From: Candidatus Falkowbacteria bacterium RIFOXYA2_FULL_47_19
Lineage (GTDB): Bacteria > Patescibacteriota > Patescibacteriia > Patescibacteriales > UBA12075
Length of the DNA stretch: 64,000 bases
Direction of reading: 5' to 3'
Assembly: GCA_001780275.1 (NCBI GenBank)
Contig: MFGB01000022.1
Location: forward strand, 1,249-65,248
Position numbers and translations under genes: made by a program. How positions within the stretch are numbered: the stretch's first letter is position 1; each line of letters starts with the position of its first letter. This document shows, one piece after another, positions 1 to 64,000 of the stretch. The notes beneath the pieces were generated by a model. That model ran no database searches and was not told where the DNA came from. It saw nothing but the letters and a program-made list of their open reading frames with translations.

Positions 1-3000
1 TGCGCCGCCGTATAATTAACCGTATAAGTCGTATTATTTATTTTCGTTAAAGCGCCGGTGGAACTCGTGGCCCAGTTAATAGAAGAAGTATCCAAGGAAT
101 AAATATCCGCATCAGCCGAAACCGTAATCGTGGCCGTGAGCGTGTCGCCGATGCCGTATAGCAGATCCGGTGCGGTCATGGACGTGATCGCCGGCGCATT
201 AGCGTCTATGGAGCCACTCGCGAAATTACTGCTTGAAGTTGCGCTTTTGTTGCCGTAAAGATCGACTAAGGAAATAGAATAAGGTATTGTTCCGGTCGCC
301 CGGTCGGTCTGTCCCGGCGCTACCGTATAATCCACGGTAAAAGTCGTATTATCGGCTTTCAATATATTCGTGACCGCTCCCCCGTTAATCGTTGAACCAG
401 GCCCGATGTTTAGATTGCCCGCCTCGCTCGCGACGGTCATAGTCGCGCGCAGGGTGTCGCCGATCGCATACATCAGGTTAGCGGTAATAATCCCGGAAAT
501 AGACGGCGCCGTATTATCAATCGTCAGCGTCGTGGTCGCTAAAGGCGTTTGGTCGGCCGTAAAATCGTTAGCGGTCAGGCGCAAACAATAAGTTTCGCCG
601 TTAGCCGCGGGCAGATCCGTATCGGACGACCAATCCACGTTGACGGTATTAAGACCGGAATTCGTCAGGATATGCGCGTATGGATCGGGTGCCAGGTACC
701 TGACAATAACTATACCCGAACCTCCGGCGCCGCCGGTACTGACCGAGCCTCCGCCTCCGCCACCCGTGCCGTCGGTACCGGCCGTGCCGACGCCCGTGGA
801 ACTCCCCGCGCCGCCGCCGCCCTGCCCGCCTGAACCGGCGGTATATCCGGAAGACGCGCCACCGCCGCCCCCTCCTCCGAACCAGCCGGCCGGCGAACCG
901 CCGACGCTTGCGAATTGTGAATATTCCCTGCCGTCGCCGCCGTTTCCGCCGCCGGTAACTAGGCCGTCCTGGCCGACCGCTCCCGCGCCGCCGCCGCCGC
1001 CGTTCCTTCCCGGAGCCACGCCGCCACCATCATAAGAAGCTCCGCCGACGTTACCGTAACCACCGGAAGCGGATCCGGGCTGATTACCCGCTCCGCCCGC
1101 TTCTCCTGAATAACCCGAGCCGCCGCCGCCGGAACCGCCGGCCGTGCCGGCGGTCGCGTGCGGTCCCGCGCCGCCGCCGCCTAAAGCCGTCAAAGTATCA
1201 AATACCGTATTGCCACCCGGGCCACCGACCGTGGCCGTCGTGCCCGGGGTTCCGCCCGCGCCGACCGTGATAGCGTATGATCCAGCGGTAACGGCATAAG
1301 CGTCGTCATAAACGATCCCGCCGGAGCCGCCGCCGCCGCGGCCCGCGGTTCCACCCGTTCCGCCGGCGGCGCCGCCGCCGACAATGAGTACCTCTACATC
1401 GCCCGAACCTGATTCTACCGCGAAAGTTCCGTCGCCCATGAAAGTATGGACTATATATCCCCCCTCTTCCGTGATCGTGCCGCCGGTCGCCGTAATCCCG
1501 CCAGTCGGAATATCGCCGATCTGGTACGGACTGGAATTATAAACGGTCGGATCCCCGTAAGTAGCGGTGATATTGGCGTCCGTTTCGTCAATGGTCGGAT
1601 CGTGCGAAAAAAAGTCGGAACAATCGGTGGAGGTCGCCCACTCTAATTTCGCCCGGGAGGGATCCCAGTCGTTATCCGTAATTTCTACCGAGATATCAAC
1701 GATACCCGAACCGTCCGTTCTCTGCTCTACCGAATCAAAACTTCCCGTGGGCGGGGTTTTAAGCTCCATGGAAAATGCCACCAGATTATGAGTGGTTATA
1801 CTTGGCGCCCCCGCAACGTCCACGGTTTCCCGCATTTCCGCGGTAATCGTGTGGTCGCTCTGCGACAATGACCCGAGATAAAAATTATGATGAACGTTTT
1901 CATCGTCAACCCCGTTCGGCAATTCCCGCCTAAGATCCGGAAAACCGTTCGGAACGGACGAACCGTCAACCGTCAACCGACTCTGGATCACTTTCGTATT
2001 TTCCGCCACATCAGCCACTTCCTGCGACCATATTAAATGATCGCCGGCAGTTTTGGCCGTAAATGATGTAGTCGTAGCCGGATACCAGGTGTTTTGGACA
2101 GCTAAAGACACTGGATCGGTTGAATAGCCAACATAATGACTCTGGAATTTATTTAAATTAATAGCGAAAATCGCCGAATAGTCCCAATCATGGGAAGCCG
2201 CCGTCGCGACGCCGGCTTCAACGCGCCAGGTTTTCGTGCCCGCGATATTGGCGCCGGTCATAAGCACGATCGGCCGATAATCAAGCGTGTCTTCACCTTC
2301 ATAACGCACCTGGTTATAAGCGACGCTGTCGGTAGTATTGTTGAGACGCATCATAAAATCATTGGTCTCGGTAGCGTCTATCAGAAAATGCCCCATCCCA
2401 AGCATCATCCAGTCATTACCTCCCCCATCAATCGTTATACTTGAACCGGCACTCCAATTCGGATTCAGGGGTAAATTGCCGGAATGTGTGCTCGTGGCAT
2501 AATACCAATCGGTATTTTCCACCAGATCGTCAGAAAGATTAATGACAAAAGCCTGATAACCGGTAGCGTAGTATGTCAGGGCAGTGGCGCTGGTCACCTG
2601 CACGTTTATATCCTCGCCGGCCACGGCGGTCCAGACCGTAAAAAACTGGTATCCATGTCCGGTATAGGTCGCTAAGGTCCTTCTTGATTCCCAGCGATGG
2701 ATAGAGTCCGCGAATACCGTAGCGCCATGCAAAACCTGCGCCATGGCATTGCCGTTCGCGTTTGAATTATTAAGGCTGAAATTAATGGATATCAGATACT
2801 TTTTCCCGGCCGTAAAAGTAGTGGAAGCTATCTGATATCCGGCGATCGGAGCCCAAACTCCGGCTCCCAGCGCGCCGGAATAAGCGGTATTATCATTTTT
2901 ATAATAGTGCCCGATCGCGCCCGGATTGTCGGAAGCGATTTGCCAGTGGCGATTTTCCCAGCCCAAGGCTGATCCGCCTTGGGCGGAGATTGCTGTTAAC

Positions 3001-4130
3001 GGACCTAATAAATAAAACTCGGGAGATATGTCGGGAGCGTCGAAAGTATATTCCATGATCATTTCGTCGCCGGCCTTTAAATTGACATCTGAAAATATTA
3101 ATCGCTGTTCATCGTCAGAATTTCCAATTTCCAATTTCCAATTTCCAATTTCCTGATTATCAGCATCCCTTAACTCAGGGTCGATGATCCGAAAATTAAT
3201 TGGCACTATTTCGATTAAATTACCCTCATAATCTTCGTTAGCCTTAACATTAATCTTCATCTTATACTCCGCCTTCGGATTGATCCGGGTCGGGCCTTCG
3301 CGCCTGACAATAAACGGCAGTTCTTTTTTCACTTCTATTTTATCCGTAATCGTCCGCTGGCCGTTGACCGTGTCGGCAATAACCGTAATATTATAAACTC
3401 CGGTATCTTCAAGTTCATAATTAGCGTAATAATCCGGCGTATCAATAATATTATTAAGTCCGCAGGCCGGATTACGGGTAATCGTACCGTCCGCGGTGGA
3501 TAAAACCATCTTGCCCCAGCCCGGCTCGTCTATCTCTATAGTTAAGTCGGCGGTGCAGATCGTATCGCCCTCGTCGTCCAGAACGGCCGCCTGAAGATAG
3601 GCGGTGTCTCCCGGTAAATATAAAGATTGGTCCGGATTGAAAGCCAAAACTCCCCAGAGAAAATCCTGGGTAAAAACTATTTCTTCGCCGCCTGTCATAA
3701 CCGCATCCTTGACCGCAATCCTGACCGTGTGTTTTCCCGGCTTCATCGTTCTTCCGGTTCCGCTCAATTTAACCGAAAATTTCCCGTTCTTATTATAAAT
3801 GACCTCCGGAGTTAAACCGCTCTCCGGTGCGTCAGCCAGCTCGGCCTTGATCTCCGTATTCTTATATTCATCAACTATAACTCCCTTAAAAAACGCGCCT
3901 ACGCCTCCCCAAATACCTCGCTGTTTTTTAAACCTGAATTCCATTTCCGGCGTTTCGTTCACGGCAAAATCGGTTTGTTCGGATTGCAAACTCAGCTCAA
4001 AACCGTCTTTAATATGAATATTTTCGTCGCCGGCCAGAACTTGCCCTGTTCCGAAAAAAACAAAAAACATCGCTGTTGTTAACAGTGTCCATGTTTTTAT
4101 CTGTCTGAATTTTTTGTTTTGGATTTGCAT
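1..4130 (-). CDS. Giant secreted surface protein, N-terminal 1376 codons (3' end lies beyond the left edge); paralog of 5292..12131; contains a glycine-rich domain
   Basis: Absent from the supplied track because it has no stop codon inside the window. My own translation of the minus strand from the ATG at 4130-4128 stays open to position 1: MQIQNKKFRQIKTWTLLTTAMFFVFFGTGQVLAGDENIH... (signal/TM). Blocks FLWGVLAFNPDQSLYLPGDTAYLQAAVLDDEGDTIC, YTFDAPDISPEFYLLGPL and ENRHWQIASD align with the 2279-aa ORF. A Gly-rich stretch (about 695-1390) ends in GGAGGSGIVIVRY. Confidence 0.85.
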   Translation of the reverse strand, partial: MQIQNKKFRQIKTWTLLTTAMFFVFFGTGQVLAGDENIHIKDGFELSLQSEQTDFAVNETPEMEFRFKKQRGIWGGVGAFFKGVIVDEYKNTEIKAELADAPESGLTPEVIYNKNGKFSVKLSGTGRTMKPGKHTVRIAVKDAVMTGGEEIVFTQDFLWGVLAFNPDQSLYLPGDTAYLQAAVLDDEGDTICTADLTIEIDEPGWGKMVLSTADGTITRNPACGLNNIIDTPDYYANYELEDTGVYNITVIADTVNGQRTITDKIEVKKELPFIVRREGPTRINPKAEYKMKINVKANEDYEGNLIEIVPINFRIIDPELRDADNQEIGNWKLEIGNSDDEQRLIFSDVNLKAGDEMIMEYTFDAPDISPEFYLLGPLTAISAQGGSALGWENRHWQIASDNPGAIGHYYKNDNTAYSGALGAGVWAPIAGYQIASTTFTAGKKYLISINFSLNNSNANGNAMAQVLHGATVFADSIHRWESRRTLATYTGHGYQFFTVWTAVAGEDINVQVTSATALTYYATGYQAFVINLSDDLVENTDWYYATSTHSGNLPLNPNWSAGSSITIDGGGNDWMMLGMGHFLIDATETNDFMMRLNNTTDSVAYNQVRYEGEDTLDYRPIVLMTGANIAGTKTWRVEAGVATAASHDWDYSAIFAINLNKFQSHYVGYSTDPVSLAVQNTWYPATTTSFTAKTAGDHLIWSQEVADVAENTKVIQSRLTVDGSSVPNGFPDLRRELPNGVDDENVHHNFYLGSLSQSDHTITAEMRETVDVAGAPSITTHNLVAFSMELKTPPTGSFDSVEQRTDGSGIVDISVEITDNDWDPSRAKLEWATSTDCSDFFSHDPTIDETDANITATYGDPTVYNSSPYQIGDIPTGGITATGGTITEEGGYIVHTFMGDGTFAVESGSGDVEVLIVGGGAAGGTGGTAGRGGGGSGGIVYDDAYAVTAGSYAITVGAGGTPGTTATVGGPGGNTVFDTLTALGGGGAGPHATAGTAGGSGGGGSGYSGEAGGAGNQPGSASGGYGNVGGASYDGGGVAPGRNGGGGGAGAVGQDGLVTGGGNGGDGREYSQFASVGGSPAGWFGGGGGGGASSGYTAGSGGQGGGGAGSSTGVGTAGTDGTGGGGGGSVSTGGAGGSGIVIVRYLAPDPYAHILTNSGLNTVNVDWSSDTDLPAANGETYCLRLTANDFTADQTPLATTTLTIDNTAPSISGIITANLMYAIGDTLRATMTVASEAGNLNIGPGSTINGGAVTNILKADNTTFTVDYTVAPGQTDRATGTIPYSISLVDLYGNKSATSSSNFASGSIDANAPAITSMTAPDLLYGIGDTLTATITVSADADIYSLDTSSINWATSSTGALTKINNTTYTVNYTAA
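2961..2984. repeat. Intragenic palindrome GCCCAAGG-N8-CCTTGGGC
   Basis: 8-bp perfect arms read directly from the sequence. It encodes part of ISAQGGSALGW, just N-terminal of the conserved ENRHWQIASD block. Confidence 0.8.
3119..3153. repeat. Heptamer tandem repeat (AATTTCC)x5 inside the giant ORF
   Basis: Five exact 7-nt units. On the coding strand this is (GGAAATT)n, translated as QEIGNWKLEIGN. Confidence 0.95.
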
Positions 4131-4136
4131 TTGACT

Positions 4137-4172
4137 AAGCCACTCGGTGGCTCTAAGGCCACCGAGTGGCTT
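4137..4172. repeat. REP-like 36-nt palindrome, copy 1 (also the likely terminator of the transposase gene)
   Basis: AAGCCACTCGGTGG-CTCTAAGG-CCACCGAGTGGCTT. It lies between the stop of 4181..4885 and the start of the giant ORF, and shares the 5' flank ACTAAGCC with copy 2. Confidence 0.8.
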
Positions 4173-4180
4173 TATTAGCT

Positions 4181-4885
4181 TTATTCCAACGAATATTTTT
4201 TCAACTCCTCTTTAATCTGTCTAGAATTCTTAATCGTTTCGTTTGCGTATTTCCGATAATCGCCAACGCTATCAAACTCTTTTAAAATAATTTTTTTATC
4301 ACACAAGGCCCCTGCTCGCTTGCCCAAATAATCCGGGTAACTCGACCACTGATAACTTTCCGCTTTAGCGATCCCGTGTATCTCCGCGTTGCCGTTAATA
4401 TAGGCCGAAGCGTACGATAATTGCCAGTCGGAGCTAACAGCGACGGATTTGAATTTTCCCTGAAATAAACAGCCGGAGCGTTTGAATTTTTTATTAAAAT
4501 ATTGAGAATATCCCATCATCAGCTTATGCATATACTTTGATATTCCATTATCAACTTTTTGCTCTAAAAGAAAATGGTAATGATTTGGATTTAAACAATA
4601 AGCGATCAATCTAACTAAGCCACCCGGTGGCTCCGAAGCCACCGGGTGGCTTTCCCTTGCTTTTTCAAAAGCAAACAAACTTCCGATATTCTGTTTACGA
4701 TTAAACTCCCTCATGCTCCTTAAAAACCGCACATAATCCTTTTCATCGCCGAAAATCTCCCGCTTGTCCACGCCGCGATTATAGATATGATAATATTCCC
4801 CTGTCTCAAATTTTACTTTACGCATTTTCTTAAAACCAGATTCGGCCATCCGGCAGTTCTGCAGCGAACCGCCGGATGGCTCCAT
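4181..4885 (-). CDS. RayT/IS200-like Y1 (HUH) transposase family protein
   Basis: YYHIYNRG; HUH motif NPNHYHFLL; GCLFQGKFKS; Tyr region SAYINGNAEIHG; YQWSSY. This is the pattern I recognise from COG1943-type REP-associated tyrosine transposases. The more likely start is the M at 4825 (MRKVKFETGEYYHIY). Confidence 0.75.
   Translation of the reverse strand: MEPSGGSLQNCRMAESGFKKMRKVKFETGEYYHIYNRGVDKREIFGDEKDYVRFLRSMREFNRKQNIGSLFAFEKARESHPVASEPPGGLVRLIAYCLNPNHYHFLLEQKVDNGISKYMHKLMMGYSQYFNKKFKRSGCLFQGKFKSVAVSSDWQLSYASAYINGNAEIHGIAKAESYQWSSYPDYLGKRAGALCDKKIILKEFDSVGDYRKYANETIKNSRQIKEELKKYSLE
4617..4652. repeat. REP-like 36-nt palindrome, copy 2, in frame inside the transposase ORF
   Basis: AAGCCACCCGGTGGCT-CCGA-AGCCACCGGGTGGCTT. 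It differs from copy 1 by a compensatory pair (T..A versus C..G) and encodes SHPVASEPPGGL, upstream of the HUH motif. Confidence 0.85.
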
Positions 4886-4922
4886 CGGCTTTTCTTATTC
4901 TTAACGAATAATAAACTTAACT

Positions 4923-5052
4923 GTGTCATTCTGAACGGATCCGCCAACGGGCGGAGGAGTGAAGAATCCCGCGATCGTCGCGCCGTTCCGTTGTTATTCA
5001 GGACGTTGCCATGCCCCCGGGATTCTTCGGCCTCGGGGCCTCAGAATGACAC
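4923..5052. repeat. MITE-like nested palindrome (130 bp)
   Basis: Terminal inverted repeats GTGTCATTCTGA (4923-4934) / TCAGAATGACAC (5041-5052). Inner inverted repeat GAAGAATCCC (4961-4970) / GGGATTCTTC (5019-5028). Confidence 0.7.
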
Positions 5053-5066
5053 TTTTTGCCAACCCT

Positions 5067-5153
5067 GGAAGAGTGAATAAAACCGTAAAATTCGGGCGAA
5101 ATAAAACCGATGTTAATGCATGGGGATACATTAACGGCCTTATTCACTCTTCC
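5067..5153. repeat. Long-stem inverted repeat, possible structured RNA
   Basis: Perfect 14-bp arms GGAAGAGTGAATAA (5067-5080) / TTATTCACTCTTCC (5140-5153), with an internal 7-bp hairpin GTTAATG..CATTAAC. No known RNA family recognised. Confidence 0.4.
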
Positions 5154-5213
5154 GGAGAGGCAAATTTAAAATTTCAAATTACCAAAAAATTCTCCATACA
5201 TTTTATACCCGTA

Positions 5214-5241
5214 GCGCAATATCCAATATCTAATATCCAAT
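5214..5241. repeat. 7-nt-phased repeat GCGCAATATCCAATATCTAATATCCAAT (copy 1 of 2)
   Basis: 28 nt identical to 60633-60660. Heptamers CAATATC/CAATATC/TAATATC/CAAT. Intergenic, just 3' of the giant ORF stop. Confidence 0.95.
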
Positions 5242-5291
5242 TTCTGTTTTAAAATTTATTGATCACTGTTTATTGAGCCTACGCCCATAAC

Positions 5292-8200
5292 TTATTCACC
5301 ACCATCGTCGTTGCGCCATCTATAATGCACTTGCTCAACATAAGGAAACCGCACCTGGAAAATATCCGCGTAAGTATCGGAGTCAAAGCGCCCGCTGTCA
5401 TTGCCGCTTATTACCTCTACCGTATAATTCGTAGCGGTCAACGCGAAGGTCTTGTTGAATAAAATTTTAAAATCCAAGGTGCAGGTCGTACCGGCGCAGT
5501 TAGAGTCGCTATTAACCGACAGCTCGGCCGAGTCTAAGGCGTCGGTGCCGATCTCATAAAAAGCATCAGCCGTCTGGTCCCAATAGAATACGAGGTCGCT
5601 AAAAGGCGAAGCGCTGTCTAAATTATCGGCGAGCCGCAAAGTCGTGGAAGCGAGCGCCTGGTAGCCGTTCGTTTCCGACACCACCACCCGGAAATTCCAC
5701 TCCGTGGACGTGCCGGCAATAGCAATATTGCCCGCTTCCGGATTGGTAAAAGTAAGCGCGTCATTACTGACTGTGCTATTTGTCTTTATTGATATCTCGG
5801 ATGAAGTCGCTTTATTGCCGAAAGCGTCGTAAGACCAGATATTAAAATAATACCAGGTATCGGAATCGAGACCGGATACGGTCGTGGAAGAAACGTCGTT
5901 ATAATTATAACTATCTAAGGCCGCGTCGTCATGCTCTAAATTATCACCGACGACGTAATCCACCACCCCGGCCGCGCCTTTTTTGTAAAATATCTTATAC
6001 GCGTTCGTCGCCGGCTCGTTCGTATCGGTCGCGGGCGAGGCCGTATCAAAAATAAGTTTAATGCTATTAATAGTTACCTCGCCCTGAGTTAAAATTCCCG
6101 GCGCGGTCGGATCATAGTTGTCTATTATAAGTGTCACGGTCGTGGCGACGAGCTGATCATCCAGGCCGTCATTCACGGTGAGCCTTAAACAATGCGTGCT
6201 TGACGCGTACGGCTCGTCGGTCTTACCAAACCAATCAAAAGTAATTGTATTAGATCCGGGCGAAGTCAGTATCCAGTGGTCGGAGCTGCTTGTACCTACT
6301 TGATAAGGGTAATTATTATCAATCTCCGCCAGGCCAAAATCACGAGTAACACTCGTCGGGTCTAAAGTCGGGTCAAGTGATTCCGTAAAATCACAGGCCG
6401 CGCCTTCAGCGTACTCTATTTTCGCCCGGCAGGTATCGTCATTATTAGCGTCATCCACTTCAATGGAAATATCCACGATTCCGGAGCCGTCCGTCCTCTG
6501 TCCGATGTTAGCGAGGTTGAACCCACCCAAGGGCGCGTCATTAGTCATAATGTCCACGCGGGTTGAGCTCGCCCGGTTGCCGTTCTCGTCATAAGCCCAG
6601 ATCGCGAAACTGTATGTCGTCTTCGGGGAAAGATTGCCGATCGAAGTGGTTGCGGCAGAAAGAAAAAACTTGTCGCCCAGACTGGGATCACTGGAAGAAC
6701 TGAACACGCTGTCCGCTTCAGTCGGATCTGTGCCGTCGTAAAGCTGATAAAAAATCTTATATTCAACGAAGTTGGTTTCGGTTGTGGTCGCGCCGAAAGC
6801 GAGGGTCGTGGTCGCCCCGGTCCGCGCCGATAAACTTAAAGCCCCGGGCGCGGTCGGATTTTTCGTGTCTATGTAAACGGTCGTCGTGGCCGGAGTCTCC
6901 TGATCTAAATTAAGATCGTTAGCCGTTATCTGAAGACAATAATCTCCCTCCACCGCCCCCAAGCTTTCGCGCGCAGACCAGTCAAAAAATACCGAATTGG
7001 ACCCTGAGGCGGTCACGATATAACCGTCAACCGTGCCGATCTGGTAGGTCTCGCTATTATCAATATACGGGTCGCCCCAGTCGGCCGTAATATTCCCGTC
7101 CGTTTCGTCCAAAACCGGATTGCCGGTGGTAAAAACGCAGGCCGTGCCGGTCGCGAATTCTATCTTGACGCGCAGGTCATGATCGTCCGGATCGTCAACT
7201 TCCAAACCGATATCAACCGTGCCGCTCATATCGGTTTTTTGCGTGGTAGAAGCCGTAATAAACGAACCGGTCGGCGGGCTATTCGTCCAGCCGTAAGTAT
7301 AAATAAGCTGGCCGTTCAGCTTAGCGCCGTCCGTTGCCGTCAATGTAGTATCGTCGGAATAACAAGCGTTATAAGACTGATTATCGGTCGTGTTCAATGA
7401 TGCCGTTACATCTTTATAAAACTCGGAAAAACTGTTAAAATCATCCGGCTCTAATCGGTAATTATTAGTGCAGGTCGGATTTCCGACAGACAAATTTGCG
7501 TCAACATAGTATACTGTACCGGCTGGCACATCCTTGGTGGAATAACTGTTCAAAAAACTTGCCAATAAACCGCCCGCCATGATCTGCTTGCCTGTCGTCT
7601 CCGGCATTACCGATCTCGCCGTCATTGTGGTGGTGCCGGTGATCGGCGACTCCGAAGACTGGCCGCCGAACAAATTAATGCTCGTTAAATAACCGCCCGA
7701 CTCATCTGTGTAAGTATATGTTATCATAAGCTCGGCCGATATTCCTCCGAACGTCGTGGTATTGAAGGTGGTATTAATTTTTACTTCTTTGGCGGTATTG
7801 GCATTAGCGCTTTCTAGTTCGGCATAATCGCTTGCCGGAATTATATGGATAATGTTGTAAGACGGTTTTATGACCGCGCCGTCGCCATTATAAGCATACA
7901 CTAGATTGGGGGTGGTGGTGGCGTTATCTCCGACCTTAGAAGACACGGACACGCTTAAGGCGGCCGTATTCGGATTTTGCGCGATTATCCTGAACCAGGC
8001 GCTCTTGACGCTTACTATGCCCGTACTGGCTCCATTTTCCGGAAAATACACGTTAGTTGAAGCGCTGGAAAGCGAAAGAGTGGCGCCGTTATTTATCACC
8101 CCGATCGGAAAAGAGACGGTTTTGGTTTTTATTGGCGCCGCGGAAGAAGCGATATAGGTTTCCGTCACTTCGCCGCCAAGAGAATAAAAGGTGCCGATAT

Positions 8201-11200
8201 TAAAAAAGTATTCCAACTGTTGCGCGGAATTCTCCGCGTACCCGGAGTTCGCCCAATCCGGATAGTACATCGCCGGCATATTCCCCTGCGCGCTATTTGC
8301 CTCTTCCCAGTGGAAACTGGGGCTGTCTTGGTCGTAATTCTGGATATTAATATTGGGTCTGGCGTCAGTTGTTGTTATGGCGTCATTATTGGCATACATC
8401 GTAAACCACTGCGCCAGCCGGTTTGTCGTAGTGGCCGTCCCAGACCATTCCGGAATTTCCATATTATAATCAAAGACCGGACAGGTGTTGTTCCTGGCGC
8501 AACTGGTATAAACTATGCTCGCCTGTCTGGTGCCGCGATCAGTACCGTTGGTAGAGTCCAGAGGATATATTACCGTATTGGTAATATTCTCCGAATCAGG
8601 ATCGTAAGTATAGGTCAAAATCAAAATCGCGCCAGCGTTAGCGATTGCCATCTTTGTGTTTGTGTTTTTCAGGTGGTAACCGACCTGAGCTTCCATTTCC
8701 GTTCCGCCGCCGGTATAGGCGGCTAATTGCGCCTCGTCTGTTATATCTAAAAGCAATCTGACGAAATTGCTTTCGCCGTTACCTGTGCCGGCGTCATCAT
8801 AAGAAAGAATGTTGGAATTATTTTCCAAAATAGCGCCCGTGCCGCTAAACGGATTTAAAGAACATCCGCCGGTTTCACAGGTGTCAAAACCAAGCCTGTA
8901 TCCGGTATAATCCGTATCGCTGATCACGGTATAAGCTTCGTATTGGGATTCAAAAATAATATACGCGTTTTTTATATCAACGCCCGTTTCCGCGAGTTTG
9001 AATTTAAAACTGGAAAAAGTATAATCCTGGTTCGTGTTTTGTCCGGTATTACCTCCGGCGGAATCATCGTTCCATGTTCCCGCCTGGAACATAACCGTCC
9101 GCGCCCGCTTGCGGACCGCGTCCGAAGCGATCTGCCAGCGGCGATTCTCAGAAGCTGAGCTTCCAATTGGAAGCTCAGCTTCTTTTAACGCCAGAGGCCC
9201 AACCAAATACAATTCCGGCGACCGGTCCGGCGCGTCGAACGTATAGCTTATTTCCAGCTCATCACCCGCGAAAATTTCCACATCCTGCCAAACCAATTTT
9301 TTCACCCCATCCTCTTCTATTTCGTAATACTTGTAGTTCGCACCGTACGGATCACGTCCGTCCGTATTCGACATTCGAAAATCGACATTCGAAATTTTGA
9401 ATCCCGTCGGCACAGATTCAACAATATCCCCCTTAAAATCTTCTCCCGGCTTAACAACAATCCTAAACCCATAGTCCGCCTTCGGCCAAATTCTGGTCGG
9501 GCCCAGGCGCTCTATATCGAACAAACGCTCCTCGGCGACGACTATCGTCTCTCTTATCTCTTTCTCTCCTGTCCGCATCGTAAATTCGTACTCGCCCGCC
9601 TCGCTGAAAACATAACGAACGTAATAATCCGGCTCGCTCGTCACCGTTTCCGGCCCGCACTGTTCGCTTAATTTTATGCCGCCGTTTTCGACCGTCAGCG
9701 TCTCGTCAATTCGTAATTCGTAATTCGTAATTCGTAATTCGGCGGCCGCGCCGCAAACCGTATGTCCGGATTCATCCAAAACTGCCATCTGGATATAAGC
9801 TTCTTCACTCGGGACATACATAGATTTATTAAAATTCATGGCCAGAACCCCCCAGGAAAAATCCTGCATTAACTCGAATTCTTCCACTTCCTCGCCGGAC
9901 CGGTCCGTGATATAGAACTTAACCGAATATTTTCCCGGTTTAAGTTTATCCGAAATTTCCGGCAATTTGATCGTAAATTCCCCGCCCTCGTCAAAGATCA
10001 AGGTCAAAGGATAATCGACTGCCGCGCCCGAGCTGTCGACTAGTACGGCCCGGATATCGACGTTTCTCCAGAAGTCTCCGAGGCCGATCATCTCGCCTAA
10101 AGTGTCCCAGATCCGATTCTCGTTCTTTTTGTATTTAAATATCATCTCCCCCTCTTCGTTAACACTGAAAGTTAATTGATCAGAAAGCAGGGTCAAAGCC
10201 TCTTCCCAGCGTTTTCTCTTCTCTAGCATATCAAGCTCGTCTTCGCTCTCGTATTCCGCCTCCACCCAGACGCTGTCCAAATAAGCAATAAATTCTATCT
10301 CTTCGTTAACCACGCCCTCGAATTTCAATTTTAAATTGCGGACATCGTCCCAATTCTCCAAAAAATCAGCTTTGTAACCGAAATAGCCATTATTAACGGC
10401 ATTCGACAAATTATCAGCAGTTAAAATATCTAATTGCTGCCAAATTTGATTGTCTTCCCCCGCTTCATCCTCTGTGGTGCTGGCGTTATCAAGCGAATAC
10501 CAGATAATAATCTTCGCGTTCTCCCGCAAAAATCCATTTTCCGCTAAAGCAGTTTTAGGCGCTGCTAAAATCCGATACAGATCAAAAAGCGTCAGCGGTT
10601 CAACACCGGTCTCATCCATAACCGGATCTTCATCTTCGTCATTTGTAATTCGTAATTCGTCATTCGTTATTAATTCGTCTTCGTCTTCTGTTATCTCTAT
10701 GGTTGGAGCGTTTTCCTCTGCCGGAGAAATATCGCCGCCGAAATTCGTAATTAGTAATTCGTTATTTTTACCCGCCGACTTGTCCGCCGACGCTTCATCC
10801 GTAGCCGGTTCTTCGTTTTCGTTATTCGACATTCGAAAATCGCCATTCGAAATTCCCATCTCCGGCACCAAAAACCCGTCATTAAGATCTATCACCTCCA
10901 CCACGCCTTCATCCGTCAAAACCTCGGAGTTTACCGGCGTTTCTTCCGGCGTTTCCCCACCGCTAGCATCTACTTCGTTATTACTCTCAATTTCTTCTTC
11001 ATCGGCCACGGCCCCCTCAGAAGATTCGCCGTCTTCGTCATTCGTCATTCGAAAATCGCCATTCGAAATTCCCGCTCTCCCTCCGGCCAGAGAAAATTTT
11101 ATCTTAGCGCCCGTGAATTTTCCTAAGTCTTCCAGGGTATCGATATTCTCGTTCGTTACCTCGTCGGCCAGAACCTCGCCGGCGTAAACTGCCGGAGTGC

Positions 11201-12131
11201 TTAAGAATTTTTTTGCCTCTCCGAACCAGGACACTTCTTCCATCTCAAGTTCCGCGTCAATGCCAATTTCAGTTTCGGCGGTTTCGGCGGAAGGCTCGTC
11301 AACCGCGCCGGTTTCCGGTTCCGTTGCGTTTACGCTCTCTTCCGATATAACATCGATCTCATCTTCCGTTTCGCCATTGCCGTCGTTTTCCGTTTCCGTC
11401 ACATCCACCGTACCGGCCCCATCCGTCCCGCTCTCATCAATAATTTCTACAACAGCCTCATCGGCAACCGTGTTCGCGCCATCATCATCGCCGTCCGATT
11501 CTTCCGGCGCCGTCTCGGGATTATTTTCGATTATTTCCGTAATTATATCTTCAACGCTTTCTTCCCGCTCTGAACTCGCATCTTCATCCATAATAACTCC
11601 GTTCTCCTCATAATTTCCGTTTTCTTTTTCATCTTCAGGCGCCAACGTATCCTGATCATCGCCAGATTCATCTATTTGAGCCTCCGGAGCCGGCTCGCTC
11701 TTTATGAACATGAACTCTCCGCAAACCAAACTATAATTCCCGCCAGAATAAAAAGCCGAATTAGTGTCGTTAAAAGCTAAAGCATCTTCCTCCGGCCCGG
11801 CCTCGGGCTCGCCTTGGGCTTTGTCCGCGTTCCACCATCCTTCCCTATAATTTTCCGATATAAATCCGGGCGCGCACTCGCCCGCGTACAGATCGATGGT
11901 CTTAGTATTATTATTTAAGGCCCGGGTCATGTTCCGGAAAATATTCCAGGGAGAAATTCCCGTGAGCAAACAGGCTAAAACCAATGCCCCGAAAACAAAA
12001 CGCCAGCCCCTCGGGATACACTTAAGTATCTTATATGGGCTGGCAATACCGAAGGAATCCGATTCCTTCGCAAGGAATCGAATTCCTTGTCTTTTGATAA
12101 AATTAAAATATTTTCTATTTTTAGCAAGCAT
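5292..12131 (-). CDS. Giant surface protein (2279 aa): TM anchor, acidic low-complexity region, FN3-like repeats
   Basis: ORF track. N-terminal TM FVFGALVLACLLTG; a D/E-rich region of about 450 aa; a central part paralogous to 1..4130; C-terminal FN3-like units (PTAPGALSLSARTGATTTLAFG..YKIFYQ; PTAPGILTQGEVTINSIKLIF..YKIFYK). Confidence 0.9.
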   Translation of the reverse strand: MLAKNRKYFNFIKRQGIRFLAKESDSFGIASPYKILKCIPRGWRFVFGALVLACLLTGISPWNIFRNMTRALNNNTKTIDLYAGECAPGFISENYREGWWNADKAQGEPEAGPEEDALAFNDTNSAFYSGGNYSLVCGEFMFIKSEPAPEAQIDESGDDQDTLAPEDEKENGNYEENGVIMDEDASSEREESVEDIITEIIENNPETAPEESDGDDDGANTVADEAVVEIIDESGTDGAGTVDVTETENDGNGETEDEIDVISEESVNATEPETGAVDEPSAETAETEIGIDAELEMEEVSWFGEAKKFLSTPAVYAGEVLADEVTNENIDTLEDLGKFTGAKIKFSLAGGRAGISNGDFRMTNDEDGESSEGAVADEEEIESNNEVDASGGETPEETPVNSEVLTDEGVVEVIDLNDGFLVPEMGISNGDFRMSNNENEEPATDEASADKSAGKNNELLITNFGGDISPAEENAPTIEITEDEDELITNDELRITNDEDEDPVMDETGVEPLTLFDLYRILAAPKTALAENGFLRENAKIIIWYSLDNASTTEDEAGEDNQIWQQLDILTADNLSNAVNNGYFGYKADFLENWDDVRNLKLKFEGVVNEEIEFIAYLDSVWVEAEYESEDELDMLEKRKRWEEALTLLSDQLTFSVNEEGEMIFKYKKNENRIWDTLGEMIGLGDFWRNVDIRAVLVDSSGAAVDYPLTLIFDEGGEFTIKLPEISDKLKPGKYSVKFYITDRSGEEVEEFELMQDFSWGVLAMNFNKSMYVPSEEAYIQMAVLDESGHTVCGAAAELRITNYELRIDETLTVENGGIKLSEQCGPETVTSEPDYYVRYVFSEAGEYEFTMRTGEKEIRETIVVAEERLFDIERLGPTRIWPKADYGFRIVVKPGEDFKGDIVESVPTGFKISNVDFRMSNTDGRDPYGANYKYYEIEEDGVKKLVWQDVEIFAGDELEISYTFDAPDRSPELYLVGPLALKEAELPIGSSASENRRWQIASDAVRKRARTVMFQAGTWNDDSAGGNTGQNTNQDYTFSSFKFKLAETGVDIKNAYIIFESQYEAYTVISDTDYTGYRLGFDTCETGGCSLNPFSGTGAILENNSNILSYDDAGTGNGESNFVRLLLDITDEAQLAAYTGGGTEMEAQVGYHLKNTNTKMAIANAGAILILTYTYDPDSENITNTVIYPLDSTNGTDRGTRQASIVYTSCARNNTCPVFDYNMEIPEWSGTATTTNRLAQWFTMYANNDAITTTDARPNINIQNYDQDSPSFHWEEANSAQGNMPAMYYPDWANSGYAENSAQQLEYFFNIGTFYSLGGEVTETYIASSAAPIKTKTVSFPIGVINNGATLSLSSASTNVYFPENGASTGIVSVKSAWFRIIAQNPNTAALSVSVSSKVGDNATTTPNLVYAYNGDGAVIKPSYNIIHIIPASDYAELESANANTAKEVKINTTFNTTTFGGISAELMITYTYTDESGGYLTSINLFGGQSSESPITGTTTMTARSVMPETTGKQIMAGGLLASFLNSYSTKDVPAGTVYYVDANLSVGNPTCTNNYRLEPDDFNSFSEFYKDVTASLNTTDNQSYNACYSDDTTLTATDGAKLNGQLIYTYGWTNSPPTGSFITASTTQKTDMSGTVDIGLEVDDPDDHDLRVKIEFATGTACVFTTGNPVLDETDGNITADWGDPYIDNSETYQIGTVDGYIVTASGSNSVFFDWSARESLGAVEGDYCLQITANDLNLDQETPATTTVYIDTKNPTAPGALSLSARTGATTTLAFGATTTETNFVEYKIFYQLYDGTDPTEADSVFSSSSDPSLGDKFFLSAATTSIGNLSPKTTYSFAIWAYDENGNRASSTRVDIMTNDAPLGGFNLANIGQRTDGSGIVDISIEVDDANNDDTCRAKIEYAEGAACDFTESLDPTLDPTSVTRDFGLAEIDNNYPYQVGTSSSDHWILTSPGSNTITFDWFGKTDEPYASSTHCLRLTVNDGLDDQLVATTVTLIIDNYDPTAPGILTQGEVTINSIKLIFDTASPATDTNEPATNAYKIFYKKGAAGVVDYVVGDNLEHDDAALDSYNYNDVSSTTVSGLDSDTWYYFNIWSYDAFGNKATSSEISIKTNSTVSNDALTFTNPEAGNIAIAGTSTEWNFRVVVSETNGYQALASTTLRLADNLDSASPFSDLVFYWDQTADAFYEIGTDALDSAELSVNSDSNCAGTTCTLDFKILFNKTFALTATNYTVEVISGNDSGRFDSDTYADIFQVRFPYVEQVHYRWRNDDGGE
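9150..9183. repeat. Perfect 34-nt palindrome inside the giant ORF
   Basis: AGAAGCTGAGCTTCCAA|TTGGAAGCTCAGCTTCT, with no mismatch. It encodes EAELPIGSSAS, immediately N-terminal of ENRRWQIASD. Confidence 0.95.
9366..9396. repeat. 7-nt-phased repeat, subfamily A (ATTCGACATTCGAAAATCGACATTCGAAATT)
   Basis: ATTCGA/AATCGA boxes at offsets 1, 8, 15 and 22. Translated as ISNVDFRMSN. Confidence 0.9.
9708..9741. repeat. Heptamer tandem repeat (AATTCGT), about 4.9 units
   Basis: Exact 7-nt units at 9708, 9715, 9722, 9729 and 9736. Translated as ELRITNYELRI. Confidence 0.95.
10639..10679. repeat. Degenerate heptamer repeat (ATTTGT/ATTCGT boxes)
   Basis: Boxes are 7 nt apart at 10641, 10648, 10655 and 10662. 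Translated as ELITNDELRITNDE. Confidence 0.8.
10742..10766. repeat. Heptamer repeat AATTCGT/AATTAGT/AATTCGT
   Basis: Three 7-nt units. Translated as NELLITNF. Confidence 0.85.
10824..10854. repeat. 7-nt-phased repeat, subfamily A
   Basis: ATTCGACATTCGAAAATCGCCATTCGAAATT. Translated as ISNGDFRMSN. It has 1 mismatch to 9366-9396. Confidence 0.9.
11040..11070. repeat. 7-nt-phased repeat, subfamily A
   Basis: ATTCGTCATTCGAAAATCGCCATTCGAAATT. Translated as ISNGDFRMTN. Confidence 0.9.
12051..12089. repeat. Twin 19-nt palindromes in the 5' coding region of the giant ORF
   Basis: GAAGGAAT-CCG-ATTCCTTC, then CAAGGAAT-CGA-ATTCCTTG (20-nt offset). Translated as LAKESDSFGI. Confidence 0.85.
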
Positions 12132-12325
12132 GGGGATGCTTTAAAAGATGAATGTTAAATTCAGAATGCAGAATACGCCGCATTTTATCATTTCAACCGA
12201 AGGGAGAAATCTATAATATGCGATTAATAGCATTAACGCTGTATTATAGATCTCTCGGCTTCGCCTCGAGATGACAAAAACAAAATTTTGACTTCACGAA
12301 AGCTCTAAAATTAAGGCGCGGAAGA

Positions 12326-12754
12326 TTAAAATGACAAACCCTTCTCTTGATCGGCCGCTGTGGGGACAACGGACGAATCAACATTTTTATAATCAAACAA
12401 ACTATAAAAAATAAACCAGCTCAAAAACAAAAAACTGATAATAATTATTATCAGTATCGGTAAAGCATGTTTAAAAGTCTGAAAAAAAAGCTTTAAAATA
12501 TTCATTTCCATGGCGATCTTACGGCGGCTGTTTTTAATTTTGTCCCCCAAAGTTTCCCGGCTGCTTTCAGTTTTGCCCCCGGCCTTATAATCCATTACCG
12601 CCTTAGCCGTGGTCATCCAGGCAATATTCGAATACACCTGACGACCCGGAATCTTACCGGCGCGGATAAGCTGGCCGATATAATCGGCGCTATAGCCGGA
12701 TATTTTCGCCGCTTCTTTAAGGCTGATTAGGTTTTTATCGTCCAAACCCATCAA
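12326..12754 (-). CDS. Membrane-anchored helix-turn-helix protein
   Basis: The N-terminal LISLKEAAKISGYSADYIGQLIRAGKIPG looks like a MerR/excisionase-type HTH. C-terminal TM LPILIIIIISFLFLSWFIFYSLF. It lies directly upstream of the giant ORF on the same strand. Confidence 0.65.
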   Translation of the reverse strand: MMGLDDKNLISLKEAAKISGYSADYIGQLIRAGKIPGRQVYSNIAWMTTAKAVMDYKAGGKTESSRETLGDKIKNSRRKIAMEMNILKLFFQTFKHALPILIIIIISFLFLSWFIFYSLFDYKNVDSSVVPTAADQEKGLSF

Positions 12755-12933
12755 AATCTAAAAAATACTCGACCCGCCTTAAAAAATATGATATTTTAGT
12801 GAATTTTAGGCAATTCAGCTTAATCAAAATAGCTAAAATTACATAAAATACATTATTCTCGACAGGCAGATACTGAATATTTCCTGTTTATCTAATATTA
12901 TTTTATTTTTTGAATTTTATCCTTATATTAAAT

Positions 12934-12996
12934 AATCTCGACCCTCGAGAAATGCTATTATAAAGGATTTTGATATAAATCTCGACCCTCGAGAAA
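12934..12996. promoter_or_regulatory. Two identical 19-nt boxes AATCTCGACCCTCGAGAAA (inverted-repeat core TCTCGA-CCC-TCGAGA)
   Basis: Exact copies at 12934-12952 and 12978-12996. Looser CTCGAC boxes sit near 12766 and 12856. All are in the AT-rich region upstream of the HTH gene. Confidence 0.5.
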
Positions 12997-13170
12997 AATA
13001 CCTCCGTAATGTTATTATAACATTATAGAATGGTAAAATGCAAGTTAACATATAATTCATCAACTTTGATTTTTTATATTTTTTTATTTAATATAAGTAA
13101 AAATTATTTAAAAAATTACTTCATCTGCTTTTGGGTCATTTTTAGTATTATTTTTTGTGGATAAGTTAAA

Positions 13171-13192
13171 CAAAAAAGAGCGTTTACGCTCT
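13171..13192 (-). terminator. Rho-independent terminator of the GNAT gene
   Basis: AGAGCG-TTTA-CGCTCT, followed on the minus strand by TTTTTTG. Confidence 0.7.
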
Positions 13193-13213
13193 GTCTACTT
13201 TCTGATATAACGA

Positions 13214-13642
13214 TTAATTTAATTCTTTAACGAAAAAATTCGTGTCTTTTTTTATGAATCCTTCTGTTAAATAAATATGTATGGCTTCTGCTCTTTTATT
13301 ATTGCTTGTTAGCCAAATACTTGCGGCTTTTTTTTGCCTGGCGATAGCAATAAGCTCTTCAATTAGTTTCCGGCCCCAGCCTTGGCCGCTGTATTCCCCG
13401 GAAACGACCACCTCCTGAATCGTACCGGTTAAACCATCCATCGGCGTTTGATAAAATATGATCGCTCCGAAACCGGCTATTTTGCCCTTGGTCTTATCCT
13501 CCAGAACCACTCCGCGGCAATTACTATCGCTAACGAACAAATTTATATCCCATTGCGGACTTCTGCTTGCCGTTAATCTCGCTTTCCATAAAACCAACAG
13601 TTCCTGTTCGTCTTCGATTTTTAAATCTCGGAATTCAAGCAT
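13214..13642 (-). CDS. GNAT-family N-acetyltransferase
   Basis: VVVSGEYSGQGWGRKLIEELIAIARQKK matches the acetyl-CoA-binding motif A (Q/RxxGxG/A). 142 aa. Confidence 0.8.
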   Translation of the reverse strand: MLEFRDLKIEDEQELLVLWKARLTASRSPQWDINLFVSDSNCRGVVLEDKTKGKIAGFGAIIFYQTPMDGLTGTIQEVVVSGEYSGQGWGRKLIEELIAIARQKKAASIWLTSNNKRAEAIHIYLTEGFIKKDTNFFVKELN

Positions 13643-13770
13643 ATCCTACCTCCCTTATTTGATTTTTTATTTTGCTTTTTTCTATTAATCATGATATTTT
13701 TAATTTAACATTAGTTTATTAAAAAAGCAACCCTAAGTATACGGTTCTTTTAAATCGATTGGAGAAAAAT

Positions 13771-14451
13771 ATGTGCCAGGTGCCGAAAGCTTTCAAACAG
13801 AACAGCTTTATCATTAAATTGCTTGAAGCCATCGAGGAACAGACCGGATGGAAAGATAAATACGGCGAATATAAATTCGTGCCCATGGAAAGCATCCCGC
13901 CCCGCTTCCACGATCCCTCCCGATCCGATATTAATTCCGCTATTTACATGCTTATTTACATGATCAATCTCTGCTATCAGTCAACGCTTGAAAATGATGA
14001 AGACGCTAAATTGGAAAAATGGCTTTACGAAAACATAGACAAAAAGTTCCCGAATGACATAAATTACGCGGCCAACGCCCTCGTCAATATCGCGCAAATC
14101 ATCGCTCTCCGGAATCCAGTAACCGCCTATTATCTGGGTTTGGCGAAACAAGCCGTTCCGGAAAAGAATTTAGGGTCCAATCTTTGGAAGATAATCCTCG
14201 ATGTTACGGTTAATATGTTTTTGAACAATTTGCGGGGAAGACAGATTTCGGCCGAGGAATTTAAACGCATTTTCGAACGGCGCATGGAGGAATTGGGTAA
14301 TAACCTGCAAAATTTCATCATCGAAAAAAGAAATACCCAGTTAAGCAAGCTTCACTTTACCGGTACGCGCAATCCGGTTTTGGATGAAACCAATCCCTGG
14401 GCCCATTATCTGGCAGAATCAAAAAACGGCCAAAAGAAGAAAAAGAACTGA
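13771..14451 (+). CDS. Hypothetical protein
   Basis: ORF track (13759..14451). The ATG at 13771 is preceded by GGAGAAAAAT and is the more likely start. No motif recognised. Confidence 0.6.
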   Translation: MCQVPKAFKQNSFIIKLLEAIEEQTGWKDKYGEYKFVPMESIPPRFHDPSRSDINSAIYMLIYMINLCYQSTLENDEDAKLEKWLYENIDKKFPNDINYAANALVNIAQIIALRNPVTAYYLGLAKQAVPEKNLGSNLWKIILDVTVNMFLNNLRGRQISAEEFKRIFERRMEELGNNLQNFIIEKRNTQLSKLHFTGTRNPVLDETNPWAHYLAESKNGQKKKKN

Positions 14452-14469
14452 TCGAAAAAATAAAGACAT

Positions 14470-14498
14470 AGTCCCTTTGAAACGGGGACTGTTTTTTT
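14470..14498 (+). terminator. Rho-independent terminator
   Basis: AGTCCC-TTTGAAACG-GGGACT followed by a T7 run. Confidence 0.8.
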
Positions 14499-14854
14499 AT
14501 AGATCGGGGTCAATATTTTTTTGCCTTTTGACAAATACTACGGTTTATACCGCCCCCCAAAGCATTCTTCACACCTTATTAACATTAATGCATATATAAA
14601 AAATTTCACAACCAGCCGCAAATATTCATAAAATATTTTATCTAATATTATTATACAAACCCTTTATTTTTGACCTTGCTCGTCGTTCTAAAATCGTTGA
14701 CAAAAAACTATTTGGAACGTCCTTAATTTGATATAATTAAAGAAATATTAGAGGACTCGAAGAACTGCGCTAACGCGGAAGATCCCCCCGCTCCGATCTC
14801 AAACAACAAAGTTCTTTCACAATTTATTCCCCATGTTCAGGAAAAGGAGTTTTT

Positions 14855-15166
14855 ATGTGGCTGGGCGTAAATTATGCCGTTTTGATCATTGCGATAGTCA
14901 TCATAACGAAGCAGACCCGCGATATCGTAAAATTTCGAAAATGCACTTACAACATAAGCCTGAATCTTCTTTACGCATTTGCCATGTGTGCTTTTTCCGC
15001 TTTTCTATCGGCAAAGGGTTGGCTCTGTTTATTGAGTCTGATCGCCTTAACGGCGGTTTTAACGCTGATCGGTATTTTTTTCTGGCTAGTCAACATCGAT
15101 CCCGCGGAATCCGGCTTTCCTGATGATCCGGAAACTGACGATGGAACGGAAGCTGACAACGGATAA
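14855..15166 (+). CDS. Small membrane protein (about 3 TM) with an acidic tail
   Basis: AAGGAG lies 6 nt upstream of the ATG. Hydrophobic segments VNYAVLIIAIVIIT, LLYAFAMCAFSAFL and LCLLSLIALTAVLTLIGIFFWL. Confidence 0.65.
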   Translation: MWLGVNYAVLIIAIVIITKQTRDIVKFRKCTYNISLNLLYAFAMCAFSAFLSAKGWLCLLSLIALTAVLTLIGIFFWLVNIDPAESGFPDDPETDDGTEADNG

Positions 15167-15225
15167 CGGACGCCCGAACGATTCGGACGAAAAACTAAAC
15201 ATTCAAACCGAAGGAGGGCGTTTCC

Positions 15226-16683
15226 ATGAAAAAGGCATCTCGGACCAAAAAATATATCATCACGGCCGCCCAGGGCTGCTACTGCGAAAATAAAGACGGC
15301 AATCTCGAGCCTTTCGGCGGCGGCCGGGCCAAAGCTCTACCGCACGAAAATTTTATCGCCGGCCTCGAAACGATAGCCGGGGAGAGAGGCGCGGAAACCA
15401 TTATCCAGCCGATCGCCGGAAAAAATAAACGGGAAAGCTTCCTGCACGAGTCGTTGCAGGAACGAAACGATATCTTCTGGGGAGAGCTTAAAATCCTCAA
15501 CCGCAATATCCAGCTTCGGAATATCGTCGTTCCGGCCCAGAACGTAGACCCGACTACGGGTAAAAAAACCCTGGTTTCCAAGTACGGTTCTTCTCTGGTT
15601 TTCGCGCATTCGAAGCAGCGCTATCTGCCCGTACCGGTATTTAACGCCGACCTGCCGCGCTATATCTATACGACAGGCGCCTGTACCCTGCCCAACTACG
15701 ACGTTTCCAATCATCGCGGCGATACAGCTGAAAGAACTCACGTTATCGGCGCCCTGATCGTCGAAATAGTCGATGAATCCTGCTATAACGTCAGAAACCT
15801 GCGAGCGCTCAAAAACGGCAAATTCGTCGATCTGGGCTGGGAGTACGACGGCGACAAGGCACCACGAAGAATTGGCGTTGATTCGCTCGTTTTAGGCGAT
15901 ACCCACTGGGGCGACCATGACCCGGAAACGAACCGGGCAAACTATGAAATGATCAAATATTTCCGGCCCAGAAGGATCTTTCTGCATGATTTTTTCAACG
16001 GCTCGAGCGTCAATCATCACCAGAAAGACAACTATCTGGAAAAGATCCGGGAATACAACCGGGGCCGTCTCTTCCTTGACACCGAGCTTAAAGAAGATCG
16101 CAAGGAATTGATCCGATTATCCAGGGCAGCCGGAAGCAAAACCCAAATATTCGTCGTTTCCTCGAACCACGCCCAATTCCTGCCGACCTATATCAATAGC
16201 GACGCCTGGCGGAAAAACAATCTCTGGAACGCCGATATTGGCGCCTATCTTTTTCAAAAAGGCATTACCCTGGCCCAGGAAGAAAAAGACATTGATGATG
16301 CTTCTTATTTGATCGAAGAGGGCATGAAAAGACACGGGCCAATTCCCGCTAACGTCCAATTCCTCCGTCTGAAAGACAATATGCGGCGGCACGGCTATCA
16401 GCTGGCCAGCCACGGACACAAAGGATCGCATGGATCCCGCGGCGGCGGAGCCAAGGCGCGGGAAATCACCGGCGGCGGAAAAAGTATTACCGCTCACAGC
16501 CACTGCATGGAGATCTACGGCGATACCAATATCGTCGGCACGTCCAGTCAGCTGAATCTTCCCTATACGCTCGGAGGCGGTTCCGCCTGGATCGCGGCTA
16601 ACGCTGTCCTTTACGACAACGGCATCGTTCAGATGATCCCGATCATCAACGGCCATTGGCGGCTGCAGGGAAAATATCTCTAG
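15226..16683 (+). CDS. Metallophosphoesterase-like protein (485 aa)
   Basis: LVLGDTHWGDHD (GDxHxG), VVSSNHAQF (GNH-like), LASHGHKG, ITAHSHCM (GHxH-like). A GGAGGG Shine-Dalgarno sequence lies upstream. Confidence 0.65.
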   Translation: MKKASRTKKYIITAAQGCYCENKDGNLEPFGGGRAKALPHENFIAGLETIAGERGAETIIQPIAGKNKRESFLHESLQERNDIFWGELKILNRNIQLRNIVVPAQNVDPTTGKKTLVSKYGSSLVFAHSKQRYLPVPVFNADLPRYIYTTGACTLPNYDVSNHRGDTAERTHVIGALIVEIVDESCYNVRNLRALKNGKFVDLGWEYDGDKAPRRIGVDSLVLGDTHWGDHDPETNRANYEMIKYFRPRRIFLHDFFNGSSVNHHQKDNYLEKIREYNRGRLFLDTELKEDRKELIRLSRAAGSKTQIFVVSSNHAQFLPTYINSDAWRKNNLWNADIGAYLFQKGITLAQEEKDIDDASYLIEEGMKRHGPIPANVQFLRLKDNMRRHGYQLASHGHKGSHGSRGGGAKAREITGGGKSITAHSHCMEIYGDTNIVGTSSQLNLPYTLGGGSAWIAANAVLYDNGIVQMIPIINGHWRLQGKYL

Positions 16684-17066
16684 GACTTCTTCGCGGATTC
16701 CGGATCCTTGAAGGGAGGTGGATCTCCTTGGCAAGATCATTGCCAACCGACTGGACGTGTCCGACATGCGGCAGGCGTAAAAGGGCAACCTGGCATCATA
16801 TCTGCCCGGGGAGCATCTTTATCTTCACACCACAACTGCCGCTTTGCCAGAAATGCCACGCGAAAATCCACGATATTATAAAGAAAAAAATGACCGAAAA
16901 CGGCGGCGAACCGCTCCTCATCCCGGAATATTTCCGAATTTGGGAAGAGTTTACCGGAGAAAAAATCGGTTATCTTTACGACAAATTCAAAAACAAACTG
17001 CGCCGGCGCACTCCGGAAGAAATGAAAAGAAAAAAGAAAAAGAAAAAACACCGAACCGAGGTATAA
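16656..17066 (+). CDS. HNH/zinc-finger nuclease-like small protein with a Lys-rich tail
   Basis: CPTCGRRKRATWHHICPG..LCQKCHAKIHD. An alternative TTG start at 16728 is preceded by GGGAGGTG and would avoid overlap with the upstream gene. Confidence 0.55.
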   Translation: MAAAGKISLGLLRGFRILEGRWISLARSLPTDWTCPTCGRRKRATWHHICPGSIFIFTPQLPLCQKCHAKIHDIIKKKMTENGGEPLLIPEYFRIWEEFTGEKIGYLYDKFKNKLRRRTPEEMKRKKKKKKHRTEV

Positions 17067-17098
17067 TAAGTCCGGCATAAAATTTTTACAAACAAAAA

Positions 17099-17128
17099 CA
17101 GTCCCGAATCAACGGGACTTTTAATTTT
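17099..17128. terminator. Bidirectional terminator hairpin
   Basis: AGTCCCG-AATCAA-CGGGACT followed by TTTTAATTTT, between convergent genes. Confidence 0.75.
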
Positions 17129-17157
17129 GCGAATTCCTAACAACTGCAAGCTAAAAC

Positions 17158-17877
17158 CTAACGATAATATGCCAAGAACTTGACCCTCTCCACATAATTC
17201 CTGGTCTCCCGAAAAGGCGGAATGCCGTCATATTTCATGACGTTTCCCGGACCGGCATTATAAGCCGCCAAGGCCCGGTCCAGATCGGAGAATTTTTCCA
17301 GCTGCAACCTTAAATATCTGGCGCCACCGCCGATGTTGTCCGCCGGATTGTCGATATTTTTAACTCCCATGGCTCTGGCGGTCGCGGGCATTAGCCCCAT
17401 CTCTCCACGAGCGCCCCGGGAAGAAACGAGGTTGCGCTCATCCCATTCGACGGCAATCATGGCCGCGATGATCCGCGGATCAACGCCGTGAGCGCGGGCG
17501 GCGCGCTCTATCTCTTTCCGGTATTTAACGCCCACCCTTTCTATTAAATCTATTTTTCCGTTCCTAACGGCCCAGCTTTCCAGTTTTTTCTCCGCTGTCT
17601 CGCTTAAAACGACAGTGTTCCTGATTTCCGTTTCCGTCCCGATCCGTCCCGATCCGTCCCGGCAGCCGGCAAGAATATTTTCATAATTTAAAAATAAAAC
17701 GGACAAACTCGAAATATAACGCGGTTCCGCGCAACGAGTAAGAGTGCTTAAATACGCCGACGGAGCTTCCCGATAGGCTCGATACGCGGCCAAAAGCAGG
17801 ATAGACAGAAATAAATAAATTATAACAAAAATCAAGACCACAAAACCGTAAAAAATCTTAACATTGATTTTAACCAT
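17158..17877 (-). CDS. Membrane-anchored lytic transglycosylase (SLT domain)
   Basis: N-terminal TM. GEMGLMPATARAMGV, ADNIGGGARYLRLQL and AAYNAGPGNV match the SLT/goose-lysozyme-type motifs. Confidence 0.8.
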   Translation of the reverse strand: MVKINVKIFYGFVVLIFVIIYLFLSILLLAAYRAYREAPSAYLSTLTRCAEPRYISSLSVLFLNYENILAGCRDGSGRIGTETEIRNTVVLSETAEKKLESWAVRNGKIDLIERVGVKYRKEIERAARAHGVDPRIIAAMIAVEWDERNLVSSRGARGEMGLMPATARAMGVKNIDNPADNIGGGARYLRLQLEKFSDLDRALAAYNAGPGNVMKYDGIPPFRETRNYVERVKFLAYYR

Positions 17878-18096
17878 AATATAATGCGACTTTCTGAATA
17901 AACATATTATAATATCATGTTTTTAAGTTTTCGTCAATACCTACGGGGTATAATAAAATAACAACGAAAATTTGTTAAATTATTTGCGATTATTCTATTA
18001 CTGTGCTAGTTTTAAATTAGAACTTTTACAATGCATACCCCCTTGTTTTAAAATAATCGGATCCGGCAAAATAGCGCCTGACAAAAGGAGGACGAG

Positions 18097-18663
18097 ATGA
18101 GTCAATCGACAAAAAAATGGAGCCTGTTCCTACGTTGGTGGATTGTGTTCGCCTTGATCGTTTTGGGATCGGCGATACTTCTGTTGACGGGACTGTTCGC
18201 TAAAATAAACGAGGCCGATTTTACCAAGATCAGCTTCCTGATCTATGCCGTATTCTTCGTTTTTACGATCAGAAACGGCCTGGACGCTCGCCGCCTTTCC
18301 GGGCAAAAGGGGCCGATGGAAAAAAAAGAGATCGATTGCTTCTTCCGGGCCAACGACACTGGGTACTTCGCGGCTAAATCTCTTTTCGTGCTGGGAATGA
18401 TCGGAACGGTTTTTGGACTAATCTACATGCTGTCGTCCGTATCCAGTCTCGATCCGTCGAACGCGATCGCGGCGAAAAACGCCATGACTAATATCACCAT
18501 GGGTATGGCCACGGCGTTTTACACGACCGGCGCCGGTCTTATCTTAAGCCTTATCCTGGAAATCCAGCTTTTCGATACGAGACAACACTTGGACAAGCTT
18601 TATGACGAAATAAGCTGTAAGGATGAATGCGAGGCCAAAGATGAAAAGACCGACGACCGATAA
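18097..18663 (+). CDS. MotA/TolQ/ExbB-family proton-channel protein (188 aa)
   Basis: 3 TM. LGMIGTVFGLIYML...ITMGMATAFYTTGAGLILSLILEIQ resembles the MotA_ExbB signature. Confidence 0.7.
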   Translation: MSQSTKKWSLFLRWWIVFALIVLGSAILLLTGLFAKINEADFTKISFLIYAVFFVFTIRNGLDARRLSGQKGPMEKKEIDCFFRANDTGYFAAKSLFVLGMIGTVFGLIYMLSSVSSLDPSNAIAAKNAMTNITMGMATAFYTTGAGLILSLILEIQLFDTRQHLDKLYDEISCKDECEAKDEKTDDR

Positions 18664-19276
18664 ATACAGGGAGCGCGACAGCATCCCCCTTACCGATCTT
18701 ACCTTAAACGGCCTTATTATCATGTTTTGTCTTTTCGTACTGACCTCCATAATGGCCAAGCTTGAGGAAAAAAAGAACGCTGATATCAAAGTCCAGGCCG
18801 AATTCATGATCACTTTGGCCTGGGAAGATCATAGCGAGGATGACGTCGATATCTGGCTCGAAGACCCCCTGGGAAACGTACTTTGGTTCCGCAACAAGGA
18901 AATTCCCATGGCCCACATAGACAGGGACGATCTTGGAAAAATAAACGATACTATAACGCTGGCGAACGGCGAAACCGTAAAATACGAGCACAACCAGGAG
19001 ATCGTTACCATCAGGGGTTTTATTTCCGGAGAATGGACGCTAAATATTCATATGTACAGGAAAAGGGACAAAGAACCGATAAGCGCGGAAATAAAAATTG
19101 AAAAACTTAATCCGTCGGTTAAAACCCTGTTCTATAAAAAATTGCTATTATCCAGGCAGTGGGAAGAAGTTACCGTGACCAGGTTCATTATGGATAGCGG
19201 AGGCAATATTTCCGCCTGGAACACGCTTAGCAAAAAGCTGATCAAGAGCAGCGGACTATGGGAGACGGAACGATGA
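18623..19276 (+). CDS. ExbD/TolR-like TM anchor fused to a beta-rich domain
   Basis: IPLTDLTLNGLIIMFCLFVL resembles the ExbD N-terminus. The soluble part (TLAWEDHSEDDVDIWLEDPLGNVLWFRNK..HIDRDDLG..GEWTLNIHMY) recalls DUF2135/YfaP-type domains, from memory only. It overlaps the upstream gene by 41 nt. Confidence 0.5.
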   Translation: MNARPKMKRPTTDKYRERDSIPLTDLTLNGLIIMFCLFVLTSIMAKLEEKKNADIKVQAEFMITLAWEDHSEDDVDIWLEDPLGNVLWFRNKEIPMAHIDRDDLGKINDTITLANGETVKYEHNQEIVTIRGFISGEWTLNIHMYRKRDKEPISAEIKIEKLNPSVKTLFYKKLLLSRQWEEVTVTRFIMDSGGNISAWNTLSKKLIKSSGLWETER

Positions 19277-19830
19277 GCATATGGACCGGTTACGCCGGGA
19301 TAATCACGACCTTCGTGATCCTCGGAACACTACTTCTGTGGCTTCTGATAAAATCGAAAATCCATATTTTCGTTAAAATCCTCATCGTCCCCGTCGTGCT
19401 TTGGTACAGCCTGGTGCTTTATTACGTTCCGGAGAAACTCCTGGGCTGGCCGACGCCGGACGATATTCCGGATCGAAGCGCGGTGTTCGCGACGATAATC
19501 AAAGAACCGGGACCGAGTGATCAGGGAGCGATCTATATATGGCTCATGGACATTGATGGGCGGAAAAAAACGAACTGGGCGAATCCGAAAAACGTCTTTG
19601 AATACAGCGAAAAAAACGCGCCCAGATCCTATAAACTGCCTTATTCCAGGGGGCTGCACGAAGAACTTCAAAAAGGCGAGGAAGCGCGTGAGCGGGGAAT
19701 GATCATTATGCTCAAAAAAGGGGGCAAGGGCGCCCCTAAAGAGGGCAACAATGGCGCCCGGCGGCGATCAGATGCAGACGATGTCGAGATCGAGATCTTG
19801 AATCCCCAGCTCTTTATACCGAAAGAATAA
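19258..19830 (+). CDS. Membrane protein (2 TM) with a basic/acidic C-terminal region
   Basis: ORF track. It overlaps the upstream gene by 19 nt, which suggests translational coupling. No motif recognised. Confidence 0.55.
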   Translation: MGDGTMSIWTGYAGIITTFVILGTLLLWLLIKSKIHIFVKILIVPVVLWYSLVLYYVPEKLLGWPTPDDIPDRSAVFATIIKEPGPSDQGAIYIWLMDIDGRKKTNWANPKNVFEYSEKNAPRSYKLPYSRGLHEELQKGEEARERGMIIMLKKGGKGAPKEGNNGARRRSDADDVEIEILNPQLFIPKE

Positions 19831-19850
19831 GCTAAGTGCTTCCGCACTCA

Positions 19851-19878
19851 ATCCCCCTTAAGCAAAGGGGGATTTTTA
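19851..19878 (+). terminator. Rho-independent terminator
   Basis: ATCCCCC-N9-GGGGGAT followed by TTTT. Confidence 0.7.
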
Positions 19879-20006
19879 CAAAATCTAAAAATCATAAAAC
19901 CGTCGTATTTTATCATTAATAAAAATTATTAAATAGCGGATCATCATAAAAGCCGATGTTTTGACGGCAAAACAAAGCGCGCAAACACGGCTGACAAATT
20001 AAACTT

Positions 20007-21197
20007 ATGCGGCTAAAATATATTATTTGCCATTACAATGAAATCGGCCTAAAGGGCGATAACCGGCATTATTTCGAAAAACTGCTGGCGGAAAATATCA
20101 GACAGGCCCTGACCCGGGAATCTCCGGGCGGTTTCGAGTCGGTAAAAATCGTTTCCGGCCGTATTCTCGTTATACTCAACCGAAAAAGCGAAAAACAGAT
20201 CCGTAAGATAGAGAGTGCCCTTAAAAACACTTTTGGCCTGGCCTATTTTTCCTTAGCCGTCGAATCCTTACCCGCTATTGAACAGCTAAAAACCGACGCC
20301 TGGGAATTTATCGGGAATAAAAAATTCTCCACCTTCCGCGTTACAACCCAAAGATCGGACAAAAATTTTCCTTTGAATTCCATGGAAATAAACGCCGAGA
20401 TCGGAGCTTATCTCGCCCAAAAGACGGGCAAAAAAGTAAAACTCAATAATCCCGGACTGAATTGCTTTGTTGAACTCGCAAACGGACAGGCTTTTATTTA
20501 CACAAAAAAAATCAAAGGCCCGGGCGGTCTGCCGGTGGGCGCGAGCGGTCGGACGGCCGTGCTCCTTTCCGGCGGGATCGATTCGCCGGTCGCCGCTTAC
20601 CGCGTTTTAAAACGCGGCTGTTCCGTGATCTTTATCCACTTCCACTCCAAGCCTTTTACCTCGAACGAATCGGTTGAAAAGGTTAAGGCCCTGGCCGGAG
20701 AGCTAAAAAAATTCAATGCCGGTGGCAAAATATTTATGGTCCCGTTCGCGGACGCGCAAAAAGAGGTGGTTTACCGCACGCCGGAAAAACTCCGGGTAGT
20801 GCTGTACCGGCGGCTTATGCTCCGCATTGCCGAAAAGATCGCGCGCCGTGAACGCTGCCTGGCCCTGGCTACCGGCGACTCCCTGGGGCAGGTCGCTTCG
20901 CAAACCCTGGAAAATATGGCCGCGGTCGAAGCGGTCTCGGGTCTGCCGGTGCTTAGACCCCTCGTGGGTTTCGATAAAGAAGAGATCATCGAAGTCGCGA
21001 AAAGGATCGGTACTTACGATATTTCGATCCGTCCGCACGACGATTGCTGCGTCCGCTTTATCCCGAAACATCCGGAAACCAAGGCCGATCTTAAACAAGT
21101 AGAAACCGCGGAGGAAAAACTTGATCTTAGCTCCATGATCGAAAATGCCCTGGAAAACACGGAAACGGTCAGGGTCTCGCCTTTCGATTCGGCATAA
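20007..21197 (+). CDS. thiI: tRNA 4-thiouridine synthase ThiI
   Basis: 396 aa. PP-loop AVLLSGGIDSPVAAY. The N-terminal ferredoxin-like/THUMP-type region and overall layout are typical of ThiI. Confidence 0.85.
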   Translation: MRLKYIICHYNEIGLKGDNRHYFEKLLAENIRQALTRESPGGFESVKIVSGRILVILNRKSEKQIRKIESALKNTFGLAYFSLAVESLPAIEQLKTDAWEFIGNKKFSTFRVTTQRSDKNFPLNSMEINAEIGAYLAQKTGKKVKLNNPGLNCFVELANGQAFIYTKKIKGPGGLPVGASGRTAVLLSGGIDSPVAAYRVLKRGCSVIFIHFHSKPFTSNESVEKVKALAGELKKFNAGGKIFMVPFADAQKEVVYRTPEKLRVVLYRRLMLRIAEKIARRERCLALATGDSLGQVASQTLENMAAVEAVSGLPVLRPLVGFDKEEIIEVAKRIGTYDISIRPHDDCCVRFIPKHPETKADLKQVETAEEKLDLSSMIENALENTETVRVSPFDSA

Positions 21198-21224
21198 TTA
21201 TCTTTATATAGAAATTCCCAGAAA

Positions 21225-21260
21225 ACAAAAAACGCTCCCGGTGTCCGAGAGCGTTTTTTT
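21225..21260. terminator. Bidirectional terminator
   Basis: A-run, AACGCTC-N11-GAGCGTT, then T7. Confidence 0.8.
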
Positions 21261-21267
21261 ACTTTTC

Positions 21268-21345
21268 CTATTTCTTCTTTTTCGCCGGTTTCTTCTTTGC
21301 TACTTTTTTGACGGCCTTTTTGACCGCTTTTTTCTTGGTTGCCAT
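21268..21345 (-). CDS. Possible 25-aa lysine-rich micro-protein
   Basis: My translation: MATKKKAVKKAVKKVAKKKPAKKKK*. It ends 8 nt before the bidirectional terminator. It is too short for the track and its coding status is unproven. Confidence 0.3.
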   Translation of the reverse strand: MATKKKAVKKAVKKVAKKKPAKKKK

Positions 21346-21564
21346 AATTTTTTTCGATGCTTATTTTTTAATGAAGATTTTTTTCGACCTTTTGCAACTC
21401 CTTGTTATGCGAAGTCGCTATGCGCGCATGTATCTGTCTTAATTATAACCTAATCGCCGCGATAGCACAACACTTTTCGAGATCAAATCGTCGACGGGCG
21501 CTAAAAAAATCCGGCTTGGTTCTTCGCGGCGGGTTTTTGTAATAAAATCATTTGAATTTCGTTT

Positions 21565-21800
21565 TTAAATTTCCAGTTTGGGCGCGCGACCAACCGCTTT
21601 TGTCGGTGCGATCAATTCTTCTTCAGCCGCCTCGCTTCTGCCTGGCGATCTTTTCGAATTCTCCCCCACCCCCTCGGTCGTCTCCCGGACCATGAGCTCT
21701 TGAACCATCGCTTCCAGCGTTTCTTTCTTCTCCCTGATAATAACCAGAGCGACGCGGCCGGCATCTTCAAAAAACTTGATTTTCGCTGACTAATTTTTGC
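21565..21800 (-). pseudogene. Degenerate duplicate of the ftsH 3' end
   Basis: Roughly 80% nucleotide identity by eye to 22273-22508. It translates to ..[33 protein letters not shown].., then shifts out of and back into frame relative to FtsH ([39 protein letters not shown]..). Confidence 0.8.
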
Positions 21801-21908
21801 CCCCAAAGAGACTATTTTTCCTTTTATACTACATCGATCTTACGGAGATAAGCTATAATTATCCTTATTATTAGCTATTATTAAATAAATAATAAATTTA
21901 ATCTTTGC

Positions 21909-21937
21909 TTGACAAATATTAGAAAATATGATATTGT
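21909..21937 (+). promoter_or_regulatory. Sigma70-like promoter
   Basis: TTGACA-17 nt-TATTGT, about 50 nt upstream of the 54-aa ORF. Confidence 0.5.
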
Positions 21938-21986
21938 ATTCTCAGTACTATAAATTTTAAACACTTCAGAAAAAAGGAACGACATC

Positions 21987-22151
21987 ATGAAAAATTTTTT
22001 TCACATTATCAGCTGGCTGAGATACTTGTTTGAAAAAAAAGAACCGGAAAAAGTCCTGGTAAGTATTACGGATTGCGGCGGCTGCGGCCGCTGCCCGGTC
22101 TGTATCTCGTTAAACGAGATCGACCCCGAAAAATTCCGCCGGCCCCTTTGA
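21987..22151 (+). CDS. 54-aa Cys-rich small protein (CGGCGRCPVC)
   Basis: My translation: MKNFFHIISWLRYLFEKKEPEKVLVSITDCGGCGRCPVCISLNEIDPEKFRRPL*. AAGGA lies upstream of the ATG. Below the track's length cut-off. Confidence 0.4.
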   Translation: MKNFFHIISWLRYLFEKKEPEKVLVSITDCGGCGRCPVCISLNEIDPEKFRRPL

Positions 22152-22221
22152 GTCAACCGGCAAAGAACCAAGAACTTGCCCTCCGCCGAAACCGGGGGGT
22201 TTACTTTTAGGCGCAAAACCG

Positions 22222-22251
22222 AAAAATCCGGAAATTATTCCGGATTTTTTT
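22222..22251. terminator. Bidirectional terminator
   Basis: AAAAATCCGGA-AATTAT-TCCGGATTTTT, just 3' of the ftsH stop. Confidence 0.8.
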
Positions 22252-22272
22252 ATTTTATCGAAAGGTGTAATT

Positions 22273-24189
22273 TTACATCTCTAATTTTTCAGGCACGTGC
22301 CCAACCTCTTTGGTCGGGCCGATTTTTTCATCCTCAGCCGCCGTTTTTTTCGCTCCGGCGATCTTTTCGAATTCTCCCCTCTCGATCGTTTCCCGGGCCA
22401 TGAGCTCCCGAACTACCGCTTCCAGGGTTTCTTTTTTCTCCTTAATGATAACCAGCGCGGCGCGGCCGGCGTCGTCAATAAAGCTTGATATCTCCTGGTC
22501 TATCTGCTCGGCCACTTTTTCGCTATAATCGCGCTGTTCATGTATTTCCCGCCCGAGAAAGATCATTTCCTCCTTCTCGCCGTATGTCCGGGGTCCAAGC
22601 TTATTGGACATGCCGTAATCCGTAATGAGCCGGCGGGAAAGGCTTGTGGCGCGCCTCAGGTCGGAAGTGGCGCCGGTCGTCACTTCACCGAATATCTCCC
22701 GCTCGGTCAGGTAGCCGGCCAAAAGCACGGAGATCTCCTCGATATATTCGGTACGGCTGTACATATGCTTGTCTTCGGTCGGCAATTTCAAAGTATAACC
22801 GCCGGCCCGTCCCCGCGCGATAATCGATATTTTGTGCACCGGATCGGTATGGGGCATGAAATGCGCCACTACGGCGTGGCCGGCTTCGTGATAGGCCGTG
22901 ATCTTTTTTTCCTTCTGCGTAATAACCCGGCTTTTCCGCTCCGGCCCCAGCATGACCTTTTCCACTGCCTCGAAAAGTTCGTCCATCTGGATGATCTTCT
23001 TGTTGCGGCGGGCGGAGAGTATCGCGGCCTCATTCAGGAGGTTCGCCAGGTCAGCCCCGGAAAAACCAGGGGTGCGTTCGGCCACCTGCCTTAAACTTAC
23101 CTCTTTTGACAGGGGCTTCTTGCGGGCATGGATCTTAAGTATCGCTTCACGATCGGCGATATCCGGATTATCGAGCACTACCTGCCGGTCGAAGCGTCCG
23201 GGCCGCAAAAGCGCCGGATCGAGTACATCCGGACGGTTAGTAGCGGCCATGACGATAATATTAGTATTCGGATCGAAACCGTCCATTTCCACCAGGATCT
23301 GGTTCAGCGTCTGCTCGCGTTCGTCGTGCGAACCGCCCAGGCCGGAACCGCGCTTGCGGCCGACCGCATCGATCTCGTCTATGAATACTATGCAGGGTGT
23401 GTTCTTTTTCGCTTTCTTAAATAGGTCTCGCACGCGGGAGGCGCCCACACCCACGAACATCTCGACGAATTCGGAACCGGAAATATGGAAAAACGGCACG
23501 TTAGCTTCGCCGGCTACCGCCCGCGATAAAAGGGTTTTGCCCGTTCCCGGGCTCCCTAAAAGCAGAACGCCACGCGGAATGCGCGCTCCCAATTCCTGGA
23601 ATTTTTTCGGATGGCGCAGGAATTCCACCACCTCTAAAAGTTCTTCCTTGGCCTCTTTTACCCCGGCGACGTCTTTAAAGGTAATACGGTCTTTCGTGTC
23701 TTTGGAGAATTCCTTGGCCTGCGACTGTCCGAACATCATGGCCCGGCTGTTCGCTCCCTGGACGCTCCGCATCATGAAATAGATAAAAACGCCTATCAAA
23801 AGGAAGGGCAGTAAAAACGGCAAAATCGCTCCCAGCCAAAAGCTCAGGCCTTCGTTTTGTCTGATCTCGATCTTTACTCCGGTCAATTTAGACTGGTCCA
23901 CTCCGAAATTGCTCAAAAGCCCGGACAAGGTATCACCGGCTTCTTTTTTAACCTCCTCCACCGCGCCGTCTTTAAGAGTAATTTTCATGTTATCGCCTTC
24001 GACCGACACGCTCTCCACTTCTCCGGCGTTGATCTGGGAAATAAATTTTTCCAAACCGACCCTTTCCGTCTTCTGGCCGACATTGCCGTAAAGGCTGAAT
24101 AAAGCCGCTACCACCAGAAACATCAGGAAAAAATAGAGGAAATTTTTTATTAAGCTTTTCATGTTTATATACACGAGCAACGAGAGCAA
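22273..24189 (-). CDS. ftsH: ATP-dependent zinc metalloprotease FtsH
   Basis: Walker A GSPGTGKT, Walker [13 protein letters not shown] region [19 protein letters not shown], zinc site HEAGHAV, N-terminal TMs. Confidence 0.95.
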
Positions 24190-24296
24190 TGATCCGTCGA
24201 ATCATCGTAGCCCGAAAGTGAATTCTTTATAATAATATAAAATTTATATTAGGCTAATATTAAATTTAGTATATAATAAAAAAGATTTTTTAGCAA

Positions 24297-24331
24297 ACAA
24301 AAACAGCCCTGAAGCTTCGGGGCTGTTTTTG
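24297..24331 (-). terminator. Terminator of rpsA
   Basis: CAGCCC-N10-GGGCTG flanked by A and T runs. Confidence 0.75.
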
Positions 24332-24345
24332 CCGTGTATTTTAGG

Positions 24346-25647
24346 TTATTCGATCTTGGTTTTGTCGGCTTTTTTCACGCCTGGTTTTTTTTCCTTAGGG
24401 GTCTTTTTCTCGGTCTTGGCGGTTTTTTCTTTTTTCGGCGCTTTTTTGGTTTTTTCCTCTTTTTTCTCTTCGTCCTTTTCTTCGCTATCGGTCTTTTTTT
24501 CTTCCGATCCGGCTTCTTCTTTTTCTTCTTTCTTTTCGGTTTTTGCGTCCAGCCTGTCTGAATGGGCCAGGCCCAGTCTGTGCTCCTTCGGCTCCATGGA
24601 AACGATCTCGAAATTTATGGTTTCTTTAGCCTTGTATTTATCATAGATCCTTTGGCCGGGAGAGAGCGAAAGCTGGCTCACGTGGGCCAGGCCGTGGATC
24701 TCGTCGTCTAATTTCACGAACAAGCCGAAGGGGTTGACTTTTAAAATGATGCCGGGAACGGTCTGGCCTAATTTATACTTCTCGCCCACGTTTTCCCAAG
24801 GATCTTTCAAAAGTTTTTTGGCAGAAAGGAATATCTTTGAATTTTCCAGGCTGATGACCTCGGCCTTGATCGTGTCCCCTACTTTATAGAGATCTCCCGG
24901 ATCGTCTATTCTTTGCCAGGCCAATTCGGAGATATGGATAAGTCCTTCGAGATTCTCGCCGAAACTTACGAAAACCCCGAAATCGGTGATAGCGGTGATC
25001 TTGCCTTCGATCGCTGTGCCGACCTTATATTTCGAGATGACGTCCTGCTGTTTTTCGTTCCAGGCCTCTTTCTCCGAAAAAATTATCTTATCGTCCTTTT
25101 CTTCCAGGGTGATGACCTTGACTTCGAACTCCTGGCCCGCGAAAGAGCGGAGCTTGTCTAAGATCTTGCTTTTATCCCCGCCGGAAACGCGCGGATAGTT
25201 TTCGGGGGCCAGCTGCGACACCGGCAAAAAACCCGCGATCTGACGGTATTTCGCCAGAAGGCCGCCCTTGTTCGCGTCCACGATCCGGACCCGGATGATC
25301 TTTTTATTCTCGTAAGCGTCCTGGATGCCTGCCCAGGCCCTTTCCTGGCCCGCGATCCGGAAAGACAGTTCAAGCTCGCCGTTCTCGTTTTCGTCGTCTA
25401 TGACCGTCGCATCGACTTCGCTCCCCGGCTTTAACGTGGCATACTCGTCGTCCTCTTCGTAAAGCTCCGGTCCGCGCACGACGCCGGTCATGACTCCGTC
25501 GATATCGAGCTTGACCTCGGCTTTGGAGGCGGTAATGACCTTGCCCCGGATAAGTTCTCCGACCTGCGGAACCTTAACGACGTTCCGGTCCAGGAGATCC
25601 TTAAATTCTTCGCCGTCCGAGCTTACTTCTTTTTTTTCATCTGTCAT
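24346..25647 (-). CDS. rpsA: 30S ribosomal protein S1 (four S1 domains) with a Lys/Glu-rich tail
   Basis: Repeated S1/OB motifs (GELIRGKVI.., GTAIEGKITAITDFGVFVSF, GDTIKAEVISL, GQTVPGIILKVNPFGLFVKL). Confidence 0.85.
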   Translation of the reverse strand: MTDEKKEVSSDGEEFKDLLDRNVVKVPQVGELIRGKVITASKAEVKLDIDGVMTGVVRGPELYEEDDEYATLKPGSEVDATVIDDENENGELELSFRIAGQERAWAGIQDAYENKKIIRVRIVDANKGGLLAKYRQIAGFLPVSQLAPENYPRVSGGDKSKILDKLRSFAGQEFEVKVITLEEKDDKIIFSEKEAWNEKQQDVISKYKVGTAIEGKITAITDFGVFVSFGENLEGLIHISELAWQRIDDPGDLYKVGDTIKAEVISLENSKIFLSAKKLLKDPWENVGEKYKLGQTVPGIILKVNPFGLFVKLDDEIHGLAHVSQLSLSPGQRIYDKYKAKETINFEIVSMEPKEHRLGLAHSDRLDAKTEKKEEKEEAGSEEKKTDSEEKDEEKKEEKTKKAPKKEKTAKTEKKTPKEKKPGVKKADKTKIE

Positions 25648-25680
25648 ATTTTTAATGCTGCTCTAAATCTGCTTGAATTT

Positions 25681-25762
25681 AATTACAAATCCACAAATCA
25701 GAACACAAATTCACAAATGCTATATTTGTGTTATTTGTGATGAAATTTGTGAATTTGTAATA
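25681..25762. promoter_or_regulatory. 82-nt imperfect palindrome built from ACAAAT/ATTTGT boxes, upstream of the rpsA start
   Basis: The left arm has 4 ACAAAT boxes (25685, 25693, 25705, 25713) and the right arm has 4 mirrored ATTTGT boxes. It begins 34 nt from the rpsA start codon. Confidence 0.55.
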
Positions 25763-26010
25763 TAAAAAAACAGCATTTAACCCTCTAAAGAGAGAGTTCT
25801 CCGGCCACCTTTAAGCCGGAGAATTTATTAAAGGTAATATTCAGTTATCAATATCCATAATTTACAGGAAAACAGAAAAAAAAGCAATATTGACAGATTC
25901 TAATGTTTATGCTAATTTATTATGATTCCGAATGGTCGGAATCGCGGATCTTTGACATTTAACCAAGAGGCTTTATTTGCCGCTTATAGGGCTGTGCGTA
26001 TGGGAGGAAC

Positions 26011-26478
26011 ATGGATTTAACGCTTAGTAAATTAAATTGGGAACTTAAACTGTTTTTTCTGGACACATCTAGCCGAGTGAGCGAAGAAAATTTATCTGAT
26101 TTACTGATCCCTGGAGAGGCGCGTGATTTTTTTATCGCGGTCTATGGTTGGGCACCTGGACTCTTTGGCGACAACGGGACATATTTGTGTGCTATTTTTT
26201 TTGAAAGATATGATAAAGTCCACTTCTCTTCAGGGGTGCATACTGTAAAGCGGGATTTCTGGATTTATTTAATCGAAAAAATTGAAAAATTACTGAAGAT
26301 AAATTGGGGAAATGCCGAACCGGGAAAAAGACAAGCGCTTGCCGAATGGATTTCCGAAAAAAAACGCACTCTCGAAATTTCGTTTCCGGACAAAAGATTG
26401 CCCGCTGTCGTTAACGCGCCCCCGAAAGACATTCGCGGAATAATTATAGAAGATATTCTGATAACTTTTGAGCAATAG
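26011..26478 (+). CDS. Hypothetical protein, paralog 1 of 3
   Basis: ORF track. It shares LLIPGExRDF.I.VYG..WAPGL.G, FSSGV, ALAEWI.EKKRTLEISF.DKRLPAVVNA.PK with 26510..26992. Confidence 0.7.
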   Translation: MDLTLSKLNWELKLFFLDTSSRVSEENLSDLLIPGEARDFFIAVYGWAPGLFGDNGTYLCAIFFERYDKVHFSSGVHTVKRDFWIYLIEKIEKLLKINWGNAEPGKRQALAEWISEKKRTLEISFPDKRLPAVVNAPPKDIRGIIIEDILITFEQ

Positions 26479-26509
26479 TTCGGCGCCAATAGCCTTAGGA
26501 GAAACGTAG

Positions 26510-26992
26510 ATGGACCTAACATTAAATAATAATCGCGGATTAACCTGGGAGTTAACCTCTTTTTTCCAGGACGAATCAAGCCGGGTAGGGGAAGAAAACC
26601 TTGCGGATCTGCTTATCCCGGGAGAAGGGCGTGATTTTTATATTAGAGTGTACGGCGAGCTTTGGGCACCCGGTCTTTACGGGGAGCAGGGCGTCTGCCT
26701 GTGCGCTTTTTCTTTCGGGGAAAAAAACGAGATCAAGTTCTCTTCAGGGGTTTATTCGATAAAACCGGATTTTTGGCCCTTTCTGCTCGAACACTTGGAA
26801 AATACGCTTGATAAGAATTGGGGCGAGATCGAATCAGAGAAAAAACGGGCGCTGGCCGAATGGATAACGGAAAAAAAACGCACTCTCGAAATTTCGTTTT
26901 CGGACAAAAGATTGCCCGCTGTCGTTAACGCGTCCCCGAAAAAAATTCACGGAATTATGATTGAAGATATTCTCATCACTTTTGAACAATAA
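26510..26992 (+). CDS. Hypothetical protein, paralog 2 of 3
   Basis: See paralog 1. The 3' block 26869-26932 is nearly identical to 26356-26418. Confidence 0.7.
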   Translation: MDLTLNNNRGLTWELTSFFQDESSRVGEENLADLLIPGEGRDFYIRVYGELWAPGLYGEQGVCLCAFSFGEKNEIKFSSGVYSIKPDFWPFLLEHLENTLDKNWGEIESEKKRALAEWITEKKRTLEISFSDKRLPAVVNASPKKIHGIMIEDILITFEQ

Positions 26993-27049
26993 CCCGGCAT
27001 TAACAGCTTTATCCGCCGCCAAAAGGGCGGTCCGTAAAGGGAGAAAAAC

Positions 27050-27778
27050 ATGAAAGAAAAAAGACTGAAACTTAACGGGTATTGCGAATTAATCGGGGAG
27101 TTGAAAATTGTTTTTCATGAAACGGACACGCCTTTTGTGGGTGAGCAAAAATTAACGGATTTACTTGAAAATGAGAAAAAAATTTTTTCCGTTGATGTTT
27201 GGGGAAGACTATGGACGCCGGAAAACGGCGGTGGCCCTTACGGAAATTGCTGTAATTTATGCAGTATTGTTTTTCATAAAAAATCCCCAAAATTAGTCCA
27301 ACGCCTTGCGTGGCGTGCAATAAATATTTTCATTCCTGAATTTTTCTCCCTGTTATTTAGAGAGCTGGAAAAATTCGTGGCCGAAAATTGGGGCGAAGTT
27401 GAACTGGAAAAAAAACAGGCGCTCTTGACCTGGATAGAAAAAGAAAAAAGGCATCTGGCTGGCATAGAAACTTACAACAAAATCCGCGGACGGCTTGATA
27501 ACTGCCGCGAAAAAAATCTCGCCAATCCGAAAATCGTCGCGGCCTTAAACGATCTGGCCCGCGCGCTCGGTATCCTGCCGGAAAGAATTTGCCTCTACGG
27601 ACGACCTCGTGACGAAGAATATCAAAAGGCCAAAAAATCACTTAATCTGGCCGGGGTCAGACATGAGGAAAGCTACGGTATAAAACTAGAATTGTGGGTC
27701 GAGGGCAGGGGTTATCGCGGCCTCGAACAAATCCTTGAATATGCCGAAAACTGCCCAAGCATCCGGATCATTGCATAA
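27050..27778 (+). CDS. Hypothetical protein, paralog 3 (homologous N-terminal domain plus an extension of about 90 aa)
   Basis: KLTDLLENEK..VDVWGRLW..NWGEVELEKKQALLTWIEKEKRHL aligns with paralogs 1 and 2. Confidence 0.65.
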   Translation: MKEKRLKLNGYCELIGELKIVFHETDTPFVGEQKLTDLLENEKKIFSVDVWGRLWTPENGGGPYGNCCNLCSIVFHKKSPKLVQRLAWRAINIFIPEFFSLLFRELEKFVAENWGEVELEKKQALLTWIEKEKRHLAGIETYNKIRGRLDNCREKNLANPKIVAALNDLARALGILPERICLYGRPRDEEYQKAKKSLNLAGVRHEESYGIKLELWVEGRGYRGLEQILEYAENCPSIRIIA

Positions 27779-27801
27779 AAACAAAAAGGAGAAGATAACT
27801 T

Positions 27802-28017
27802 ATGAATAAACCGGAAAAATTGCACCACAAAAAACGACTCCTACGGACAACATTGATCCTGTCGGCTTTCCTGTCACTCGGCAGCGCTTTTCATATGTAT
27901 TACTGCGGGGCAAACTTGGCTAATTTTATTCTCTGTCTCTTACCGGGTCTGATAGCTTTCGCCAGCGATACGGCGCTAACAATGATCAAGAACATTAAAA
28001 CCGAGACTTGCGGATAA
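27802..28017 (+). CDS. Small 2-TM membrane protein
   Basis: ORF track. TLILSAFLSLGSAF and FILCLLPGLIAFA. Confidence 0.5.
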   Translation: MNKPEKLHHKKRLLRTTLILSAFLSLGSAFHMYYCGANLANFILCLLPGLIAFASDTALTMIKNIKTETCG

Positions 28018-28031
28018 ACCGCATTCAAACG

Positions 28032-28060
28032 AAAACCACTGCAAAAGCAGTGGTCTTTTA
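28032..28060 (+). terminator. Rho-independent terminator
   Basis: AACCACTGC-AAAA-GCAGTGGT followed by CTTTTATTT. Confidence 0.75.
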
Positions 28061-28184
28061 TTTCTATCGGTAATATTTTTGCGTCAGTACCGCTCCCCGG
28101 CACCCCTCCCGGCCTATCGGCCACCCTCCCCTAATTAGGGGAGGGATGGGGAGGGGTGTTGGCGCGAGGGTAAAATACGGTCAA

Positions 28185-28979
28185 TCAACTTACTTTTATA
28201 TAATTTTTCCACCGGTCATACAATTCCGCCGTCGCGATCACGTCCCAGGAATTGTAATCGGCGATTTCCTTATACTTTCTTTCTTTAAAAAGCCGGCCGA
28301 CGTCGTCGCCAGTGATGCCGTCCGCTTTAGGCGAATGGATCCCCAGCGCCCGGCAGTAAAGATGCAGATTGCCCTTACGCCTGACCGCGCCGTAAAAAGA
28401 GAGCTGGTCTAAAAGATCGACATGCTTTGCCCGATAATACTGGCTCCCTAAATAGCGGTTGGACATAAGATCGACAGACGGCTTTACCTTGCACGCCGCC
28501 GAGCGGAGAAGCAAGAACGGCACGTCGAAAGAGCGGCCGTTAAAACTCACGAATTCCGTGTAACGAGCCGCTCCCCGCCAAAAAGCTTCGAGCATATCCT
28601 TCTCGCTTTTGGGTTTAAAAACAAAATTAGCGTCTTTATATTCTTCAATCAGGGAATCCGGGGCCTGAAAATATACCACCCCCTTGTTTTTTTCCGTATC
28701 AAGGACGCCGATCGCCGCGATCTCGCCGGTCAAAGGCGAAAAACCCAAACCTTCCTTAAGGTCGGCTAAAAGCACGTTATACTTCCCTTCGTCATCACCC
28801 GCCTCGCGTCTGATCCAGCGCGTCAGACTCGCCCGAGTCGTTTCATCAAGCGAGTCGAAGTCCGCTCCGACGGTTTCAATGTCAAAAACTAGAGCCATTT
28901 TTAGATTGCCGATTGCCGATTTTCGATTGGCAATCTCTGCCATCGATAAATAAACAATCGCTTGTTCATATTCTTTCAA
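28185..28979 (-). CDS. RNase H-like / DEDD-type 3'-5' exonuclease family protein
   Basis: LVFDIETVG (Exo I), FVSFNGRSFDVPFL (Exo II), SWDVIATAELY (Exo III-like). The ORF as listed starts at TTG. The M at 28898 (MALVFDIE) is the more likely start, which leaves repeat 28903-28936 in the leader. Confidence 0.65.
   Translation of the reverse strand: MKEYEQAIVYLSMAEIANRKSAIGNLKMALVFDIETVGADFDSLDETTRASLTRWIRREAGDDEGKYNVLLADLKEGLGFSPLTGEIAAIGVLDTEKNKGVVYFQAPDSLIEEYKDANFVFKPKSEKDMLEAFWRGAARYTEFVSFNGRSFDVPFLLLRSAACKVKPSVDLMSNRYLGSQYYRAKHVDLLDQLSFYGAVRRKGNLHLYCRALGIHSPKADGITGDDVGRLFKERKYKEIADYNSWDVIATAELYDRWKNYIKVS
28903..28936. repeat. 7-nt-phased repeat GATTGCC/GATTGCC/GATTTTC/GATTGGC with palindromic ends
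   Basis: Units start at 28904, 28911, 28918 and 28925. Outer arms AGATTGCC / GGCAATCT. Confidence 0.9.
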
Positions 28980-29020
28980 TTTTTTCGATTATATAAAAAC
29001 AACCCCTTGATTATCGATTA

Positions 29021-29058
29021 AAACCAACAACCCGTTCCATTAAAGCGAACGGGTTGTT
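29021..29058 (-). terminator. Terminator of the lipoprotein gene
   Basis: AACAACCCGTTC-N9-GAACGGGTTGTT (12-bp stem). Confidence 0.75.
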
Positions 29059-29081
29059 TATGCTTCTGAGTGTTTATCCAT

Positions 29082-29104
29082 GACAAATCGACAATCGAAA
29101 ATCC
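29082..29104. repeat. 7-nt-phased repeat (ATCGA boxes)
   Basis: GACAAATCGACAATCGAAAATCC. Boxes at 29087, 29094 and 29101. It sits between the stop codon and the terminator. Confidence 0.75.
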
Positions 29105-29105
29105 T

Positions 29106-30116
29106 TTAATTGCATCCTCCGCTCGGAGCGGCCGCTCCGTCCGCACTTACCAAGGTCTCGCTGCATTCTGCAGGCGGATTATTGAAAGCGGCGCAGATCG
29201 CGGTCTTGTATCCTTCCGGAGTCCTGGCGGCGTTCGATTTTACGCCGTTGATCACGAGAGTCGGGGAACCGGTAACGCCGTATTGCTTAGCCGTCTGGTC
29301 TTCGGCGCCGATCATGGCCACGCCCTCGTTTTTCACGCAGGTATCGATCTTGGCGGTGTTCGTTATACCGGCATCTTTGGCCGCTTTCTGCCAACAGGTC
29401 TTATAAACATCGTCTCCGTTCCGATAGATCGGGTAGCAATCTTTATTGATATTGGTAATATATTTCCAGAGAACATCCTTCCCGTGATTTTTTTCCACGC
29501 AGAGCTGGCGGGCATCTTCGATGCCCTCGACCGGTCCGTGCAGGGACTGGACATTATTAATGTCGTCGCCCGCGATACTGGCGATAAACCGGATTTTAAT
29601 ATCAGCTTTATCTTTTAAGAGGTCGAATACAGGAGCCATTACGCCTTCAGCCTGGACGCCGTAAGGACAAAAAGACATCACGAAAAGCTCGACCACCGGC
29701 TTATCGGTCTTGGTAACCGCCGCACCGTTATCGGCCGGAGCCGCGTTCGGGTCGGCTTCGTTCGCCTGGTTCTTGGCCTGCACCTCCGCGATATCTATGC
29801 CGTTCACAAAAAATTTCTTACCGTCTTTGGACATGTACGAATCTACTTCCTGGCCGGCTCCATCCGCTCCGCCCGGAAGGCTTACTACGACCTTATAAAG
29901 GCCGTTCTCTTCGGTAACCTCCTTAATCGTCGCGGTCGTGCCCGGCTGCAGCAGGTTTTCGTTAATAAAGCTTCCGGCCAGCTCATTGGCCGCTTCCGGT
30001 GTGATCACAACCATCTTGTTCTTATTGCCCAGGGAGCAGCCGCTTATGATCACGGACAAAACCAGGGCCGAAAGAATGATTTTTTTCATAAATAAGTTAT
30101 ATCTCCCCTCCCGCAT
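29106..30116 (-). CDS. Thioredoxin-fold (DsbA-like) lipoprotein
   Basis: Lipoprotein signal MKKIILSALVLSVIISGC from the M at 30089 (the likely true start). CPYG redox motif in FVMSFCPYGVQAE. Confidence 0.7.
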   Translation of the reverse strand: MREGRYNLFMKKIILSALVLSVIISGCSLGNKNKMVVITPEAANELAGSFINENLLQPGTTATIKEVTEENGLYKVVVSLPGGADGAGQEVDSYMSKDGKKFFVNGIDIAEVQAKNQANEADPNAAPADNGAAVTKTDKPVVELFVMSFCPYGVQAEGVMAPVFDLLKDKADIKIRFIASIAGDDINNVQSLHGPVEGIEDARQLCVEKNHGKDVLWKYITNINKDCYPIYRNGDDVYKTCWQKAAKDAGITNTAKIDTCVKNEGVAMIGAEDQTAKQYGVTGSPTLVINGVKSNAARTPEGYKTAICAAFNNPPAECSETLVSADGAAAPSGGCN

Positions 30117-30338
30117 AGCCTAAAAAATAGTTATGACGACAGGTGAAATTATGATTATATTATTAAATAACACTTTAAGAATAGCAAATATGCTTATTTA
30201 AGTCAAAATCAAATTGACTTTCACCTTAATTTGTGCTAAACTAAGGATAGTTGCCGGTAAAATAAGGCGATTTTATTTTACGCGCGTTCTTTTATAAAAT
30301 TAAACATTAGTAAAGATATATCACGACAGGCGGTAAGT

Positions 30339-31052
30339 ATGGAAAAACCCGGAAACGAAGTGCCTTTAAAAAGCGAGCTTGGATACTATTATCCGGAATC
30401 GTGGGAGTGCCTGGACGGCCCCCATCCCCGCATAAAAAGAATTATCCGCTGTCCGGAAAAACTCCTACGGTTTTGTCGGCGGAATAAAGACGAGGACGCG
30501 GAAAAAGTGCCGGCTGAGGCGCTCACGGACGTGGAGAGAGAAAAAATGCTGACCTTGCGGCTCGCGGCTGAAGCCGTCCGGCTTAAAAAAGAATTTACGG
30601 AGCTGGAAGATTTCGGAGTACGCGTGCCGCGGCGCGATTTCCTGATCGGAAAAAATGAAGCCGGAGAAAAGGCCATCCTGACGGTAATTGACCGAGTGCG
30701 GGGAAAAAACCTGGAGAAGGCCGATGCGGCTGAAAACGGGAAAAAACTGTCGGCGAAGGGAGAAGAGCTATGCCTGTCTCTCATAAATTATCTGACAAGC
30801 AAAACCAGGGACCGCCAGCCGTATTTATGGGACGTTTTCCATTATAAACAATACGTATACGGACAAACCGAAAAAGACGAAGAAAACCATATTTACATGG
30901 TGGACGTGGAGCCGTTATATTGGGAATATAATAACGTAACCTGCGATTACGCCTGCGTAAATATATCACTTTGGCATTTAACGGCGCTCGTAAATCTTTT
31001 AGAGTTAAAAACCGGCCAAAAACTTAAAAAAATCAAAGAGTGGCTGCCCTAA
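30339..31052 (+). CDS. Hypothetical protein
   Basis: ORF track. The segments LWDVFHYKQYVY and IYMVDVEP look weakly kinase-fold-like, which is speculative. Confidence 0.55.
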   Translation: MEKPGNEVPLKSELGYYYPESWECLDGPHPRIKRIIRCPEKLLRFCRRNKDEDAEKVPAEALTDVEREKMLTLRLAAEAVRLKKEFTELEDFGVRVPRRDFLIGKNEAGEKAILTVIDRVRGKNLEKADAAENGKKLSAKGEELCLSLINYLTSKTRDRQPYLWDVFHYKQYVYGQTEKDEENHIYMVDVEPLYWEYNNVTCDYACVNISLWHLTALVNLLELKTGQKLKKIKEWLP

Positions 31053-31093
31053 GCCCTTAAGCGTCTTTCGGGCGGATAAAGCCGCCATTTTAC

Positions 31094-31165
31094 GCTCTCG
31101 TAGTTCAATGGATAGAACACCAGCCTTCTAAGCTGGTTATCTAGGTTCGATTCCTAGCGAGAGCA
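31094..31165 (+). tRNA. tRNA-Arg (anticodon TCT)
   Basis: Acceptor GCTCTCG/CGAGAGC, anticodon arm CCAGC-CTTCTAA-GCTGG, T arm CTAGG-TTCGATT-CCTAG. CCA is not encoded. Confidence 0.9.
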
Positions 31166-31190
31166 CATCTTCTAAAAATAACATATTATT

Positions 31191-31724
31191 ATGTCGACGA
31201 TCATTTTTTTGAGTTTCGTTATCGCTTTTTTCTTGATCATGGCGGAACAATTCTTTAATCTCCTCTTCCGCGGCTACGCGCCTTTCATATCGACCCGGCC
31301 GCAGGCGATCGATAAGATCGTGGCCGACCTGGAGCTGCCCGGAAAGGCGGTGGTTTATGAACTGGGCTGCGGCAAGGCGCCCCTGCTCCGCGCCCTCTCC
31401 CGGAAATATCCGCAAGCCGACCTTATCGGGATAGAAAACGAGCCGGTGCCTTACCTGATCGCGTCTATCCAGGCGAACCTGGCCAAAACCAATATCCGGA
31501 TCAAGAGAAAAAATCTTTTTAACATAAGCCTGGCTGACGCGGACGCGGTCTATTGCTATCTTAATCCGAAGATGATGGCCAAACTCGAAAAGAAGTTCCT
31601 CTCCGAATGCCGGAACGGCGCTATTGTGATAAGCTACCAATTCCCGATGCCCGAACTCAAACCGGAAAAAATCCTTGAGGTCGGCGAAGGGGAAAAGGTT
31701 TATTTTTACCGTATAAAAAAATAA
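31191..31724 (+). CDS. Class I SAM-dependent methyltransferase
   Basis: VVYELGCGKAPLL (motif I) and DLIGIE (motif II-like). The minus-strand ORF 31137..31640 is its shadow. Confidence 0.7.
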   Translation: MSTIIFLSFVIAFFLIMAEQFFNLLFRGYAPFISTRPQAIDKIVADLELPGKAVVYELGCGKAPLLRALSRKYPQADLIGIENEPVPYLIASIQANLAKTNIRIKRKNLFNISLADADAVYCYLNPKMMAKLEKKFLSECRNGAIVISYQFPMPELKPEKILEVGEGEKVYFYRIKK

Positions 31725-31929
31725 ATAAAAACATGGCTTTTGAAAAAATGTTAAATTTTTTTAAGCCGGGGACGATCGTCGCAGAGGACAAACGCGAAGA
31801 CATAGTTGCGCCAGAAAAGACGTCCGCCTTATAGCCGATGAGTTGTATAAATTAACGGAATATAAAGACGCGCGCGGAATAAATATGGACAAATATTAAA
31901 AGTTCTGCTACAATTTCATATTATATTAT

Positions 31930-32002
31930 GGTGGCTATAGTACAACGGTTAGTACATCGGGTTGTGGTCCCGGTGACGAGGGTTCGATTCCCTCTAGCCA
32001 CC
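31930..32002 (+). tRNA. tRNA-His (anticodon GTG) with encoded G-1
   Basis: G-1 plus acceptor GTGGCTA/TAGCCAC plus C73. Anticodon loop TTGTGGT. T arm GAGGG-TTCGATT-CCCTC. CCA is not encoded. Confidence 0.9.
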
Positions 32003-32028
32003 CTACATAAAATCGTCCCGAAAGGGAC
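31998..32028. repeat. Direct repeat DR1 (last 5 nt of tRNA-His plus the downstream hairpin)
   Basis: CCACCCTACATAAAATCGTCCCGAAAGGGAC, identical to 32956-32986. The hairpin CGTCCC-GAAA-GGGACG plus a T-run (32014-32036) also acts as the tRNA terminator. Confidence 0.9.
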
Positions 32029-32172
32029 GGTTTTTATTTGTCGCTTAGAGTATCTTTTCCACCTTCCTAGGTCAACCACATCATCTAAAAGAAAGGTTAC
32101 AGTACTAAATTTTTGCTGTGTATGTGTAAAATTGAGATTGCCATAAAAATATTGGCAGCATATAATTAAGAC

Positions 32173-32907
32173 ATGGAAATTTACTATCAACTATTAGAAA
32201 AATTAAGAACTATAGCCGAAAAAAGTCTAACCAATCACCCTGAGCCAAAAGAAGAAAAAGCGGGGTTATTGCTTTATGCGGTTGGCAAGGCAGATAAAAC
32301 ACTTTGTGCCATTGTTTTGTTGTGTCGTAATGGAATGGGCGAAGATGCCTTGATTTTATGTAGATCAATCTTCGAGATTTGTATTACAGTTGAATATATT
32401 TTTAAAGATCAAACTGATTATAGGGCTAAAAGATATTTTTCGTATGACTGGGTACAAAGAAAAAAGATGCTTGGTTATATAAGCACGGTTCCTCATATGA
32501 AAAAATATTTAACACCGGATAATCTTCAAATCGCAAATGACATAAAGAAGAACGCAAAAAAAGTTAACATGCTTTATAAGTATGGTTCTACGTGGTCCGA
32601 TAAAAGCATATATGAGATGGCTAGCGACGTAGGATTCTTAGATCTTTACCAAACAGCGTATAGAATTCAATGTAACTTAAGCCACTCAAACCCTAGATCA
32701 ATGAATGACTATTTTAAAGAAGAAAACGGTCATTTAATAATAAATTCGGGACCAAGCGACAATCTTGTGCAAGAAACACTTGTAACATCATTTCATTCTT
32801 ACTATTATATTCTTATGAAATTAAATAATTATTTTAAAAAAGGGCATGATACAGAACTTAGAGTGATAGAAAAAGAATTTATAAAAGCGTCAAATACCTC
32901 AATTTAG
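32173..32907 (+). CDS. Hypothetical protein (244 aa), single-gene cassette
   Basis: ORF track. AT-rich by eye. It reminds me of DUF5677-type proteins and has a possible Rx6H (RIQCNLSH). Both points are weak. Confidence 0.6.
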   Translation: MEIYYQLLEKLRTIAEKSLTNHPEPKEEKAGLLLYAVGKADKTLCAIVLLCRNGMGEDALILCRSIFEICITVEYIFKDQTDYRAKRYFSYDWVQRKKMLGYISTVPHMKKYLTPDNLQIANDIKKNAKKVNMLYKYGSTWSDKSIYEMASDVGFLDLYQTAYRIQCNLSHSNPRSMNDYFKEENGHLIINSGPSDNLVQETLVTSFHSYYYILMKLNNYFKKGHDTELRVIEKEFIKASNTSI

Positions 32908-32955
32908 TTTATTTACCAAATATTCCAAAAACAGTTTACCAAGCTTTTCGTTTAA

Positions 32956-32986
32956 CCACCCTACATAAAATCGTCCCGAAAGGGAC
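32956..32986. repeat. Direct repeat DR2
   Basis: An exact 31-nt copy of DR1, 49 nt after the cassette ORF stop. Confidence 0.9.
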
Positions 32987-33146
32987 TTTTTATATTTGGT
33001 TGGGGTTAGACTTTTACCCCACATACGATACGCTAACCGAAGGTTTGAATAAATATTTTCTAATTGGTATAATTTAAGCAAAGATTTCTTTTGGTCGTTT
33101 AGTTTTAACATCAAAAGCTTAAAAGCAGCTTATCTGCCAAAAAAAT

Positions 33147-34373
33147 ATGCCGGAACAATATAGCCCATATAAATTTTCAAATCTCCAGGAAAAAACCGGG
33201 GATAAGAAAGCGATAAATATCATATATCAAAACGAAAAACTCAAACTGCCTTTCAAGTTGGAAAATCTATCCTATTTCGTTGACCCGGCGGGGGAAACAG
33301 AATTAGCCAGCCATCCGCATCATCATCGCGCCGCCTGGCTGCCTGACACTGCGATTAGAGACGATCAGGGCAATATTTATTTCGAAACAACCATCAAGGG
33401 CTTGGGCTATCTCTATCCCGAAAGCTATCAAAGCAAGAAGGACAATTTTTACGGCCAGGATAATTCTGATATAACGGTACAAAGATCGGTGGAAGATCCC
33501 TGGGGATACAAAGTCCTGGGTTTATTTGATCGCCGCAACGTCTCCTCTTTAATTGAAAATATAAAAAAAATGAAACAAGCCGGACTGCGGTGCGAAGAAT
33601 TGGCTGGGGCTTTAGATTTAAAAAAGGTTTTGTTAGGCGGCGAGCCCGCCGATGCCGCTTTCCTGAAAAACTATCTGATCGATGAGGCTAAAAAACAAAA
33701 CTTCCCCCAAAAATATTTAGATGATCTCAAGGGCTTTGAACCGGCCTTGCTGATCCGGGTGTTGCGCGATAATACAAGAATACAGGATTTTTGTTCAGCC
33801 GCTATTGCGGAAAAGAGAGAAATTTTAACAGATGTTTTTAAGCGTCTTAATCTCGAAAATGAGTATGCGAAGAAAGAAACTCGATACGATATTAGCGATC
33901 CCGAGTCAATTAAAAAATATCTGGAAGATTTTTTTGCGCAGTCCGGAAAAAATTTAGCGATCATGCAGAATAACGGCGCCATGATGACCTATCTCAACTC
34001 CGGCAATATCACCTTATCATTGGGCGAGGTGGTAGATTTGGATTCCATTATTTTTCTTAATAAAGGTTTTTCCGCACATATTACTCCGGACGCGGCAAGC
34101 GGGATCCCTAAAGGCTTCAAAAAAGATATTCGCGATCAAATCTACGCCCTTGGCAAGATGTTCGCCAATGCCTTTGATGGCCTAATCCGGGTAGACGGTT
34201 CTCTGCGCGAGAAGCTAACAGCCGCTTTTCTCGACAATTACGGGAAAAATATTAATTCAGAAAAAATAGGACTATTAAAAATTGATCCGGATAAAGTTAA
34301 AAAAGTCGTGGCGGAATTCGCCGGCGATATGATCGCTCGAAACAGGAGCGTAGCGCCGATAAAATTAGCATAA
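33147..34373 (+). CDS. Hypothetical protein (408 aa)
   Basis: ORF track. An extended -10 TGGTATAAT sits at 33065-33073. Segments LNSGNITL and VVDLDS are weakly reminiscent of kinase-fold catalytic/DFG regions. Unverified. Confidence 0.6.
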   Translation: MPEQYSPYKFSNLQEKTGDKKAINIIYQNEKLKLPFKLENLSYFVDPAGETELASHPHHHRAAWLPDTAIRDDQGNIYFETTIKGLGYLYPESYQSKKDNFYGQDNSDITVQRSVEDPWGYKVLGLFDRRNVSSLIENIKKMKQAGLRCEELAGALDLKKVLLGGEPADAAFLKNYLIDEAKKQNFPQKYLDDLKGFEPALLIRVLRDNTRIQDFCSAAIAEKREILTDVFKRLNLENEYAKKETRYDISDPESIKKYLEDFFAQSGKNLAIMQNNGAMMTYLNSGNITLSLGEVVDLDSIIFLNKGFSAHITPDAASGIPKGFKKDIRDQIYALGKMFANAFDGLIRVDGSLREKLTAAFLDNYGKNINSEKIGLLKIDPDKVKKVVAEFAGDMIARNRSVAPIKLA

Positions 34374-34427
34374 ATAACTAGTTAAAATCTATGAGTACTA
34401 GCTTATGGATATTTATTTTTTAAAAAT

Positions 34428-37400
34428 ATGCCAAACCTTGAACAAAATTGGAATAGAGCGGAAATTAACAAAGTAGCCGGACAAGAAATGCTCGAGGGAG
34501 AGGAGGAGTATCGCCGGGAGGAATCAGGCAGGAAAGAATTTGGAAATAGGTATTGGAACGATGAAGATGTAGATTTAATGTACGGGAATGATCGAGACTT
34601 TGAGTCTGGATATGAAATGCATGAAATGATTTATGATAGAGAAATGCAAACGCTTGATGATTGCCTTAATCGCGGAAATTTTGACGGAGCGGAGCATATA
34701 CTGAAACATTATAAGGATGTTGAAAATATTATTTCAGTTCTAAAAAATGTTATTGTTAATTACGTATTTGTCTCTAAAGATCAGTATGAGTCATTTATTG
34801 CCGGACTAAGTGATTTTTTGAACCAGAACAAAATTTCAAAAAAGAAAAAATTGAATTTTTCCATAGCTAAATTCTTAAATTCTCCCGAGTTAGAAGAGCT
34901 TATTTGCGATCGGTGGAATGAGGATTATTACGATGATAGTGGAAATGATGATTATTATGATGATAATGAAAATGAGAACGCCACAATTGCGTCCGTCATA
35001 AAAAATCTAAATATTCCGGCGGCAAAAAAAGAAAAAATCGCCCTGAAAGTTGTAAAAGAGCAATTGATCAAAGGCAATATTCCCTACACCCGCAAATTAA
35101 AGGAAGATTTTCCAGTCCATTCTAAAGACTTTGATTTTAATGAAGTAGAAGATGCGGCCTTAAAAGGTTTAATAAACTTTTTGTCGGAAAATAATTTAAG
35201 AAGTATTGATAGAATAATAAAGTATTCTATAATATCCCCGGAAAAACTCGCGTCCCCGGATGTCATACAAGCCGCACTAACAGGCCTAATCAACTGTTTG
35301 TCGGCGGGCTATATTGATTGCGCCATCAATATTAAAGATTATTTCGCCCTACCACCGGAAAAATTAGAACAGGCCGCAGAAAACTGCCTCACGAAACACT
35401 TGCTAAATAATAATATTTATTATGCCATCGAAATTAAAGATAATTTCATTATTTCGCCGGAAAAACTTGCCTCCCCGGAAATAGAACAAGCTATTCTAAA
35501 CAACCTGGTTAAAAATTTATTAGAAGGCAATATTGATACTGCTATTAAAATTAAAGACAGTTTCGCCATTTCTGCGGAAAAACTCGCCACCCCGGAACTT
35601 GAACAAGCCGCGCTAAGCGGCCTAATTAAATGTTTGTCCGAAGGCTACGTTGATACCGCCATTAAGATAAAAAATAATTTCACTATTTCGCCGGAAAAAT
35701 TAGAACAAGCCGCGCTAAGCGGCCTAATCGACGATTTATCAAGGGGCTATATTGATCGTGCCTTTAAAATTAAAGACAGTTTCGCCATTTCCGCGGAAAA
35801 ACTCGCCACCCCGGAACTTGAACAAGCCGCGCTAAGCGGCCTAATTAAATGTTTGTCCGAAGGCCACATTAATAACGCCATTGAGATAAAAAATGATTTC
35901 ACAATTTCTCCGGAAAAACTGGAACAAGCGGCCCTTACCGGTCTAGCTCGCCAATTGTCAAAAGGCAATATTGAGACTGTCATGAGCATTAAAAATAATT
36001 TCTTGATTTCACCGGAAAAACTTGCCACCCCCGGGATTGAGAAAGCCGCTCTGCAGGCCATAATCAGTCAATTACTAGAAGGCTATATTAATGACGCCAT
36101 TAAAATTAAAGACAATTTCACAATTTCTCCGGAAAAACTAGAACAAGCCGCTATAACCTTCCTATGTGACCATTTATCAAAGGGCCATATTGATTATGCT
36201 ATTAAAATTAAAGACAATTTCACTATTTCGCCGGAAAAAATCCAGGAAGCTGACCAACCTGCTCTAAGCGCCATAATCAATGAATTACAAAAAAGCTGCG
36301 TTAGCAACGCTATTAAGATCAAGGATAAATTTAAAATTTCGCCGGAAAAACTCGCCACCCCGAAGGTTGAAAAAGCCGCTCTGCAAGACCTCACTGCTCA
36401 ATTATTGGCCGGCTATATTAAAGACGCCATCCATATTAAAAACAATTTCCCAGTTTCTCCGGAAAAACTAGAACAAGCCGCTTTGACCGGTTTAATCAAG
36501 CAATTGTCAAAAGGCCGCATTAGCGATGCTAGCACGATTAAAGACAATTTCCCTGTTTCGCCGGAAAAACTCGACTCCCCGGAAGTGGAACGAGCCGCTT
36601 TGACCGGTTTGATCAGTGAATTATCAAATGACCATGTTGATCGTGCCGTTAAAATAAAAAACTGTTTTCCAATTTCGCCGGAAAAACTAGATCTAGCCGC
36701 CATAGCCGAAATAACCAACAAATTATCAACTGGGCATATTGATTATGCCATCCAGATCAAAGATAATTTTATGATTTCGCCGAAAAAAATCGCCACCCCG
36801 GAAATTGAACAAGCGGCATTAACCGGCCTTATCAGACAATTGTCAAATGGTTATATTGAACACGCCGTCAGGTATAAAAATAATTTCACCATCGCGCCGG
36901 AAAATCTGGAGCAAACCGCTTTAACAAGTTTAATTGGTCATTTATCAAATGGAAAACTTGGATATGCCATTGACATTAAAAAAGATTTTACCCTTTCGCC
37001 GGAAAAACTCGCCTCCCCGGAAGTTGAACAAGCGGCTTTAACCAGCCTGGCTGACTGTTTGAGGGATGGACAAATTGAAAATGCTTTTAAAATAAGTGAA
37101 AATTTTCCTATTTCGCCGGAAAAACTGGAACAAGCCGCTCTAGCCGGCTTTAAACACCAATTATCCATTAACCGTATTACAAATGCCTTTTTGATTAAAA
37201 AAAATTTCACCATAGCGCCGGAAAAGATAGAACAGGCCGCTCTAGCCGGGCTAATAAACGGTTTGTCGGAAGGCGATACTTTTAACACAAGCAAAATTAA
37301 AGACAGCTTTACCATAGCGCCGGAAAAACTCGCCTCCCCGGAAGTTGAACAAGCCGCTCTAGCCGGCTTAACCAAGAGTTTACAGGAATGCCGTGTTAAT

Positions 37401-40067
37401 GACGCCATCAAGATCAAAGACGATTTCACCATAGAAAAAATCGCTTCCCCGGAAGTTGAACAGGCCGCTCTAGCCGGCCTGATCAAGAGTTTGCTCGATA
37501 GTTGTGTTCATGGCGCTATCATGATTAAAGACAATTTCAGCCTATCGCCGGAAAAACTCGTCTCCCCCGAGGTAGCGCATACCGCTCTAGCCAGCCTAAT
37601 CAATTGTTTGCGCGGAGACCATATTCATGATGCTATCATGATTAAAAAAAATTTCAGCCTATCGCCGGAAAATTTAGAACAAGCCGCCCTAACTATGTTT
37701 ATTCACCACTTGTCCGAAGGCCATGCTGATAGTGTTATCCAGATTAAACATAATTTCCCAATTTCCTCGGAAAACCTCAGCTCCCTAGAAACTGAACAAG
37801 CCGCTTTAAAAGGATTAACTATACTTTTATCATATGGAGATATTAATAAGGCCGTTATGATTAAAGATCATTTCGCCATTTCACCGGAAAAATTAGAGTA
37901 TGCCGCCTTAAAGGGTTTGATCGGTCGTTTATCAGAAGGCCATATCAATGACGCTCGGAAGATTGGAAATATATTTAATGTTTTAACTGAAGAAAAAATT
38001 CGAAATGCCTTTTTAAATCCCAGTCCTCAAAACAGAAAACTGATAGAATTTTTTGGCGCGATTACAAGCGAAGAAGAAAGAAAAAAAATGAGCCAAGAAC
38101 TGGGAATCAAAATGGAGGCCCTGCTTTATAACGGCTACGCAAAGTATAATAAAATTTCTTCCCGCAACGAAAGAAACGATCTTATACAGAACTTCACCCG
38201 AAAGATAAGCGAATCGATTGAATCCGGATCAGACACAAAAACATTTAACAAACTAGTCTCTATTATCAAGGAATTGGATAATCAGAGAAACAACGACGAG
38301 CAATCTACGGCGGATTTTCTTTTTGAAGTTTCCAAAAATATTTCCGGAAAACTGGATGATAAGCAATTTTTAATTTTAGTTCGAAAACTTTCGGAAATCA
38401 AGGATCAAAAAGCTAATTTTTTTGCTTTGCGCCTAGCGGGCCAGTCCCGGGTAAAACCGCTGGCATTCGCGCGTTCCATGCAAAAACTTTCGGATAATGG
38501 TTTTGTTCCAAAGGCGATCACTAAATTCATAGTTGAAGAAAAAGAAGAAAAAAAACAGCCTAGTCAAGAAAAGATCGCCGTTCTTCAGAAAATTATCAGT
38601 GAATACCCCAACCAATTTTCCACCATTATTTCAACCCTTTCGGACCCTAGGTTTGCCGATTTTGATCTGGCGGAAGAAAAAGAGTTGGTTTTTTCCAGCC
38701 TCAAGGATTTTAAAGCCGTCACGCCGATTATTTTCGAACGTTATCGTAATGCCGGCGAAGAAGGAAGAAAAAAACTGGTTGAAAAAATCAATCGAATTAA
38801 ACCGATATTATTCAAAAATCAATCAATAAAAAATATTCTTTCGGGCCAAGACCAGGAAATTTTCACTGAAATGATATACATCGCCTATAGTCCAGTAGGC
38901 ATGAGTTTTCAGGAAGTCGAAAATTTATTGGAACAAGTAGAGGATAGAACCCAAGATTTAGCGAAATTTAAATTTCCGGAAGACGGCTATGATTTTTCCT
39001 TTAACGACAAAACTAGATATCGTGTTAAACCGGGTGAAATGATTAATCCGCAAGTTTTAGATAAAGTTTCCGGTATTTTTTCCGGAACTTATCCTAAAAA
39101 TGAAGACGAGATCAAAAAGATATCAAGTGTTGTTGCAAAATTAGCCAAGGGGGGAACGGACCTGAAAGACTCCGAAATCACCGCTCTTCTTTCGCTGCTT
39201 TCCGAGGAAGGCCAAATTAAGGATTTTAAATCAAAAACCGCGAAAAACAAAGCCAACATCCGGTTATTTTTGGGAGAAGCTAAGGAAAATTTGGGTGTCT
39301 TTTTTAACGATAATTTTCCCAGATTACTTGAACAATTTTTATCGGCCAATCCGCAGTCTAAAGAAAAAATAGAAGCGATATTAGCTCATCCCGAAAGAGT
39401 GGACTTTATCAAAAATAAGATAGAGAAGCAGATCAAAGATAAAAATCTACAGATTGACTGGAATGATCCCAGCCAGATCGTTTCCGCCTATTTTTCGCTT
39501 TCCTGTTTAAAAAAAATAAAACAAGAAATATCAAAAGAAACTAAAAAATACGAATTAGCGCCGGAAGGAGAAGGTGAAAGATCGAAATTAACCGATTCCA
39601 GTTTCAGGGCTTATATTTCTAAAAACGTCGGTTCATTTTTCGCCAAGGCTTCAGCCGGAATTTGTACGGCGCAAGACGTATCGCTTTTCAACCGCAAAGA
39701 ACATTTTCATATTAACATTGTGGAAAACAGCGAAACTGTCCAGGCAAATATTCAGGCTTATATTATCAACTACCCGCCGGACAAAAAATCTCTTTTTTTA
39801 CGCGGCTTCAATCCAAATACGAAATTCATGAAAAACATCAGCATCCCGGTTTTTTGCGACAAGGTAATAGAGGTTGCTAAGAAATTTCAGCGCGACAACG
39901 GTTTGTCCGGTGTCTATCTTTCCGAACAATTGGGCAGTTGGCATGCTTTATCCAACCGATCGGAGGTGGCTGCTTATCTATCAAGATATTTAAAATCAGA
40001 TAACCAAAAAGACTTTTCGTATGCCATCACGAGCGCTCAGCGGATCAGCAAGATGTACGAAGTATAG
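34428..40067 (+). CDS. Giant repeat protein (1879 aa): acidic N-terminus, about 25 alternating 39/34-aa helical repeats, non-repetitive C-terminal domain of about 700 aa
   Basis: ORF track. Repeat consensus: ISPEKL(ASPEVE)QAALxGLIxxLSxGxIxxAIxIKxNFx. Confidence 0.85.
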   Translation: MPNLEQNWNRAEINKVAGQEMLEGEEEYRREESGRKEFGNRYWNDEDVDLMYGNDRDFESGYEMHEMIYDREMQTLDDCLNRGNFDGAEHILKHYKDVENIISVLKNVIVNYVFVSKDQYESFIAGLSDFLNQNKISKKKKLNFSIAKFLNSPELEELICDRWNEDYYDDSGNDDYYDDNENENATIASVIKNLNIPAAKKEKIALKVVKEQLIKGNIPYTRKLKEDFPVHSKDFDFNEVEDAALKGLINFLSENNLRSIDRIIKYSIISPEKLASPDVIQAALTGLINCLSAGYIDCAINIKDYFALPPEKLEQAAENCLTKHLLNNNIYYAIEIKDNFIISPEKLASPEIEQAILNNLVKNLLEGNIDTAIKIKDSFAISAEKLATPELEQAALSGLIKCLSEGYVDTAIKIKNNFTISPEKLEQAALSGLIDDLSRGYIDRAFKIKDSFAISAEKLATPELEQAALSGLIKCLSEGHINNAIEIKNDFTISPEKLEQAALTGLARQLSKGNIETVMSIKNNFLISPEKLATPGIEKAALQAIISQLLEGYINDAIKIKDNFTISPEKLEQAAITFLCDHLSKGHIDYAIKIKDNFTISPEKIQEADQPALSAIINELQKSCVSNAIKIKDKFKISPEKLATPKVEKAALQDLTAQLLAGYIKDAIHIKNNFPVSPEKLEQAALTGLIKQLSKGRISDASTIKDNFPVSPEKLDSPEVERAALTGLISELSNDHVDRAVKIKNCFPISPEKLDLAAIAEITNKLSTGHIDYAIQIKDNFMISPKKIATPEIEQAALTGLIRQLSNGYIEHAVRYKNNFTIAPENLEQTALTSLIGHLSNGKLGYAIDIKKDFTLSPEKLASPEVEQAALTSLADCLRDGQIENAFKISENFPISPEKLEQAALAGFKHQLSINRITNAFLIKKNFTIAPEKIEQAALAGLINGLSEGDTFNTSKIKDSFTIAPEKLASPEVEQAALAGLTKSLQECRVNDAIKIKDDFTIEKIASPEVEQAALAGLIKSLLDSCVHGAIMIKDNFSLSPEKLVSPEVAHTALASLINCLRGDHIHDAIMIKKNFSLSPENLEQAALTMFIHHLSEGHADSVIQIKHNFPISSENLSSLETEQAALKGLTILLSYGDINKAVMIKDHFAISPEKLEYAALKGLIGRLSEGHINDARKIGNIFNVLTEEKIRNAFLNPSPQNRKLIEFFGAITSEEERKKMSQELGIKMEALLYNGYAKYNKISSRNERNDLIQNFTRKISESIESGSDTKTFNKLVSIIKELDNQRNNDEQSTADFLFEVSKNISGKLDDKQFLILVRKLSEIKDQKANFFALRLAGQSRVKPLAFARSMQKLSDNGFVPKAITKFIVEEKEEKKQPSQEKIAVLQKIISEYPNQFSTIISTLSDPRFADFDLAEEKELVFSSLKDFKAVTPIIFERYRNAGEEGRKKLVEKINRIKPILFKNQSIKNILSGQDQEIFTEMIYIAYSPVGMSFQEVENLLEQVEDRTQDLAKFKFPEDGYDFSFNDKTRYRVKPGEMINPQVLDKVSGIFSGTYPKNEDEIKKISSVVAKLAKGGTDLKDSEITALLSLLSEEGQIKDFKSKTAKNKANIRLFLGEAKENLGVFFNDNFPRLLEQFLSANPQSKEKIEAILAHPERVDFIKNKIEKQIKDKNLQIDWNDPSQIVSAYFSLSCLKKIKQEISKETKKYELAPEGEGERSKLTDSSFRAYISKNVGSFFAKASAGICTAQDVSLFNRKEHFHINIVENSETVQANIQAYIINYPPDKKSLFLRGFNPNTKFMKNISIPVFCDKVIEVAKKFQRDNGLSGVYLSEQLGSWHALSNRSEVAAYLSRYLKSDNQKDFSYAITSAQRISKMYEV
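35230..37980 (+). repeat. Intragenic tandem repeat array (about 25 units, mean about 110 nt)
   Basis: Counted from the translation. A 99-nt block at 35547-35645 recurs at 35766-35864 with 1 mismatch (219-nt offset, which is one long plus one short unit). Confidence 0.9.
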
Positions 40068-40114
40068 CGGCATCGGCATTAAATCCACGCTCCTGGTTAG
40101 CCGCCGCATAATGG

Positions 40115-40138
40115 AAACCGCCCTTGAGGCGGTTTTTG
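40115..40138 (+). terminator. Rho-independent terminator of the giant repeat gene
   Basis: AAACCGCC-CTTGA-GGCGGTTT followed by TTG. Confidence 0.75.
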
Positions 40139-40240
40139 TTATGGGTGCGTAGAGGGCTTAAGAACCCTCCCTGATTATAGATAATAAAAACAACAAACGC
40201 TTTTAAATCCTCGCGAATTTTTACATGCGTAAGTTAATTT

Positions 40241-40283
40241 GAGGGTGTGGGGCTTCCGCCCCTTCGATTCCCTCTAGCCACCC
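40241..40283 (+). pseudogene. Orphan 3' fragment of tRNA-His (T-loop to discriminator)
   Basis: TTCGATTCCCTCTAGCCACCC (40263-40283) is identical to 31983-32003 (the last 20 nt of the tRNA plus the next base). It is preceded by GAGGG plus a GC hairpin TGTGGGGCTTCCGCCCC. Confidence 0.8.
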
Positions 40284-40397
40284 CATAAGTGCAAAAACGG
40301 ACTATGGCAGTTTTTTTTGTTTCGTATATACTTATAATTAGACGGTATCTTTTGTTATAATCATGTTAGATGTGTTCTTAATTCTAACAAATATTTT

Positions 40398-41168
40398 ATG
40401 AAAAAATCAAAAAAAATTGTTGCAATCGGCGGTGGTGAAATCGGCAGACCAGGTTACAAAATTGAAACTTTAAAAATTGACCAGGAAATAATTAAATTAG
40501 CCGGAAAGAAAAATCCAAAACTACTTTTTATTCCGACAGCCAGCGGCGATTCCGACGGTTATATTGAGGTTGTAAAAAAATATTTTGGTAAAAAATTAGG
40601 ATGTAAAATTTCTGTTCTCAAGCTGATTAATACCGATATTGCCTTTAAAGATATAGAAAAATTAATCTTCTCTGCTGACATAATATATGTAGGCGGAGGC
40701 AATACTTTGAAAATGCTGAAACTGTGGAGAAAGAAAGGCGTAGATAAATTATTAATAAGCGCATACAGTAAAGGAATAATTCTATCCGGCTTAAGCGCGG
40801 GGTCTGTGTGCTGGTTTAAATATGGGCAAAGCGACTCAAAAAAATTTAAAGATAAAAACGCTCCATATATTACTATATCCGGACTTAGTCTGGTCGACTC
40901 CCTGCACTGCCCTCATTATGACACTGAAATGGATAGACAGGCTGATCTAAAAAAGCGAATAAAAAAAATAAAAAAAGTTGCCATAGCTCTTGAAAATTGT
41001 TCGGCTATTGAAATTATCAATGATCAATATAAAATAGTCACTTCAAAGCCTAAGGCCAATGCTTTTAAAATTTATTGGCACAAAAATAAATTTTATAAAA
41101 TTAAACTTGAAAAAAATAAGCTTTTTCCGATAGAGACTTTACTCAAAAAAACTACACTTCAATTTTAA
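40398..41168 (+). CDS. Peptidase S51 (dipeptidase E / cyanophycinase-like) family protein
   Basis: IVAIGGGEIG, LLFIPTASGDS, IIYVGGGNT, and a nucleophile elbow GLSAGS. Confidence 0.75.
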   Translation: MKKSKKIVAIGGGEIGRPGYKIETLKIDQEIIKLAGKKNPKLLFIPTASGDSDGYIEVVKKYFGKKLGCKISVLKLINTDIAFKDIEKLIFSADIIYVGGGNTLKMLKLWRKKGVDKLLISAYSKGIILSGLSAGSVCWFKYGQSDSKKFKDKNAPYITISGLSLVDSLHCPHYDTEMDRQADLKKRIKKIKKVAIALENCSAIEIINDQYKIVTSKPKANAFKIYWHKNKFYKIKLEKNKLFPIETLLKKTTLQF

Positions 41169-41206
41169 AGAACTCGGTTCGTACTTCTTCCGCTAAACTG
41201 CCCAAA

Positions 41207-41240
41207 ATAAAAATCGTCCCGAAGGGGACGGTTTTTTATT
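41207..41240. repeat. Third copy of the tRNA-His-proximal hairpin (DR3-like), a bidirectional terminator
   Basis: ATAAAAATCGTCCCGAAGGGGACGGTTTTTTATT, compared with DR1 ATAAAATCGTCCCGAAAGGGACGGTTTTTATTT. Confidence 0.7.
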
Positions 41241-41260
41241 GTTAAGTATGGAACATAATG

Positions 41261-42001
41261 TTAACCGATGCTATCCCACATAATCCCAAACATCTCGCGA
41301 TGCAGTCGGATGATGTTTTTGTTTTCGATGACCATGACCATGATAGGCGGAACGACGTGGTGGATCAATAGTTTGTGCGGAGTGATCGTAAGCGAGGCGG
41401 ACAAAATCGCCTCGTTTTTTAATATCCTTATTTCCATGTTATTGGCTTTTTCCTGTTTTTTATATTCACGCGCGATCTCGGAATCCTGGAGCAGTAGCTT
41501 GTTATTGAGCCTCATCTTCGCTCTTCTTTTAACGAAGCCCTCGAACCATTTTCTGTCCGACGACATCCATTTGGCTGAATCGCTGATCACGAAATAATCC
41601 TCCCGCACCTTCATTTCAGCGAGCAATTCTTCGTGGATGTTTTTAACGGCTTCAATCCCTTCAAAATATTTAATTATTCCCCCATCACCCTCCATATTAT
41701 AGAGTGCGGTAAAATCAGGCAAGCTTTTTTTCAGGACCTGCCTTTTTTGTTCCAGTATCTTCTCCAGTTTCGCCGGGTTTTCCGCCACATAATACATTTT
41801 CCAACCTTTTTGCTCTATCCTCATAAGGCCTTTGGCGATCAAAGACTCCGCGATTGAATAAACCGTGGGTCTTTTTAGGTCACCGGCTTTGGCGATCTTG
41901 AGGATCGTGGTCTGGCCAAGCGAAAGCGAGCTCAAATAAACTTTGGCTTCATTTTCGCTTAAGCCTAAATTCGTGAGTACTTTAAATAATTTATTGTCCA
42001 C
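41261..42001 (-). CDS. TrmB-family transcriptional regulator
   Basis: N-terminal wHTH LGLSENEAKVYLSSLSLGQTTILKIAKAGDLKRPTVYSIAESLIAKGLM. Confidence 0.75.
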   Translation of the reverse strand: MDNKLFKVLTNLGLSENEAKVYLSSLSLGQTTILKIAKAGDLKRPTVYSIAESLIAKGLMRIEQKGWKMYYVAENPAKLEKILEQKRQVLKKSLPDFTALYNMEGDGGIIKYFEGIEAVKNIHEELLAEMKVREDYFVISDSAKWMSSDRKWFEGFVKRRAKMRLNNKLLLQDSEIAREYKKQEKANNMEIRILKNEAILSASLTITPHKLLIHHVVPPIMVMVIENKNIIRLHREMFGIMWDSIG

Positions 42002-42164
42002 TTATTTTGATATTAGCGATTTTAGTATAAAAATATGTCATTTTGGTATATCTGGGCAAGTTTTGCTAAAATATAGATAAAAACCGAAAATAAATTAAAA
42101 TGTCAGAAAAACCAACAACTATTTTTATTTTAATATAAAATAAAAATAAATACAAATTTAATTA

Positions 42165-42183
42165 CTGTCAACAAATATGACAG
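42165..42183. promoter_or_regulatory. Inverted repeat CTGTCA-N7-TGACAG in a divergent promoter region
   Basis: Perfect 6-bp arms. Further ATGTCA half-sites sit near 42035 and 42100. Confidence 0.4.
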
Positions 42184-42279
42184 AAATACAATAGTTTAGT
42201 ATAGTATAGATAATAAAATAAAACAAGGTCCTTACAACCAAATAATCAAAAACCCGAAAAGTGTAAAGGAGATAAAGAG

Positions 42280-42789
42280 ATGAATAATTTTAAAGAAAAG
42301 ATTGAAAAATTGATTGATGTTGAGAATACCTTACGACACGTGTTTTCTTTTCCTGATCCCAAATACAGATTAAACTTTAACCATCTCCGTTTTGGCGCAC
42401 TCCGTACCGATGATGATGAAAAAATGATGAAGGAAGCAATAAATATCTTGAAATCGACCGGAAAGAAATATTATCTGGCGATTACCTACCAATATAATGA
42501 TCCTACTCGCATCGAAGTTTATTTTCATCTTCCCAAACTCACCTTTCGTTTATCTGATGAATGGATAGAAGGATGTTTGCTGATTCGAGGATATTTTAAA
42601 GATCCTAAGGTTTTATCAGGAGAAATTAGTACAGCCGTCTTAATAGATACGTTCACAATCGATGACAAGCCGAAACTAAACCAGGACCCCGGAGAGCACT
42701 ACGGTCCAGTGGGTTATCAAGGTCTAAAACCACACAGGAGTAAGGAGGAAAAAAACTTTATCCGCAAGCTTGAAATCTATCAAATTTAA
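42280..42789 (+). CDS. Hypothetical protein (169 aa)
   Basis: AAAGGAG lies 8 nt upstream of the ATG. No motif recognised. Confidence 0.6.
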   Translation: MNNFKEKIEKLIDVENTLRHVFSFPDPKYRLNFNHLRFGALRTDDDEKMMKEAINILKSTGKKYYLAITYQYNDPTRIEVYFHLPKLTFRLSDEWIEGCLLIRGYFKDPKVLSGEISTAVLIDTFTIDDKPKLNQDPGEHYGPVGYQGLKPHRSKEEKNFIRKLEIYQI

Positions 42790-42943
42790 GTCGTCTTCGG
42801 CAAAATGCCTCGCTAAAGGCTTGCGAGGATAAATAAAAAGTCTTCAATAAGCTTCGAGCCATGGTCTGTAAACATGGCTCTTTTTTATTCGGTACACAAT
42901 TATTTTACGGCCGTGCGCACACTTTTTATTTTTACCGCTCTAT

Positions 42944-44437
42944 TTATTTCTTTACCGCTTCGATCTCTTTTATGATCTGGCCGGCCAGATGGTCCATGTC
43001 GCGCCGCAGGGCTTTCGCGTAGTCCCGGTTTGCCCGGATATCTTCGATCATTTTTAAAAATGAGTCCATATCCTCTTTAAGGGAAATATATAAATTTCTG
43101 TACGCGGAAACACATTCGGATATACTTTGATAATCATCGTGAAAAAGGTCGTAATCGTCGGGCTCTATTGCCTGGCCTTGTTTCCGCGCCGTAATAAGAG
43201 ACCTGCACCACTGAACACTGATTTCTTTCAAGACGAAAACGACAGCCTCATATTCCTCGATTATTTTAGTCGCCTCTTCCCGCGCCGCCCTCATTTCTTC
43301 TTCCGTTTTGATTCCGCCTTTCCTGATTTTATCCGGAAAGATTTCCATATTTTGCCTTATCCGCCGAACAAGATCGTTTAAGGGAAAAATTTTCCCGGAA
43401 TATTCCTTGGCCAGCTTCTTTGCCGCAAGCAACTTCCGGACCAGTTCTTCATTTTTGTTGCGGGCGGCGGACTGTTTCGGCGAATAATCATCTTTTCCGC
43501 AGTCATGAAGAGCCGCGTCGAATTTTTCCTGATATTTTTCCAAGTCAGAGAGTTTTTCCATCTCCTGAAGGGCTTCCAGAATGTCGCCTCGCATTTCCAG
43601 CGCGTCGTCGGAATGATTCAGCCACTCCGCCAGATCCTCCATATACAAAGGAACCTGGGATTTAAGTCTTTCTTCCGTATTGGGCCTCGCCAGCAAATTA
43701 TTGTTATCGCCGTATTTTTCATCCGTAACTCCTGTCCGGCCGTTGGCGCTCGGTTCGCGCTTTTCGCTAAACAAGGCTCCCATGGCGTTCATACTGCCCG
43801 GGCGCCAGGAAAAACCGGCGCGGAAATCTTCGCTCTCATCGTCGTCATCGATCTCGTCAAAGAAAAATATTTTTATCTTTTCCGTTTCTAAAATCTCTCC
43901 GACAGCCGTTTCGGCCAGCTTCAAGGACTCGCCGGTATTTTTTATGTCATCAACGATCATAATGTTTTTGCCCCGAAGATCTCTCCATTGTTCTTTGAGC
44001 CGGAGAAAATCCGGCGTGTTTTTCAGCTCTTCGACAATTTTCTTAACCGACCTTCCGCCTCTTTTTTCCGATCCTATATTTATATACTTCATTAACGGCA
44101 CGCTTTTATCGTCTAAAACACGCTTCGCCACCCGGGAAAGCACCCAGGAAAGCGACCGGGCCGCCTTGTCCAGAAATACGCAGGCGTCTATCCGGTTCTT
44201 CTTGATGCTCGCGAGGGCCTCCTTGACTTTAGCCTTTATAAGCGCGGGCTCATGTTGGACGAGCGTCTCATATCGGATGAGATCTTCCATATTCTCCCCC
44301 TGAAATTCATCAAGTTCTTGTTCGTATATCCCGGCCGCGTCGCGCCAATCTTCGGGCTTAGAGATATCAGAATCTTCGAGGTCTTGCCTGACGTGTTCCC
44401 GGGGGCTTATAAGTTGGGCGAATTTTCTTTCGCTCAT
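42944..44437 (-). CDS. Phosphoribosyltransferase-domain protein with a long helical C-terminal region (497 aa)
   Basis: PRPP-binding loop GKNIMIVDDIKNTGESL, followed by an acidic stretch DEIDDDDESED. Confidence 0.6.
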   Translation of the reverse strand: MSERKFAQLISPREHVRQDLEDSDISKPEDWRDAAGIYEQELDEFQGENMEDLIRYETLVQHEPALIKAKVKEALASIKKNRIDACVFLDKAARSLSWVLSRVAKRVLDDKSVPLMKYINIGSEKRGGRSVKKIVEELKNTPDFLRLKEQWRDLRGKNIMIVDDIKNTGESLKLAETAVGEILETEKIKIFFFDEIDDDDESEDFRAGFSWRPGSMNAMGALFSEKREPSANGRTGVTDEKYGDNNNLLARPNTEERLKSQVPLYMEDLAEWLNHSDDALEMRGDILEALQEMEKLSDLEKYQEKFDAALHDCGKDDYSPKQSAARNKNEELVRKLLAAKKLAKEYSGKIFPLNDLVRRIRQNMEIFPDKIRKGGIKTEEEMRAAREEATKIIEEYEAVVFVLKEISVQWCRSLITARKQGQAIEPDDYDLFHDDYQSISECVSAYRNLYISLKEDMDSFLKMIEDIRANRDYAKALRRDMDHLAGQIIKEIEAVKK

Positions 44438-44759
44438 TTTGTTTTATGGTAAATATTTATATATAAATTATATCTGAAACTGCCGTTAAAATCAAAAAAG
44501 AACGTGCGCCGCGACAGTAATCGATCAAAGACCCCTCGCGACCGGAAACCGGACAATTCAAGGAACAAATTAACATATTAAAGAAGTATTTATAATTACG
44601 GGAATGATCGATCACGAACAAAGACAATAAGAATAATTGTTATAACCGGCCCCGAGCGCTCCTCGTTGCAAAGCCGAAAAATTTGCTATTCAGCGTTGCA
44701 GATTTCCTAAAATTATATTATAACGAAGTTAATTCCAAAAAAATTCGCAATTTAACAAC

Positions 44760-45602
44760 TTGAAAGTGGCGCAATTCATGAAAATGCACAAATATACGAT
44801 CAGGAACGCGCATGACCTTAGAAAAATAGCGCACCGAAGCGGTCGCTTAGGTTTCGAGAGAAAGCCCGCCTTATTGGAAAAAAACAGACGATTAGGACTT
44901 TTTGACATGCAAACGGCCATGCGGATATATTTAATCCGTAAGATTGTTAAGTTTCTTTACCGAAAAACCGGTAAATTTTTGAAAATCCTTGAATGCGGCA
45001 GCGCGGGTGATGTTTCCTGCGCCTTAGCATTACCGGGAGCCAGGGTGTATGGATTGGATATTGATTATAAAATCTTCGCCAATGAAGTTAACTGTATACC
45101 GGTCGGCGTCTGGAAAATCACAAAAGCAAAAAGACAGGTAGCATACTACGGCCAAACTAATGAAACTCATTTGGATTTTGTAAAAAAAATTCTTCCGAAT
45201 TACGGGAGGATCATCGGCGATTACGAAAAATTGCCGTTTCCCGATGAAAGCTTAGACGTGGGCTTAACGCAAGGAACTCCAGACCTGCTCTCGGATTCTA
45301 TTTTTGAGCTTTTTAGAGTAATACGAAGCGGCGGATATATAATCAATATTATTCATGAACAAATATATCCTGATCAAAAACCTTTTCTATCGTTTTATGA
45401 TACCGGCAATTATCAACATGGAAGTTGTTGGGACGAGTACGGGGCTCTTAATCCTCAAAAATATGGATTGCGGTTGAAAAAAATTGATATTCCGTCGGAA
45501 TTTAAAGAATTAGAAAGACTCAAGTCCTGGTATTCAAACTATGATTTTCATGAACAAAGAAAAGTAAATTCAGGGTTCATATTCGAGGTATTCCAAAAAT
45601 AA
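44760..45602 (+). CDS. SAM-dependent methyltransferase-like protein
   Basis: ILECGSAGDVSCALALPGARVYGLDID (motifs I/II). The start is uncertain; the internal M at MQTAMRIY is possible. Confidence 0.55.
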   Translation: MKVAQFMKMHKYTIRNAHDLRKIAHRSGRLGFERKPALLEKNRRLGLFDMQTAMRIYLIRKIVKFLYRKTGKFLKILECGSAGDVSCALALPGARVYGLDIDYKIFANEVNCIPVGVWKITKAKRQVAYYGQTNETHLDFVKKILPNYGRIIGDYEKLPFPDESLDVGLTQGTPDLLSDSIFELFRVIRSGGYIINIIHEQIYPDQKPFLSFYDTGNYQHGSCWDEYGALNPQKYGLRLKKIDIPSEFKELERLKSWYSNYDFHEQRKVNSGFIFEVFQK

Positions 45603-45617
45603 AAAAGGAGCGGCAAA

Positions 45618-45926
45618 ATGAATTATAAATTACCGGCAGACATCGAAAAAGCATTGCAGTCCGAAAGGGTGGACTCGTATATTTTAAATGACGTATACCG
45701 TCAAATTGAAGAAAAAGAAAAAGAAAAACAGGTGATCGATCTTTCGAAAATTATAATAAACTGTCTTGTTAAAGTAAAAAGAAAAAATATCCGGCTAGCA
45801 GGAAAAATCAACTCACGAATAGGAAATTCACGAATAGGTAGTTTTTGCACTCTGCAGACATCTCTGAATAAATTTCCCGACGTCGTAAACCACCCTTCCG
45901 TAATATATATTGCAGCATCAAGATAA
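45618..45926 (+). CDS. Hypothetical protein (102 aa)
   Basis: AAGGAG lies upstream. It contains a 15-nt tandem duplication (SRIGNSRIG, 45813-45840). Confidence 0.5.
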   Translation: MNYKLPADIEKALQSERVDSYILNDVYRQIEEKEKEKQVIDLSKIIINCLVKVKRKNIRLAGKINSRIGNSRIGSFCTLQTSLNKFPDVVNHPSVIYIAASR

Positions 45927-46204
45927 TAACCAACCAATAATCAAAGTATGTTTAAAAAACATACTTTTTTAATTATATTTCTTAAAACAGTAAGCCGGCC
46001 TTTTAGGCTTAAGGGGACTTTCTCGGGTTCGTTTTTTTATATAAACAAAAACACGTATTTAAACGTGTTATTTTATTGACTTTATTTAAACGGTTTGGTA
46101 TTATAAAGAACTTACGGATAGTGTTCGCGAATGTCAAAAACAAGGGGCGGCAATGGGATCGGTGACCAAAAAACAACAAGATTGTTTTTAAATTCTATCA
46201 GCCG

Positions 46205-46441
46205 ATGGAGGGAAAGATGATGAATATAGAGTGGAAAAAATATTTTGCCTGGATCCTTTTTTTAATGGGAACAGTGTCTGTCGGTAATATGCTTATCAAT
46301 TATACCGCTGGCGACTCCAACGTGCTGTTAATTACCGTCCTCGCGGATCCGACCGCGGAGAATGTCATGGAATTATTCTTTACCTTGTTGTGGCTTGCTA
46401 TGATGGCGCTCTTTTTCCGTACTTGGTATAAATGGAAATAA
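46205..46441 (+). CDS. Small 2-TM membrane protein
   Basis: A GGAGGGAAAG Shine-Dalgarno sequence. The true start is probably the ATG at 46217 or 46220. Confidence 0.55.
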   Translation: MEGKMMNIEWKKYFAWILFLMGTVSVGNMLINYTAGDSNVLLITVLADPTAENVMELFFTLLWLAMMALFFRTWYKWK

Positions 46442-46468
46442 ACAAAGCAACGGGGGTTCGGACTTAAA

Positions 46469-46768
46469 ATGGATGAAAAACTCGAGAGAGGAAGAGAAGG
46501 TTTTTTCGCGGCCTGCCGCGCGCAAGGCGCCTATGGCCTTGAAGACATACTAATACTCGTAAAAGAGAAAAAGATTCCGAAAGACGTGATAGAAAAAGCC
46601 GTCTTGGCCGGATTCGGCGGACCTTGCCTCTGGAACGCTTACCGAGCTTATTACGACGAACTCGATGAAGCCGCCAAAGCCTTGATCGATCGCAATGCCG
46701 GCCGCGATGAAGCGGTCGTAAGTTTCAAAAAAGAAGAGCTCTTTTTCTCGATTTACCGGAGCAAGTGA
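46469..46768 (+). CDS. Hypothetical protein (99 aa)
   Basis: ORF track only. Confidence 0.5.
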   Translation: MDEKLERGREGFFAACRAQGAYGLEDILILVKEKKIPKDVIEKAVLAGFGGPCLWNAYRAYYDELDEAAKALIDRNAGRDEAVVSFKKEELFFSIYRSK

Positions 46769-46924
46769 AAAAAACAAAAAATATAATGACGCCAGCCGCC
46801 TTAAAAGGCGGTTTTAAATTTGGCCATTTTTAATGATATACACAGGTATTATTAATATTATTCTTATTTTTTAAGTATATATTAAGAAAATATGAATATC
46901 TTATTATTTATTTAATATTAATTT

Positions 46925-48970
46925 ATGAAAAAAACAAAACACCTTGCGATTCTCGCGATCTTAACGCTTACCTTTGTGTCCGCCCCTCTCCGAACGGGAG
47001 CGGTTCTTATCGGTAATGCCTCCGGGGCCACTTTAAATATTACGCCCGCCGACGCCAGTTACGACGTAAATGACAACTTCACGGTCAGTATCAGCGTCAA
47101 TACGCGAGGGCAGAAGGTCGTAACGGTCGCCGCTTATCTTTTTTACGATAATACGAGCTTTTTGGCGACGAGCATCGATACCACCGGAACGGTTTTCAAC
47201 ACGGCCTTGTTCGAAAGCCTTATAGACCAGAACGCGGGAACGATCAGGATAACCGTCGGAAAACAATCTCCCGGCGTAAATTCAAATAACGCCCTGGTGG
47301 CGAAAGTTTATTTCACGGCGATCGGTCCCGCCGCTCCGGTTGCCGACAATATCGTCTTTGATTTTTCGGCCGGAGGAACGGCCGATTCCAATGTTATCAA
47401 GGATGACGGCCTGGGAACCGATATTTTAAGTGGTGTCTACGGCGCAAGGTATTCGGTCACGCCCGCCGATATGACGCCGCCGACGCTTACGCAGGTAACG
47501 GCCGTACCGTCCTCGAAAAATACCAGGCCAAGCTACACATTCAACTCGACCGAAGCCGGCACGATCAGCTACGCCGGAGACTGCTCTTCGGCGACCGCCA
47601 ACGCGACGGCGGGCAGCAATAAAATAACCTTTAACGCTCTCTCTGACGGCGTTCACGATAACTGCACTATTACGGTAACCGACGCGAACAACAACCGAAG
47701 CCAGCCCCTGACGGTCAGCCCCTTTACGATCGATACGGTAGCGCCGATACTCGCCGAAATAACGCCGGTACCCGATACGAATAATTCCGGCATCGTGACC
47801 TACGCTTTTAGTTCCACCGAAGCCGGTGTGATCAGCTATGGCGGAAACTGCCGTTCAACGTCAATGACGAACGCCGTCACTGGGGAGAATATAATAACTT
47901 TCGACCTTCTGCCGGACAGGGATCATACGAATTGCACGATCAAAGTTACGGATGCCGCCGGAAACCAAAGCCTGCCTCTGGCGGTAAATCCGTTTCTCGT
48001 CGATACGAAAGCGCCGATTCTATCCCAGGTCACGCCTGTTCCGCCGGCAACAGGTAATACCAGGCCCGGATATACTTTCAGGTCGAGTGAGGCCGGCACG
48101 ATCAGCTACGCCGGTGACTGCACCTCCCTGACGGTTAATGCCTTAAGCGGCAACAATACGGTATTTTTCGATACTTTGCCGGATGGCATCCATGATAATT
48201 GCGTAATCTACGTTACCGACACGGTCGGACACCGAAGCGAACCCCTCTTAGTCAATGCGTTCGCTATAGACACAGCCGCCCCGGTTCTCGCTGAGGTTTC
48301 GCCCGTTCCTCCCCTGACCAACGTCAATAAACCCGTTTATGTCTTTAATTCCGCCGAAGCCGGAAAAATAACTTATGCCGGAGACTGCTCTTCGCCGACA
48401 ACACAGGCGATAGCGGGCGACAACAGGATCGTGATGAATCCCCTGTCCGACGGGATCCACGGCAACTGTACGATCACGGTAACGGACGCGGCCGGCAACC
48501 GGAGCGCCCCGCTCTCCGTAAGCCCTTTTACTACCAGCACGGGAGCGCTTTCATTAAGCAATATTTCCGTTTCCCGGACCATCAACACGGCTATTATTAC
48601 CTGGAATACGGACCGGAACACAAGTTCCCGGGTCGAATACGGCCCGACGGCATCTTATGGTTCGAATACTGCCGAAGACCCGAATCTGGTAACGGCGCAT
48701 TCGGTCGAACTCTTCGGTTTAACGGGAAACACGGTCTACCATTTCCGCGTCCGCTCAAGGGACGCGGCCGGCAACGAGATCGTTTCCGGAGATCAGATTT
48801 TCAGAACCGGCTCCGTGGCCGACCTTAACGCGGACGGCTTCGTAAACATAATCGATGTCGGCATCATGATGTCTTACTGGAATTCGTCGGAACCGGCGGC
48901 TGACCTCAATCAGGACGGCACTGTCAACTCGATCGACGCGGGCATCCTCTTATCAGATTGGTCTGTCTAA
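46925..48970 (+). CDS. Secreted cohesin-like domain / 5 Ig-like repeats / FN3 / dockerin protein
   Basis: Signal peptide. Five repeats of about 90 aa (TPVP..YxFxSxEAGxISYxGDCxS..HxNCTIxVTDxAGNxSxPL). FN3-like TWNTDRNTSSRVEYG..YHFRVRSRDAAGN. C-terminal dockerin pair DLNADGFVNIIDV / DLNQDGTVNSIDA. Confidence 0.75.
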   Translation: MKKTKHLAILAILTLTFVSAPLRTGAVLIGNASGATLNITPADASYDVNDNFTVSISVNTRGQKVVTVAAYLFYDNTSFLATSIDTTGTVFNTALFESLIDQNAGTIRITVGKQSPGVNSNNALVAKVYFTAIGPAAPVADNIVFDFSAGGTADSNVIKDDGLGTDILSGVYGARYSVTPADMTPPTLTQVTAVPSSKNTRPSYTFNSTEAGTISYAGDCSSATANATAGSNKITFNALSDGVHDNCTITVTDANNNRSQPLTVSPFTIDTVAPILAEITPVPDTNNSGIVTYAFSSTEAGVISYGGNCRSTSMTNAVTGENIITFDLLPDRDHTNCTIKVTDAAGNQSLPLAVNPFLVDTKAPILSQVTPVPPATGNTRPGYTFRSSEAGTISYAGDCTSLTVNALSGNNTVFFDTLPDGIHDNCVIYVTDTVGHRSEPLLVNAFAIDTAAPVLAEVSPVPPLTNVNKPVYVFNSAEAGKITYAGDCSSPTTQAIAGDNRIVMNPLSDGIHGNCTITVTDAAGNRSAPLSVSPFTTSTGALSLSNISVSRTINTAIITWNTDRNTSSRVEYGPTASYGSNTAEDPNLVTAHSVELFGLTGNTVYHFRVRSRDAAGNEIVSGDQIFRTGSVADLNADGFVNIIDVGIMMSYWNSSEPAADLNQDGTVNSIDAGILLSDWSV

Positions 48971-48992
48971 AGGGTCCGATCGTCTTAACAAT

Positions 48993-50192
48993 ATGAAAAA
49001 AACAATGCAAACCATATTCGGGCTCGCGGCGCTTTTCCTTTTCGTCCTTTTTCCGGACTCGGCGTCGGCGCGCACCCTGGTCGGAGACGGCGGCCGGGCG
49101 ACACTCGCCATGGCGCCGGAAGGCGGAACATATTCTCTTAATGACGAATTTACCGTGAGCGTTTACGCGGACACCGGCGGAAAAAACGCGGTCGCCGTCT
49201 CCGCTTACCTGTATTACGATAAAGCCGCTTTCGGCGCCTTGGAGATAGATTCATCCGGCTCAGATTTCAGCGGAGGTTTCGAAAACGCGATAGAAACAGA
49301 CAAAGGCCGGATAAAGATCTCCAGGGCCAGGCCGACTCCGGGGGTAAATACGGACAAGGGCCTGGTGGCCAAAATAAAATTCAGAGCTATCGGCCAGACC
49401 GCTCCCGCGTCCGATAATTTCATCTTCGATTTTACCCCGGATTCGATTCTTGACTCGAACATCGTCCTGGATGACGGCCGGGGAACCGATATTTTAAGCG
49501 GCGTTTACAACGAGAAATTCGCGGTCAGCGACGAAAGTGCAGAACAGGAAAAGAACATCGCCGCCCCCCCGCCGTTTACTTATGTTCCGGAAATCGCGGA
49601 AAACCGACCGGAAAAAAAATCCGGAGCTTCAACCCTTGGCTGGGAAGACCTGATGAGCGAAGCCTACGCTGTCCATAATTATAATAATTTCACTCCGCTT
49701 ACCCGGGAAAATGTCGGGCTTTACATCGGTGTAATCCGCGGTTACGGCGGTTTGGATAATTCGGTAAAATTCCCGATTGCCCGTTATATAGAGTCTGGCA
49801 CAAAGAGTACCGCGAGGCTGGGATCGGGCGAAAGGGCGGGCACGATAAATTCATTCAAAACAGCTTTCGATAAACTGCCCGCGACGCTTGATGATTGGCG
49901 GGACGTTATCATGATAGCCAACGGCAGGTGGCCGTCGCGGATCGGCCTTAAGGCCGAAGAACGAGCCCGAGTCTCTTTCGAAAAAATTTATTTGCGCCAA
50001 CCTGATGGGAAAAACGGCCCGGATGCCAACGCGATCGCGGTGGCAGCATACGGTTTAAGGCCCGTTAAGCGCGCCATTGATTCGGAAAAATTCGCCATAG
50101 CGGCCTTTATAAGCATTTACGGCAAGAATCCGACGGATCCGACCGACTGGGACCTGGTCAGGGCGATAGCTTATTCCGGAGCGAAAAGATGA
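48993..50192 (+). CDS. Secreted cohesin-like domain protein
   Basis: The N-terminal 170 aa are paralogous to the start of 46925..48970 (ATL.M.P..G.Y..ND.FTVS.....G.K.V.V.AYL.YD...F; DILSGVY). Confidence 0.65.
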   Translation: MKKTMQTIFGLAALFLFVLFPDSASARTLVGDGGRATLAMAPEGGTYSLNDEFTVSVYADTGGKNAVAVSAYLYYDKAAFGALEIDSSGSDFSGGFENAIETDKGRIKISRARPTPGVNTDKGLVAKIKFRAIGQTAPASDNFIFDFTPDSILDSNIVLDDGRGTDILSGVYNEKFAVSDESAEQEKNIAAPPPFTYVPEIAENRPEKKSGASTLGWEDLMSEAYAVHNYNNFTPLTRENVGLYIGVIRGYGGLDNSVKFPIARYIESGTKSTARLGSGERAGTINSFKTAFDKLPATLDDWRDVIMIANGRWPSRIGLKAEERARVSFEKIYLRQPDGKNGPDANAIAVAAYGLRPVKRAIDSEKFAIAAFISIYGKNPTDPTDWDLVRAIAYSGAKR

Positions 50193-50272
50193 GCTGGCCG
50201 CAAACTAAAAAGGTCCGGATGGCCGCGGACACGGTCGGGAGTTATTACCTGAAGAACGGAAAAAATCGAATT

Positions 50273-50300
50273 AAAAAAATACACCGCCAGGTGTATTTTA
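50273..50300. terminator. Bidirectional terminator
   Basis: ATACACC-GCCA-GGTGTAT flanked by A7 and T runs. Confidence 0.75.
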
Positions 50301-50323
50301 TTTATGTAAATATAAAATAGTGT

Positions 50324-51139
50324 TTATTCCTCCGCCGGCGGCGGAACGGATATGCGATTCTGTATATCTTTGACAAGCTGGCCGAGCGCGAAAAAACCGT
50401 AAGCGAAGAAAAGGTAACTTAATCCCCAGACAAGGTCGAGATACCGATAGGGGGATAGACCCTCCATATAGGCGTCAAAATAAACGGCATATAATATATC
50501 GGGAATCAAGGTAAGTATCACGCCCATGAATATATAAAGCCAGGGGAAGAATATTTTACCGCCCCGATATTCCCAAATAATCATCAGGATGATGGCAACC
50601 AATAGTCCCAGGATCGTATCGCCTACGCCGTAAAACATGTTGATCATATTTTCAAAAATCGAAGCTTCGGCGTCATAAGCCCCGATTATCCCGTAGACTA
50701 TAGTAAAATAAAACCCGATCGCCAAGAGGGGCAGGAGAAAAAGGGCTTTTTTCGCCGTCCACTCCACTTTCCCCCGTTTTATTTCCATAAAAAAACCCGC
50801 GGCCATAAGCGGGTAGGCGATTATATAGAACAAATCCGCAATGGAAGGCGTCTGATTGATGTCGAGAATCCCGAACAAAACCCATAACACCTCGCCCAGA
50901 AGCCAGCCGGCAAGACCCAGCACAATAAGCGAAAGCGACAACCCCCGTCCGTGCCTGATATTAAAAAACCTCAGCAAAAAGACGCCGCAAACCACGGCTA
51001 TAAGCGGCGGCAGAAGATAGGATATTGTTTCCGCGCGCGCGGACAGATCTTCGTCATTAATGAGGGTATATGACGCCGCCTGGACGACAAATACCGCTGA
51101 AAGCATCAAAATAAAATAAAATTTTTTCATAACGCGCAT
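50324..51139 (-). CDS. Polytopic membrane protein (about 8 TM)
   Basis: ORF track. Hydrophobic throughout, with no motif recognised. Confidence 0.6.
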   Translation of the reverse strand: MRVMKKFYFILMLSAVFVVQAASYTLINDEDLSARAETISYLLPPLIAVVCGVFLLRFFNIRHGRGLSLSLIVLGLAGWLLGEVLWVLFGILDINQTPSIADLFYIIAYPLMAAGFFMEIKRGKVEWTAKKALFLLPLLAIGFYFTIVYGIIGAYDAEASIFENMINMFYGVGDTILGLLVAIILMIIWEYRGGKIFFPWLYIFMGVILTLIPDILYAVYFDAYMEGLSPYRYLDLVWGLSYLFFAYGFFALGQLVKDIQNRISVPPPAEE

Positions 51140-51324
51140 AAGATAGCCGTTTGTTTTTTGGCGTTGGACGGACCGACAATCTCGGAAAGCAATTCCTCAA
51201 TGGTCGCTAAAATAGCATCCTCGCTTAAGGAGCTAAAATGTTTTTCGTACATTTTTGCCGTAGAATCGCCGAAGTGGGCAGCTATAAGCCCGACGGCCCT
51301 TTTTATCAATATATCTTTATCCAT
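51127..51324 (-). CDS. Small helical protein (65 aa)
   Basis: ORF track. It overlaps the downstream membrane-protein gene by 13 nt. Confidence 0.45.
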   Translation of the reverse strand: MDKDILIKRAVGLIAAHFGDSTAKMYEKHFSSLSEDAILATIEELLSEIVGPSNAKKQTAILCAL

Positions 51325-51505
51325 AAATCCATGTTACCACTAACAATATTATAACACAAAAAATAAAATATTAAAATGAGGGATTCGGGTTTTGTTTATT
51401 GACAATAAATTTGAATAATCCCTTTTTTTGTGATAATTTTAATTTAACAATAAGCACATTTACATAAAAATATATTTTCTAAAAACGTCCGAAAAGGAGA
51501 CGGCG

Positions 51506-59597: not shown

Positions 59598-60566
59598 TCA
59601 CAGGATAAGCATATACAAACCAGTTCCGACCAGCGTCGCGCCGATCAATTTCTGGAGCATTACTCCGCCGCCCAATTCCTCTTTAAGATAGCGCGGATAA
59701 CGGGTCGACAAAAAGAAAACGATCACTATCAAAAACATATATTGCGCTCCCTGGAGAGAATTTACCAGGGCTACGTTGCCCAGGGAGATCGCCCAGTTAA
59801 GCATGATGAACGCTAAGGCGGCCAAAACCCTTACCCCCAGAAAGAAGCCCATGTTTTTAGGTGTTTTCGCTCCCCGCTGATGATCAACTATGTTACGGCG
59901 CCAATCCGGAATGAAAAGTATTAAAAGCGCTCCCAAAAAACTTCCCACCCGCGACCAGACGAAACTGCCGATAAACGGCTGGTTAAGATAGATATATTTT
60001 ATAAGAACGTAATAGCCGGCGAAAAAAAGAGCCGAGGTAACCGAGTTCGTGAGCAGACGCCGGGTCGGGCGGTAAGCGGCGTGTATGCCGCCCAGGACAT
60101 CGCCGAAAATATTTTTAAAGCGGTTCATGACCTCGGGGATCAGATATATCCGGGTACGTTTGATTGAAATCAGGATGCCGCCGTTTATCAGTATGAAAAA
60201 AGCCAGAAGCTGCCGCTCACCTAAAGATTCGCCCAAAAAAATATAAGAGAAGATGAAGCTGAATATGGGCACGAGCGCCCCGACGATCGGCACGACCCGC
60301 GTCGCCTCGGATTGGTGCAGGGCTTTATACCAAAAAACCAGTGTCGCCAAAAACAGCATTCCGGCCAAAAGATCGATCATGAGCTCCCTTAGATCCGGCG
60401 TCCAGGGATCGAATGCCAATATAACCAGGTTGAATATGCTCCAAATACCGACATAAAAAGCGTAGGTAATGGAGGAATGGATCTTTTTGGACAATAAAAA
60501 CTTATCGGCGACATAAACGCCGGCATTAATGGAGTAAGCGGCAATAGCTACTAATAACCATGTCAT
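59598..60566 (-). CDS. Polytopic membrane protein (EamA/DMT-like, tentative)
   Basis: About 10 TM in two halves. The family assignment is by general appearance only. Confidence 0.45.
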   Translation of the reverse strand: MTWLLVAIAAYSINAGVYVADKFLLSKKIHSSITYAFYVGIWSIFNLVILAFDPWTPDLRELMIDLLAGMLFLATLVFWYKALHQSEATRVVPIVGALVPIFSFIFSYIFLGESLGERQLLAFFILINGGILISIKRTRIYLIPEVMNRFKNIFGDVLGGIHAAYRPTRRLLTNSVTSALFFAGYYVLIKYIYLNQPFIGSFVWSRVGSFLGALLILFIPDWRRNIVDHQRGAKTPKNMGFFLGVRVLAALAFIMLNWAISLGNVALVNSLQGAQYMFLIVIVFFLSTRYPRYLKEELGGGVMLQKLIGATLVGTGLYMLIL

Positions 60567-60632
60567 AATAACGTATATTGGATATTAAATATCAGCTAGC
60601 TGAAATATTTTGCGCGGAAAATTACATCCGTT

Positions 60633-60660
60633 GCGCAATATCCAATATCTAATATCCAAT
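60633..60660. repeat. 7-nt-phased repeat GCGCAATATCCAATATCTAATATCCAAT (copy 2 of 2)
   Basis: Identical to 5214-5241. It overlaps the last codons and the stop (60649-60651) of the GH1 gene. Confidence 0.95.
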
Positions 60661-62244
60661 ATCGGGCTTTTTTTCTATCTTTACGCTATTAGTTTTACAA
60701 ATCTCCCGATAAACCGCCGCGCTCGGTCTCGCTGTCCGCTTAAAAGTTTTTCTGTCCACCGCGTACAATCCGAATTTAGGATCCCATCCCCAGGACCACT
60801 CGAAATTGTCCAGAAGCGACCAGTGGAAATAACCGCGCACGTCCGCGCCTTCGCCGATCGCCTTATGGATATATCGAAGGTGTTCGCGGATGAAAGCGGT
60901 CCGGTGCTCGTCTTTAGAATCCGCCGTTCCGTTTTCCATGATCAAAATCGGCTTATGGAATTCTTTAAGATACATGAGCTTGTGATAAATTCCCGCGGGA
61001 AAAATTTCCCACCCTTTTTCATTCACCCATCCGTTAAGATTTTTTTTAAATGGCGGGCGCCAGATGATCCTATCATGGAAATAATAATTCATGCCCAAAA
61101 AATCGCATTTCATGGTTTTTTTGACGATACGCCTGTTCCAGTAGTAATCGAGAAAATCGGCCAGCGCCCTTTCTATGGGGTTCCACCTGTGCGCCGGTTC
61201 GAAATAATTAAGCATGTTCGTGGAGCCGACCCGGGCGTTAGGGAAATGTTCGTGGATCATGTCGTAAACCGCGTTATGAGCAAAGGATAAATTATTAATG
61301 ACCCTGTGGAACTTTAAAAGGGAAAATTTTTGCGGCGGGTGCCTCCGGCTTACGTAAGCCCCGAAAGCGAACATCATCGGTTCGTTCAAAATCACCCAAT
61401 AGTCAATTTCGGCTCCCAGTTCTTTTATGACCATATCGACGTAAGAAAAAAATATCGATCTATTCCCTTCCTTTTCCCATCCGCCCTCGCGAGCGAACCA
61501 ATCCGGCGCCGTCCAATGCCAGAGGGTCACGACCGTAGCCAGATTGCGTTTCTTGGCTTCCGCCAAAACGCCGCGATAATGGTTTACGGCCGCCACGTCC
61601 CAACTGCCTCGCTCCGGTTCAAGGCGCGCCCACTCTATTCCGAGGCGGATGGCGTTAGTATTGAGCGATTTCGCCAGTTCGATATCCTCCCGATAACGGT
61701 TATATGAATCGCACGCCTGGCCGCAAATATAATCCTCGGGCCTTTTGCCTTCTTTTTTTAATTTTTCGATTCTCCCTTCCGATTTCTCCCATTCGCTCCA
61801 GTCATTTTTTATGCCGCCTTCGATCTGATAGGCCGACGTGGCCGTGCCCCAAAGAAAGCCTTCGGGAAATGCCAGGGTATCATATTCGATCTTCGGCAAA
61901 GATTTTTTTTCGTCCGCCCCGTTTTTCTTCGGCGTCTCTGTAACGGGAGCGTTTCCCGGCGCAGGCGCGCGCTTTTCCTTCTTCGACAGGTCGGTCACTA
62001 ATTCGGCGCTATCGCGGGGCTCGGCGATCGTTTCCGGGACAGCCTCGTTTTCGATCGTCTTATCACGATCTTCCGATTTCCGCTTTTCGAGTTTCTCGAT
62101 CTTCTCTAATAGCTCTTTTTTGTGTACAAGCCTTTCCGGACTCTCCTTCGGACCACCCGATTCTTTTGCGGTCCGGCCCGGCCGTACGGATTTATCGCCC
62201 GTTCTTAAATCCAGCCGCGGATTTTGCGTTTTTCTCAAAACCAT
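60649..62244 (-). CDS. Glycoside hydrolase family 1 (beta-glucosidase-like) with a basic, probably disordered N-terminal extension of about 125 aa
   Basis: FLWGTATSAYQIEGG, acid/base VILNEP, nucleophile IMENGTA. Confidence 0.85.
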   Translation of the reverse strand: MVLRKTQNPRLDLRTGDKSVRPGRTAKESGGPKESPERLVHKKELLEKIEKLEKRKSEDRDKTIENEAVPETIAEPRDSAELVTDLSKKEKRAPAPGNAPVTETPKKNGADEKKSLPKIEYDTLAFPEGFLWGTATSAYQIEGGIKNDWSEWEKSEGRIEKLKKEGKRPEDYICGQACDSYNRYREDIELAKSLNTNAIRLGIEWARLEPERGSWDVAAVNHYRGVLAEAKKRNLATVVTLWHWTAPDWFAREGGWEKEGNRSIFFSYVDMVIKELGAEIDYWVILNEPMMFAFGAYVSRRHPPQKFSLLKFHRVINNLSFAHNAVYDMIHEHFPNARVGSTNMLNYFEPAHRWNPIERALADFLDYYWNRRIVKKTMKCDFLGMNYYFHDRIIWRPPFKKNLNGWVNEKGWEIFPAGIYHKLMYLKEFHKPILIMENGTADSKDEHRTAFIREHLRYIHKAIGEGADVRGYFHWSLLDNFEWSWGWDPKFGLYAVDRKTFKRTARPSAAVYREICKTNSVKIEKKPDIGY

Positions 62245-62381
62245 ATGGAATATATGAATATCTTAATAAACACGAAATTGCCCATTATTGATTTATTATA
62301 CCATTTTTATGCCGAACAACACAAAAAAGCCATAAGCGCCCAAAGCTTAAAAAAAATCCCGGCATAGCCAGGATATATGGT

Positions 62382-62900
62382 TTAAAAAAATCCGCACAGG
62401 ATCGTAAAGACCGCTAAAGCGAATATTGAGGCCAGAAATTTTAAATTCCTTTCCCGCCCGAGCTCTTTCGTTTTCCTTTCCCTAAGTTCTGCTTCGAATT
62501 TTTCCCGGGAACAGCGGTCGCATCGTCGGTTCAAATCCGCGATCTTCCGGCCGATACAGAAACAATCGGTAACCAAATAAATGAAAATAGCGATATCGAT
62601 CTGGGCGAGCAAAACATAAAAAACCGATCTTTCCGTAAAATAGATCCGGACGAGCAGAGCAGCGAATAAAATTGCGGTTATGGTCAAAATCGTTTTTAGG
62701 CTCGAAAAAAATCTGTTTCTGGCGTGATCGTGCCTGGCCGCGAATTCCGGCGGGGCGGGATCAGGGTTCGAACAGGAGTCATCGCGATGATACTTCTCTT
62801 CATACTCCTTAAGTAAAACCCCGAAAGGAATAAAACGTCTTATGCAAACAACAAGACAGGCCACCGCCAGGATCGTTAACAAAAATATTATTGCGCTCAT
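62382..62900 (-). CDS. Membrane protein (172 aa)
   Basis: ORF track. 4 hydrophobic segments. Confidence 0.5.
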   Translation of the reverse strand: MSAIIFLLTILAVACLVVCIRRFIPFGVLLKEYEEKYHRDDSCSNPDPAPPEFAARHDHARNRFFSSLKTILTITAILFAALLVRIYFTERSVFYVLLAQIDIAIFIYLVTDCFCIGRKIADLNRRCDRCSREKFEAELRERKTKELGRERNLKFLASIFALAVFTILCGFF

Positions 62901-63191
62901 TTTTCCCCTCCGATATATTTAAAAAGGACTTACGTTTAAATAAATCTTATATTAAAAACATCTTTAAGTCAATAATAGACTACGTTTTTAGGTTTAACCT
63001 TGTGCAAAACCTGTGCAAATCAATACTAAGCCTTTAAGAAAATTTTTAAAATTAAATTTTAAACCAATAGTTTTATTAAAAACCGAAAAAAAACATAAGT
63101 TGTAGATAGCTAATATTATTACTAAATATTAGCTAATATTAAATATTTAATAATTAATAATTAATGCCCGGAATCTTATTCCTAAATTCTC

Positions 63192-63220
63192 TTGACATTA
63201 CAAAAAAAATCGTTTAATAT
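63192..63220 (+). promoter_or_regulatory. Sigma70-like promoter upstream of the rRNA operon
   Basis: TTGACA (63192-63197), 17 nt, TAATAT (63215-63220), in AT-rich DNA. Confidence 0.55.
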
Positions 63221-63519
63221 ACTAATACGTAATATTTACCAATAAACAGATGAAGATGTAGGTTTAAAATTTAAAGAATAATCAGCTTACAGCAAAAAAA
63301 ACGGACAGTTGTAAGGTCTGTTTTTTGTTTATCTGTCAGAAACGGTACCGCACGTTAACAATTCATATTTTGGCGCTAGCAGGCGCCAATTTACAACCAA
63401 TACAATTGTGAGATTCAATATCTTCAATATTCCTTTGATTATTCCCGTATATCACGGAAACAATCAAAAACAGGCGAAACCTGTTTAAAAACACCTAGGA
63501 TACAACCTAGTAAAAAAAT

Positions 63520-64000
<481 letters not shown>

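What the first reader, a model, noticed from the sequence alone, without database searches (positions are those of the whole stretch)
4137..4885. A RayT-like Y1 transposase whose own coding sequence carries an in-frame copy of its putative REP hairpin
Seen directly: two 36-nt palindromes share the flank ACTAAGCC and differ by a compensatory pair (T..A versus C..G). One lies 8 nt downstream of the gene (4137-4172). The other lies inside the gene (4617-4652).

The internal copy adds about 12 residues (SHPVASEPPGGL) between the conserved N-terminal YHIYNRG region and the HUH motif, and it does not break the ORF.

Established: RayT-type HUH transposases are associated with REP hairpins, which usually flank the gene.

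Inference: this is a self-targeting insertion tolerated in a loop, or a regulatory hairpin. It also places a REP/RayT-type pair in a CPR-like genome between two giant surface-protein genes.
Basis: partly seen in the sequence, partly recalled or inferred. Interest (0 to 1): 0.6.

Follow-up and report, generated by a model that had tools for sequence, protein, structure and literature searches.

The report
REP hairpin inside its transposase gene
A candidate-phyla (Falkowbacteria) bacterium has a RayT-like single-strand-DNA transposase gene that carries, in frame in a surface loop, a copy of the same palindromic DNA hairpin that sits just after the gene; this is the normal state of a whole Patescibacteria clade of such genes and a variant of something already described in other bacteria.

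Summary
Two 36-nt perfect palindromes (4137-4172 and 4617-4652) share the flank ACTAAGCC and differ by one compensatory pair. One lies 8 nt after the stop codon. The other encodes S59-L70 of a 214-aa Y1/HUH protein whose best structural match is E. coli RayT (4ER8).

It is not a one-off insertion. In 56 related Patescibacteria genes, hairpins of at least 9 bp lie upstream of the start (45), in this same linker (39), in a second loop after the catalytic-Tyr helix (16) and at or after the stop (41), and nowhere else in the coding sequence. Internal copies match their own flanking copies (median identity 0.91, against 0.48 for other loci). Sequence, length, reading phase and exact insertion point differ between genomes, and empty and decayed sites exist.

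The best reading is cognate REP/REPIN-like elements that repeatedly insert or are replaced, in frame, in two permissive loops.

In-frame REPs inside tnpAREP genes were reported for subclass 2.4 (Quentin et al. 2018). New here are the host group, a subclass-2.1-like protein (a subclass reported without REPs), the insertion sites and the cassette-like turnover.

Dispersal of the repeat in this genome is not shown: there are only two copies in about 74 kb.

The parts
4181..4825 (-). RayT-like Y1/HUH gene, 214 aa from MRKVKF. The open frame continues upstream to 4885, which gives the annotated 234-aa product P0001.
   Evidence: ORF. Pfam Y1_Tnp 38.1 bits. All homologues start at MRK. AF2 model pLDDT 87, best PDB match 4ER8 RayT at E 3.7e-6.
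4614..4652 (.). Internal REPIN-like palindrome: the 36-nt palindrome at 4617-4652 plus the shared ACT at 4614-4616. It is read in frame as S59-L70 (SHPVASEPPGGL). Its 3' end on the gene strand (GGC TTA GT) supplies the conserved Leu-Val that starts strand beta2.
   Evidence: The residues form a loop with block pLDDT of 65 in the model.
4134..4172 (.). Downstream copy of the same palindrome: 4137-4172 plus the shared ACT. It begins 8 nt after the stop codon and ends a few nt before a possible start of the next giant gene.
   Evidence: There is no T-run on the gene strand.
4845..4880 (.). Upstream hairpin of a different sequence (GCCATCCGGC-N16-GCCGGATGGC; imperfect arms extend to 4832-4893). 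It ends 20 nt before the ATG at 4825, the position where homologues carry a cognate hairpin.
   Evidence: (I2), and (-20.4 kcal/mol, z -5.8). Position class 'U'.
4574..4582 (-). HUH motif codons (H82-Y83-H84).
   Evidence: Read. These columns are invariant in A1.
4400..4402 (-). Codon of the presumed catalytic Tyr142 (SAYINGN, the Y-x-x-x-N motif).
   Evidence: Read. Invariant in A1.
4772..4795 (-). N-terminal YYHIYNRG motif (strand beta1).

Best explanation
The 36-nt palindromes are the cognate REP/REPIN-like hairpins of this RayT-like Y1/HUH single-strand-DNA endonuclease. Each one is an inverted dimer of a 15-nt hairpin.

The internal copy is such an element sitting in frame in a permissive surface loop, between the N-terminal helices and the strand that leads into the HUH motif.

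This is the standard architecture of a Patescibacteria clade of these genes. Hairpins occupy four fixed positions: 5' of the start, loop 1, loop 2 after the Tyr helix, and the stop codon or 3' flank.

Inferred mechanism:
1. The enzyme acts preferentially on nearby single-stranded DNA.
2. It inserts, or replaces in place, hairpin cassettes at conserved 'feet'.
3. Only insertions that are multiples of 3, stop-free and located in the two tolerant loops survive selection on the ORF.
4. Continued replacement keeps the internal copies like the flanking ones, while the peptide they encode drifts freely.

Shown: the anatomy, the positional restriction, the locus-specific identity, the turnover, and the fold of the protein.

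Inferred: that this enzyme binds, cleaves or moves these hairpins, and that the internal copy is tolerated rather than required.
For: Protein:
- Pfam Y1_Tnp hit.
- HUH motif and Tyr conserved.
- AF2 model matches 4ER8 RayT+REP best, then the IS608 and ISDra2 TnpA structures.

Window:
- Two copies, one in the linker loop and one after the stop.

Family, from 72 genes in 80 species-representative loci:
- The linker's best-hairpin score averages 9.85, against 5.63 for a coding control and 5.34 for shuffles.
- Hairpins of at least 9 bp occur at 2.5 per kb in the gene units and 0.34 per kb outside them. They fall in four sharp positional peaks.
- In the LNPNH clade (n=56) the counts are: upstream 45, site 1 39, site 2 16, downstream 41, elsewhere in the coding sequence 0.
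- Internal copies match their own flanks with median identity 0.91 (42 of 65 comparisons at 0.8 or above). Against other loci the median is 0.48 (8 of 264).
- In a 22-sequence alignment 98.2% of cells are paired, all 10 pairs show double changes, and there is only one G-U pair. That is a DNA-type palindrome.

Evidence for recurrent turnover and a dispensable segment:
- The same hairpin type is read in different phases.
- Insertion points differ by 6 nt, and empty and decayed sites exist.
- L010 and L017 are 85% identical in DNA, yet the 11-nt upper-stem and loop cassettes are replaced at all four sites between conserved ACTTGG/CCAAGT feet.

Relatives and dispersal:
- The closest relatives carry the same AGCCAC-type dimer, with three covarying pairs.
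- Dispersed cognate copies exist in other genomes: 31 outside the units, 7 of them in frame in other genes.

ORF integrity:
- All 80 loci keep an intact ORF.

Precedent:
- In-frame REPs inside tnpAREP genes of subclass 2.4 (PMC6006769).
Against: - No biochemical link between this protein and these hairpins exists.
- In this genome only two copies were found in about 74 kb, so a dispersed REP family is not demonstrated.
- The upstream hairpin in the window has a different sequence.
- The protein scores far below the NCBIfam RayT equivalog cut-off (28.7 against 80 bits).
- The very sharp positions and the 70% occupancy of site 1 could equally reflect a selected function.
- The alignments used for covariation were chosen because they contain hairpins, so those statistics are partly circular. 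The independent tests are the occupancy and position statistics.
- Most loci are MAG contigs.
Confidence: 0.68

Rival explanations
1. The internal hairpin is a selected cis-regulatory element. It could act at the mRNA level (ribosome pausing, or a processing or stability site). It could also be an operator-like site on ssDNA or RNA that the enzyme binds to limit its own expression. The flanking copies would be part of the same control circuit.
For: Occupancy is high and position is strict across the clade. Pairing is maintained through many double substitutions. The upstream hairpin lies between a promoter-like site and the start codon. RayT enzymes are known to be strongly down-regulated or auto-inhibited (PMC3479197).
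Against: Empty and decayed sites occur in intact genes. Stem length ranges from 9 to 24 bp, and monomers and dimers are interchangeable. There are essentially no G-U pairs, which would be unexpected for a purely RNA-level structure. No T-run follows the hairpin on the gene strand. Identical elements also occur dispersed and inside unrelated genes.
Confidence: 0.15
2. The whole unit (hairpin, gene, hairpin) is an IS200-like insertion sequence. The flanking hairpins are its left and right ends. The internal copy is a by-product of the element's own end recognition.
For: Flanking hairpins sit at fixed short distances from the start and stop codons, as the subterminal hairpins of IS200/IS605 do. 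IS608 and ISDra2 TnpA are the next-best structural matches.
Against: There is one gene copy in the window. Where two genes occur in one locus they are diverged paralogues with different hairpins. The close relatives L088 and L090 share a syntenic position next to ksgA. Hairpin-only copies are dispersed without the gene. The fold matches monomeric RayT best.
Confidence: 0.08
3. The palindromes are generic terminator-like or chance structures unrelated to the enzyme, and the 12 residues are simply an ancestral, fast-evolving protein linker.
For: The downstream copy lies in an intergenic gap where a terminator could be expected. The consensus scan calls terminator-like sites there, but on the opposite strand.
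Against: No matches occurred in shuffles. The same element lies inside the ORF. Density is enriched 7.5-fold in the gene units. Hairpin identity is locus-specific. The peptide differs with reading phase while the palindrome is kept.
Confidence: 0.03

Closest known systems
In-frame REP insertions inside tnpAREP genes of TnpA-Y1 subclass 2.4 (Bertels group 4); Quentin, Siguier, Chandler & Fichant 2018, PMC6006769
   Same: Cognate REPs flank the gene and also sit inside it without breaking the frame. The inserted region is variable in length and sequence and is predicted to be peripheral. 'Double-foot' (fully palindromic) REPs occur in both. Some relatives here even have GTAG...CTAC feet (L012, L014, L018, L055).
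   Different: [quoted passage not shown] Here site 1 is N-terminal to HuH and site 2 is after the Tyr helix. The motifs here are NHYH / LFQG / YINGN plus a WSSY tail, against NH[IFV]H / WQ / YIxNNP in 2.4. The hosts are Patescibacteria, not Cyanobacteria or Bacteroidetes. That paper called the feature unique to subclass 2.4.
TnpA-Y1 subclass 2.1 (Bertels group 1; 'TIRYT' of Di Nocera et al. 2013, PMC3733652)
   Same: The motif set matches: NH[YF]H, FQ, Y-x-x-x-N(P) and a serine-containing (SS) proximal tail (one search compared).
   Different: Subclass 2.1 was reported with no REPs (flanked by TIRs at most). It usually carries a C-terminal HTH domain and has a median length of 238 aa. The CPR proteins are about 215 aa, lack that domain and do have cognate hairpins. 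Assignment here rests on motifs only; the authors' HMMs were not run.
E. coli RayT/TnpAREP with REP/BIME, and REPIN-RAYT systems (PMC3479197, PMC8266576, PMC3116915)
   Same: HUH/Tyr ssDNA nuclease fold (best PDB hit 4ER8). The gene is flanked by its own hairpins. Inverted REP dimers (REPINs) occur. Enzyme and hairpin co-vary between genomes.
   Different: No unpaired 5' GTAG foot or bulged stem is evident. Hairpin copy number near the genes is low. Copies lie inside the gene. NCBIfam score is 28.7, below the 80-bit cut-off.
Rickettsia palindromic elements (RPE) and REPs inside genes (Di Nocera et al. 2013, PMC3733652)
   Same: Palindromic mobile DNA is tolerated in frame in protein-coding genes and adds short peptide segments in loops.
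   Different: RPEs are longer, belong to an unrelated sequence family, and are not reported in the gene of their own mobilising enzyme.

Membership tests
Y1 HUH transposase superfamily (Pfam PF01797) | Profile match above Pfam's gathering score | tested here: met
   38.1 bits against a cut-off of 23, E 1.9e-9. Only the part from the HUH strand onward aligns, because the linker interrupts the match.
Y1 HUH transposase superfamily (Pfam PF01797) | HUH motif and catalytic Tyr on a C-terminal helix | tested here: met
   H82-Y-H84 and Y142 (YINGN) are invariant in A1. Their codons were read at 4574-4582 and 4400-4402.
Y1 HUH transposase superfamily (Pfam PF01797) | Fold similar to solved TnpA structures | tested here: met
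   AF2 model has pLDDT 87.1 and pTM 0.86. Foldseek gives 4ER8_A at E 3.7e-6 (TM 0.68 on the target), followed by IS608 and ISDra2 TnpA.
RayT / TnpAREP (NCBIfam NF047646 equivalog) | Score at or above the curated cut-off | tested here: not met
   28.7 bits against a cut-off of 80.
RayT / TnpAREP (REPtron) | Gene flanked by copies of its own palindromic repeat | tested here: inconclusive
   In the window there is a cognate copy downstream and a different hairpin upstream. In homologues both flanks usually carry the cognate hairpin.
RayT / TnpAREP (REPtron) | Repeat dispersed in many copies through the genome | tested here: inconclusive
   There are only 2 copies in about 74 kb of this genome. 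Related loci hold 31 dispersed cognate copies in about 0.89 Mb.
RayT / TnpAREP (REPtron) | Conserved 5' GT[AG]G guide tetranucleotide at the foot of the hairpin | tested here: inconclusive
   The window element contains GTGG...CCAC, but inside the paired stem. Some relatives have GTAG...CTAC double feet and many have ACTT[AG]G...C[CT]AAGT.
RayT / TnpAREP (REPtron) | Enzyme binds and cleaves its REP as ssDNA | not testable with these tools
   Requires biochemistry, as in PMC3479197 and PMC8266576.
TnpA-Y1 subclass 2.4 (in-frame REPs in tnpAREP) | [quoted passage not shown] | tested here: not met
   The window insertion is N-terminal to HuH. The motifs are NHYH, FQ and YINGNA.
TnpA-Y1 subclass 2.1 | NH[YF]H, FQ, Y[IV]xLNP and an SS tail; C-terminal HTH domain; no REPs | tested here: inconclusive
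   The first four motifs are present or nearly so (one search compared). The protein is too short to hold the C-terminal HTH domain, and no such Pfam domain was hit. REP-like hairpins are present. The authors' HMMs were not run.
REPIN (inverted REP doublet) | Two REPs in inverted orientation separated by a short spacer | tested here: met
   AGCCAC-CCG-GTGGCT + TCGG + AGCCAC-CGG-GTGGCT. The loop triplets of the two halves covary in 9 sequences.
IS200/IS605 insertion sequence | Multiple near-identical copies of gene plus ends | tested here: not met
   There is a single gene in the window. Paralogues in other loci are diverged and carry different hairpins.

The most novel reading that the evidence does not exclude
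The internal hairpins are not just tolerated passengers. They would be maintained 'master' or docking copies.
- The enzyme would catalyse in-place exchange of the upper-stem and loop cassette between conserved feet at four fixed positions in and around its own gene. This would be a REP replacement reaction not yet described.
- Enzyme and substrate would then be inherited as one indivisible replicator and could switch specificity together in streamlined CPR genomes.
Probability: 0.2. Interest if true: 0.75.

Novelty: new variant of a known kind. Interest (0 to 1): 0.5.

Why it matters
REP/RAYT systems are the best-studied case of a domesticated transposase living with its own non-autonomous repeats. 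No paper in the searched library describes them in the candidate phyla radiation.

This case shows three things:
- A clade close to subclass 2.1, which was reported without REPs, does have cognate hairpins.
- Copies are built into the enzyme's own reading frame at two fixed loops.
- Hairpin cassettes turn over much faster than the gene around them.

It offers a compact natural system for studying how Y1 enzymes choose and replace hairpins, and how small genomes tolerate mobile palindromes inside proteins. There is also a practical point: gene callers extend these ORFs through flanking hairpins, and domain models break at the linker.

Tried and rejected
- **Chance.** Rejected by shuffles and folding z-scores.
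- **Known RNA family.** Nothing near threshold in Rfam for 3800-5400.
- **Intrinsic terminator for the gene.** The only T-rich tails are on the opposite strand.
- **Ancestral peptide under protein-level selection.** Rejected. The same palindrome is read in different phases, and peptides differ while pairing is kept.
- **Single recent insertion in this genome.** Rejected. The same element sits at the same site in relatives that are 55-63% identical.
- **Pseudogene.** Rejected. All invariant residues are kept and all 80 related loci have intact ORFs.
- **Further copies or degenerate monomers in the window.** None found.
- **A paralogous Y1 gene in the window that might own the 9150-9183 palindrome.** None found.
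- **Sequence search of the PDB with the family profile.** No hit. Only the fold search worked.
- **Metagenome scan for the hairpin.** It returned 7 loci, none from this genome, so it could not give a genome-wide count.
- **First literature search.** Uninformative because of word-start matching.
- **Register error.** My second structure string had the wrong register for the second half-hairpin and is not used.

Full report
**1. Observation**

The gene is on the minus strand. The open frame runs 4181-4885 (234 aa), but every homologue starts at MRK. The likely start is therefore the ATG at 4825, giving 214 aa.

Two 36-nt perfect palindromes lie at 4137-4172 and 4617-4652.
- Both are preceded by ACT and followed by T.
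- They differ by one compensatory pair and in the central loop.
- No match appears in 100 shuffles.
- As ssDNA they fold at -19.9 and -22.8 kcal/mol, with z about -8.

The first begins 8 nt after the stop codon. The second is read in frame as S59-L70 (SHPVASEPPGGL), between YYHIYNRG and HYH.

Each is a nested palindrome: an inverted dimer of the hairpin AGCCAC-NNN-GTGGCT.

A third hairpin, of different sequence, lies at 4845-4880. It ends 20 nt upstream of the likely start and falls inside the annotated N-terminal extension.

The locus is identical in four independent assemblies. The source is Candidatus Falkowbacteria RIFOXYB2_FULL_47_14. The neighbours are fn3-type giant genes of 2279 aa and 5297 aa.

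**2. The protein**

- Pfam Y1_Tnp scores 38.1 bits against a cut-off of 23, but only from the HUH strand onward.
- The NCBIfam RayT equivalog scores 28.7 bits against a cut-off of 80.
- An AF2 model built on 28 homologues has pLDDT 87.1 and pTM 0.86. Residues 60-70 form a loop between helix 50-59 and strand 71-78, in the lowest-confidence internal block.
- Foldseek finds E. coli RayT bound to a REP (4ER8) first, at E 3.7e-6. The IS608 and ISDra2 transposases follow.
- The HUH motif and Tyr142 are invariant.

**3. The family context changes the reading**

Homologues (2934 proteins at E <= 1e-3, mostly Patescibacteria) have the same length as the window protein. The 'insert' lies in a hypervariable linker. 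Many of those linkers read like translated palindromes.

I fetched 80 loci from species-representative genomes and analysed 72 genes.

- *Linker hairpins.* The linker's best hairpin averages 9.85 paired bases. A coding control of the same length gives 5.63 and shuffles give 5.34.
- *Position.* Hairpins of at least 9 bp occur at 2.5 per kb in the gene units and 0.34 per kb elsewhere. They fall into four sharp positions: just 5' of the start, the linker (site 1), a loop after the catalytic-Tyr helix and before the SSW motif (site 2), and the stop codon or 3' flank.
- *Occupancy.* In the LNPNH clade (n=56) the counts are 45, 39, 16 and 41, with none anywhere else in the coding sequence. In the more distant LMPNH type (n=16), site 1 is occupied twice. 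The window's pattern (upstream, site 1, downstream) is the commonest one.
- *Locus specificity.* Internal hairpins match their own flanking hairpins with median identity 0.91. Against flanks of other loci the median is 0.48.
- *Pairing.* In a gap-free alignment of 22 site-1 hairpins, 98.2% of cells pair. All 10 pairs show changes on both sides. There is a single G-U pair, which fits a DNA palindrome rather than an RNA-only structure. These sequences were chosen because they contain a hairpin, so the independent evidence is the occupancy and position statistics.

**4. Turnover and dispensability**

- The same hairpin type is translated in different phases. For example, CTTGGAAGC...GCTTCCAAG reads as LGSxASK in most genes but as HLEASLPSA in L046.
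- Insertion points differ by two codons. Some genes have a clean Lys-rich linker without any hairpin, and others hold decayed copies.
- L010 and L017 are 85% identical in DNA. Yet at all four sites the 11-nt upper-stem and loop cassette is replaced between conserved ACTTGG/CCAAGT feet.
- 108 hairpins of this A-CTTRG-N4-loop-N4-CYAAG-T class occur in the 80 loci. Others have GTAG...CTAC double feet.
- Long palindromes are inverted dimers of short ones.
- All 80 loci keep intact ORFs.

**5. The window's own repeat family**

The three closest relatives found (P0002 in L088, P0005 in L090, and the gene in L086; 55-63% identical) carry the same AGCCAC-type dimer at site 1. The loop triplets of the two halves covary: three pairs change on both sides and none is broken.

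L090 also has a copy after its stop codon. L088 and L090 each have a copy in frame inside the neighbouring ksgA gene.

In the window genome I found only the two copies in about 74 kb. Dispersal is therefore not shown here.

**6. Mechanism**

*Established for E. coli TnpAREP:* it is a monomeric HUH/Tyr enzyme. It binds a folded ssDNA REP and its GTAG foot, cleaves at a CT dinucleotide, forms a 5'-phosphotyrosine link, and can rejoin to another 3'-OH (PMC3479197; PMC8266576).

*Inferred here:* the CPR enzymes act on hairpins in their own neighbourhood and exchange or insert cassettes at conserved feet. Selection on the ORF then leaves only stop-free copies, in multiples of three, in two permissive loops.

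A selected regulatory role is not excluded. The strict positions and high occupancy argue for it. Empty and decayed sites, interchangeable stem lengths and the absence of G-U pairs argue against it.

**7. Comparison with what is known**

- Quentin et al. 2018 (PMC6006769) reported REPs inserted in frame within tnpAREP genes as a 'unique feature of subclass 2.4'. [quoted passage not shown]
- REPs inside other genes, and RPEs, are also known (PMC3733652).
- The CPR proteins have the motif set of subclass 2.1 (NH[YF]H, FQ, Y-x-x-x-N, SS tail). That subclass was reported without REPs.
- Bertels et al. 2017 likewise found strong REP association only for groups 2 and 3.
- No paper in the searchable library links CPR or Patescibacteria with REP or RAYT.

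**8. Verdict**

It is wrong in treating this as a special event in this gene.

This is a new variant of a known kind. It is of moderate interest to specialists, mainly for the fixed sites, the cassette turnover and the host group.

Noticed in passing
window 9150-9183: A perfect 34-nt nested palindrome, AGAAGCTGAGCTTCCAATTGGAAGCTCAGCTTCT, folds at -17.3 kcal/mol (z -7.9). It lies in frame inside the 2279-aa giant gene and encodes EAELPIGSSAS. It closely resembles the hairpin after the L001 RayT-like gene (GAAACTTAGTTTCCAATTGGAAACTAAGTTTC) and the linker peptides of P0013, P0033 and P0024 (EAKLPIGSLAS). It appears to be a second REP-like family in this genome, with no matching Y1 gene in the window.
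   Followed up: partly
window 4923-5052: A 130-nt structured inverted repeat (GTGTCATTCTGA...TCAGAATGACAC closing a three-way junction; -36.8 kcal/mol, z -4.9) lies between the RayT-like gene and the giant gene. It is single-copy in the window and has no Rfam match.
   Followed up: partly
L088 8724-8761 and L090 6855-6892: AGCCAC-type REP dimers lie in frame inside the ksgA (RrnaAD) gene, which sits next to the RayT-like gene in two different genomes. The gene order ksgA, 170-aa ORF, RayT-like gene is conserved between them.
   Followed up: partly
window 4826-4885: The public annotation (P0001, 234 aa) starts 20 codons too early, to judge from all homologues. The extension is the translated upstream hairpin.
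   Followed up: yes
related loci, e.g. L013 3827, L010 1194, L017 10455, L048 about 10453: There is a second conserved in-frame hairpin site, in the loop after the catalytic-Tyr helix and before the SSW motif. It is sometimes occupied when site 1 is empty. It is not occupied in the window gene.
   Followed up: partly
L010 640-1500 compared with L017 9905-10790: These two genes are 85% identical in DNA. All four hairpin cassettes (11 nt each) are swapped between conserved ACTTGG/CCAAGT feet. L017 carries two cassette types, distributed crosswise among its four sites.
   Followed up: partly
window 54020-54227: A 62-nt tandem repeat of 3.4 copies at 98% identity. Each unit holds the palindrome CGCGGGGCGAATGCCCCGCG. 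There are no spacers, so it is not CRISPR-like.
   Followed up: no

Follow-up and report, generated by a model that had tools for sequence, protein, structure and literature searches.

Repeated 31-nt segments in two genes of a Candidatus Falkowbacteria genome are short heptanucleotide tracts that probably turn over in place

Introduction

How does one short DNA sequence come to lie in different coding contexts without interrupting the reading frame? This question is raised by a stretch of 64,000 nucleotides from a Candidatus Falkowbacteria (Patescibacteria/CPR) genome (contig MFGB01000022.1; the whole stretch analysed is referred to as the window). An earlier note, made from the sequence alone, had described a repeat of roughly 31 nt that is found three times in a giant gene and, as a variant, once in a membrane-protein gene, and had attributed it to insertion or templated copying of a single DNA element. 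In the summaries of Mrazek et al. (2007) given in PMC4679880 and PMC4692102, heptanucleotides are described as the most abundant class of long simple sequence repeats (SSRs) in most prokaryotic genomes, and a slippage process tied to a 7-nt polymerase contact is proposed.

The repeated segments are compound heptamer tracts

A search of the window with the degenerate 31-mer ATTCGWCATTCGAAAATCGMCATTCGAAATT returned 9366-9396, 10824-10854 and 11040-11070, all on the + strand and with 0 mismatches, where 0 matches were expected and 0 were found in 100 dinucleotide-preserving shuffles. The variant copy ATTCGACATTCGACATTCGTAAATT occupies 58679-58703. With these exact matches, the repeat exists as described; its 3' contexts are also as claimed (AAATTCCC in three copies and AAATTTTGAATCC in one), and alignment of the four copies confirmed that the flanks are otherwise unrelated. 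All four copies are located within uninterrupted minus-strand ORFs, the first three in a giant gene of 2279 codons and the fourth in a Wzy_C gene:

5292..12131, minus strand: host gene 1, encoding a surface protein of 2279 aa that combines an acidic N-terminal region with fn3 domains and tandem Ig-like/MG-like β-sandwich domains
57813..59351, minus strand: host gene 2, a 512-aa O-antigen ligase family (Wzy_C) membrane protein (Pfam PF04932, E = 1.2e-16)
9366..9396, minus strand: compound heptamer tract, copy 1 (ATTCGAC ATTCGAA AATCGAC ATTCGAA ATT; peptide KISNVDFRMSN; exact match, also found by TRF)
10824..10854, minus strand: compound heptamer tract, copy 2 (peptide GISNGDFRMSN), located in the N-terminal part of the giant protein, which is acidic and of low complexity
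11040..11070, minus strand: compound heptamer tract, copy 3 (peptide GISNGDFRMTN), continuing upstream to about 11030 as CGTCATT units
58672..58703, minus strand: ligase heptamer tract (TTTCGAT ATTCGAC ATTCGAC ATTCGTA AATT; peptide GNLRMSNVEYRK), in a loop between hydrophobic segments

The structure model of the giant protein shows likeness to integrin-leg, complement MG, S-layer Sap and adhesin folds. Its gene is adjoined by a gene for a Y1 (IS200/RAYT-like) transposase. For the ligase, 1588 homologues were found, and those with a source name belong to the Patescibacteria group (Falkowbacteria, Parcubacteria, Berkelbacteria). A search of the window for known RNA families (Rfam) yielded nothing beyond tRNAs and the start of a 16S rRNA.

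The notion of a single 31-nt element did not survive inspection with TRF, by which the copies were found to be tandem arrays, a property that had been overlooked. Each copy consists of 4-5 heptanucleotide units with a period of 7 (and of 14 as the compound form), in concordance with a lag-7 scan; the period-7 self-match of 72-79% marks the arrays as imperfect. On the coding strand, the unit common to all four can be written as NNCGAAT or, equivalently, GAATNNC. Relative to the repeat phase, the reading frame of the ligase copy (GNLRMSNVEYRK) is not that of the giant-gene copies (GISNGDFRMSN), so the claim that the repeat is always in frame holds only in the sense that the ORFs are intact at all four sites. 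The neighbourhood of copy 2 is 90% identical over 49 nt to the segment 11025-11073 (dispersed-repeat family D6), and a 31-mer identical to copy 2 is also present in an unrelated metagenome contig of 56% GC (L117).

At least six further heptamer tracts, likewise overlooked at first, were identified in or beside the same two genes and a paralogue:

9703..9741, minus strand: near-perfect ATTCGTA tract of 5.4 units (peptide ELRITNYELRI; 96% matches in TRF)
10635..10671, minus strand: degenerate tract of TTCGTAA and TTCGTCA units (peptide ELITNDELRITND)
10739..10762, minus strand: short degenerate tract of ATTCGTA and ATTAGTA (peptide ELLITNF)
3117..3155, minus strand: perfect tract of five AATTTCC units (peptide EIGNWKLEIGN) in the paralogous surface-protein gene 1..4130 (minus strand)
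5216..5241, no strand assigned: intergenic CAATATC tract immediately 3' of the giant gene
60635..60664, no strand assigned: tract of four CAATATC units overlapping the stop codon of a GH1 gene (..PDIGY*)

The orientation of the 9703-9741 tract is the sole stop-free one, as the + strand reads TAA. Alignment of the paralogues places the 3117-3155 and 9366 tracts in one variable loop region. The 5216-5241 tract is part of a 42-nt dispersed repeat with a second copy at 60622-60663 (family D10), and an inverted partial copy of the CAATATC tract that overlaps the GH1 stop codon is found at 60573-60593.

Heptamer tracts are abundant inside and outside of genes

The wider occurrence of such tracts was analysed in 82 sequences (1.13 Mb), comprising the window and 81 related Falkowbacteria/Patescibacteria loci. 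With at least three perfect copies required, 49 tracts were counted at period 7, compared with 4 at period 5, 5 at period 6 and none at periods 8-11. Imperfect tracts gave 228 at period 7 vs 38 at period 6 and 18 at period 8, and a long length tail was exhibited at period 7 only. The tracts have a median length of about four units, are built from dozens of different units, of which only about half contain AATT, and are found on both strands with no preference. They are four times denser outside genes (56 per 100 kb of non-coding vs 14 per 100 kb of coding DNA). About 60% lie in frame within genes, at loops that recur among orthologues; the permissive sites are loops of membrane proteins, a disordered acidic stretch and β-hairpins at the protein surface. 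Between genes, direct and inverted pairs of tracts are frequent. Where neither strand of a unit contains a stop, both orientations are in use (AAATTGG was counted 6 times and AATTTCC 4, for instance). As the peptides encoded by the two orientations (KLEIGNW and QFPISNF) are unrelated, the tracts originate at the DNA level.

In a metagenome search, one 20-mer was found in 66 distinct flank contexts on contigs of 32-69% GC. On these non-CPR contigs, further heptamer tracts abound (77 at period 7 vs 6 at period 6 and 8 at period 8), and no length variants were seen among near-identical contigs with the 20-mer. Tracts of the ELRITNY type occur in Nostocales cyanobacteria, Tannerella and the CPR lineage WWE3, and ELRITNY-type (TACGAAT) arrays in proteins of Nostoc, Anabaena, Cylindrospermopsis and Tolypothrix PCC 7601. 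Cyanobacterial tandem heptanucleotides, termed STRR, were first seen in Calothrix/Tolypothrix PCC 7601. The four copies are members of a very large population of period-7 tracts in Patescibacteria and many other bacteria. Heptamer tracts are an ordinary kind of feature that is unusually clear at this locus, being very common in this group and tolerated inside genes.

Several described repeat systems resemble these tracts. The prokaryotic heptanucleotide SSRs (Mrazek, Guo and Shah, 2007), as far as they are summarised in PMC4679880 and PMC4692102, likewise consist of short arrays of head-to-tail 7-nt units, show an excess of period 7, are mostly intergenic and vary extensively in length and sequence between close relatives. 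The tracts described here differ from that summary in their occurrence in Patescibacteria/CPR, in their A/T-rich units with an AATT core and in the roughly 60% that lie in frame inside genes. In the literature searched by exact string and by topic, no report was found of a link between CPR and SSRs, or of these peptides or repeats in CPR. The TAACTGA repeats of marine Beggiatoaceae, cyanobacteria and Bacteroidetes (MacGregor, 2015; PMC4679880) share the heptameric direct repetition (2-6 copies), the scattered phylogeny and the presence of copies that overlap stop codons or are read in frame, in a stop-free orientation, at the protein periphery, whereas tracts here lie within structured protein parts. 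That system has a single dominant unit mainly just upstream of start codons, in contrast to the dozens of units observed here; the start-codon-adjacent preference known from Beggiatoa was not found among the intergenic tracts, whose placement in spacers is roughly uniform. Related CATAACN tracts are located directly upstream of the ligase gene in several loci. Finally, the GGGAATC/GGGGAYT repeats of Xanthomonas and Nostoc (Rehm et al., 2015; PMC4692102) are also heptameric, enriched and intergenic with occasional inverted pairs, but they are G-rich and quadruplex-capable, whereas the A/T-rich tracts here cannot form G4.

Orthologous tracts keep their place and exchange their units

Comparison with orthologues allows insertion to be distinguished from change in place at the 9366, 9703 and ligase sites. 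The closest giant-gene orthologue found is 48% identical, and the copies of the acidic region (10824 and 11040) are not alignable with orthologues. The counterpart of the 9366 tract (KISNVDFRMSN) in that 48%-identical orthologue (P0121) is VVNQELRIMN, which aligns to it with no gap and no length difference and whose DNA is also of period 7 with AAT in the same phase. Similarly, for the 9703 tract (ELRITNYELRI), gap-free alignments were obtained with LELRITNQELGI in P0126 and LELRIKNQELGI in P0125. Both tracts are therefore equal in length to the corresponding sequence of tract-poor orthologues, and they are predicted to contribute β-strands to an Ig-like domain. The ligase tract is itself orthologous: in the syntenic locus L001 (88% amino acid identity), a tract of the same length but of another unit occupies the same position. 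Thus, no insertion boundaries emerged at these sites, and the comparison by which the earlier note proposed to decide between an inserted element and ancestral coding sequence speaks against insertion into different coding contexts.

Instead, the units themselves change. Between the window and L001, the ligase units show a concerted change, TGTCGAA vs CTTCGAT, with flanks that are about 90-98% identical. Between L026 and L042 (flanks 92.6% identical), AATTACG is replaced by AAATCAG, the tracts being 42 and 39 nt long. Rapid concerted unit change next to conserved flanks was seen in other orthologous pairs as well: the place of the tract is kept and its length often so, all units change together and sometimes a different unit is substituted. 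A period-7 tract with many different units is present in the same loop of 16 of 55 ligase orthologues, tract-free ligase loops comprise 52-58 aa in total, and units of the CGAAT type are already found in the ligase loop of the outgroup P0003. All tract-bearing ORFs that were compared in detail (window, L001, P0121, P0126) are intact at the tract.

Slippage in place as the probable origin of the tracts

Taken together, the four copies are probably short compound heptanucleotide microsatellites. Their turnover would occur in place, through slippage, and selection would confine them to sites that are permissive, free of stops and frame-preserving. In this model, slipped-strand mispairing, or template switching over short distances, would create the tracts and homogenise them where they lie, in a 7-nt register, as in the polymerase-footprint idea attributed to Mrazek et al. 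(2007). Selection would retain those versions that carry no sense-strand stop in any frame, that have a net length divisible by three and that encode a harmless peptide; according to the structure model, tract peptides can act as β-strands or hairpins. The resemblance of the giant-gene and ligase copies would then come from a restricted set of A/T-rich units (with AATT or TCGAA as core) on which both genes draw, and not from transposition. Within the giant gene, the three 31-mers would most likely have been homogenised against one another over distances of 0.2-1.5 kb, be it through local duplication, through gene conversion or through template switching.

Some observations weigh against slippage. 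Steps of +/-7 nt shift the frame, so that birth and growth within essential genes are hard to explain, requiring multi-unit or compensating events, none of which was directly seen. Moreover, unit replacement at 3 of 7 positions between relatives of 88-92% identity demands either very fast turnover or conversion from another site.

Possible copying between distant tracts

The copies of the giant gene agree at 29-30 of the 31 positions of the compound 31-mer. Among unrelated tract pairs, 27/28 identity is reached in just 0.44% of cases; the three copies cannot have arisen independently, and local copying among them is likely. Copying over longer distances is the subject of a broader proposal, in which short-patch gene conversion, or template switching during replication, mainly overwrites tracts and loops with sequence from other tracts in that genome, the ligase copy stemming from the giant-gene copies or the reverse. 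As the main process this appears unlikely, yet several findings are in its favour. In addition to the three near-identical 31-mers with unrelated flanks, the ligase copy shares the 13-mer ATTCGACATTCGA with the giant-gene copies at 9366 and 10824. ATTCGACATTCGA occurs 3 times and ATTCGNCATTCG 5 times in the window, and both occur 0 times in 1.08 Mb of DNA from related genomes; for ATTCGACATTCGA, this absence hints at an exchange between loci within this genome. Furthermore, one-step replacement would be a simpler route to concerted changes at 3 of 7 positions in close relatives than repeated mutation and homogenisation, and conversion fits the replacement of whole units between such relatives as well as slippage does.

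On the other hand, tracts of the same genome that lie more than 3 kb apart share units with at most one mismatch no more often (12.9%) than tracts of different genomes in the 82 sequences do (14.8%); for identical units, the values are 2.2% within and 1.7% between genomes. A genome-specific unit vocabulary, as expected from genome-wide templating, was rejected on these grounds. The presence of CGAAT-type units in the outgroup suggests that the ligase unit of the window may be ancestral, and its match with the giant-gene copies is at the unit level only, extending over 13 nt at one end and needing an indel at the other. The templated copying put forward in the earlier note therefore stands in part: the non-independence of the three giant-gene copies and the absence of ATTCGACATTCGA from the related genomes support it, whereas general sharing of units within the genome is not found.

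A conserved AATT core and the possibility of a bound array

Slippage in place leaves one feature of the tracts unexplained. In tracts with AATT, mismatches between units affect 4.2% of core positions vs 12.9% of the three spacer positions (p = 1e-17), i.e., the core is conserved three times better, in coding and non-coding tracts alike, and neutral slippage does not predict this. The control 4-mers TTAA, ATTA, TAAT and AAAA showed no such effect. Base composition was rejected as the cause, as A/T spacer positions are as variable as G/C ones (0.125 vs 0.137). AATT is enriched about threefold even against stop-free shuffles, which rules out avoidance of stop codons as the sole cause. A mutagenic realignment junction would concentrate the differences between units at a single position; overall, no significant concentration was seen, with p < 0.05 in 3 of 61 tracts.

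A more general reading of these data, which is put forward tentatively and considered rather unlikely, holds that the tracts are non-neutral arrays of a palindromic AATT core, spaced by 7 bp with a free 3-bp spacer, and that a specific mechanism maintains or actively generates them in Patescibacteria and in other bacteria rich in heptamers. This mechanism could be a heptad-binding protein (omega/RHH-like on DNA or cold-shock/S1-like on RNA) or a dedicated tract-rewriting template switching, and it would also generate 7-residue-periodic β-hairpin modules and hypervariable surface or envelope loops.

The variant according to which the heptamer arrays are functional and bound cooperatively through the AATT core, with coding copies being tolerated or exploited, is doubtful. 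Candidate binders are a ribbon-helix-helix protein like omega (ParB) of pSM19035 for duplex DNA and, for RNA, a cold-shock or S1-type domain. Omega occupies arrays of 7-10 contiguous 7-bp heptads, whether direct or inverted, and needs at least four of them (PMC9499535); its operator/parS arrays may be comparable to the tracts in their contiguous 7-bp units, direct or inverted, of about four or more, with a conserved core in each unit. Besides the AATT-specific conservation in coding and non-coding DNA, a bound array would fit the median of about four units and the direct and inverted intergenic pairs, the absence of any strand preference (AATT being self-complementary) and the AAT phase kept between 48%-identical orthologues. 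However, omega recognises one heptad, WATCACW, at few plasmid promoter sites and is a known binder, whereas here many units are spread genome-wide and inside genes, with AATT in about half only. The lack of a positional preference inside intergenic spacers, the wholesale replacement of tracts between close relatives and the presence of the same tract types across unrelated phyla likewise argue against binding.

Phase variation, peptide selection and mobile elements as improbable readings

A unit length that is not a multiple of three, within surface and envelope genes, recalls the contingency loci of Haemophilus and Neisseria with their tetra-, penta- and heptanucleotide SSRs in surface and LPS-related genes (PMC2651432, PMC11868660). 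Gain or loss of one 7-nt unit might switch the surface-protein genes and the O-antigen ligase off and on, or diversify exposed loops. Perfect or near-perfect five-unit arrays at 3117-3155 and 9703-9741 and the hypervariable loop sequences of relatives are consistent with such a role, as is the finding that a change of +/-7 nt fuses 3 of 64 tract-containing gene junctions into one ORF, compared with 4 of 617 controls, a difference carried by three cases only. Nevertheless, this role is improbable: known switches are long perfect arrays, while the four copies are imperfect arrays of about four units and hence poor switches, tracts are denser outside genes, and no ON/OFF alleles appeared among the compared ORFs, those of the window, L001, P0121 and P0126 all being intact at the tract. 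If tracts do switch or diversify the surface proteins of these episymbiotic bacteria, this would have a bearing on host attachment and phage evasion.

Selection at the protein level for a functional peptide motif (ISNxDFRMSN or LRITNYE) is very unlikely. The tract peptides have a 7-residue period in which hydrophobic and polar residues alternate, and in the structure model the 9366 and 9703 segments are predicted as β-strand or β-hairpin within an Ig-like domain (pLDDT 76-94), the former as a β-strand at model residues 335-344 and the latter as a hairpin (pLDDT 93-94). The model thereby shows that tract peptides can serve as β-strand or hairpin, and the giant-gene copies do share one reading frame and a nearly identical peptide. 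Yet the ligase copy is read in another frame into a different peptide, both DNA orientations in the same loops give unrelated peptides, and non-coding DNA is rich in the same units. A 7-residue peptide repeat needs no 7-nt sub-periodicity, and the concerted nucleotide identity of the tracts also argues against a peptide motif.

That the 31-mer is a miniature mobile element, inserting in frame like MITEs or the Rickettsia palindromic elements (RPEs; PMC10969869), is extremely improbable: despite the recurrence of the same sequence in unrelated coding contexts in the window and in 66 unrelated metagenome contexts, the presence of a Y1 transposase gene beside the giant gene and the fact that, in other lineages, these ligase loops do carry genuine palindromic inserts in frame, the idea was rejected because alignment of the four copies revealed no target-site duplication, terminal inverted repeats or conserved target, and orthologues at the testable loci carry equal-length sequence or an orthologous tract instead of empty sites. 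The only flank feature common to the copies is a further degenerate repeat unit, GGGAATT, and their boundaries are those of the tandem array, varying from 20 to 41 nt. RPEs, which also reside in frame at fold-compatible positions of unrelated genes, are palindromic, measure about 150 bp and belong to defined families whose ends are fixed; the present copies are 20-40 nt of tandem 7-mers without palindromic ends or empty/filled sites, and 31 nt is far below known element sizes. The copies had also been described as hairpin-capable through their TTCGAA cores; their folding energies of -2.9 to -5.9 kcal/mol do not differ significantly from those of shuffles (z -0.04 to -1.5), and self-complementarity of units is not enriched. 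The perfect tract of five ATTCGTA units folds better than its shuffles (z = -4.1), while that of five AATTTCC units does not.

Implications for the annotation of Patescibacteria

The heptamer tracts provide a clean natural data set for the old question of what makes seven the preferred unit length in bacterial microsatellites: a given tract site can be traced through many lineages, and the AATT constraint is not predicted by a pure slippage model. Tract loops mark where CPR proteins tolerate arbitrary sequence or diversify. Several odd peptides of Patescibacteria, including ELRITNYELRI, KLEIGNWKLEIGN, FRISNFEFRI and KIQDTRYKIQ, are explained as read-through translations of 7-nt DNA repeats and should not be taken as homology signals or domains. 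Short “hypothetical proteins” made of such tracts are probably spurious ORF calls.

Four In-Frame Copies of a 7-nt Periodic Repeat

The earlier note described a roughly 31-nt repeat present three times in a giant gene and once in an unrelated membrane-protein gene, and this observation is real: the degenerate 31-mer ATTCGWCATTCGAAAATCGMCATTCGAAATT has exact matches at 9366, 10824 and 11040 on the + strand of the window (0 matches in 100 dinucleotide-preserving shuffles), and a variant, ATTCGACATTCGACATTCGTAAATT, is found at 58679. Judging by homologues, the organism is a Candidatus Falkowbacteria / Patescibacteria (CPR) bacterium. All four copies are located inside unbroken minus-strand ORFs:

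5292..12131, minus strand: giant gene, 2279 aa, with an acidic N-terminal region, Ig-like β-sandwich domains and fn3 domains; holds three copies (9366-9396, 10824-10854, 11040-11070)
57813..59351, minus strand: ligase gene, 512 aa, O-antigen-ligase family (Pfam Wzy_C, E = 1.2e-16); holds one copy (58672-58703)

Every copy exhibits period 7, with period 14 as the compound form (Tandem Repeats Finder); the first copy (9366), for example, reads ATTCGAC ATTCGAA AATCGAC ATTCGAA ATT. The giant-gene copies encode KISNVDFRMSN, GISNGDFRMSN and GISNGDFRMTN and the ligase copy encodes GNLRMSNVEYRK, so the reading frame of the latter differs relative to the repeat. Further heptamer tracts, i.e., short runs of tandem 7-nt units, occur in the window:

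3117-3155: AATTTCC x5 tract in the paralogous surface-protein gene, encoding EIGNWKLEIGN
5216-5241 and 60635-60664: CAATATC tracts, each directly 3' of a gene
9703-9741: ATTCGTA x5.4 tract in the giant gene, encoding ELRITNYELRI
10635-10671: degenerate heptamer tract in the giant gene
10739-10762: degenerate heptamer tract in the giant gene

The AATTTCC tract and the 9366 tract are situated in a common variable loop region of the paralogues. The CAATATC heptamers belong to a 42-nt dispersed repeat (5203-5244 and 60622-60663, 90% identical) that also contains a common non-repeat part, CCGTWGCGCAATATCC..., and both copies are found directly 3' of minus-strand genes. The 60636-60663 part provides the final four codons and the stop codon of a GH1 gene (..PDIGY*), and an inverted partial copy at 60573-60593, about 30 nt from the 60622-60663 copy, could pair with that copy.

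Prevalence of Period 7

Tracts were counted in 80 orthologous ligase loci with 10-kb flanks from different Patescibacteria (CPR) genomes, together with the window and the syntenic ligase locus L001 (82 sequences, 1.13 Mb).

Tandem tracts by period in the 82 sequences
Period (nt): tracts with at least 3 perfect copies; imperfect tracts
5: 4; 108
6: 5; 38
7: 49; 228
8: 0; 18
9: 0; 2
10: 0; 3
11: 0; 0

Only period 7 shows a long tail of tract lengths. Coding sequence holds 14 tracts per 100 kb and non-coding sequence 56. Their units are A/T-rich and varied. Where neither strand of a unit contains a stop, both orientations occur (AAATTGG six times and AATTTCC four times on the sense strand) and give the unrelated peptides KLEIGNW and QFPISNF, so that the phenomenon has its origin in the DNA rather than in the peptide.

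The 20-mer TTCGAAAATCGNCATTCGAA was found in 94 metagenome contigs in 66 distinct flank contexts at a GC content of 32 to 69%, and the exact 31-mer of the second copy (10824) is present in an unrelated contig of 56% GC, L117. The contigs carrying TTCGAAAATCGNCATTCGAA abound in further heptamer tracts, with counts of 77, 6 and 8 at periods 7, 6 and 8, respectively. Most proteins matched by (ELRITNY)6 were “hypothetical proteins” of 30-74 aa, which resemble spurious ORFs predicted on long intergenic TACGAAT arrays; named matches came from Nostocales cyanobacteria (including Tolypothrix PCC 7601), Pseudanabaena, Tannerella and one CPR WWE3 genome. The unit vocabulary is thus common far beyond this genome, and two unrelated genes can therefore hold similar tracts. 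In three metagenome contigs of about 59% GC (L093, L118, L127), a 34-nt block with ATTCGAAAATCGACATTCGAAAC is 100% conserved between homologous coding sequences, against differences of about 12-15% in the flanks, third codon positions included; this may reflect chance or a constraint on the tract itself.

According to the summaries of Mrazek et al. (2007) in two later papers, heptanucleotides outnumber every other class of long SSR in most prokaryotic genomes, and the proposed cause is that about 7 nt in contact with the polymerase favours slippage (PMC4679880; PMC4692102). Known cases include the tandem heptanucleotides of Calothrix PCC 7601, GGGAATC in Xanthomonas and GGGGAYT in Nostoc (PMC4692102), as well as the TAACTGA repeats of Beggiatoaceae, cyanobacteria and Bacteroidetes, some of which lie in frame, in the stop-free orientation, at the periphery of proteins (PMC4679880). 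A literature search found no paper connecting CPR/Patescibacteria with SSRs or with these tract peptides.

In several different genomes, CATAACN-, CGCATAA- and ACATAGC-type tracts precede the ligase start codon by 1-57 nt and often overlap the stop of the gene before it; they resemble the Beggiatoa TAACTGA repeats upstream of start codons (L002 2821-2853, L007 9975-10002, L010 9820-9851, L025 8144-8173, L032 3341-3371, L059 2057-2087). Intergenic tracts are often paired with their own reverse complement 20-40 nt away, so that short spacers between co-directional genes contain long imperfect hairpins whose stems have a 7-nt period (L014 1599-1682, 2004-2098 and 14319-14400; L046 4470-4546; L050 1088-1169; L008 4819-4900; in the metagenome set, L154, L167 and L151).

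Ancestral Coding Positions and Probable Tract Turnover

The 9366 tract aligns without gaps to VVNQELRIMN of P0121, a 48%-identical orthologue of the giant protein, whose DNA at this position (G TGAATCA GGAATTA AGAATTA TGAATCA A) also has period 7, with AAT in phase with the 9366 tract. Similarly, the 9703 tract aligns without gaps to LELRITNQELGIE of the homologue P0126 and LELRIKNQELGIE of P0125, and in other homologues to ordinary strand-turn sequences. In an AlphaFold model of part of the giant protein, built from only 12 sequences (pLDDT 80-94, residues 110-400), ELRITN / YELR / IDETLT is a predicted strand-turn-strand and KISNVDFRMS a predicted β-strand of an Ig-like domain. Given the gapless alignments and the modelled strands, the 9366 and 9703 tracts are ancestral coding positions and not added DNA, so that comparison with orthologues yields no insertion boundaries; this result covers these two tracts, the acidic-region copies at 10824 and 11040 being without alignable orthologues.

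In the ligase gene, L001 (88% amino acid identity) carries a tract of equal length at the identical position. The upstream flank is about 98% identical, whereas the units show concerted differences along the whole tract (TTACGAA TGTCGAA TGTCGAA TATCGAA in the window, TTCCGAT CTTCGAT CTTCGAT TTTCGAT in L001), and between close relatives three of the seven positions are changed in every unit simultaneously. A clear period-7 tract is present in this loop in 16 of 55 orthologues, with units including TTCGAAT, AATACAA, AGATACA, AATTTTC, GAATTAC, AATTTCA, AAATCTC, AAAATCA and AATTTCC; the shortest loops are the tract-free ones, and two further loops of the protein behave in the same way. Other orthologous tract pairs exhibit both conservation with point changes and wholesale replacement, for example (AATTACG)n of 42 nt in L026 versus (AAATCAG)n of 39 nt in L042 at 92.6% flank identity.

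In some lineages, the ligase loops carry in-frame GC-rich palindromic inserts in place of heptamer tracts. Such inserts were found in P0010, L032, L046, L058, L036 and L059, in the loops homologous to window ~58670-58710 and in the C-terminal loop (for example, peptide VILRPKAEESRDSKLNQ..SFASLRFAQDD and DNA GTCATTGCGAGG...CAATCTC). In L061 (compared with L006 6283), a GC-rich palindromic insert lies within an AATTAAG tract.

The tracts of the window are best read as heptanucleotide microsatellites with turnover in situ, whose in-frame presence is tolerated where the gene is permissive. A one-unit slippage shifts the frame and would not readily account for the birth and resizing of tracts inside intact genes.

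Probable Local Copying Between Tracts

Templated copying, as proposed in the earlier note, is likely only for the three copies within the giant gene. The three giant-gene copies agree mutually at 29-30 of 31 positions, whereas 27/28 identity is reached by only 0.44% of tract pairs from different genomes (tracts of at least 28 nt); the copies are therefore non-independent. Two of them are 90% identical along 49 nt, with unrelated sequence in between. The simplest account would be local duplication, gene conversion or template switching over distances of 0.2-1.5 kb. The 13-mer ATTCGACATTCGA, common to the ligase copy and the giant-gene copies at 9366 and 10824 and absent from 1.08 Mb of related genomes, points only weakly to copying between the two genes. 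CGAAT-type units are already present in the ligase of the outgroup orthologue P0003, and tract likeness is no higher within genomes than between them (12.9% versus 14.8%).

A Conserved AATT Core

Among 107 tracts with AATT in the consensus unit (1.13-Mb sample, window tracts included), unit-to-unit mismatches amount to 3.0%, 2.6%, 3.5% and 7.6% at the core positions and to 12.8-13.1% at the three spacer positions (p = 1e-17). From unit to unit, the core is thus conserved about three times as well as the spacer, equally in coding and non-coding tracts, and spacer variability is the same at A/T and G/C positions. The control anchors TTAA, ATTA, TAAT, AAAA, TTTT and ATAA exhibit no core/spacer contrast, and AATT is enriched about threefold over stop-free shuffles. 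A protected palindromic core at 7-bp spacing is not predicted by the neutral slippage model; together with the scale of the phenomenon in CPR proteomes, this constraint is the main source of interest.

It would fit a minority hypothesis in which the tracts act as protein-binding arrays comparable to the operator/parS array of pSM19035, where each dimer of omega, an RHH ParB protein, binds one 7-bp unit and at least four contiguous units, direct or inverted, are required (PMC9499535). The contiguous heptads of omega provide a functional precedent, but the tract units are very diverse and have no known binding protein. Phase variation by the tracts is likewise a minority reading: its sole hint comes from three junctions, and the tract-bearing ORFs examined in detail (window; L001, P0121 and P0126 orthologues) are intact.

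The idea that one hairpin-capable element was inserted into different genes is largely wrong, and a MITE- or RPE-like element (cf. PMC10969869) is rejected, since similarity between the four aligned copies stops at the repeat ends, their flanks reveal no terminal inverted repeats, target-site duplication or conserved target, their single-strand DNA folding is weak and no different from shuffles (z -0.04 to -1.5), and the palindromes associated with a Y1 transposase-like gene adjoining the giant gene are quite different from the tracts. Nor is unit self-complementarity enriched across the tract population.

This IS200/RAYT-like Y1 transposase ORF (4181..4885, minus strand; Pfam Y1_Tnp 1.9e-9; NCBIfam REP-associated tyrosine transposase 28.7 bits, under the cut-off of 80) contains an in-frame 36-nt double palindrome, AAGCCACCCGGTGGCT CCG AAGCCACCGGGTGGCT, with a near-copy just downstream of the gene (8 matches versus 0.1 expected). 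The ORF is closely preceded by a long inverted repeat, GTCATTCTGA...TCAGAATGAC, and the palindrome regions span 4137-4172, 4617-4652 and 4925-5050. The whole resembles a REP/RAYT-type arrangement, here in a CPR genome.

Other Features of the Window

After a tRNA-Ser(CGA) gene (54207-54296, minus strand) come three 62-nt copies in tandem that are 98% identical (54020-54296 in total), each comprising a 41-nt GC-rich hairpin-like spacer and the final 21 nt of tRNA-Ser (CAAATCCCTGTCTCTCCGCCA), and then a terminator-like hairpin. Repeated integration at the 3' end of the tRNA may have left these copies as a scar, or they may represent an unusual tRNA 3'-end repeat. A bacterial 16S rRNA gene begins at 63522 and is cut off by the window end, so that its 5' part (63522-64000) is present. 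An ORF of 1879 aa (34428..40067, plus strand), without informative Pfam match, contains at 35200-37900 about 20 tandem coding repeats of 117 or 102 nt (219-nt super-unit) that are 60-93% identical.

Follow-up and report, generated by a model that had tools for sequence, protein, structure and literature searches.

Integrases with a crossover in the T-loop reportedly use, as a rule, an identity block that runs from the T-loop to the 3′ end of a tRNA gene. In Streptococcus, cis-mobilisable elements (CIMEs) are said to undergo accretion-mobilisation at tRNA genes. Their definition includes a related integrative conjugative element (ICE) as the source of the integrase, and their excision has been demonstrated. 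CTX phage is said to integrate at dif through the host XerCD by means of a folded attP. In the tRNA islands of Prochlorococcus, each further integration at a tRNA displaces the earlier elements inward, so that partial tRNAs lie scattered through the island (Hackl et al., 10.1101/2020.12.28.424599). The elements that build these islands, tycheposons, encode a tyrosine recombinase and have a replication module, and the islands contain fragments of degraded integrases (10.1101/2020.12.28.424599). The locus described here, in a window of 64 kb (the whole stretch of DNA analysed) from a Candidatus Falkowbacteria genome of the candidate phyla radiation, resembles the tycheposon islands of Prochlorococcus in its position next to a tRNA gene, its partial tRNA copies and its streamlined host genome with few classical mobile elements. 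We regard it, with somewhat better than even confidence, as a decayed, accreted variable island anchored on tRNA-His and built by repeated insertion and local duplication. A decayed accreted island at a tRNA gene is an already known kind of locus.

The anchor is an intact tRNA-His(GTG) gene on the plus strand (31931–32003 according to ARAGORN, with G-1 at 31930; the Rfam RF00005 call covers 31931–32002 with 66.4 bits), and the island begins at its 3′ end. Genes upstream of the array are a methyltransferase, a tRNA-Arg and a thioredoxin-like gene. The preliminary description placed the end of the array at 41.2 kb. However, in the more distant genome L114, tRNA-His is followed by about 2 kb of other genes and then by homologues of 45875–46760, and this comparison indicates that the variable region anchored on tRNA-His spans 32.0 to ~45.9 kb. 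The GC content of the island is 0.39 against 0.47–0.48 elsewhere, and the mean GC3 is 0.40 for island genes and 0.56 for other genes (Mann-Whitney test: p = 4e-4), in line with an AT-richness first judged by eye. GC3 is low in most island genes and markedly so in the DUF5677 and S51 genes. The remaining part of the variable region (41261–45926) is mixed in composition. It encodes a TrmB-like HTH protein (minus strand), a 169-aa protein, a PRTase-like protein of 497 aa (minus strand), a methyltransferase of 280 aa and a 102-aa protein (Pfam). The TrmB and PRTase-like genes are core-like in GC3, and no tRNA copies were recognised in this part.

The first cargo gene (32173–32907, plus strand) encodes a 244-aa DUF5677 protein (Pfam PF18928, E = 5e-35; GC3 0.28), and a promoter scan placed a promoter-like site at 32138–32166. 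The surroundings of its homologues resemble defence islands, and one distant genome has a homologue immediately 3′ of tRNA-His. The second cargo comprises two genes on the plus strand. One (33147–34373) has its own promoter-like site in the same scan and encodes a 408-aa protein without matches in Pfam, NCBIfam, PHROG or PADLOC, belonging to a rare family of 112 clusters among 1.84 billion representatives. In the family alignment, K, H..N and DLD motifs form conserved columns, and weak profile matches to Bud32/TP53RK, SelO and Lck were obtained; the protein is likely protein-kinase-like, and it is not a recombinase. A single-sequence structure model was unusable (pLDDT 34). The other gene (34428–40067), which contains the DNA repeat families D1–D3, encodes a protein of 1879 aa. 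About 25 helical repeats of ~36–37 aa stand in tandem in this protein, which also has a large C-terminal domain, and PDB and Pfam searches with the protein returned no family matches. The third cargo is a peptidase E-like S51 peptidase (40398–41168, plus strand; Pfam PF03575, E = 7e-48; GC3 0.28).

The boundaries of these genes carry pieces of the tRNA. Boundary block 1 (31988–32040, plus strand) consists of the tRNA-His 3′ end, the trailer TACATAAAAT and the terminator hairpin CGTCCC-GAAA-GGGACG with a T-run. It contains the first copy of an exact 31-nt direct repeat (31998–32028 = 32956–32986), which encloses 927 bp with the DUF5677 gene as the single ORF and is part of a similarity that stretches to 53 nt at 87%. 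The preliminary description had delimited this one-ORF cassette correctly, except that the hairpin of the second copy has lost its closing G (GGGACt) and retains a 5-bp stem. Boundary block 2 (32946–33030, plus strand) contains a decayed T-stem part (TTTCGTTTAA), CCACCC, the block-1 trailer and hairpin (31 nt exact) and, after this second copy, a pseudo T-arm 5′ half (GGGGTTAGACTTTTAC; 33002–33017, plus strand). Boundary block 3 (41176–41240, plus strand) starts with a decayed tRNA remnant, GGTTCG...CTAAACTGCCC (41176–41203, plus strand), followed by AAAATAAAAAT and the hairpin CGTCCC-GAAG-GGGACG with a T-run. The near-copy of the hairpin block reported behind the S51 gene is found here, with 70% identity over 53 nt (41189–41241) and one mismatch in the hairpin. 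Block 3 is the orthologue of the block that follows S51 in the related genomes L019 and L121, and the boundary blocks of the window and L019 align as one homologous module of about 100 nt. The hairpin 15-mer (CGTCCC-GAAA-GGGAC) with up to two mismatches occurs three times in the 64-kb window against 0.2 expected, each time inside the array. Within the window, it is therefore not simply the commonest terminator, a possibility raised in the preliminary description.

The tRNA 3′ segment itself is repeated at the far boundaries, as an exact 21-nt copy (40263–40283) and as decayed copies (32953–32961 and 41176–41203). By chance, about 3e-8 exact 21-mer copies and 4e-10 exact 31-mer pairs are expected in the window. 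Behind the 1879-aa gene, a terminator hairpin read in the sequence (40115–40138, plus strand; AAACCGCCC-TTGA-GGCGGTTT with a T-run) is followed by an inverted tRNA-His-like T-arm and 3′ end (40143–40169; on the minus strand GAGGG-TTCTTAAG-CCCTC-TACGCACCC), in which 12 of 14 positions could pair with the direct copy at 40270–40283. The direct copy belongs to a split T-arm (40241–40283, plus strand), composed of GAGGG (40241–40245), TG, the hairpin GGGGC-TTCC-GCCCC (40249–40262) and TTCGATTCCCTCTAGCCACCC (40263–40283). The last element is identical to tRNA-His at 21 of 21 positions, as first reported together with the GAGGG and GC hairpin before it, and is followed by an ancestral-type trailer, CAT. 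The inverted T-arm, the pseudo T-arm, the remnant in block 3 and a tRNA-Ser array (54020–54227) are additional to the features described earlier.

The trailers bear on the origin of the copies. The copy at 40263 and its CAT agree at 24 of 24 positions with the tRNA-His end and trailer of L114. The same trailer thus lies 3′ of the intact tRNA-His of L114, and it also follows one L019 copy, whereas in both the window and L019 the working tRNA-His gene is followed by a different, unit-borne trailer. Because the copy at 40263 retains the CAT of the L114 tRNA-His and the present tRNA-His differs, the comparison supports the view that partial tRNA copies behave as displaced 3′ ends. The shared CAT hints at an ancestral junction.

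According to the reading we favour, DNA would have been inserted repeatedly at the T-loop-to-3′-end part of the tRNA-His gene, and with every insertion the gene would have acquired a 3′ end and a terminator from the incoming DNA. The 3′ end that was replaced would have moved downstream together with its trailer and terminator, so that partial tRNA copies became boundaries. In keeping with this, the partial copies all begin within the T-arm, several of them in the T-loop, and stop at the tRNA 3′ end. The boundary module of ~100 nt (tRNA 3′ end, terminator and pseudo T-arm half) may have been duplicated locally to yield further copies. The island does not itself encode the inserting recombinase, and the elements may have lost their mobility genes or never possessed any. 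We infer both site-specific recombination as the inserting mechanism and this order of events, whereas the anatomy of the array, its composition, the differences between species and the lack of a recombinase gene are shown directly. Part of the repetition is local tandem duplication of the boundary module and does not reflect separate integrations.

Related genomes differ in the content of the island. L019 shows ~90% nucleotide identity in the flanks and keeps tRNA-His and S51. Between them it has two cargo-less units, a Fic gene, a tiny ORF and one more unit, in place of the DUF5677, 408-aa and 1879-aa genes, and the three cargo-less units each end in a copy of the tRNA-His 3′ end. Five clear further copies of the core are present in L019 (three exact, one with one mismatch and one shortened to CTAGCCACCC), along with decayed remnants. 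In more distant relatives, tRNA-Arg, the methyltransferase and tRNA-His still follow one another in this order; repeats are absent there, and the downstream genes are unrelated. The preliminary description had considered relatives with the same gene order but without repeats or empty sites, and such relatives were not encountered. Of the signs of insertion it named, differing content is seen in L019 and L114, yet an exact empty junction was not found in them. The population contigs fetched (long contigs from separate ENA, NCBI and JGI records) are all collinear at 99.6–100% identity, with no empty sites, circular junctions or presence/absence polymorphisms, and the array is fixed in the sampled population. 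An assembly artefact was rejected on the ground that the same order occurs in long contigs from these separate records. The S51 peptidase occupies the same position in two related species, L019 (92% amino acid identity) and L121 (77%), and both also retain remnants beside the gene. Its unit, first read as part of a cassette array, is old and vertically inherited and has left decayed remnants in three species. Peptidase E genes are very common among Patescibacteria.

At tRNA-Ser(CGA), the array (54020–54227, minus strand) consists of three tandem 62-nt cargo-less units (family D9), each composed of A-GGTTC, two GC hairpins and the 20 nt with which the tRNA ends. The units are 98–100% identical, and the last tRNA copy is slightly diverged and followed by a terminator. 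In L019, two nearly identical His units of ~115 nt each stand in tandem. The smallest cargo-less units measure 62–120 nt. Such near-identical tandem units imply that duplication, besides integration, builds the arrays. Duplication might even suffice, if slippage or unequal crossing-over duplicated the tRNA 3′ end with its terminator and homologous recombination at the tRNA and the repeated blocks swapped genes. The exact 31-nt repeat nested in a 53-nt similarity is as duplicated blocks predict, and the conserved flanks (tRNA-His and S51) around differing inner content are compatible with such swapping. However, we consider it quite improbable that no site-specific recombination took part, because this would leave unexplained the copies that run from the T-arm to the exact tRNA 3′ end at three different tRNAs, the differing trailers behind successive copies, the foreign composition of the cargo and the hairpin common to different tRNAs and genera.

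The GC hairpin adjoins partial tRNA copies, splits their T-arm and is kept across distant Patescibacteria and different tRNAs, with one compensatory change. The same 15-nt hairpin stands beside the tRNA-His copy in the window and beside tRNA-Arg copies in L108 and L109; the methyltransferase of the genomes with the hairpin at tRNA-Arg copies is only 47–49% identical. The hairpin, GGTGA and the T-loop copy (33 nt together) are 88–97% conserved in three genomes, against 54–76% for adjacent intergenic DNA. Since a dead scar would drift, this conservation counts against a decayed island, as do the GC hairpins that split the T-arm halves, unlike the prediction for a simple attR scar. The modules of the window and L019 arrays, which contain no recombinase or fragment of one, the lack of a precise empty site or population polymorphism, and the viral contigs searched, none of which had the tRNA-His core beside an integrase, likewise count against our preferred reading, and so do the near-identical tandem units. 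TTTAC is found 5′ of the hairpin in L019-type units only.

The conserved junction raises the possibility of a working cassette system without an integrase of its own. The hairpin and partial tRNA 3′ end would then form a structured recombination site that a recombinase encoded elsewhere in the genome uses in trans, in a role like that of the integron attC or the folded attP of host-Xer-borrowing elements, and cassettes and cargo-less units would enter, leave and change places at tRNA 3′ ends. In addition to the junction, which persists while its surroundings drift, several features are in keeping with such a system. Most of the partial copies are still perfect tRNA matches. Some units have an inverted upstream copy, both in the window (40143–40156) and in L019 (GGTGGCGCTAG), and the DUF5677 cassette and a different L019 cassette share 81% identity over 53 nt at their right ends.

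The lack of a recombinase gene also agrees with action in trans. As stated in the preliminary description for the interval between the repeats, no integrase, excisionase or transposase was found by Pfam, PADLOC, PHROGs and NCBIfam searches, here across 32.0–45.9 kb. Neither a recombinase nor a fragment of one was present in any module of the window array or the L019 array; this covers about three modules in the window and about six L019 units, and the tRNA-Arg and tRNA-Ser units likewise have none. The units were also compared with IS200/IS605-type miniature elements, whose ends carry subterminal hairpins and which insert 3′ of a fixed tetra- or pentanucleotide with a Y1 transposase present in the genome. 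A Y1 transposase-like gene lies at 4181–4885, and its palindromes (AAGCCACYCGGTGGC) are unrelated to the unit hairpins. However, no candidate for the trans-acting recombinase was found. The uniform population contigs, the old and decaying S51 unit and the promoter-like sites of the DUF5677 and 408-aa genes, unlike integron cassettes, also argue against exchange. Several units (L019 His units 1 and 2, and the Ser units) lack the inverted partner, and the covariation is thin, with one compensatory pair in 28, because there are only three to five independent examples. We therefore judge a working trans-acting system unlikely, although it deserves consideration. Of the two options of the preliminary description, present-day mobilisation of cassettes in trans fits the observations less well than a decayed island does, and the conserved junction hairpin keeps the former alive.

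In the folds of the tRNA-Arg units (z-scores −2.1 to −4.5), a long stem closes around two inner hairpins, and there are G-U pairs on the sense strand. Together with the conserved hairpin-plus-tail piece, this might suggest that the tRNA trailer gives rise to functional RNAs represented by the units, either acceptor/T-arm minihelices or a hairpin with a guide-like tRNA-sense tail of 18–21 nt, and that gene turnover is incidental. We find this very improbable. The closing stem is missing from the L019 His units and the Ser units, and its upstream strand resembles a decaying complement and not a maintained one. There were no Rfam family matches, and the window search revealed no gene for an RNA-guided nuclease or transposase.

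The decayed, accreted island thus remains our preferred reading, and it can be compared with the systems introduced above. Unlike tycheposons, neither the window nor the L019 array has a recombinase or a fragment of one, and the island has no primase or helicase module. Its partial tRNAs, unlike those of tycheposon islands, are split by GC hairpins, and short cargo-less units occur in tandem. With CIMEs it shares att-type direct repeats of the tRNA 3′ end, the lack of integrase and transfer genes and the tandem arrangement with other elements. However, neither a helper element nor an excision product was found in the data searched, and the smallest units are of only 62–120 nt. As in integron arrays, small gene units are ordered between structured, partly palindromic separators, with no recombinase inside the cassettes. 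Unlike integrons, the array starts at a tRNA gene without an adjacent IntI or attI, its sites are tRNA-derived and do not follow the attC consensus, the DUF5677 and 408-aa genes have promoter-like sites, units carry terminators, and only some units contain an inverted core partner. Like elements that use XerCD and dif, such as CTX phage, the units encode no integrase, and the inverted target-like pair, ~50–110 nt apart, could fold into a target mimic; however, the target is a tRNA 3′ end, no dif-like 28-bp site is present, the search revealed no sign of single-stranded intermediates, and several units do not have the inverted partner. Compared with a classical integrase-mediated tRNA island, the tRNA adjacency, the repeat of the 3′ segment and the deviant composition are all present, and an integrase gene at one end is absent. 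The array is the familiar footprint of repeated insertion into a tRNA gene, and what is less ordinary is that it combines the absence of a recombinase gene with a conserved hairpin beside the tRNA copies.

The tRNA genes of the window were predicted with ARAGORN as tRNA-Arg(TCT) at 31094-31166, tRNA-His(GTG) at 31931-32003 and, on the minus strand, tRNA-Ser(CGA) at 54207-54296; Rfam agreed and placed the end of tRNA-His at 32002. The repeats that the preliminary description reported around tRNA-His were recovered. The 31-nt direct repeat (31998-32028 and 32956-32986) is exact, with 53 nt similar at 87% (family D17), and positions 40263-40283 repeat exactly the last 21 nt of tRNA-His from the T-loop onwards, immediately preceded by GAGGG and the GC hairpin GGGGC-TTCC-GCCCC. 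The third block was also confirmed, at 41189-41241, in a decayed state. Chance does not account for exact repeats of these lengths in 64 kb, the expectation being about 1e-8 for 21 nt and lower for 31 nt. The 15-mer of the terminator-type hairpin occurs three times in the 64-kb window (0.2 expected), exclusively in the array. Therefore, the hairpin block is not a common terminator within the window, which had been the alternative raised against its being a mark of integration. Gene order was identical in long contigs from separate ENA, NCBI and JGI records (99.6-100% identity), so the arrangement is not a misassembly. Short Logan contigs have their first base right at the 31-nt repeat (32957 in L129 and L130), which we read as an assembly break at the repeat and not as biology.

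The window comes from a Candidatus Falkowbacteria bacterium of the Rifle aquifer, within the candidate phyla radiation (CPR). The cargo between the blocks comprises a DUF5677 protein gene (32173-32907; GC3 0.28; promoter-like site at 32138-32166), a gene for a 408-aa protein with no family match (33147-34373; GC3 0.46; promoter-like site at 33045-33073), a gene for an 1879-aa protein of about 25 tandem helical repeats (34428-40067; GC3 0.39) and an S51 peptidase gene (40398-41168; GC3 0.28). The S51 gene is followed by genes for a TrmB-like regulator, a 169-aa protein, a PRTase-like protein, a methyltransferase and a 102-aa protein. The AT-richness previously judged by eye was borne out: GC content is 0.39 over 32004-45926 versus 0.47-0.48 in both flanks, and mean GC3 is 0.40 for the island genes versus 0.56 for the others (p = 4e-4). 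The TrmB-like and PRTase-like genes have a core-like composition. The preliminary description had seen no integrase, excisionase or transposase between the repeats, and domain and family searches detected no integrase, excisionase, resolvase or transposase domain in any of the genes from DUF5677 to the 102-aa gene. The sole transposase-like gene among the scanned ORFs of the window is an IS200-type Y1 gene 27 kb away (4181-4885, minus strand). Within this gene and directly behind it are perfect palindromes of 15-16 bp (AAGCCACYCGGTGGC...; 4137-4172 and 4617-4652). Their arms are similar to the two acceptor-stem strands of tRNA-His (AGCCACC / GGTGGCT), a likeness that may be coincidental. Another repeat of the window, the 42-nt TTAYAYCCGTWGCGCAATATCCAATATCTAATATCCAAT.TC, is found in two copies of 90% identity (5203-5244 and 60622-60663), each near the end of a large gene.

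The family of the 408-aa protein is rare (112 clusters in 1.84 billion representatives). Its K, H..N and DLD columns are invariant and it gave weak profile matches to Bud32/TP53RK, SelO and Lck, which point to a putative kinase-like fold. On the basis of these family motifs and weak PDB profile matches, the protein was rejected as a hidden recombinase. A single-sequence structure model was unusable (pLDDT 34). For DUF5677, homologues of 65-72% identity were found in three of the fetched loci (L115, L118 and L120), and the usual module consists of DUF4236, a protein of about 207 aa and DUF5677. The module neighbours conflict-system genes, namely SMEK_N/CTD10, MC6, DUF2326, a reverse transcriptase with PRTase-CE, and SLFN_AlbA_2, suggesting a possible role in defence. 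No viral relative of DUF5677 was found. In L118, from another Patescibacteria genome, DUF4236, an unnamed gene and DUF5677 lie directly 3' of tRNA-Arg and tRNA-His, without repeats.

A scan of the genome collection with a 45-mer of tRNA-His returned a single relative, the only species representative that shares this 45-mer with the window: a Falkowbacteria metagenome-assembled genome (JAZDLN010000048.1; L019, also fetched as L113), whose flanks are about 90% identical to the window in nucleotide sequence. In the sense of the tRNA, tRNA-His of L019 is followed first by a pair of cargo-less units, each about 115 nt long. A Fic gene comes next, then a decayed remnant, a tiny ORF, a further unit and S51; the DUF5677, 408-aa and 1879-aa genes are lacking. 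On the 3' side of S51 follow a decayed block with a CGTCCCC..GGGGGC hairpin and then, where the contig breaks, the first part of an IS30-type gene (1-94), whose first 31 residues match HTH_38, the typical N-terminal domain of IS30-family transposases. Elsewhere, about 650 nt between the methyltransferase gene and tRNA-His are deleted in the window relative to L019, and a short ORF at 31734-31835 is what remains of a 265-aa gene that L019 has in intact form (3043-3840). Adjacent paralogous genes of 155 and 160 aa in the window (26011-26992; DNA repeats 70-77% identical, families D4 and D18) correspond to a single homologous region in L019.

The boundary blocks of the window and L019 align as one module of about 100 nt, composed in order of the tRNA 3' end, an A-rich trailer, the terminator hairpin, a T-run and GG-GGGTTCGATTTTTAC, the last being the 5' half of the T-arm plus TTTAC. 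On the 3' side of the module, L019 has a hairpin and the next CCCTCTAGCCACCC, of which it has more copies than the window, and the second copy in the window has the 408-aa and 1879-aa genes instead. Beyond the core, the right end of the L019 Fic cassette showed no significant similarity to window 40068-40350 (score 26; shuffle mean 18, maximum 34). The trailer CAT follows the copy at 40263, one of the L019 copies and the intact tRNA-His of another relative, L114 (24 of 24 nt identical), while the working tRNA genes of the window and L019 have other trailers, in common with their neighbouring units. This pattern is expected if incoming DNA replaces the tRNA 3' end and pushes the old end downstream.

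In L114, the methyltransferase is 75% identical to that of the window and tRNA-His is identical across the 45-nt stretch compared. Past tRNA-His come three small unrelated ORFs, and the contig then rejoins the window at 45875-46760, which delimits the variable region to 32.0-45.9 kb. A further relative, L121, has an S51 gene of 77% identity and keeps decayed remnants on both sides of it. Peptidase E of the S51 type is also very common in Patescibacteria, and the S51 unit is therefore old and has been inherited vertically. In more distantly related genomes, tRNA-Arg, the methyltransferase gene and tRNA-His still stand in this order, with no repeats and with unrelated downstream genes. A metagenome scan with the methyltransferase gave distant relatives only. 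Protein P0003 is 90% identical to the window methyltransferase.

Comparable units were found at other tRNA genes. At tRNA-Ser(CGA), on the minus strand at 54020-54227, the window contains three tandem 62-nt units of 98-100% identity (family D9), each made of A-GGTTC, two GC hairpins and the 20 nt at the 3' end of the tRNA; the terminator is borne by the last copy, which has diverged slightly. Tandem duplication thus makes part of the repetition, and duplication with homologous recombination might even account for all of it, which we consider decidedly unlikely. Nearby, at 54560-54700 on the minus strand, there is a degenerate 3' part that resembles tRNA-Ser(CGA). Downstream of it lies a small GIY-YIG nuclease gene (true start about 54549), and further downstream the intact tRNA-Ser. 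The degenerate sequence includes an anticodon arm and a long variable arm, and its T-arm is interrupted after GGGTTC by two GC hairpins, whose stems are flipped compared with the tandem units. It was rejected as a hairpin-interrupted tRNA gene, since ARAGORN gave no call even with the hairpins deleted.

At tRNA-Arg(TCT) of other Patescibacteria, the terminator is followed by a cargo-less unit of 67-110 nt, at the end of which the 3' end of the tRNA is repeated, in L113 (9628-9767), L108 (9747-9933) and L111 (2556-2739), and likewise in L109 (1605-1790), but with a decayed acceptor copy; the tRNA-Arg of the window itself is without such a unit. The hairpin just 5' of the tRNA-Arg copy in L108 and L109 is TGGGGCTTCCGCCCC, the same 15-mer that abuts the tRNA-His copy of the window at 40248-40262. 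Across L108, L109 and L111, the 33 nt of hairpin, GGTGA and T-loop/T-stem copy are 88-97% identical, compared with 59-76% for the terminator, 60-66% for the left part of the unit and 54-60% for the next 100 nt; this argument for conservation of the junction is based on these three related genomes and the window. The L111 hairpin has two changes, which compensate each other. Several units also contain, further upstream, a complement of the tRNA 3' end in partial decay (40143-40156 in the window), with which they can fold into a long stem with two inner hairpins. Such structures might belong to a functional RNA, but an Rfam scan of the units gave no match and we regard this explanation as very improbable.

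In its anatomy, trailers, composition and variation between species, the array agrees with a known kind of island, which is anchored at a tRNA and enlarged by one insertion after another, partial tRNA copies being left as scars. We favor, with some reserve, an island that grew by accretion and has decayed, the recombinase behind it being encoded elsewhere or having since been lost. The preliminary description had also offered cassettes mobilised in trans. Two observations are not explained by a dead scar: a recombinase remnant is absent from all arrays and units, as read in the 64-kb window and in fragments of the genomes of relatives, and the hairpin junction inside the T-arm of the copies is kept across lineages and different tRNAs. 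Three points speak against mobilised cassettes: the great age of the S51 unit, the share of tandem duplication in the repetition, and the lack of any polymorphism in the sampled population, where exact-protein look-ups (DUF5677, 237-aa, 408-aa and S51) returned collinear contigs only. Searches for a mobile form with the 14-nt core and with the motif GGGTTCGATTTTTAC gave chance matches or unrelated tRNA-His genes only; the hairpin-plus-T-loop pattern had no match, nor did the 21-nt tRNA-His copy in IMG/VR. A system still acting in trans on structured sites is accordingly a minority reading, unlikely on present evidence. The more general proposal, about as doubtful or slightly more so, is that Patescibacteria carry undescribed tRNA-derived recombination sites, at which a trans-acting recombinase would insert or swap genes 3' of tRNAs, the array and the tRNA-Ser and tRNA-Arg units being instances. 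In each such site, the T-arm and 3' end of the neighbouring tRNA would be present as a partial copy, to which a conserved GC hairpin is fused or which it splits.

Little is understood of the ways in which CPR/Patescibacteria, with their small genomes, acquire and exchange genes, and the array extends tRNA-seeded, fast-changing islands to these bacteria. Its cargo looks conflict-related or accessory (DUF5677, Fic in the relative, and the kinase-like gene with the giant repeat protein). The conserved junction of hairpin GGGGCTTCCGCCCC and partial tRNA offers a simple sequence marker for finding such sites across thousands of metagenome-assembled genomes and for seeking the recombinase. If the tRNA-derived sites are real, they would provide a means of gene capture to organisms that have few classical mobile elements; if there is no active system, the array is an ordinary decayed island. 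Accreted, integrase-less segments are known in streptococci, and the array is similar to them in its accretion without an integrase. It also resembles the tRNA islands of Prochlorococcus, which arise by successive insertion at a tRNA and retain partial tRNA copies as scars (10.1101/2020.12.28.424599), in its tRNA anchor, successive insertion and partial tRNA copies.
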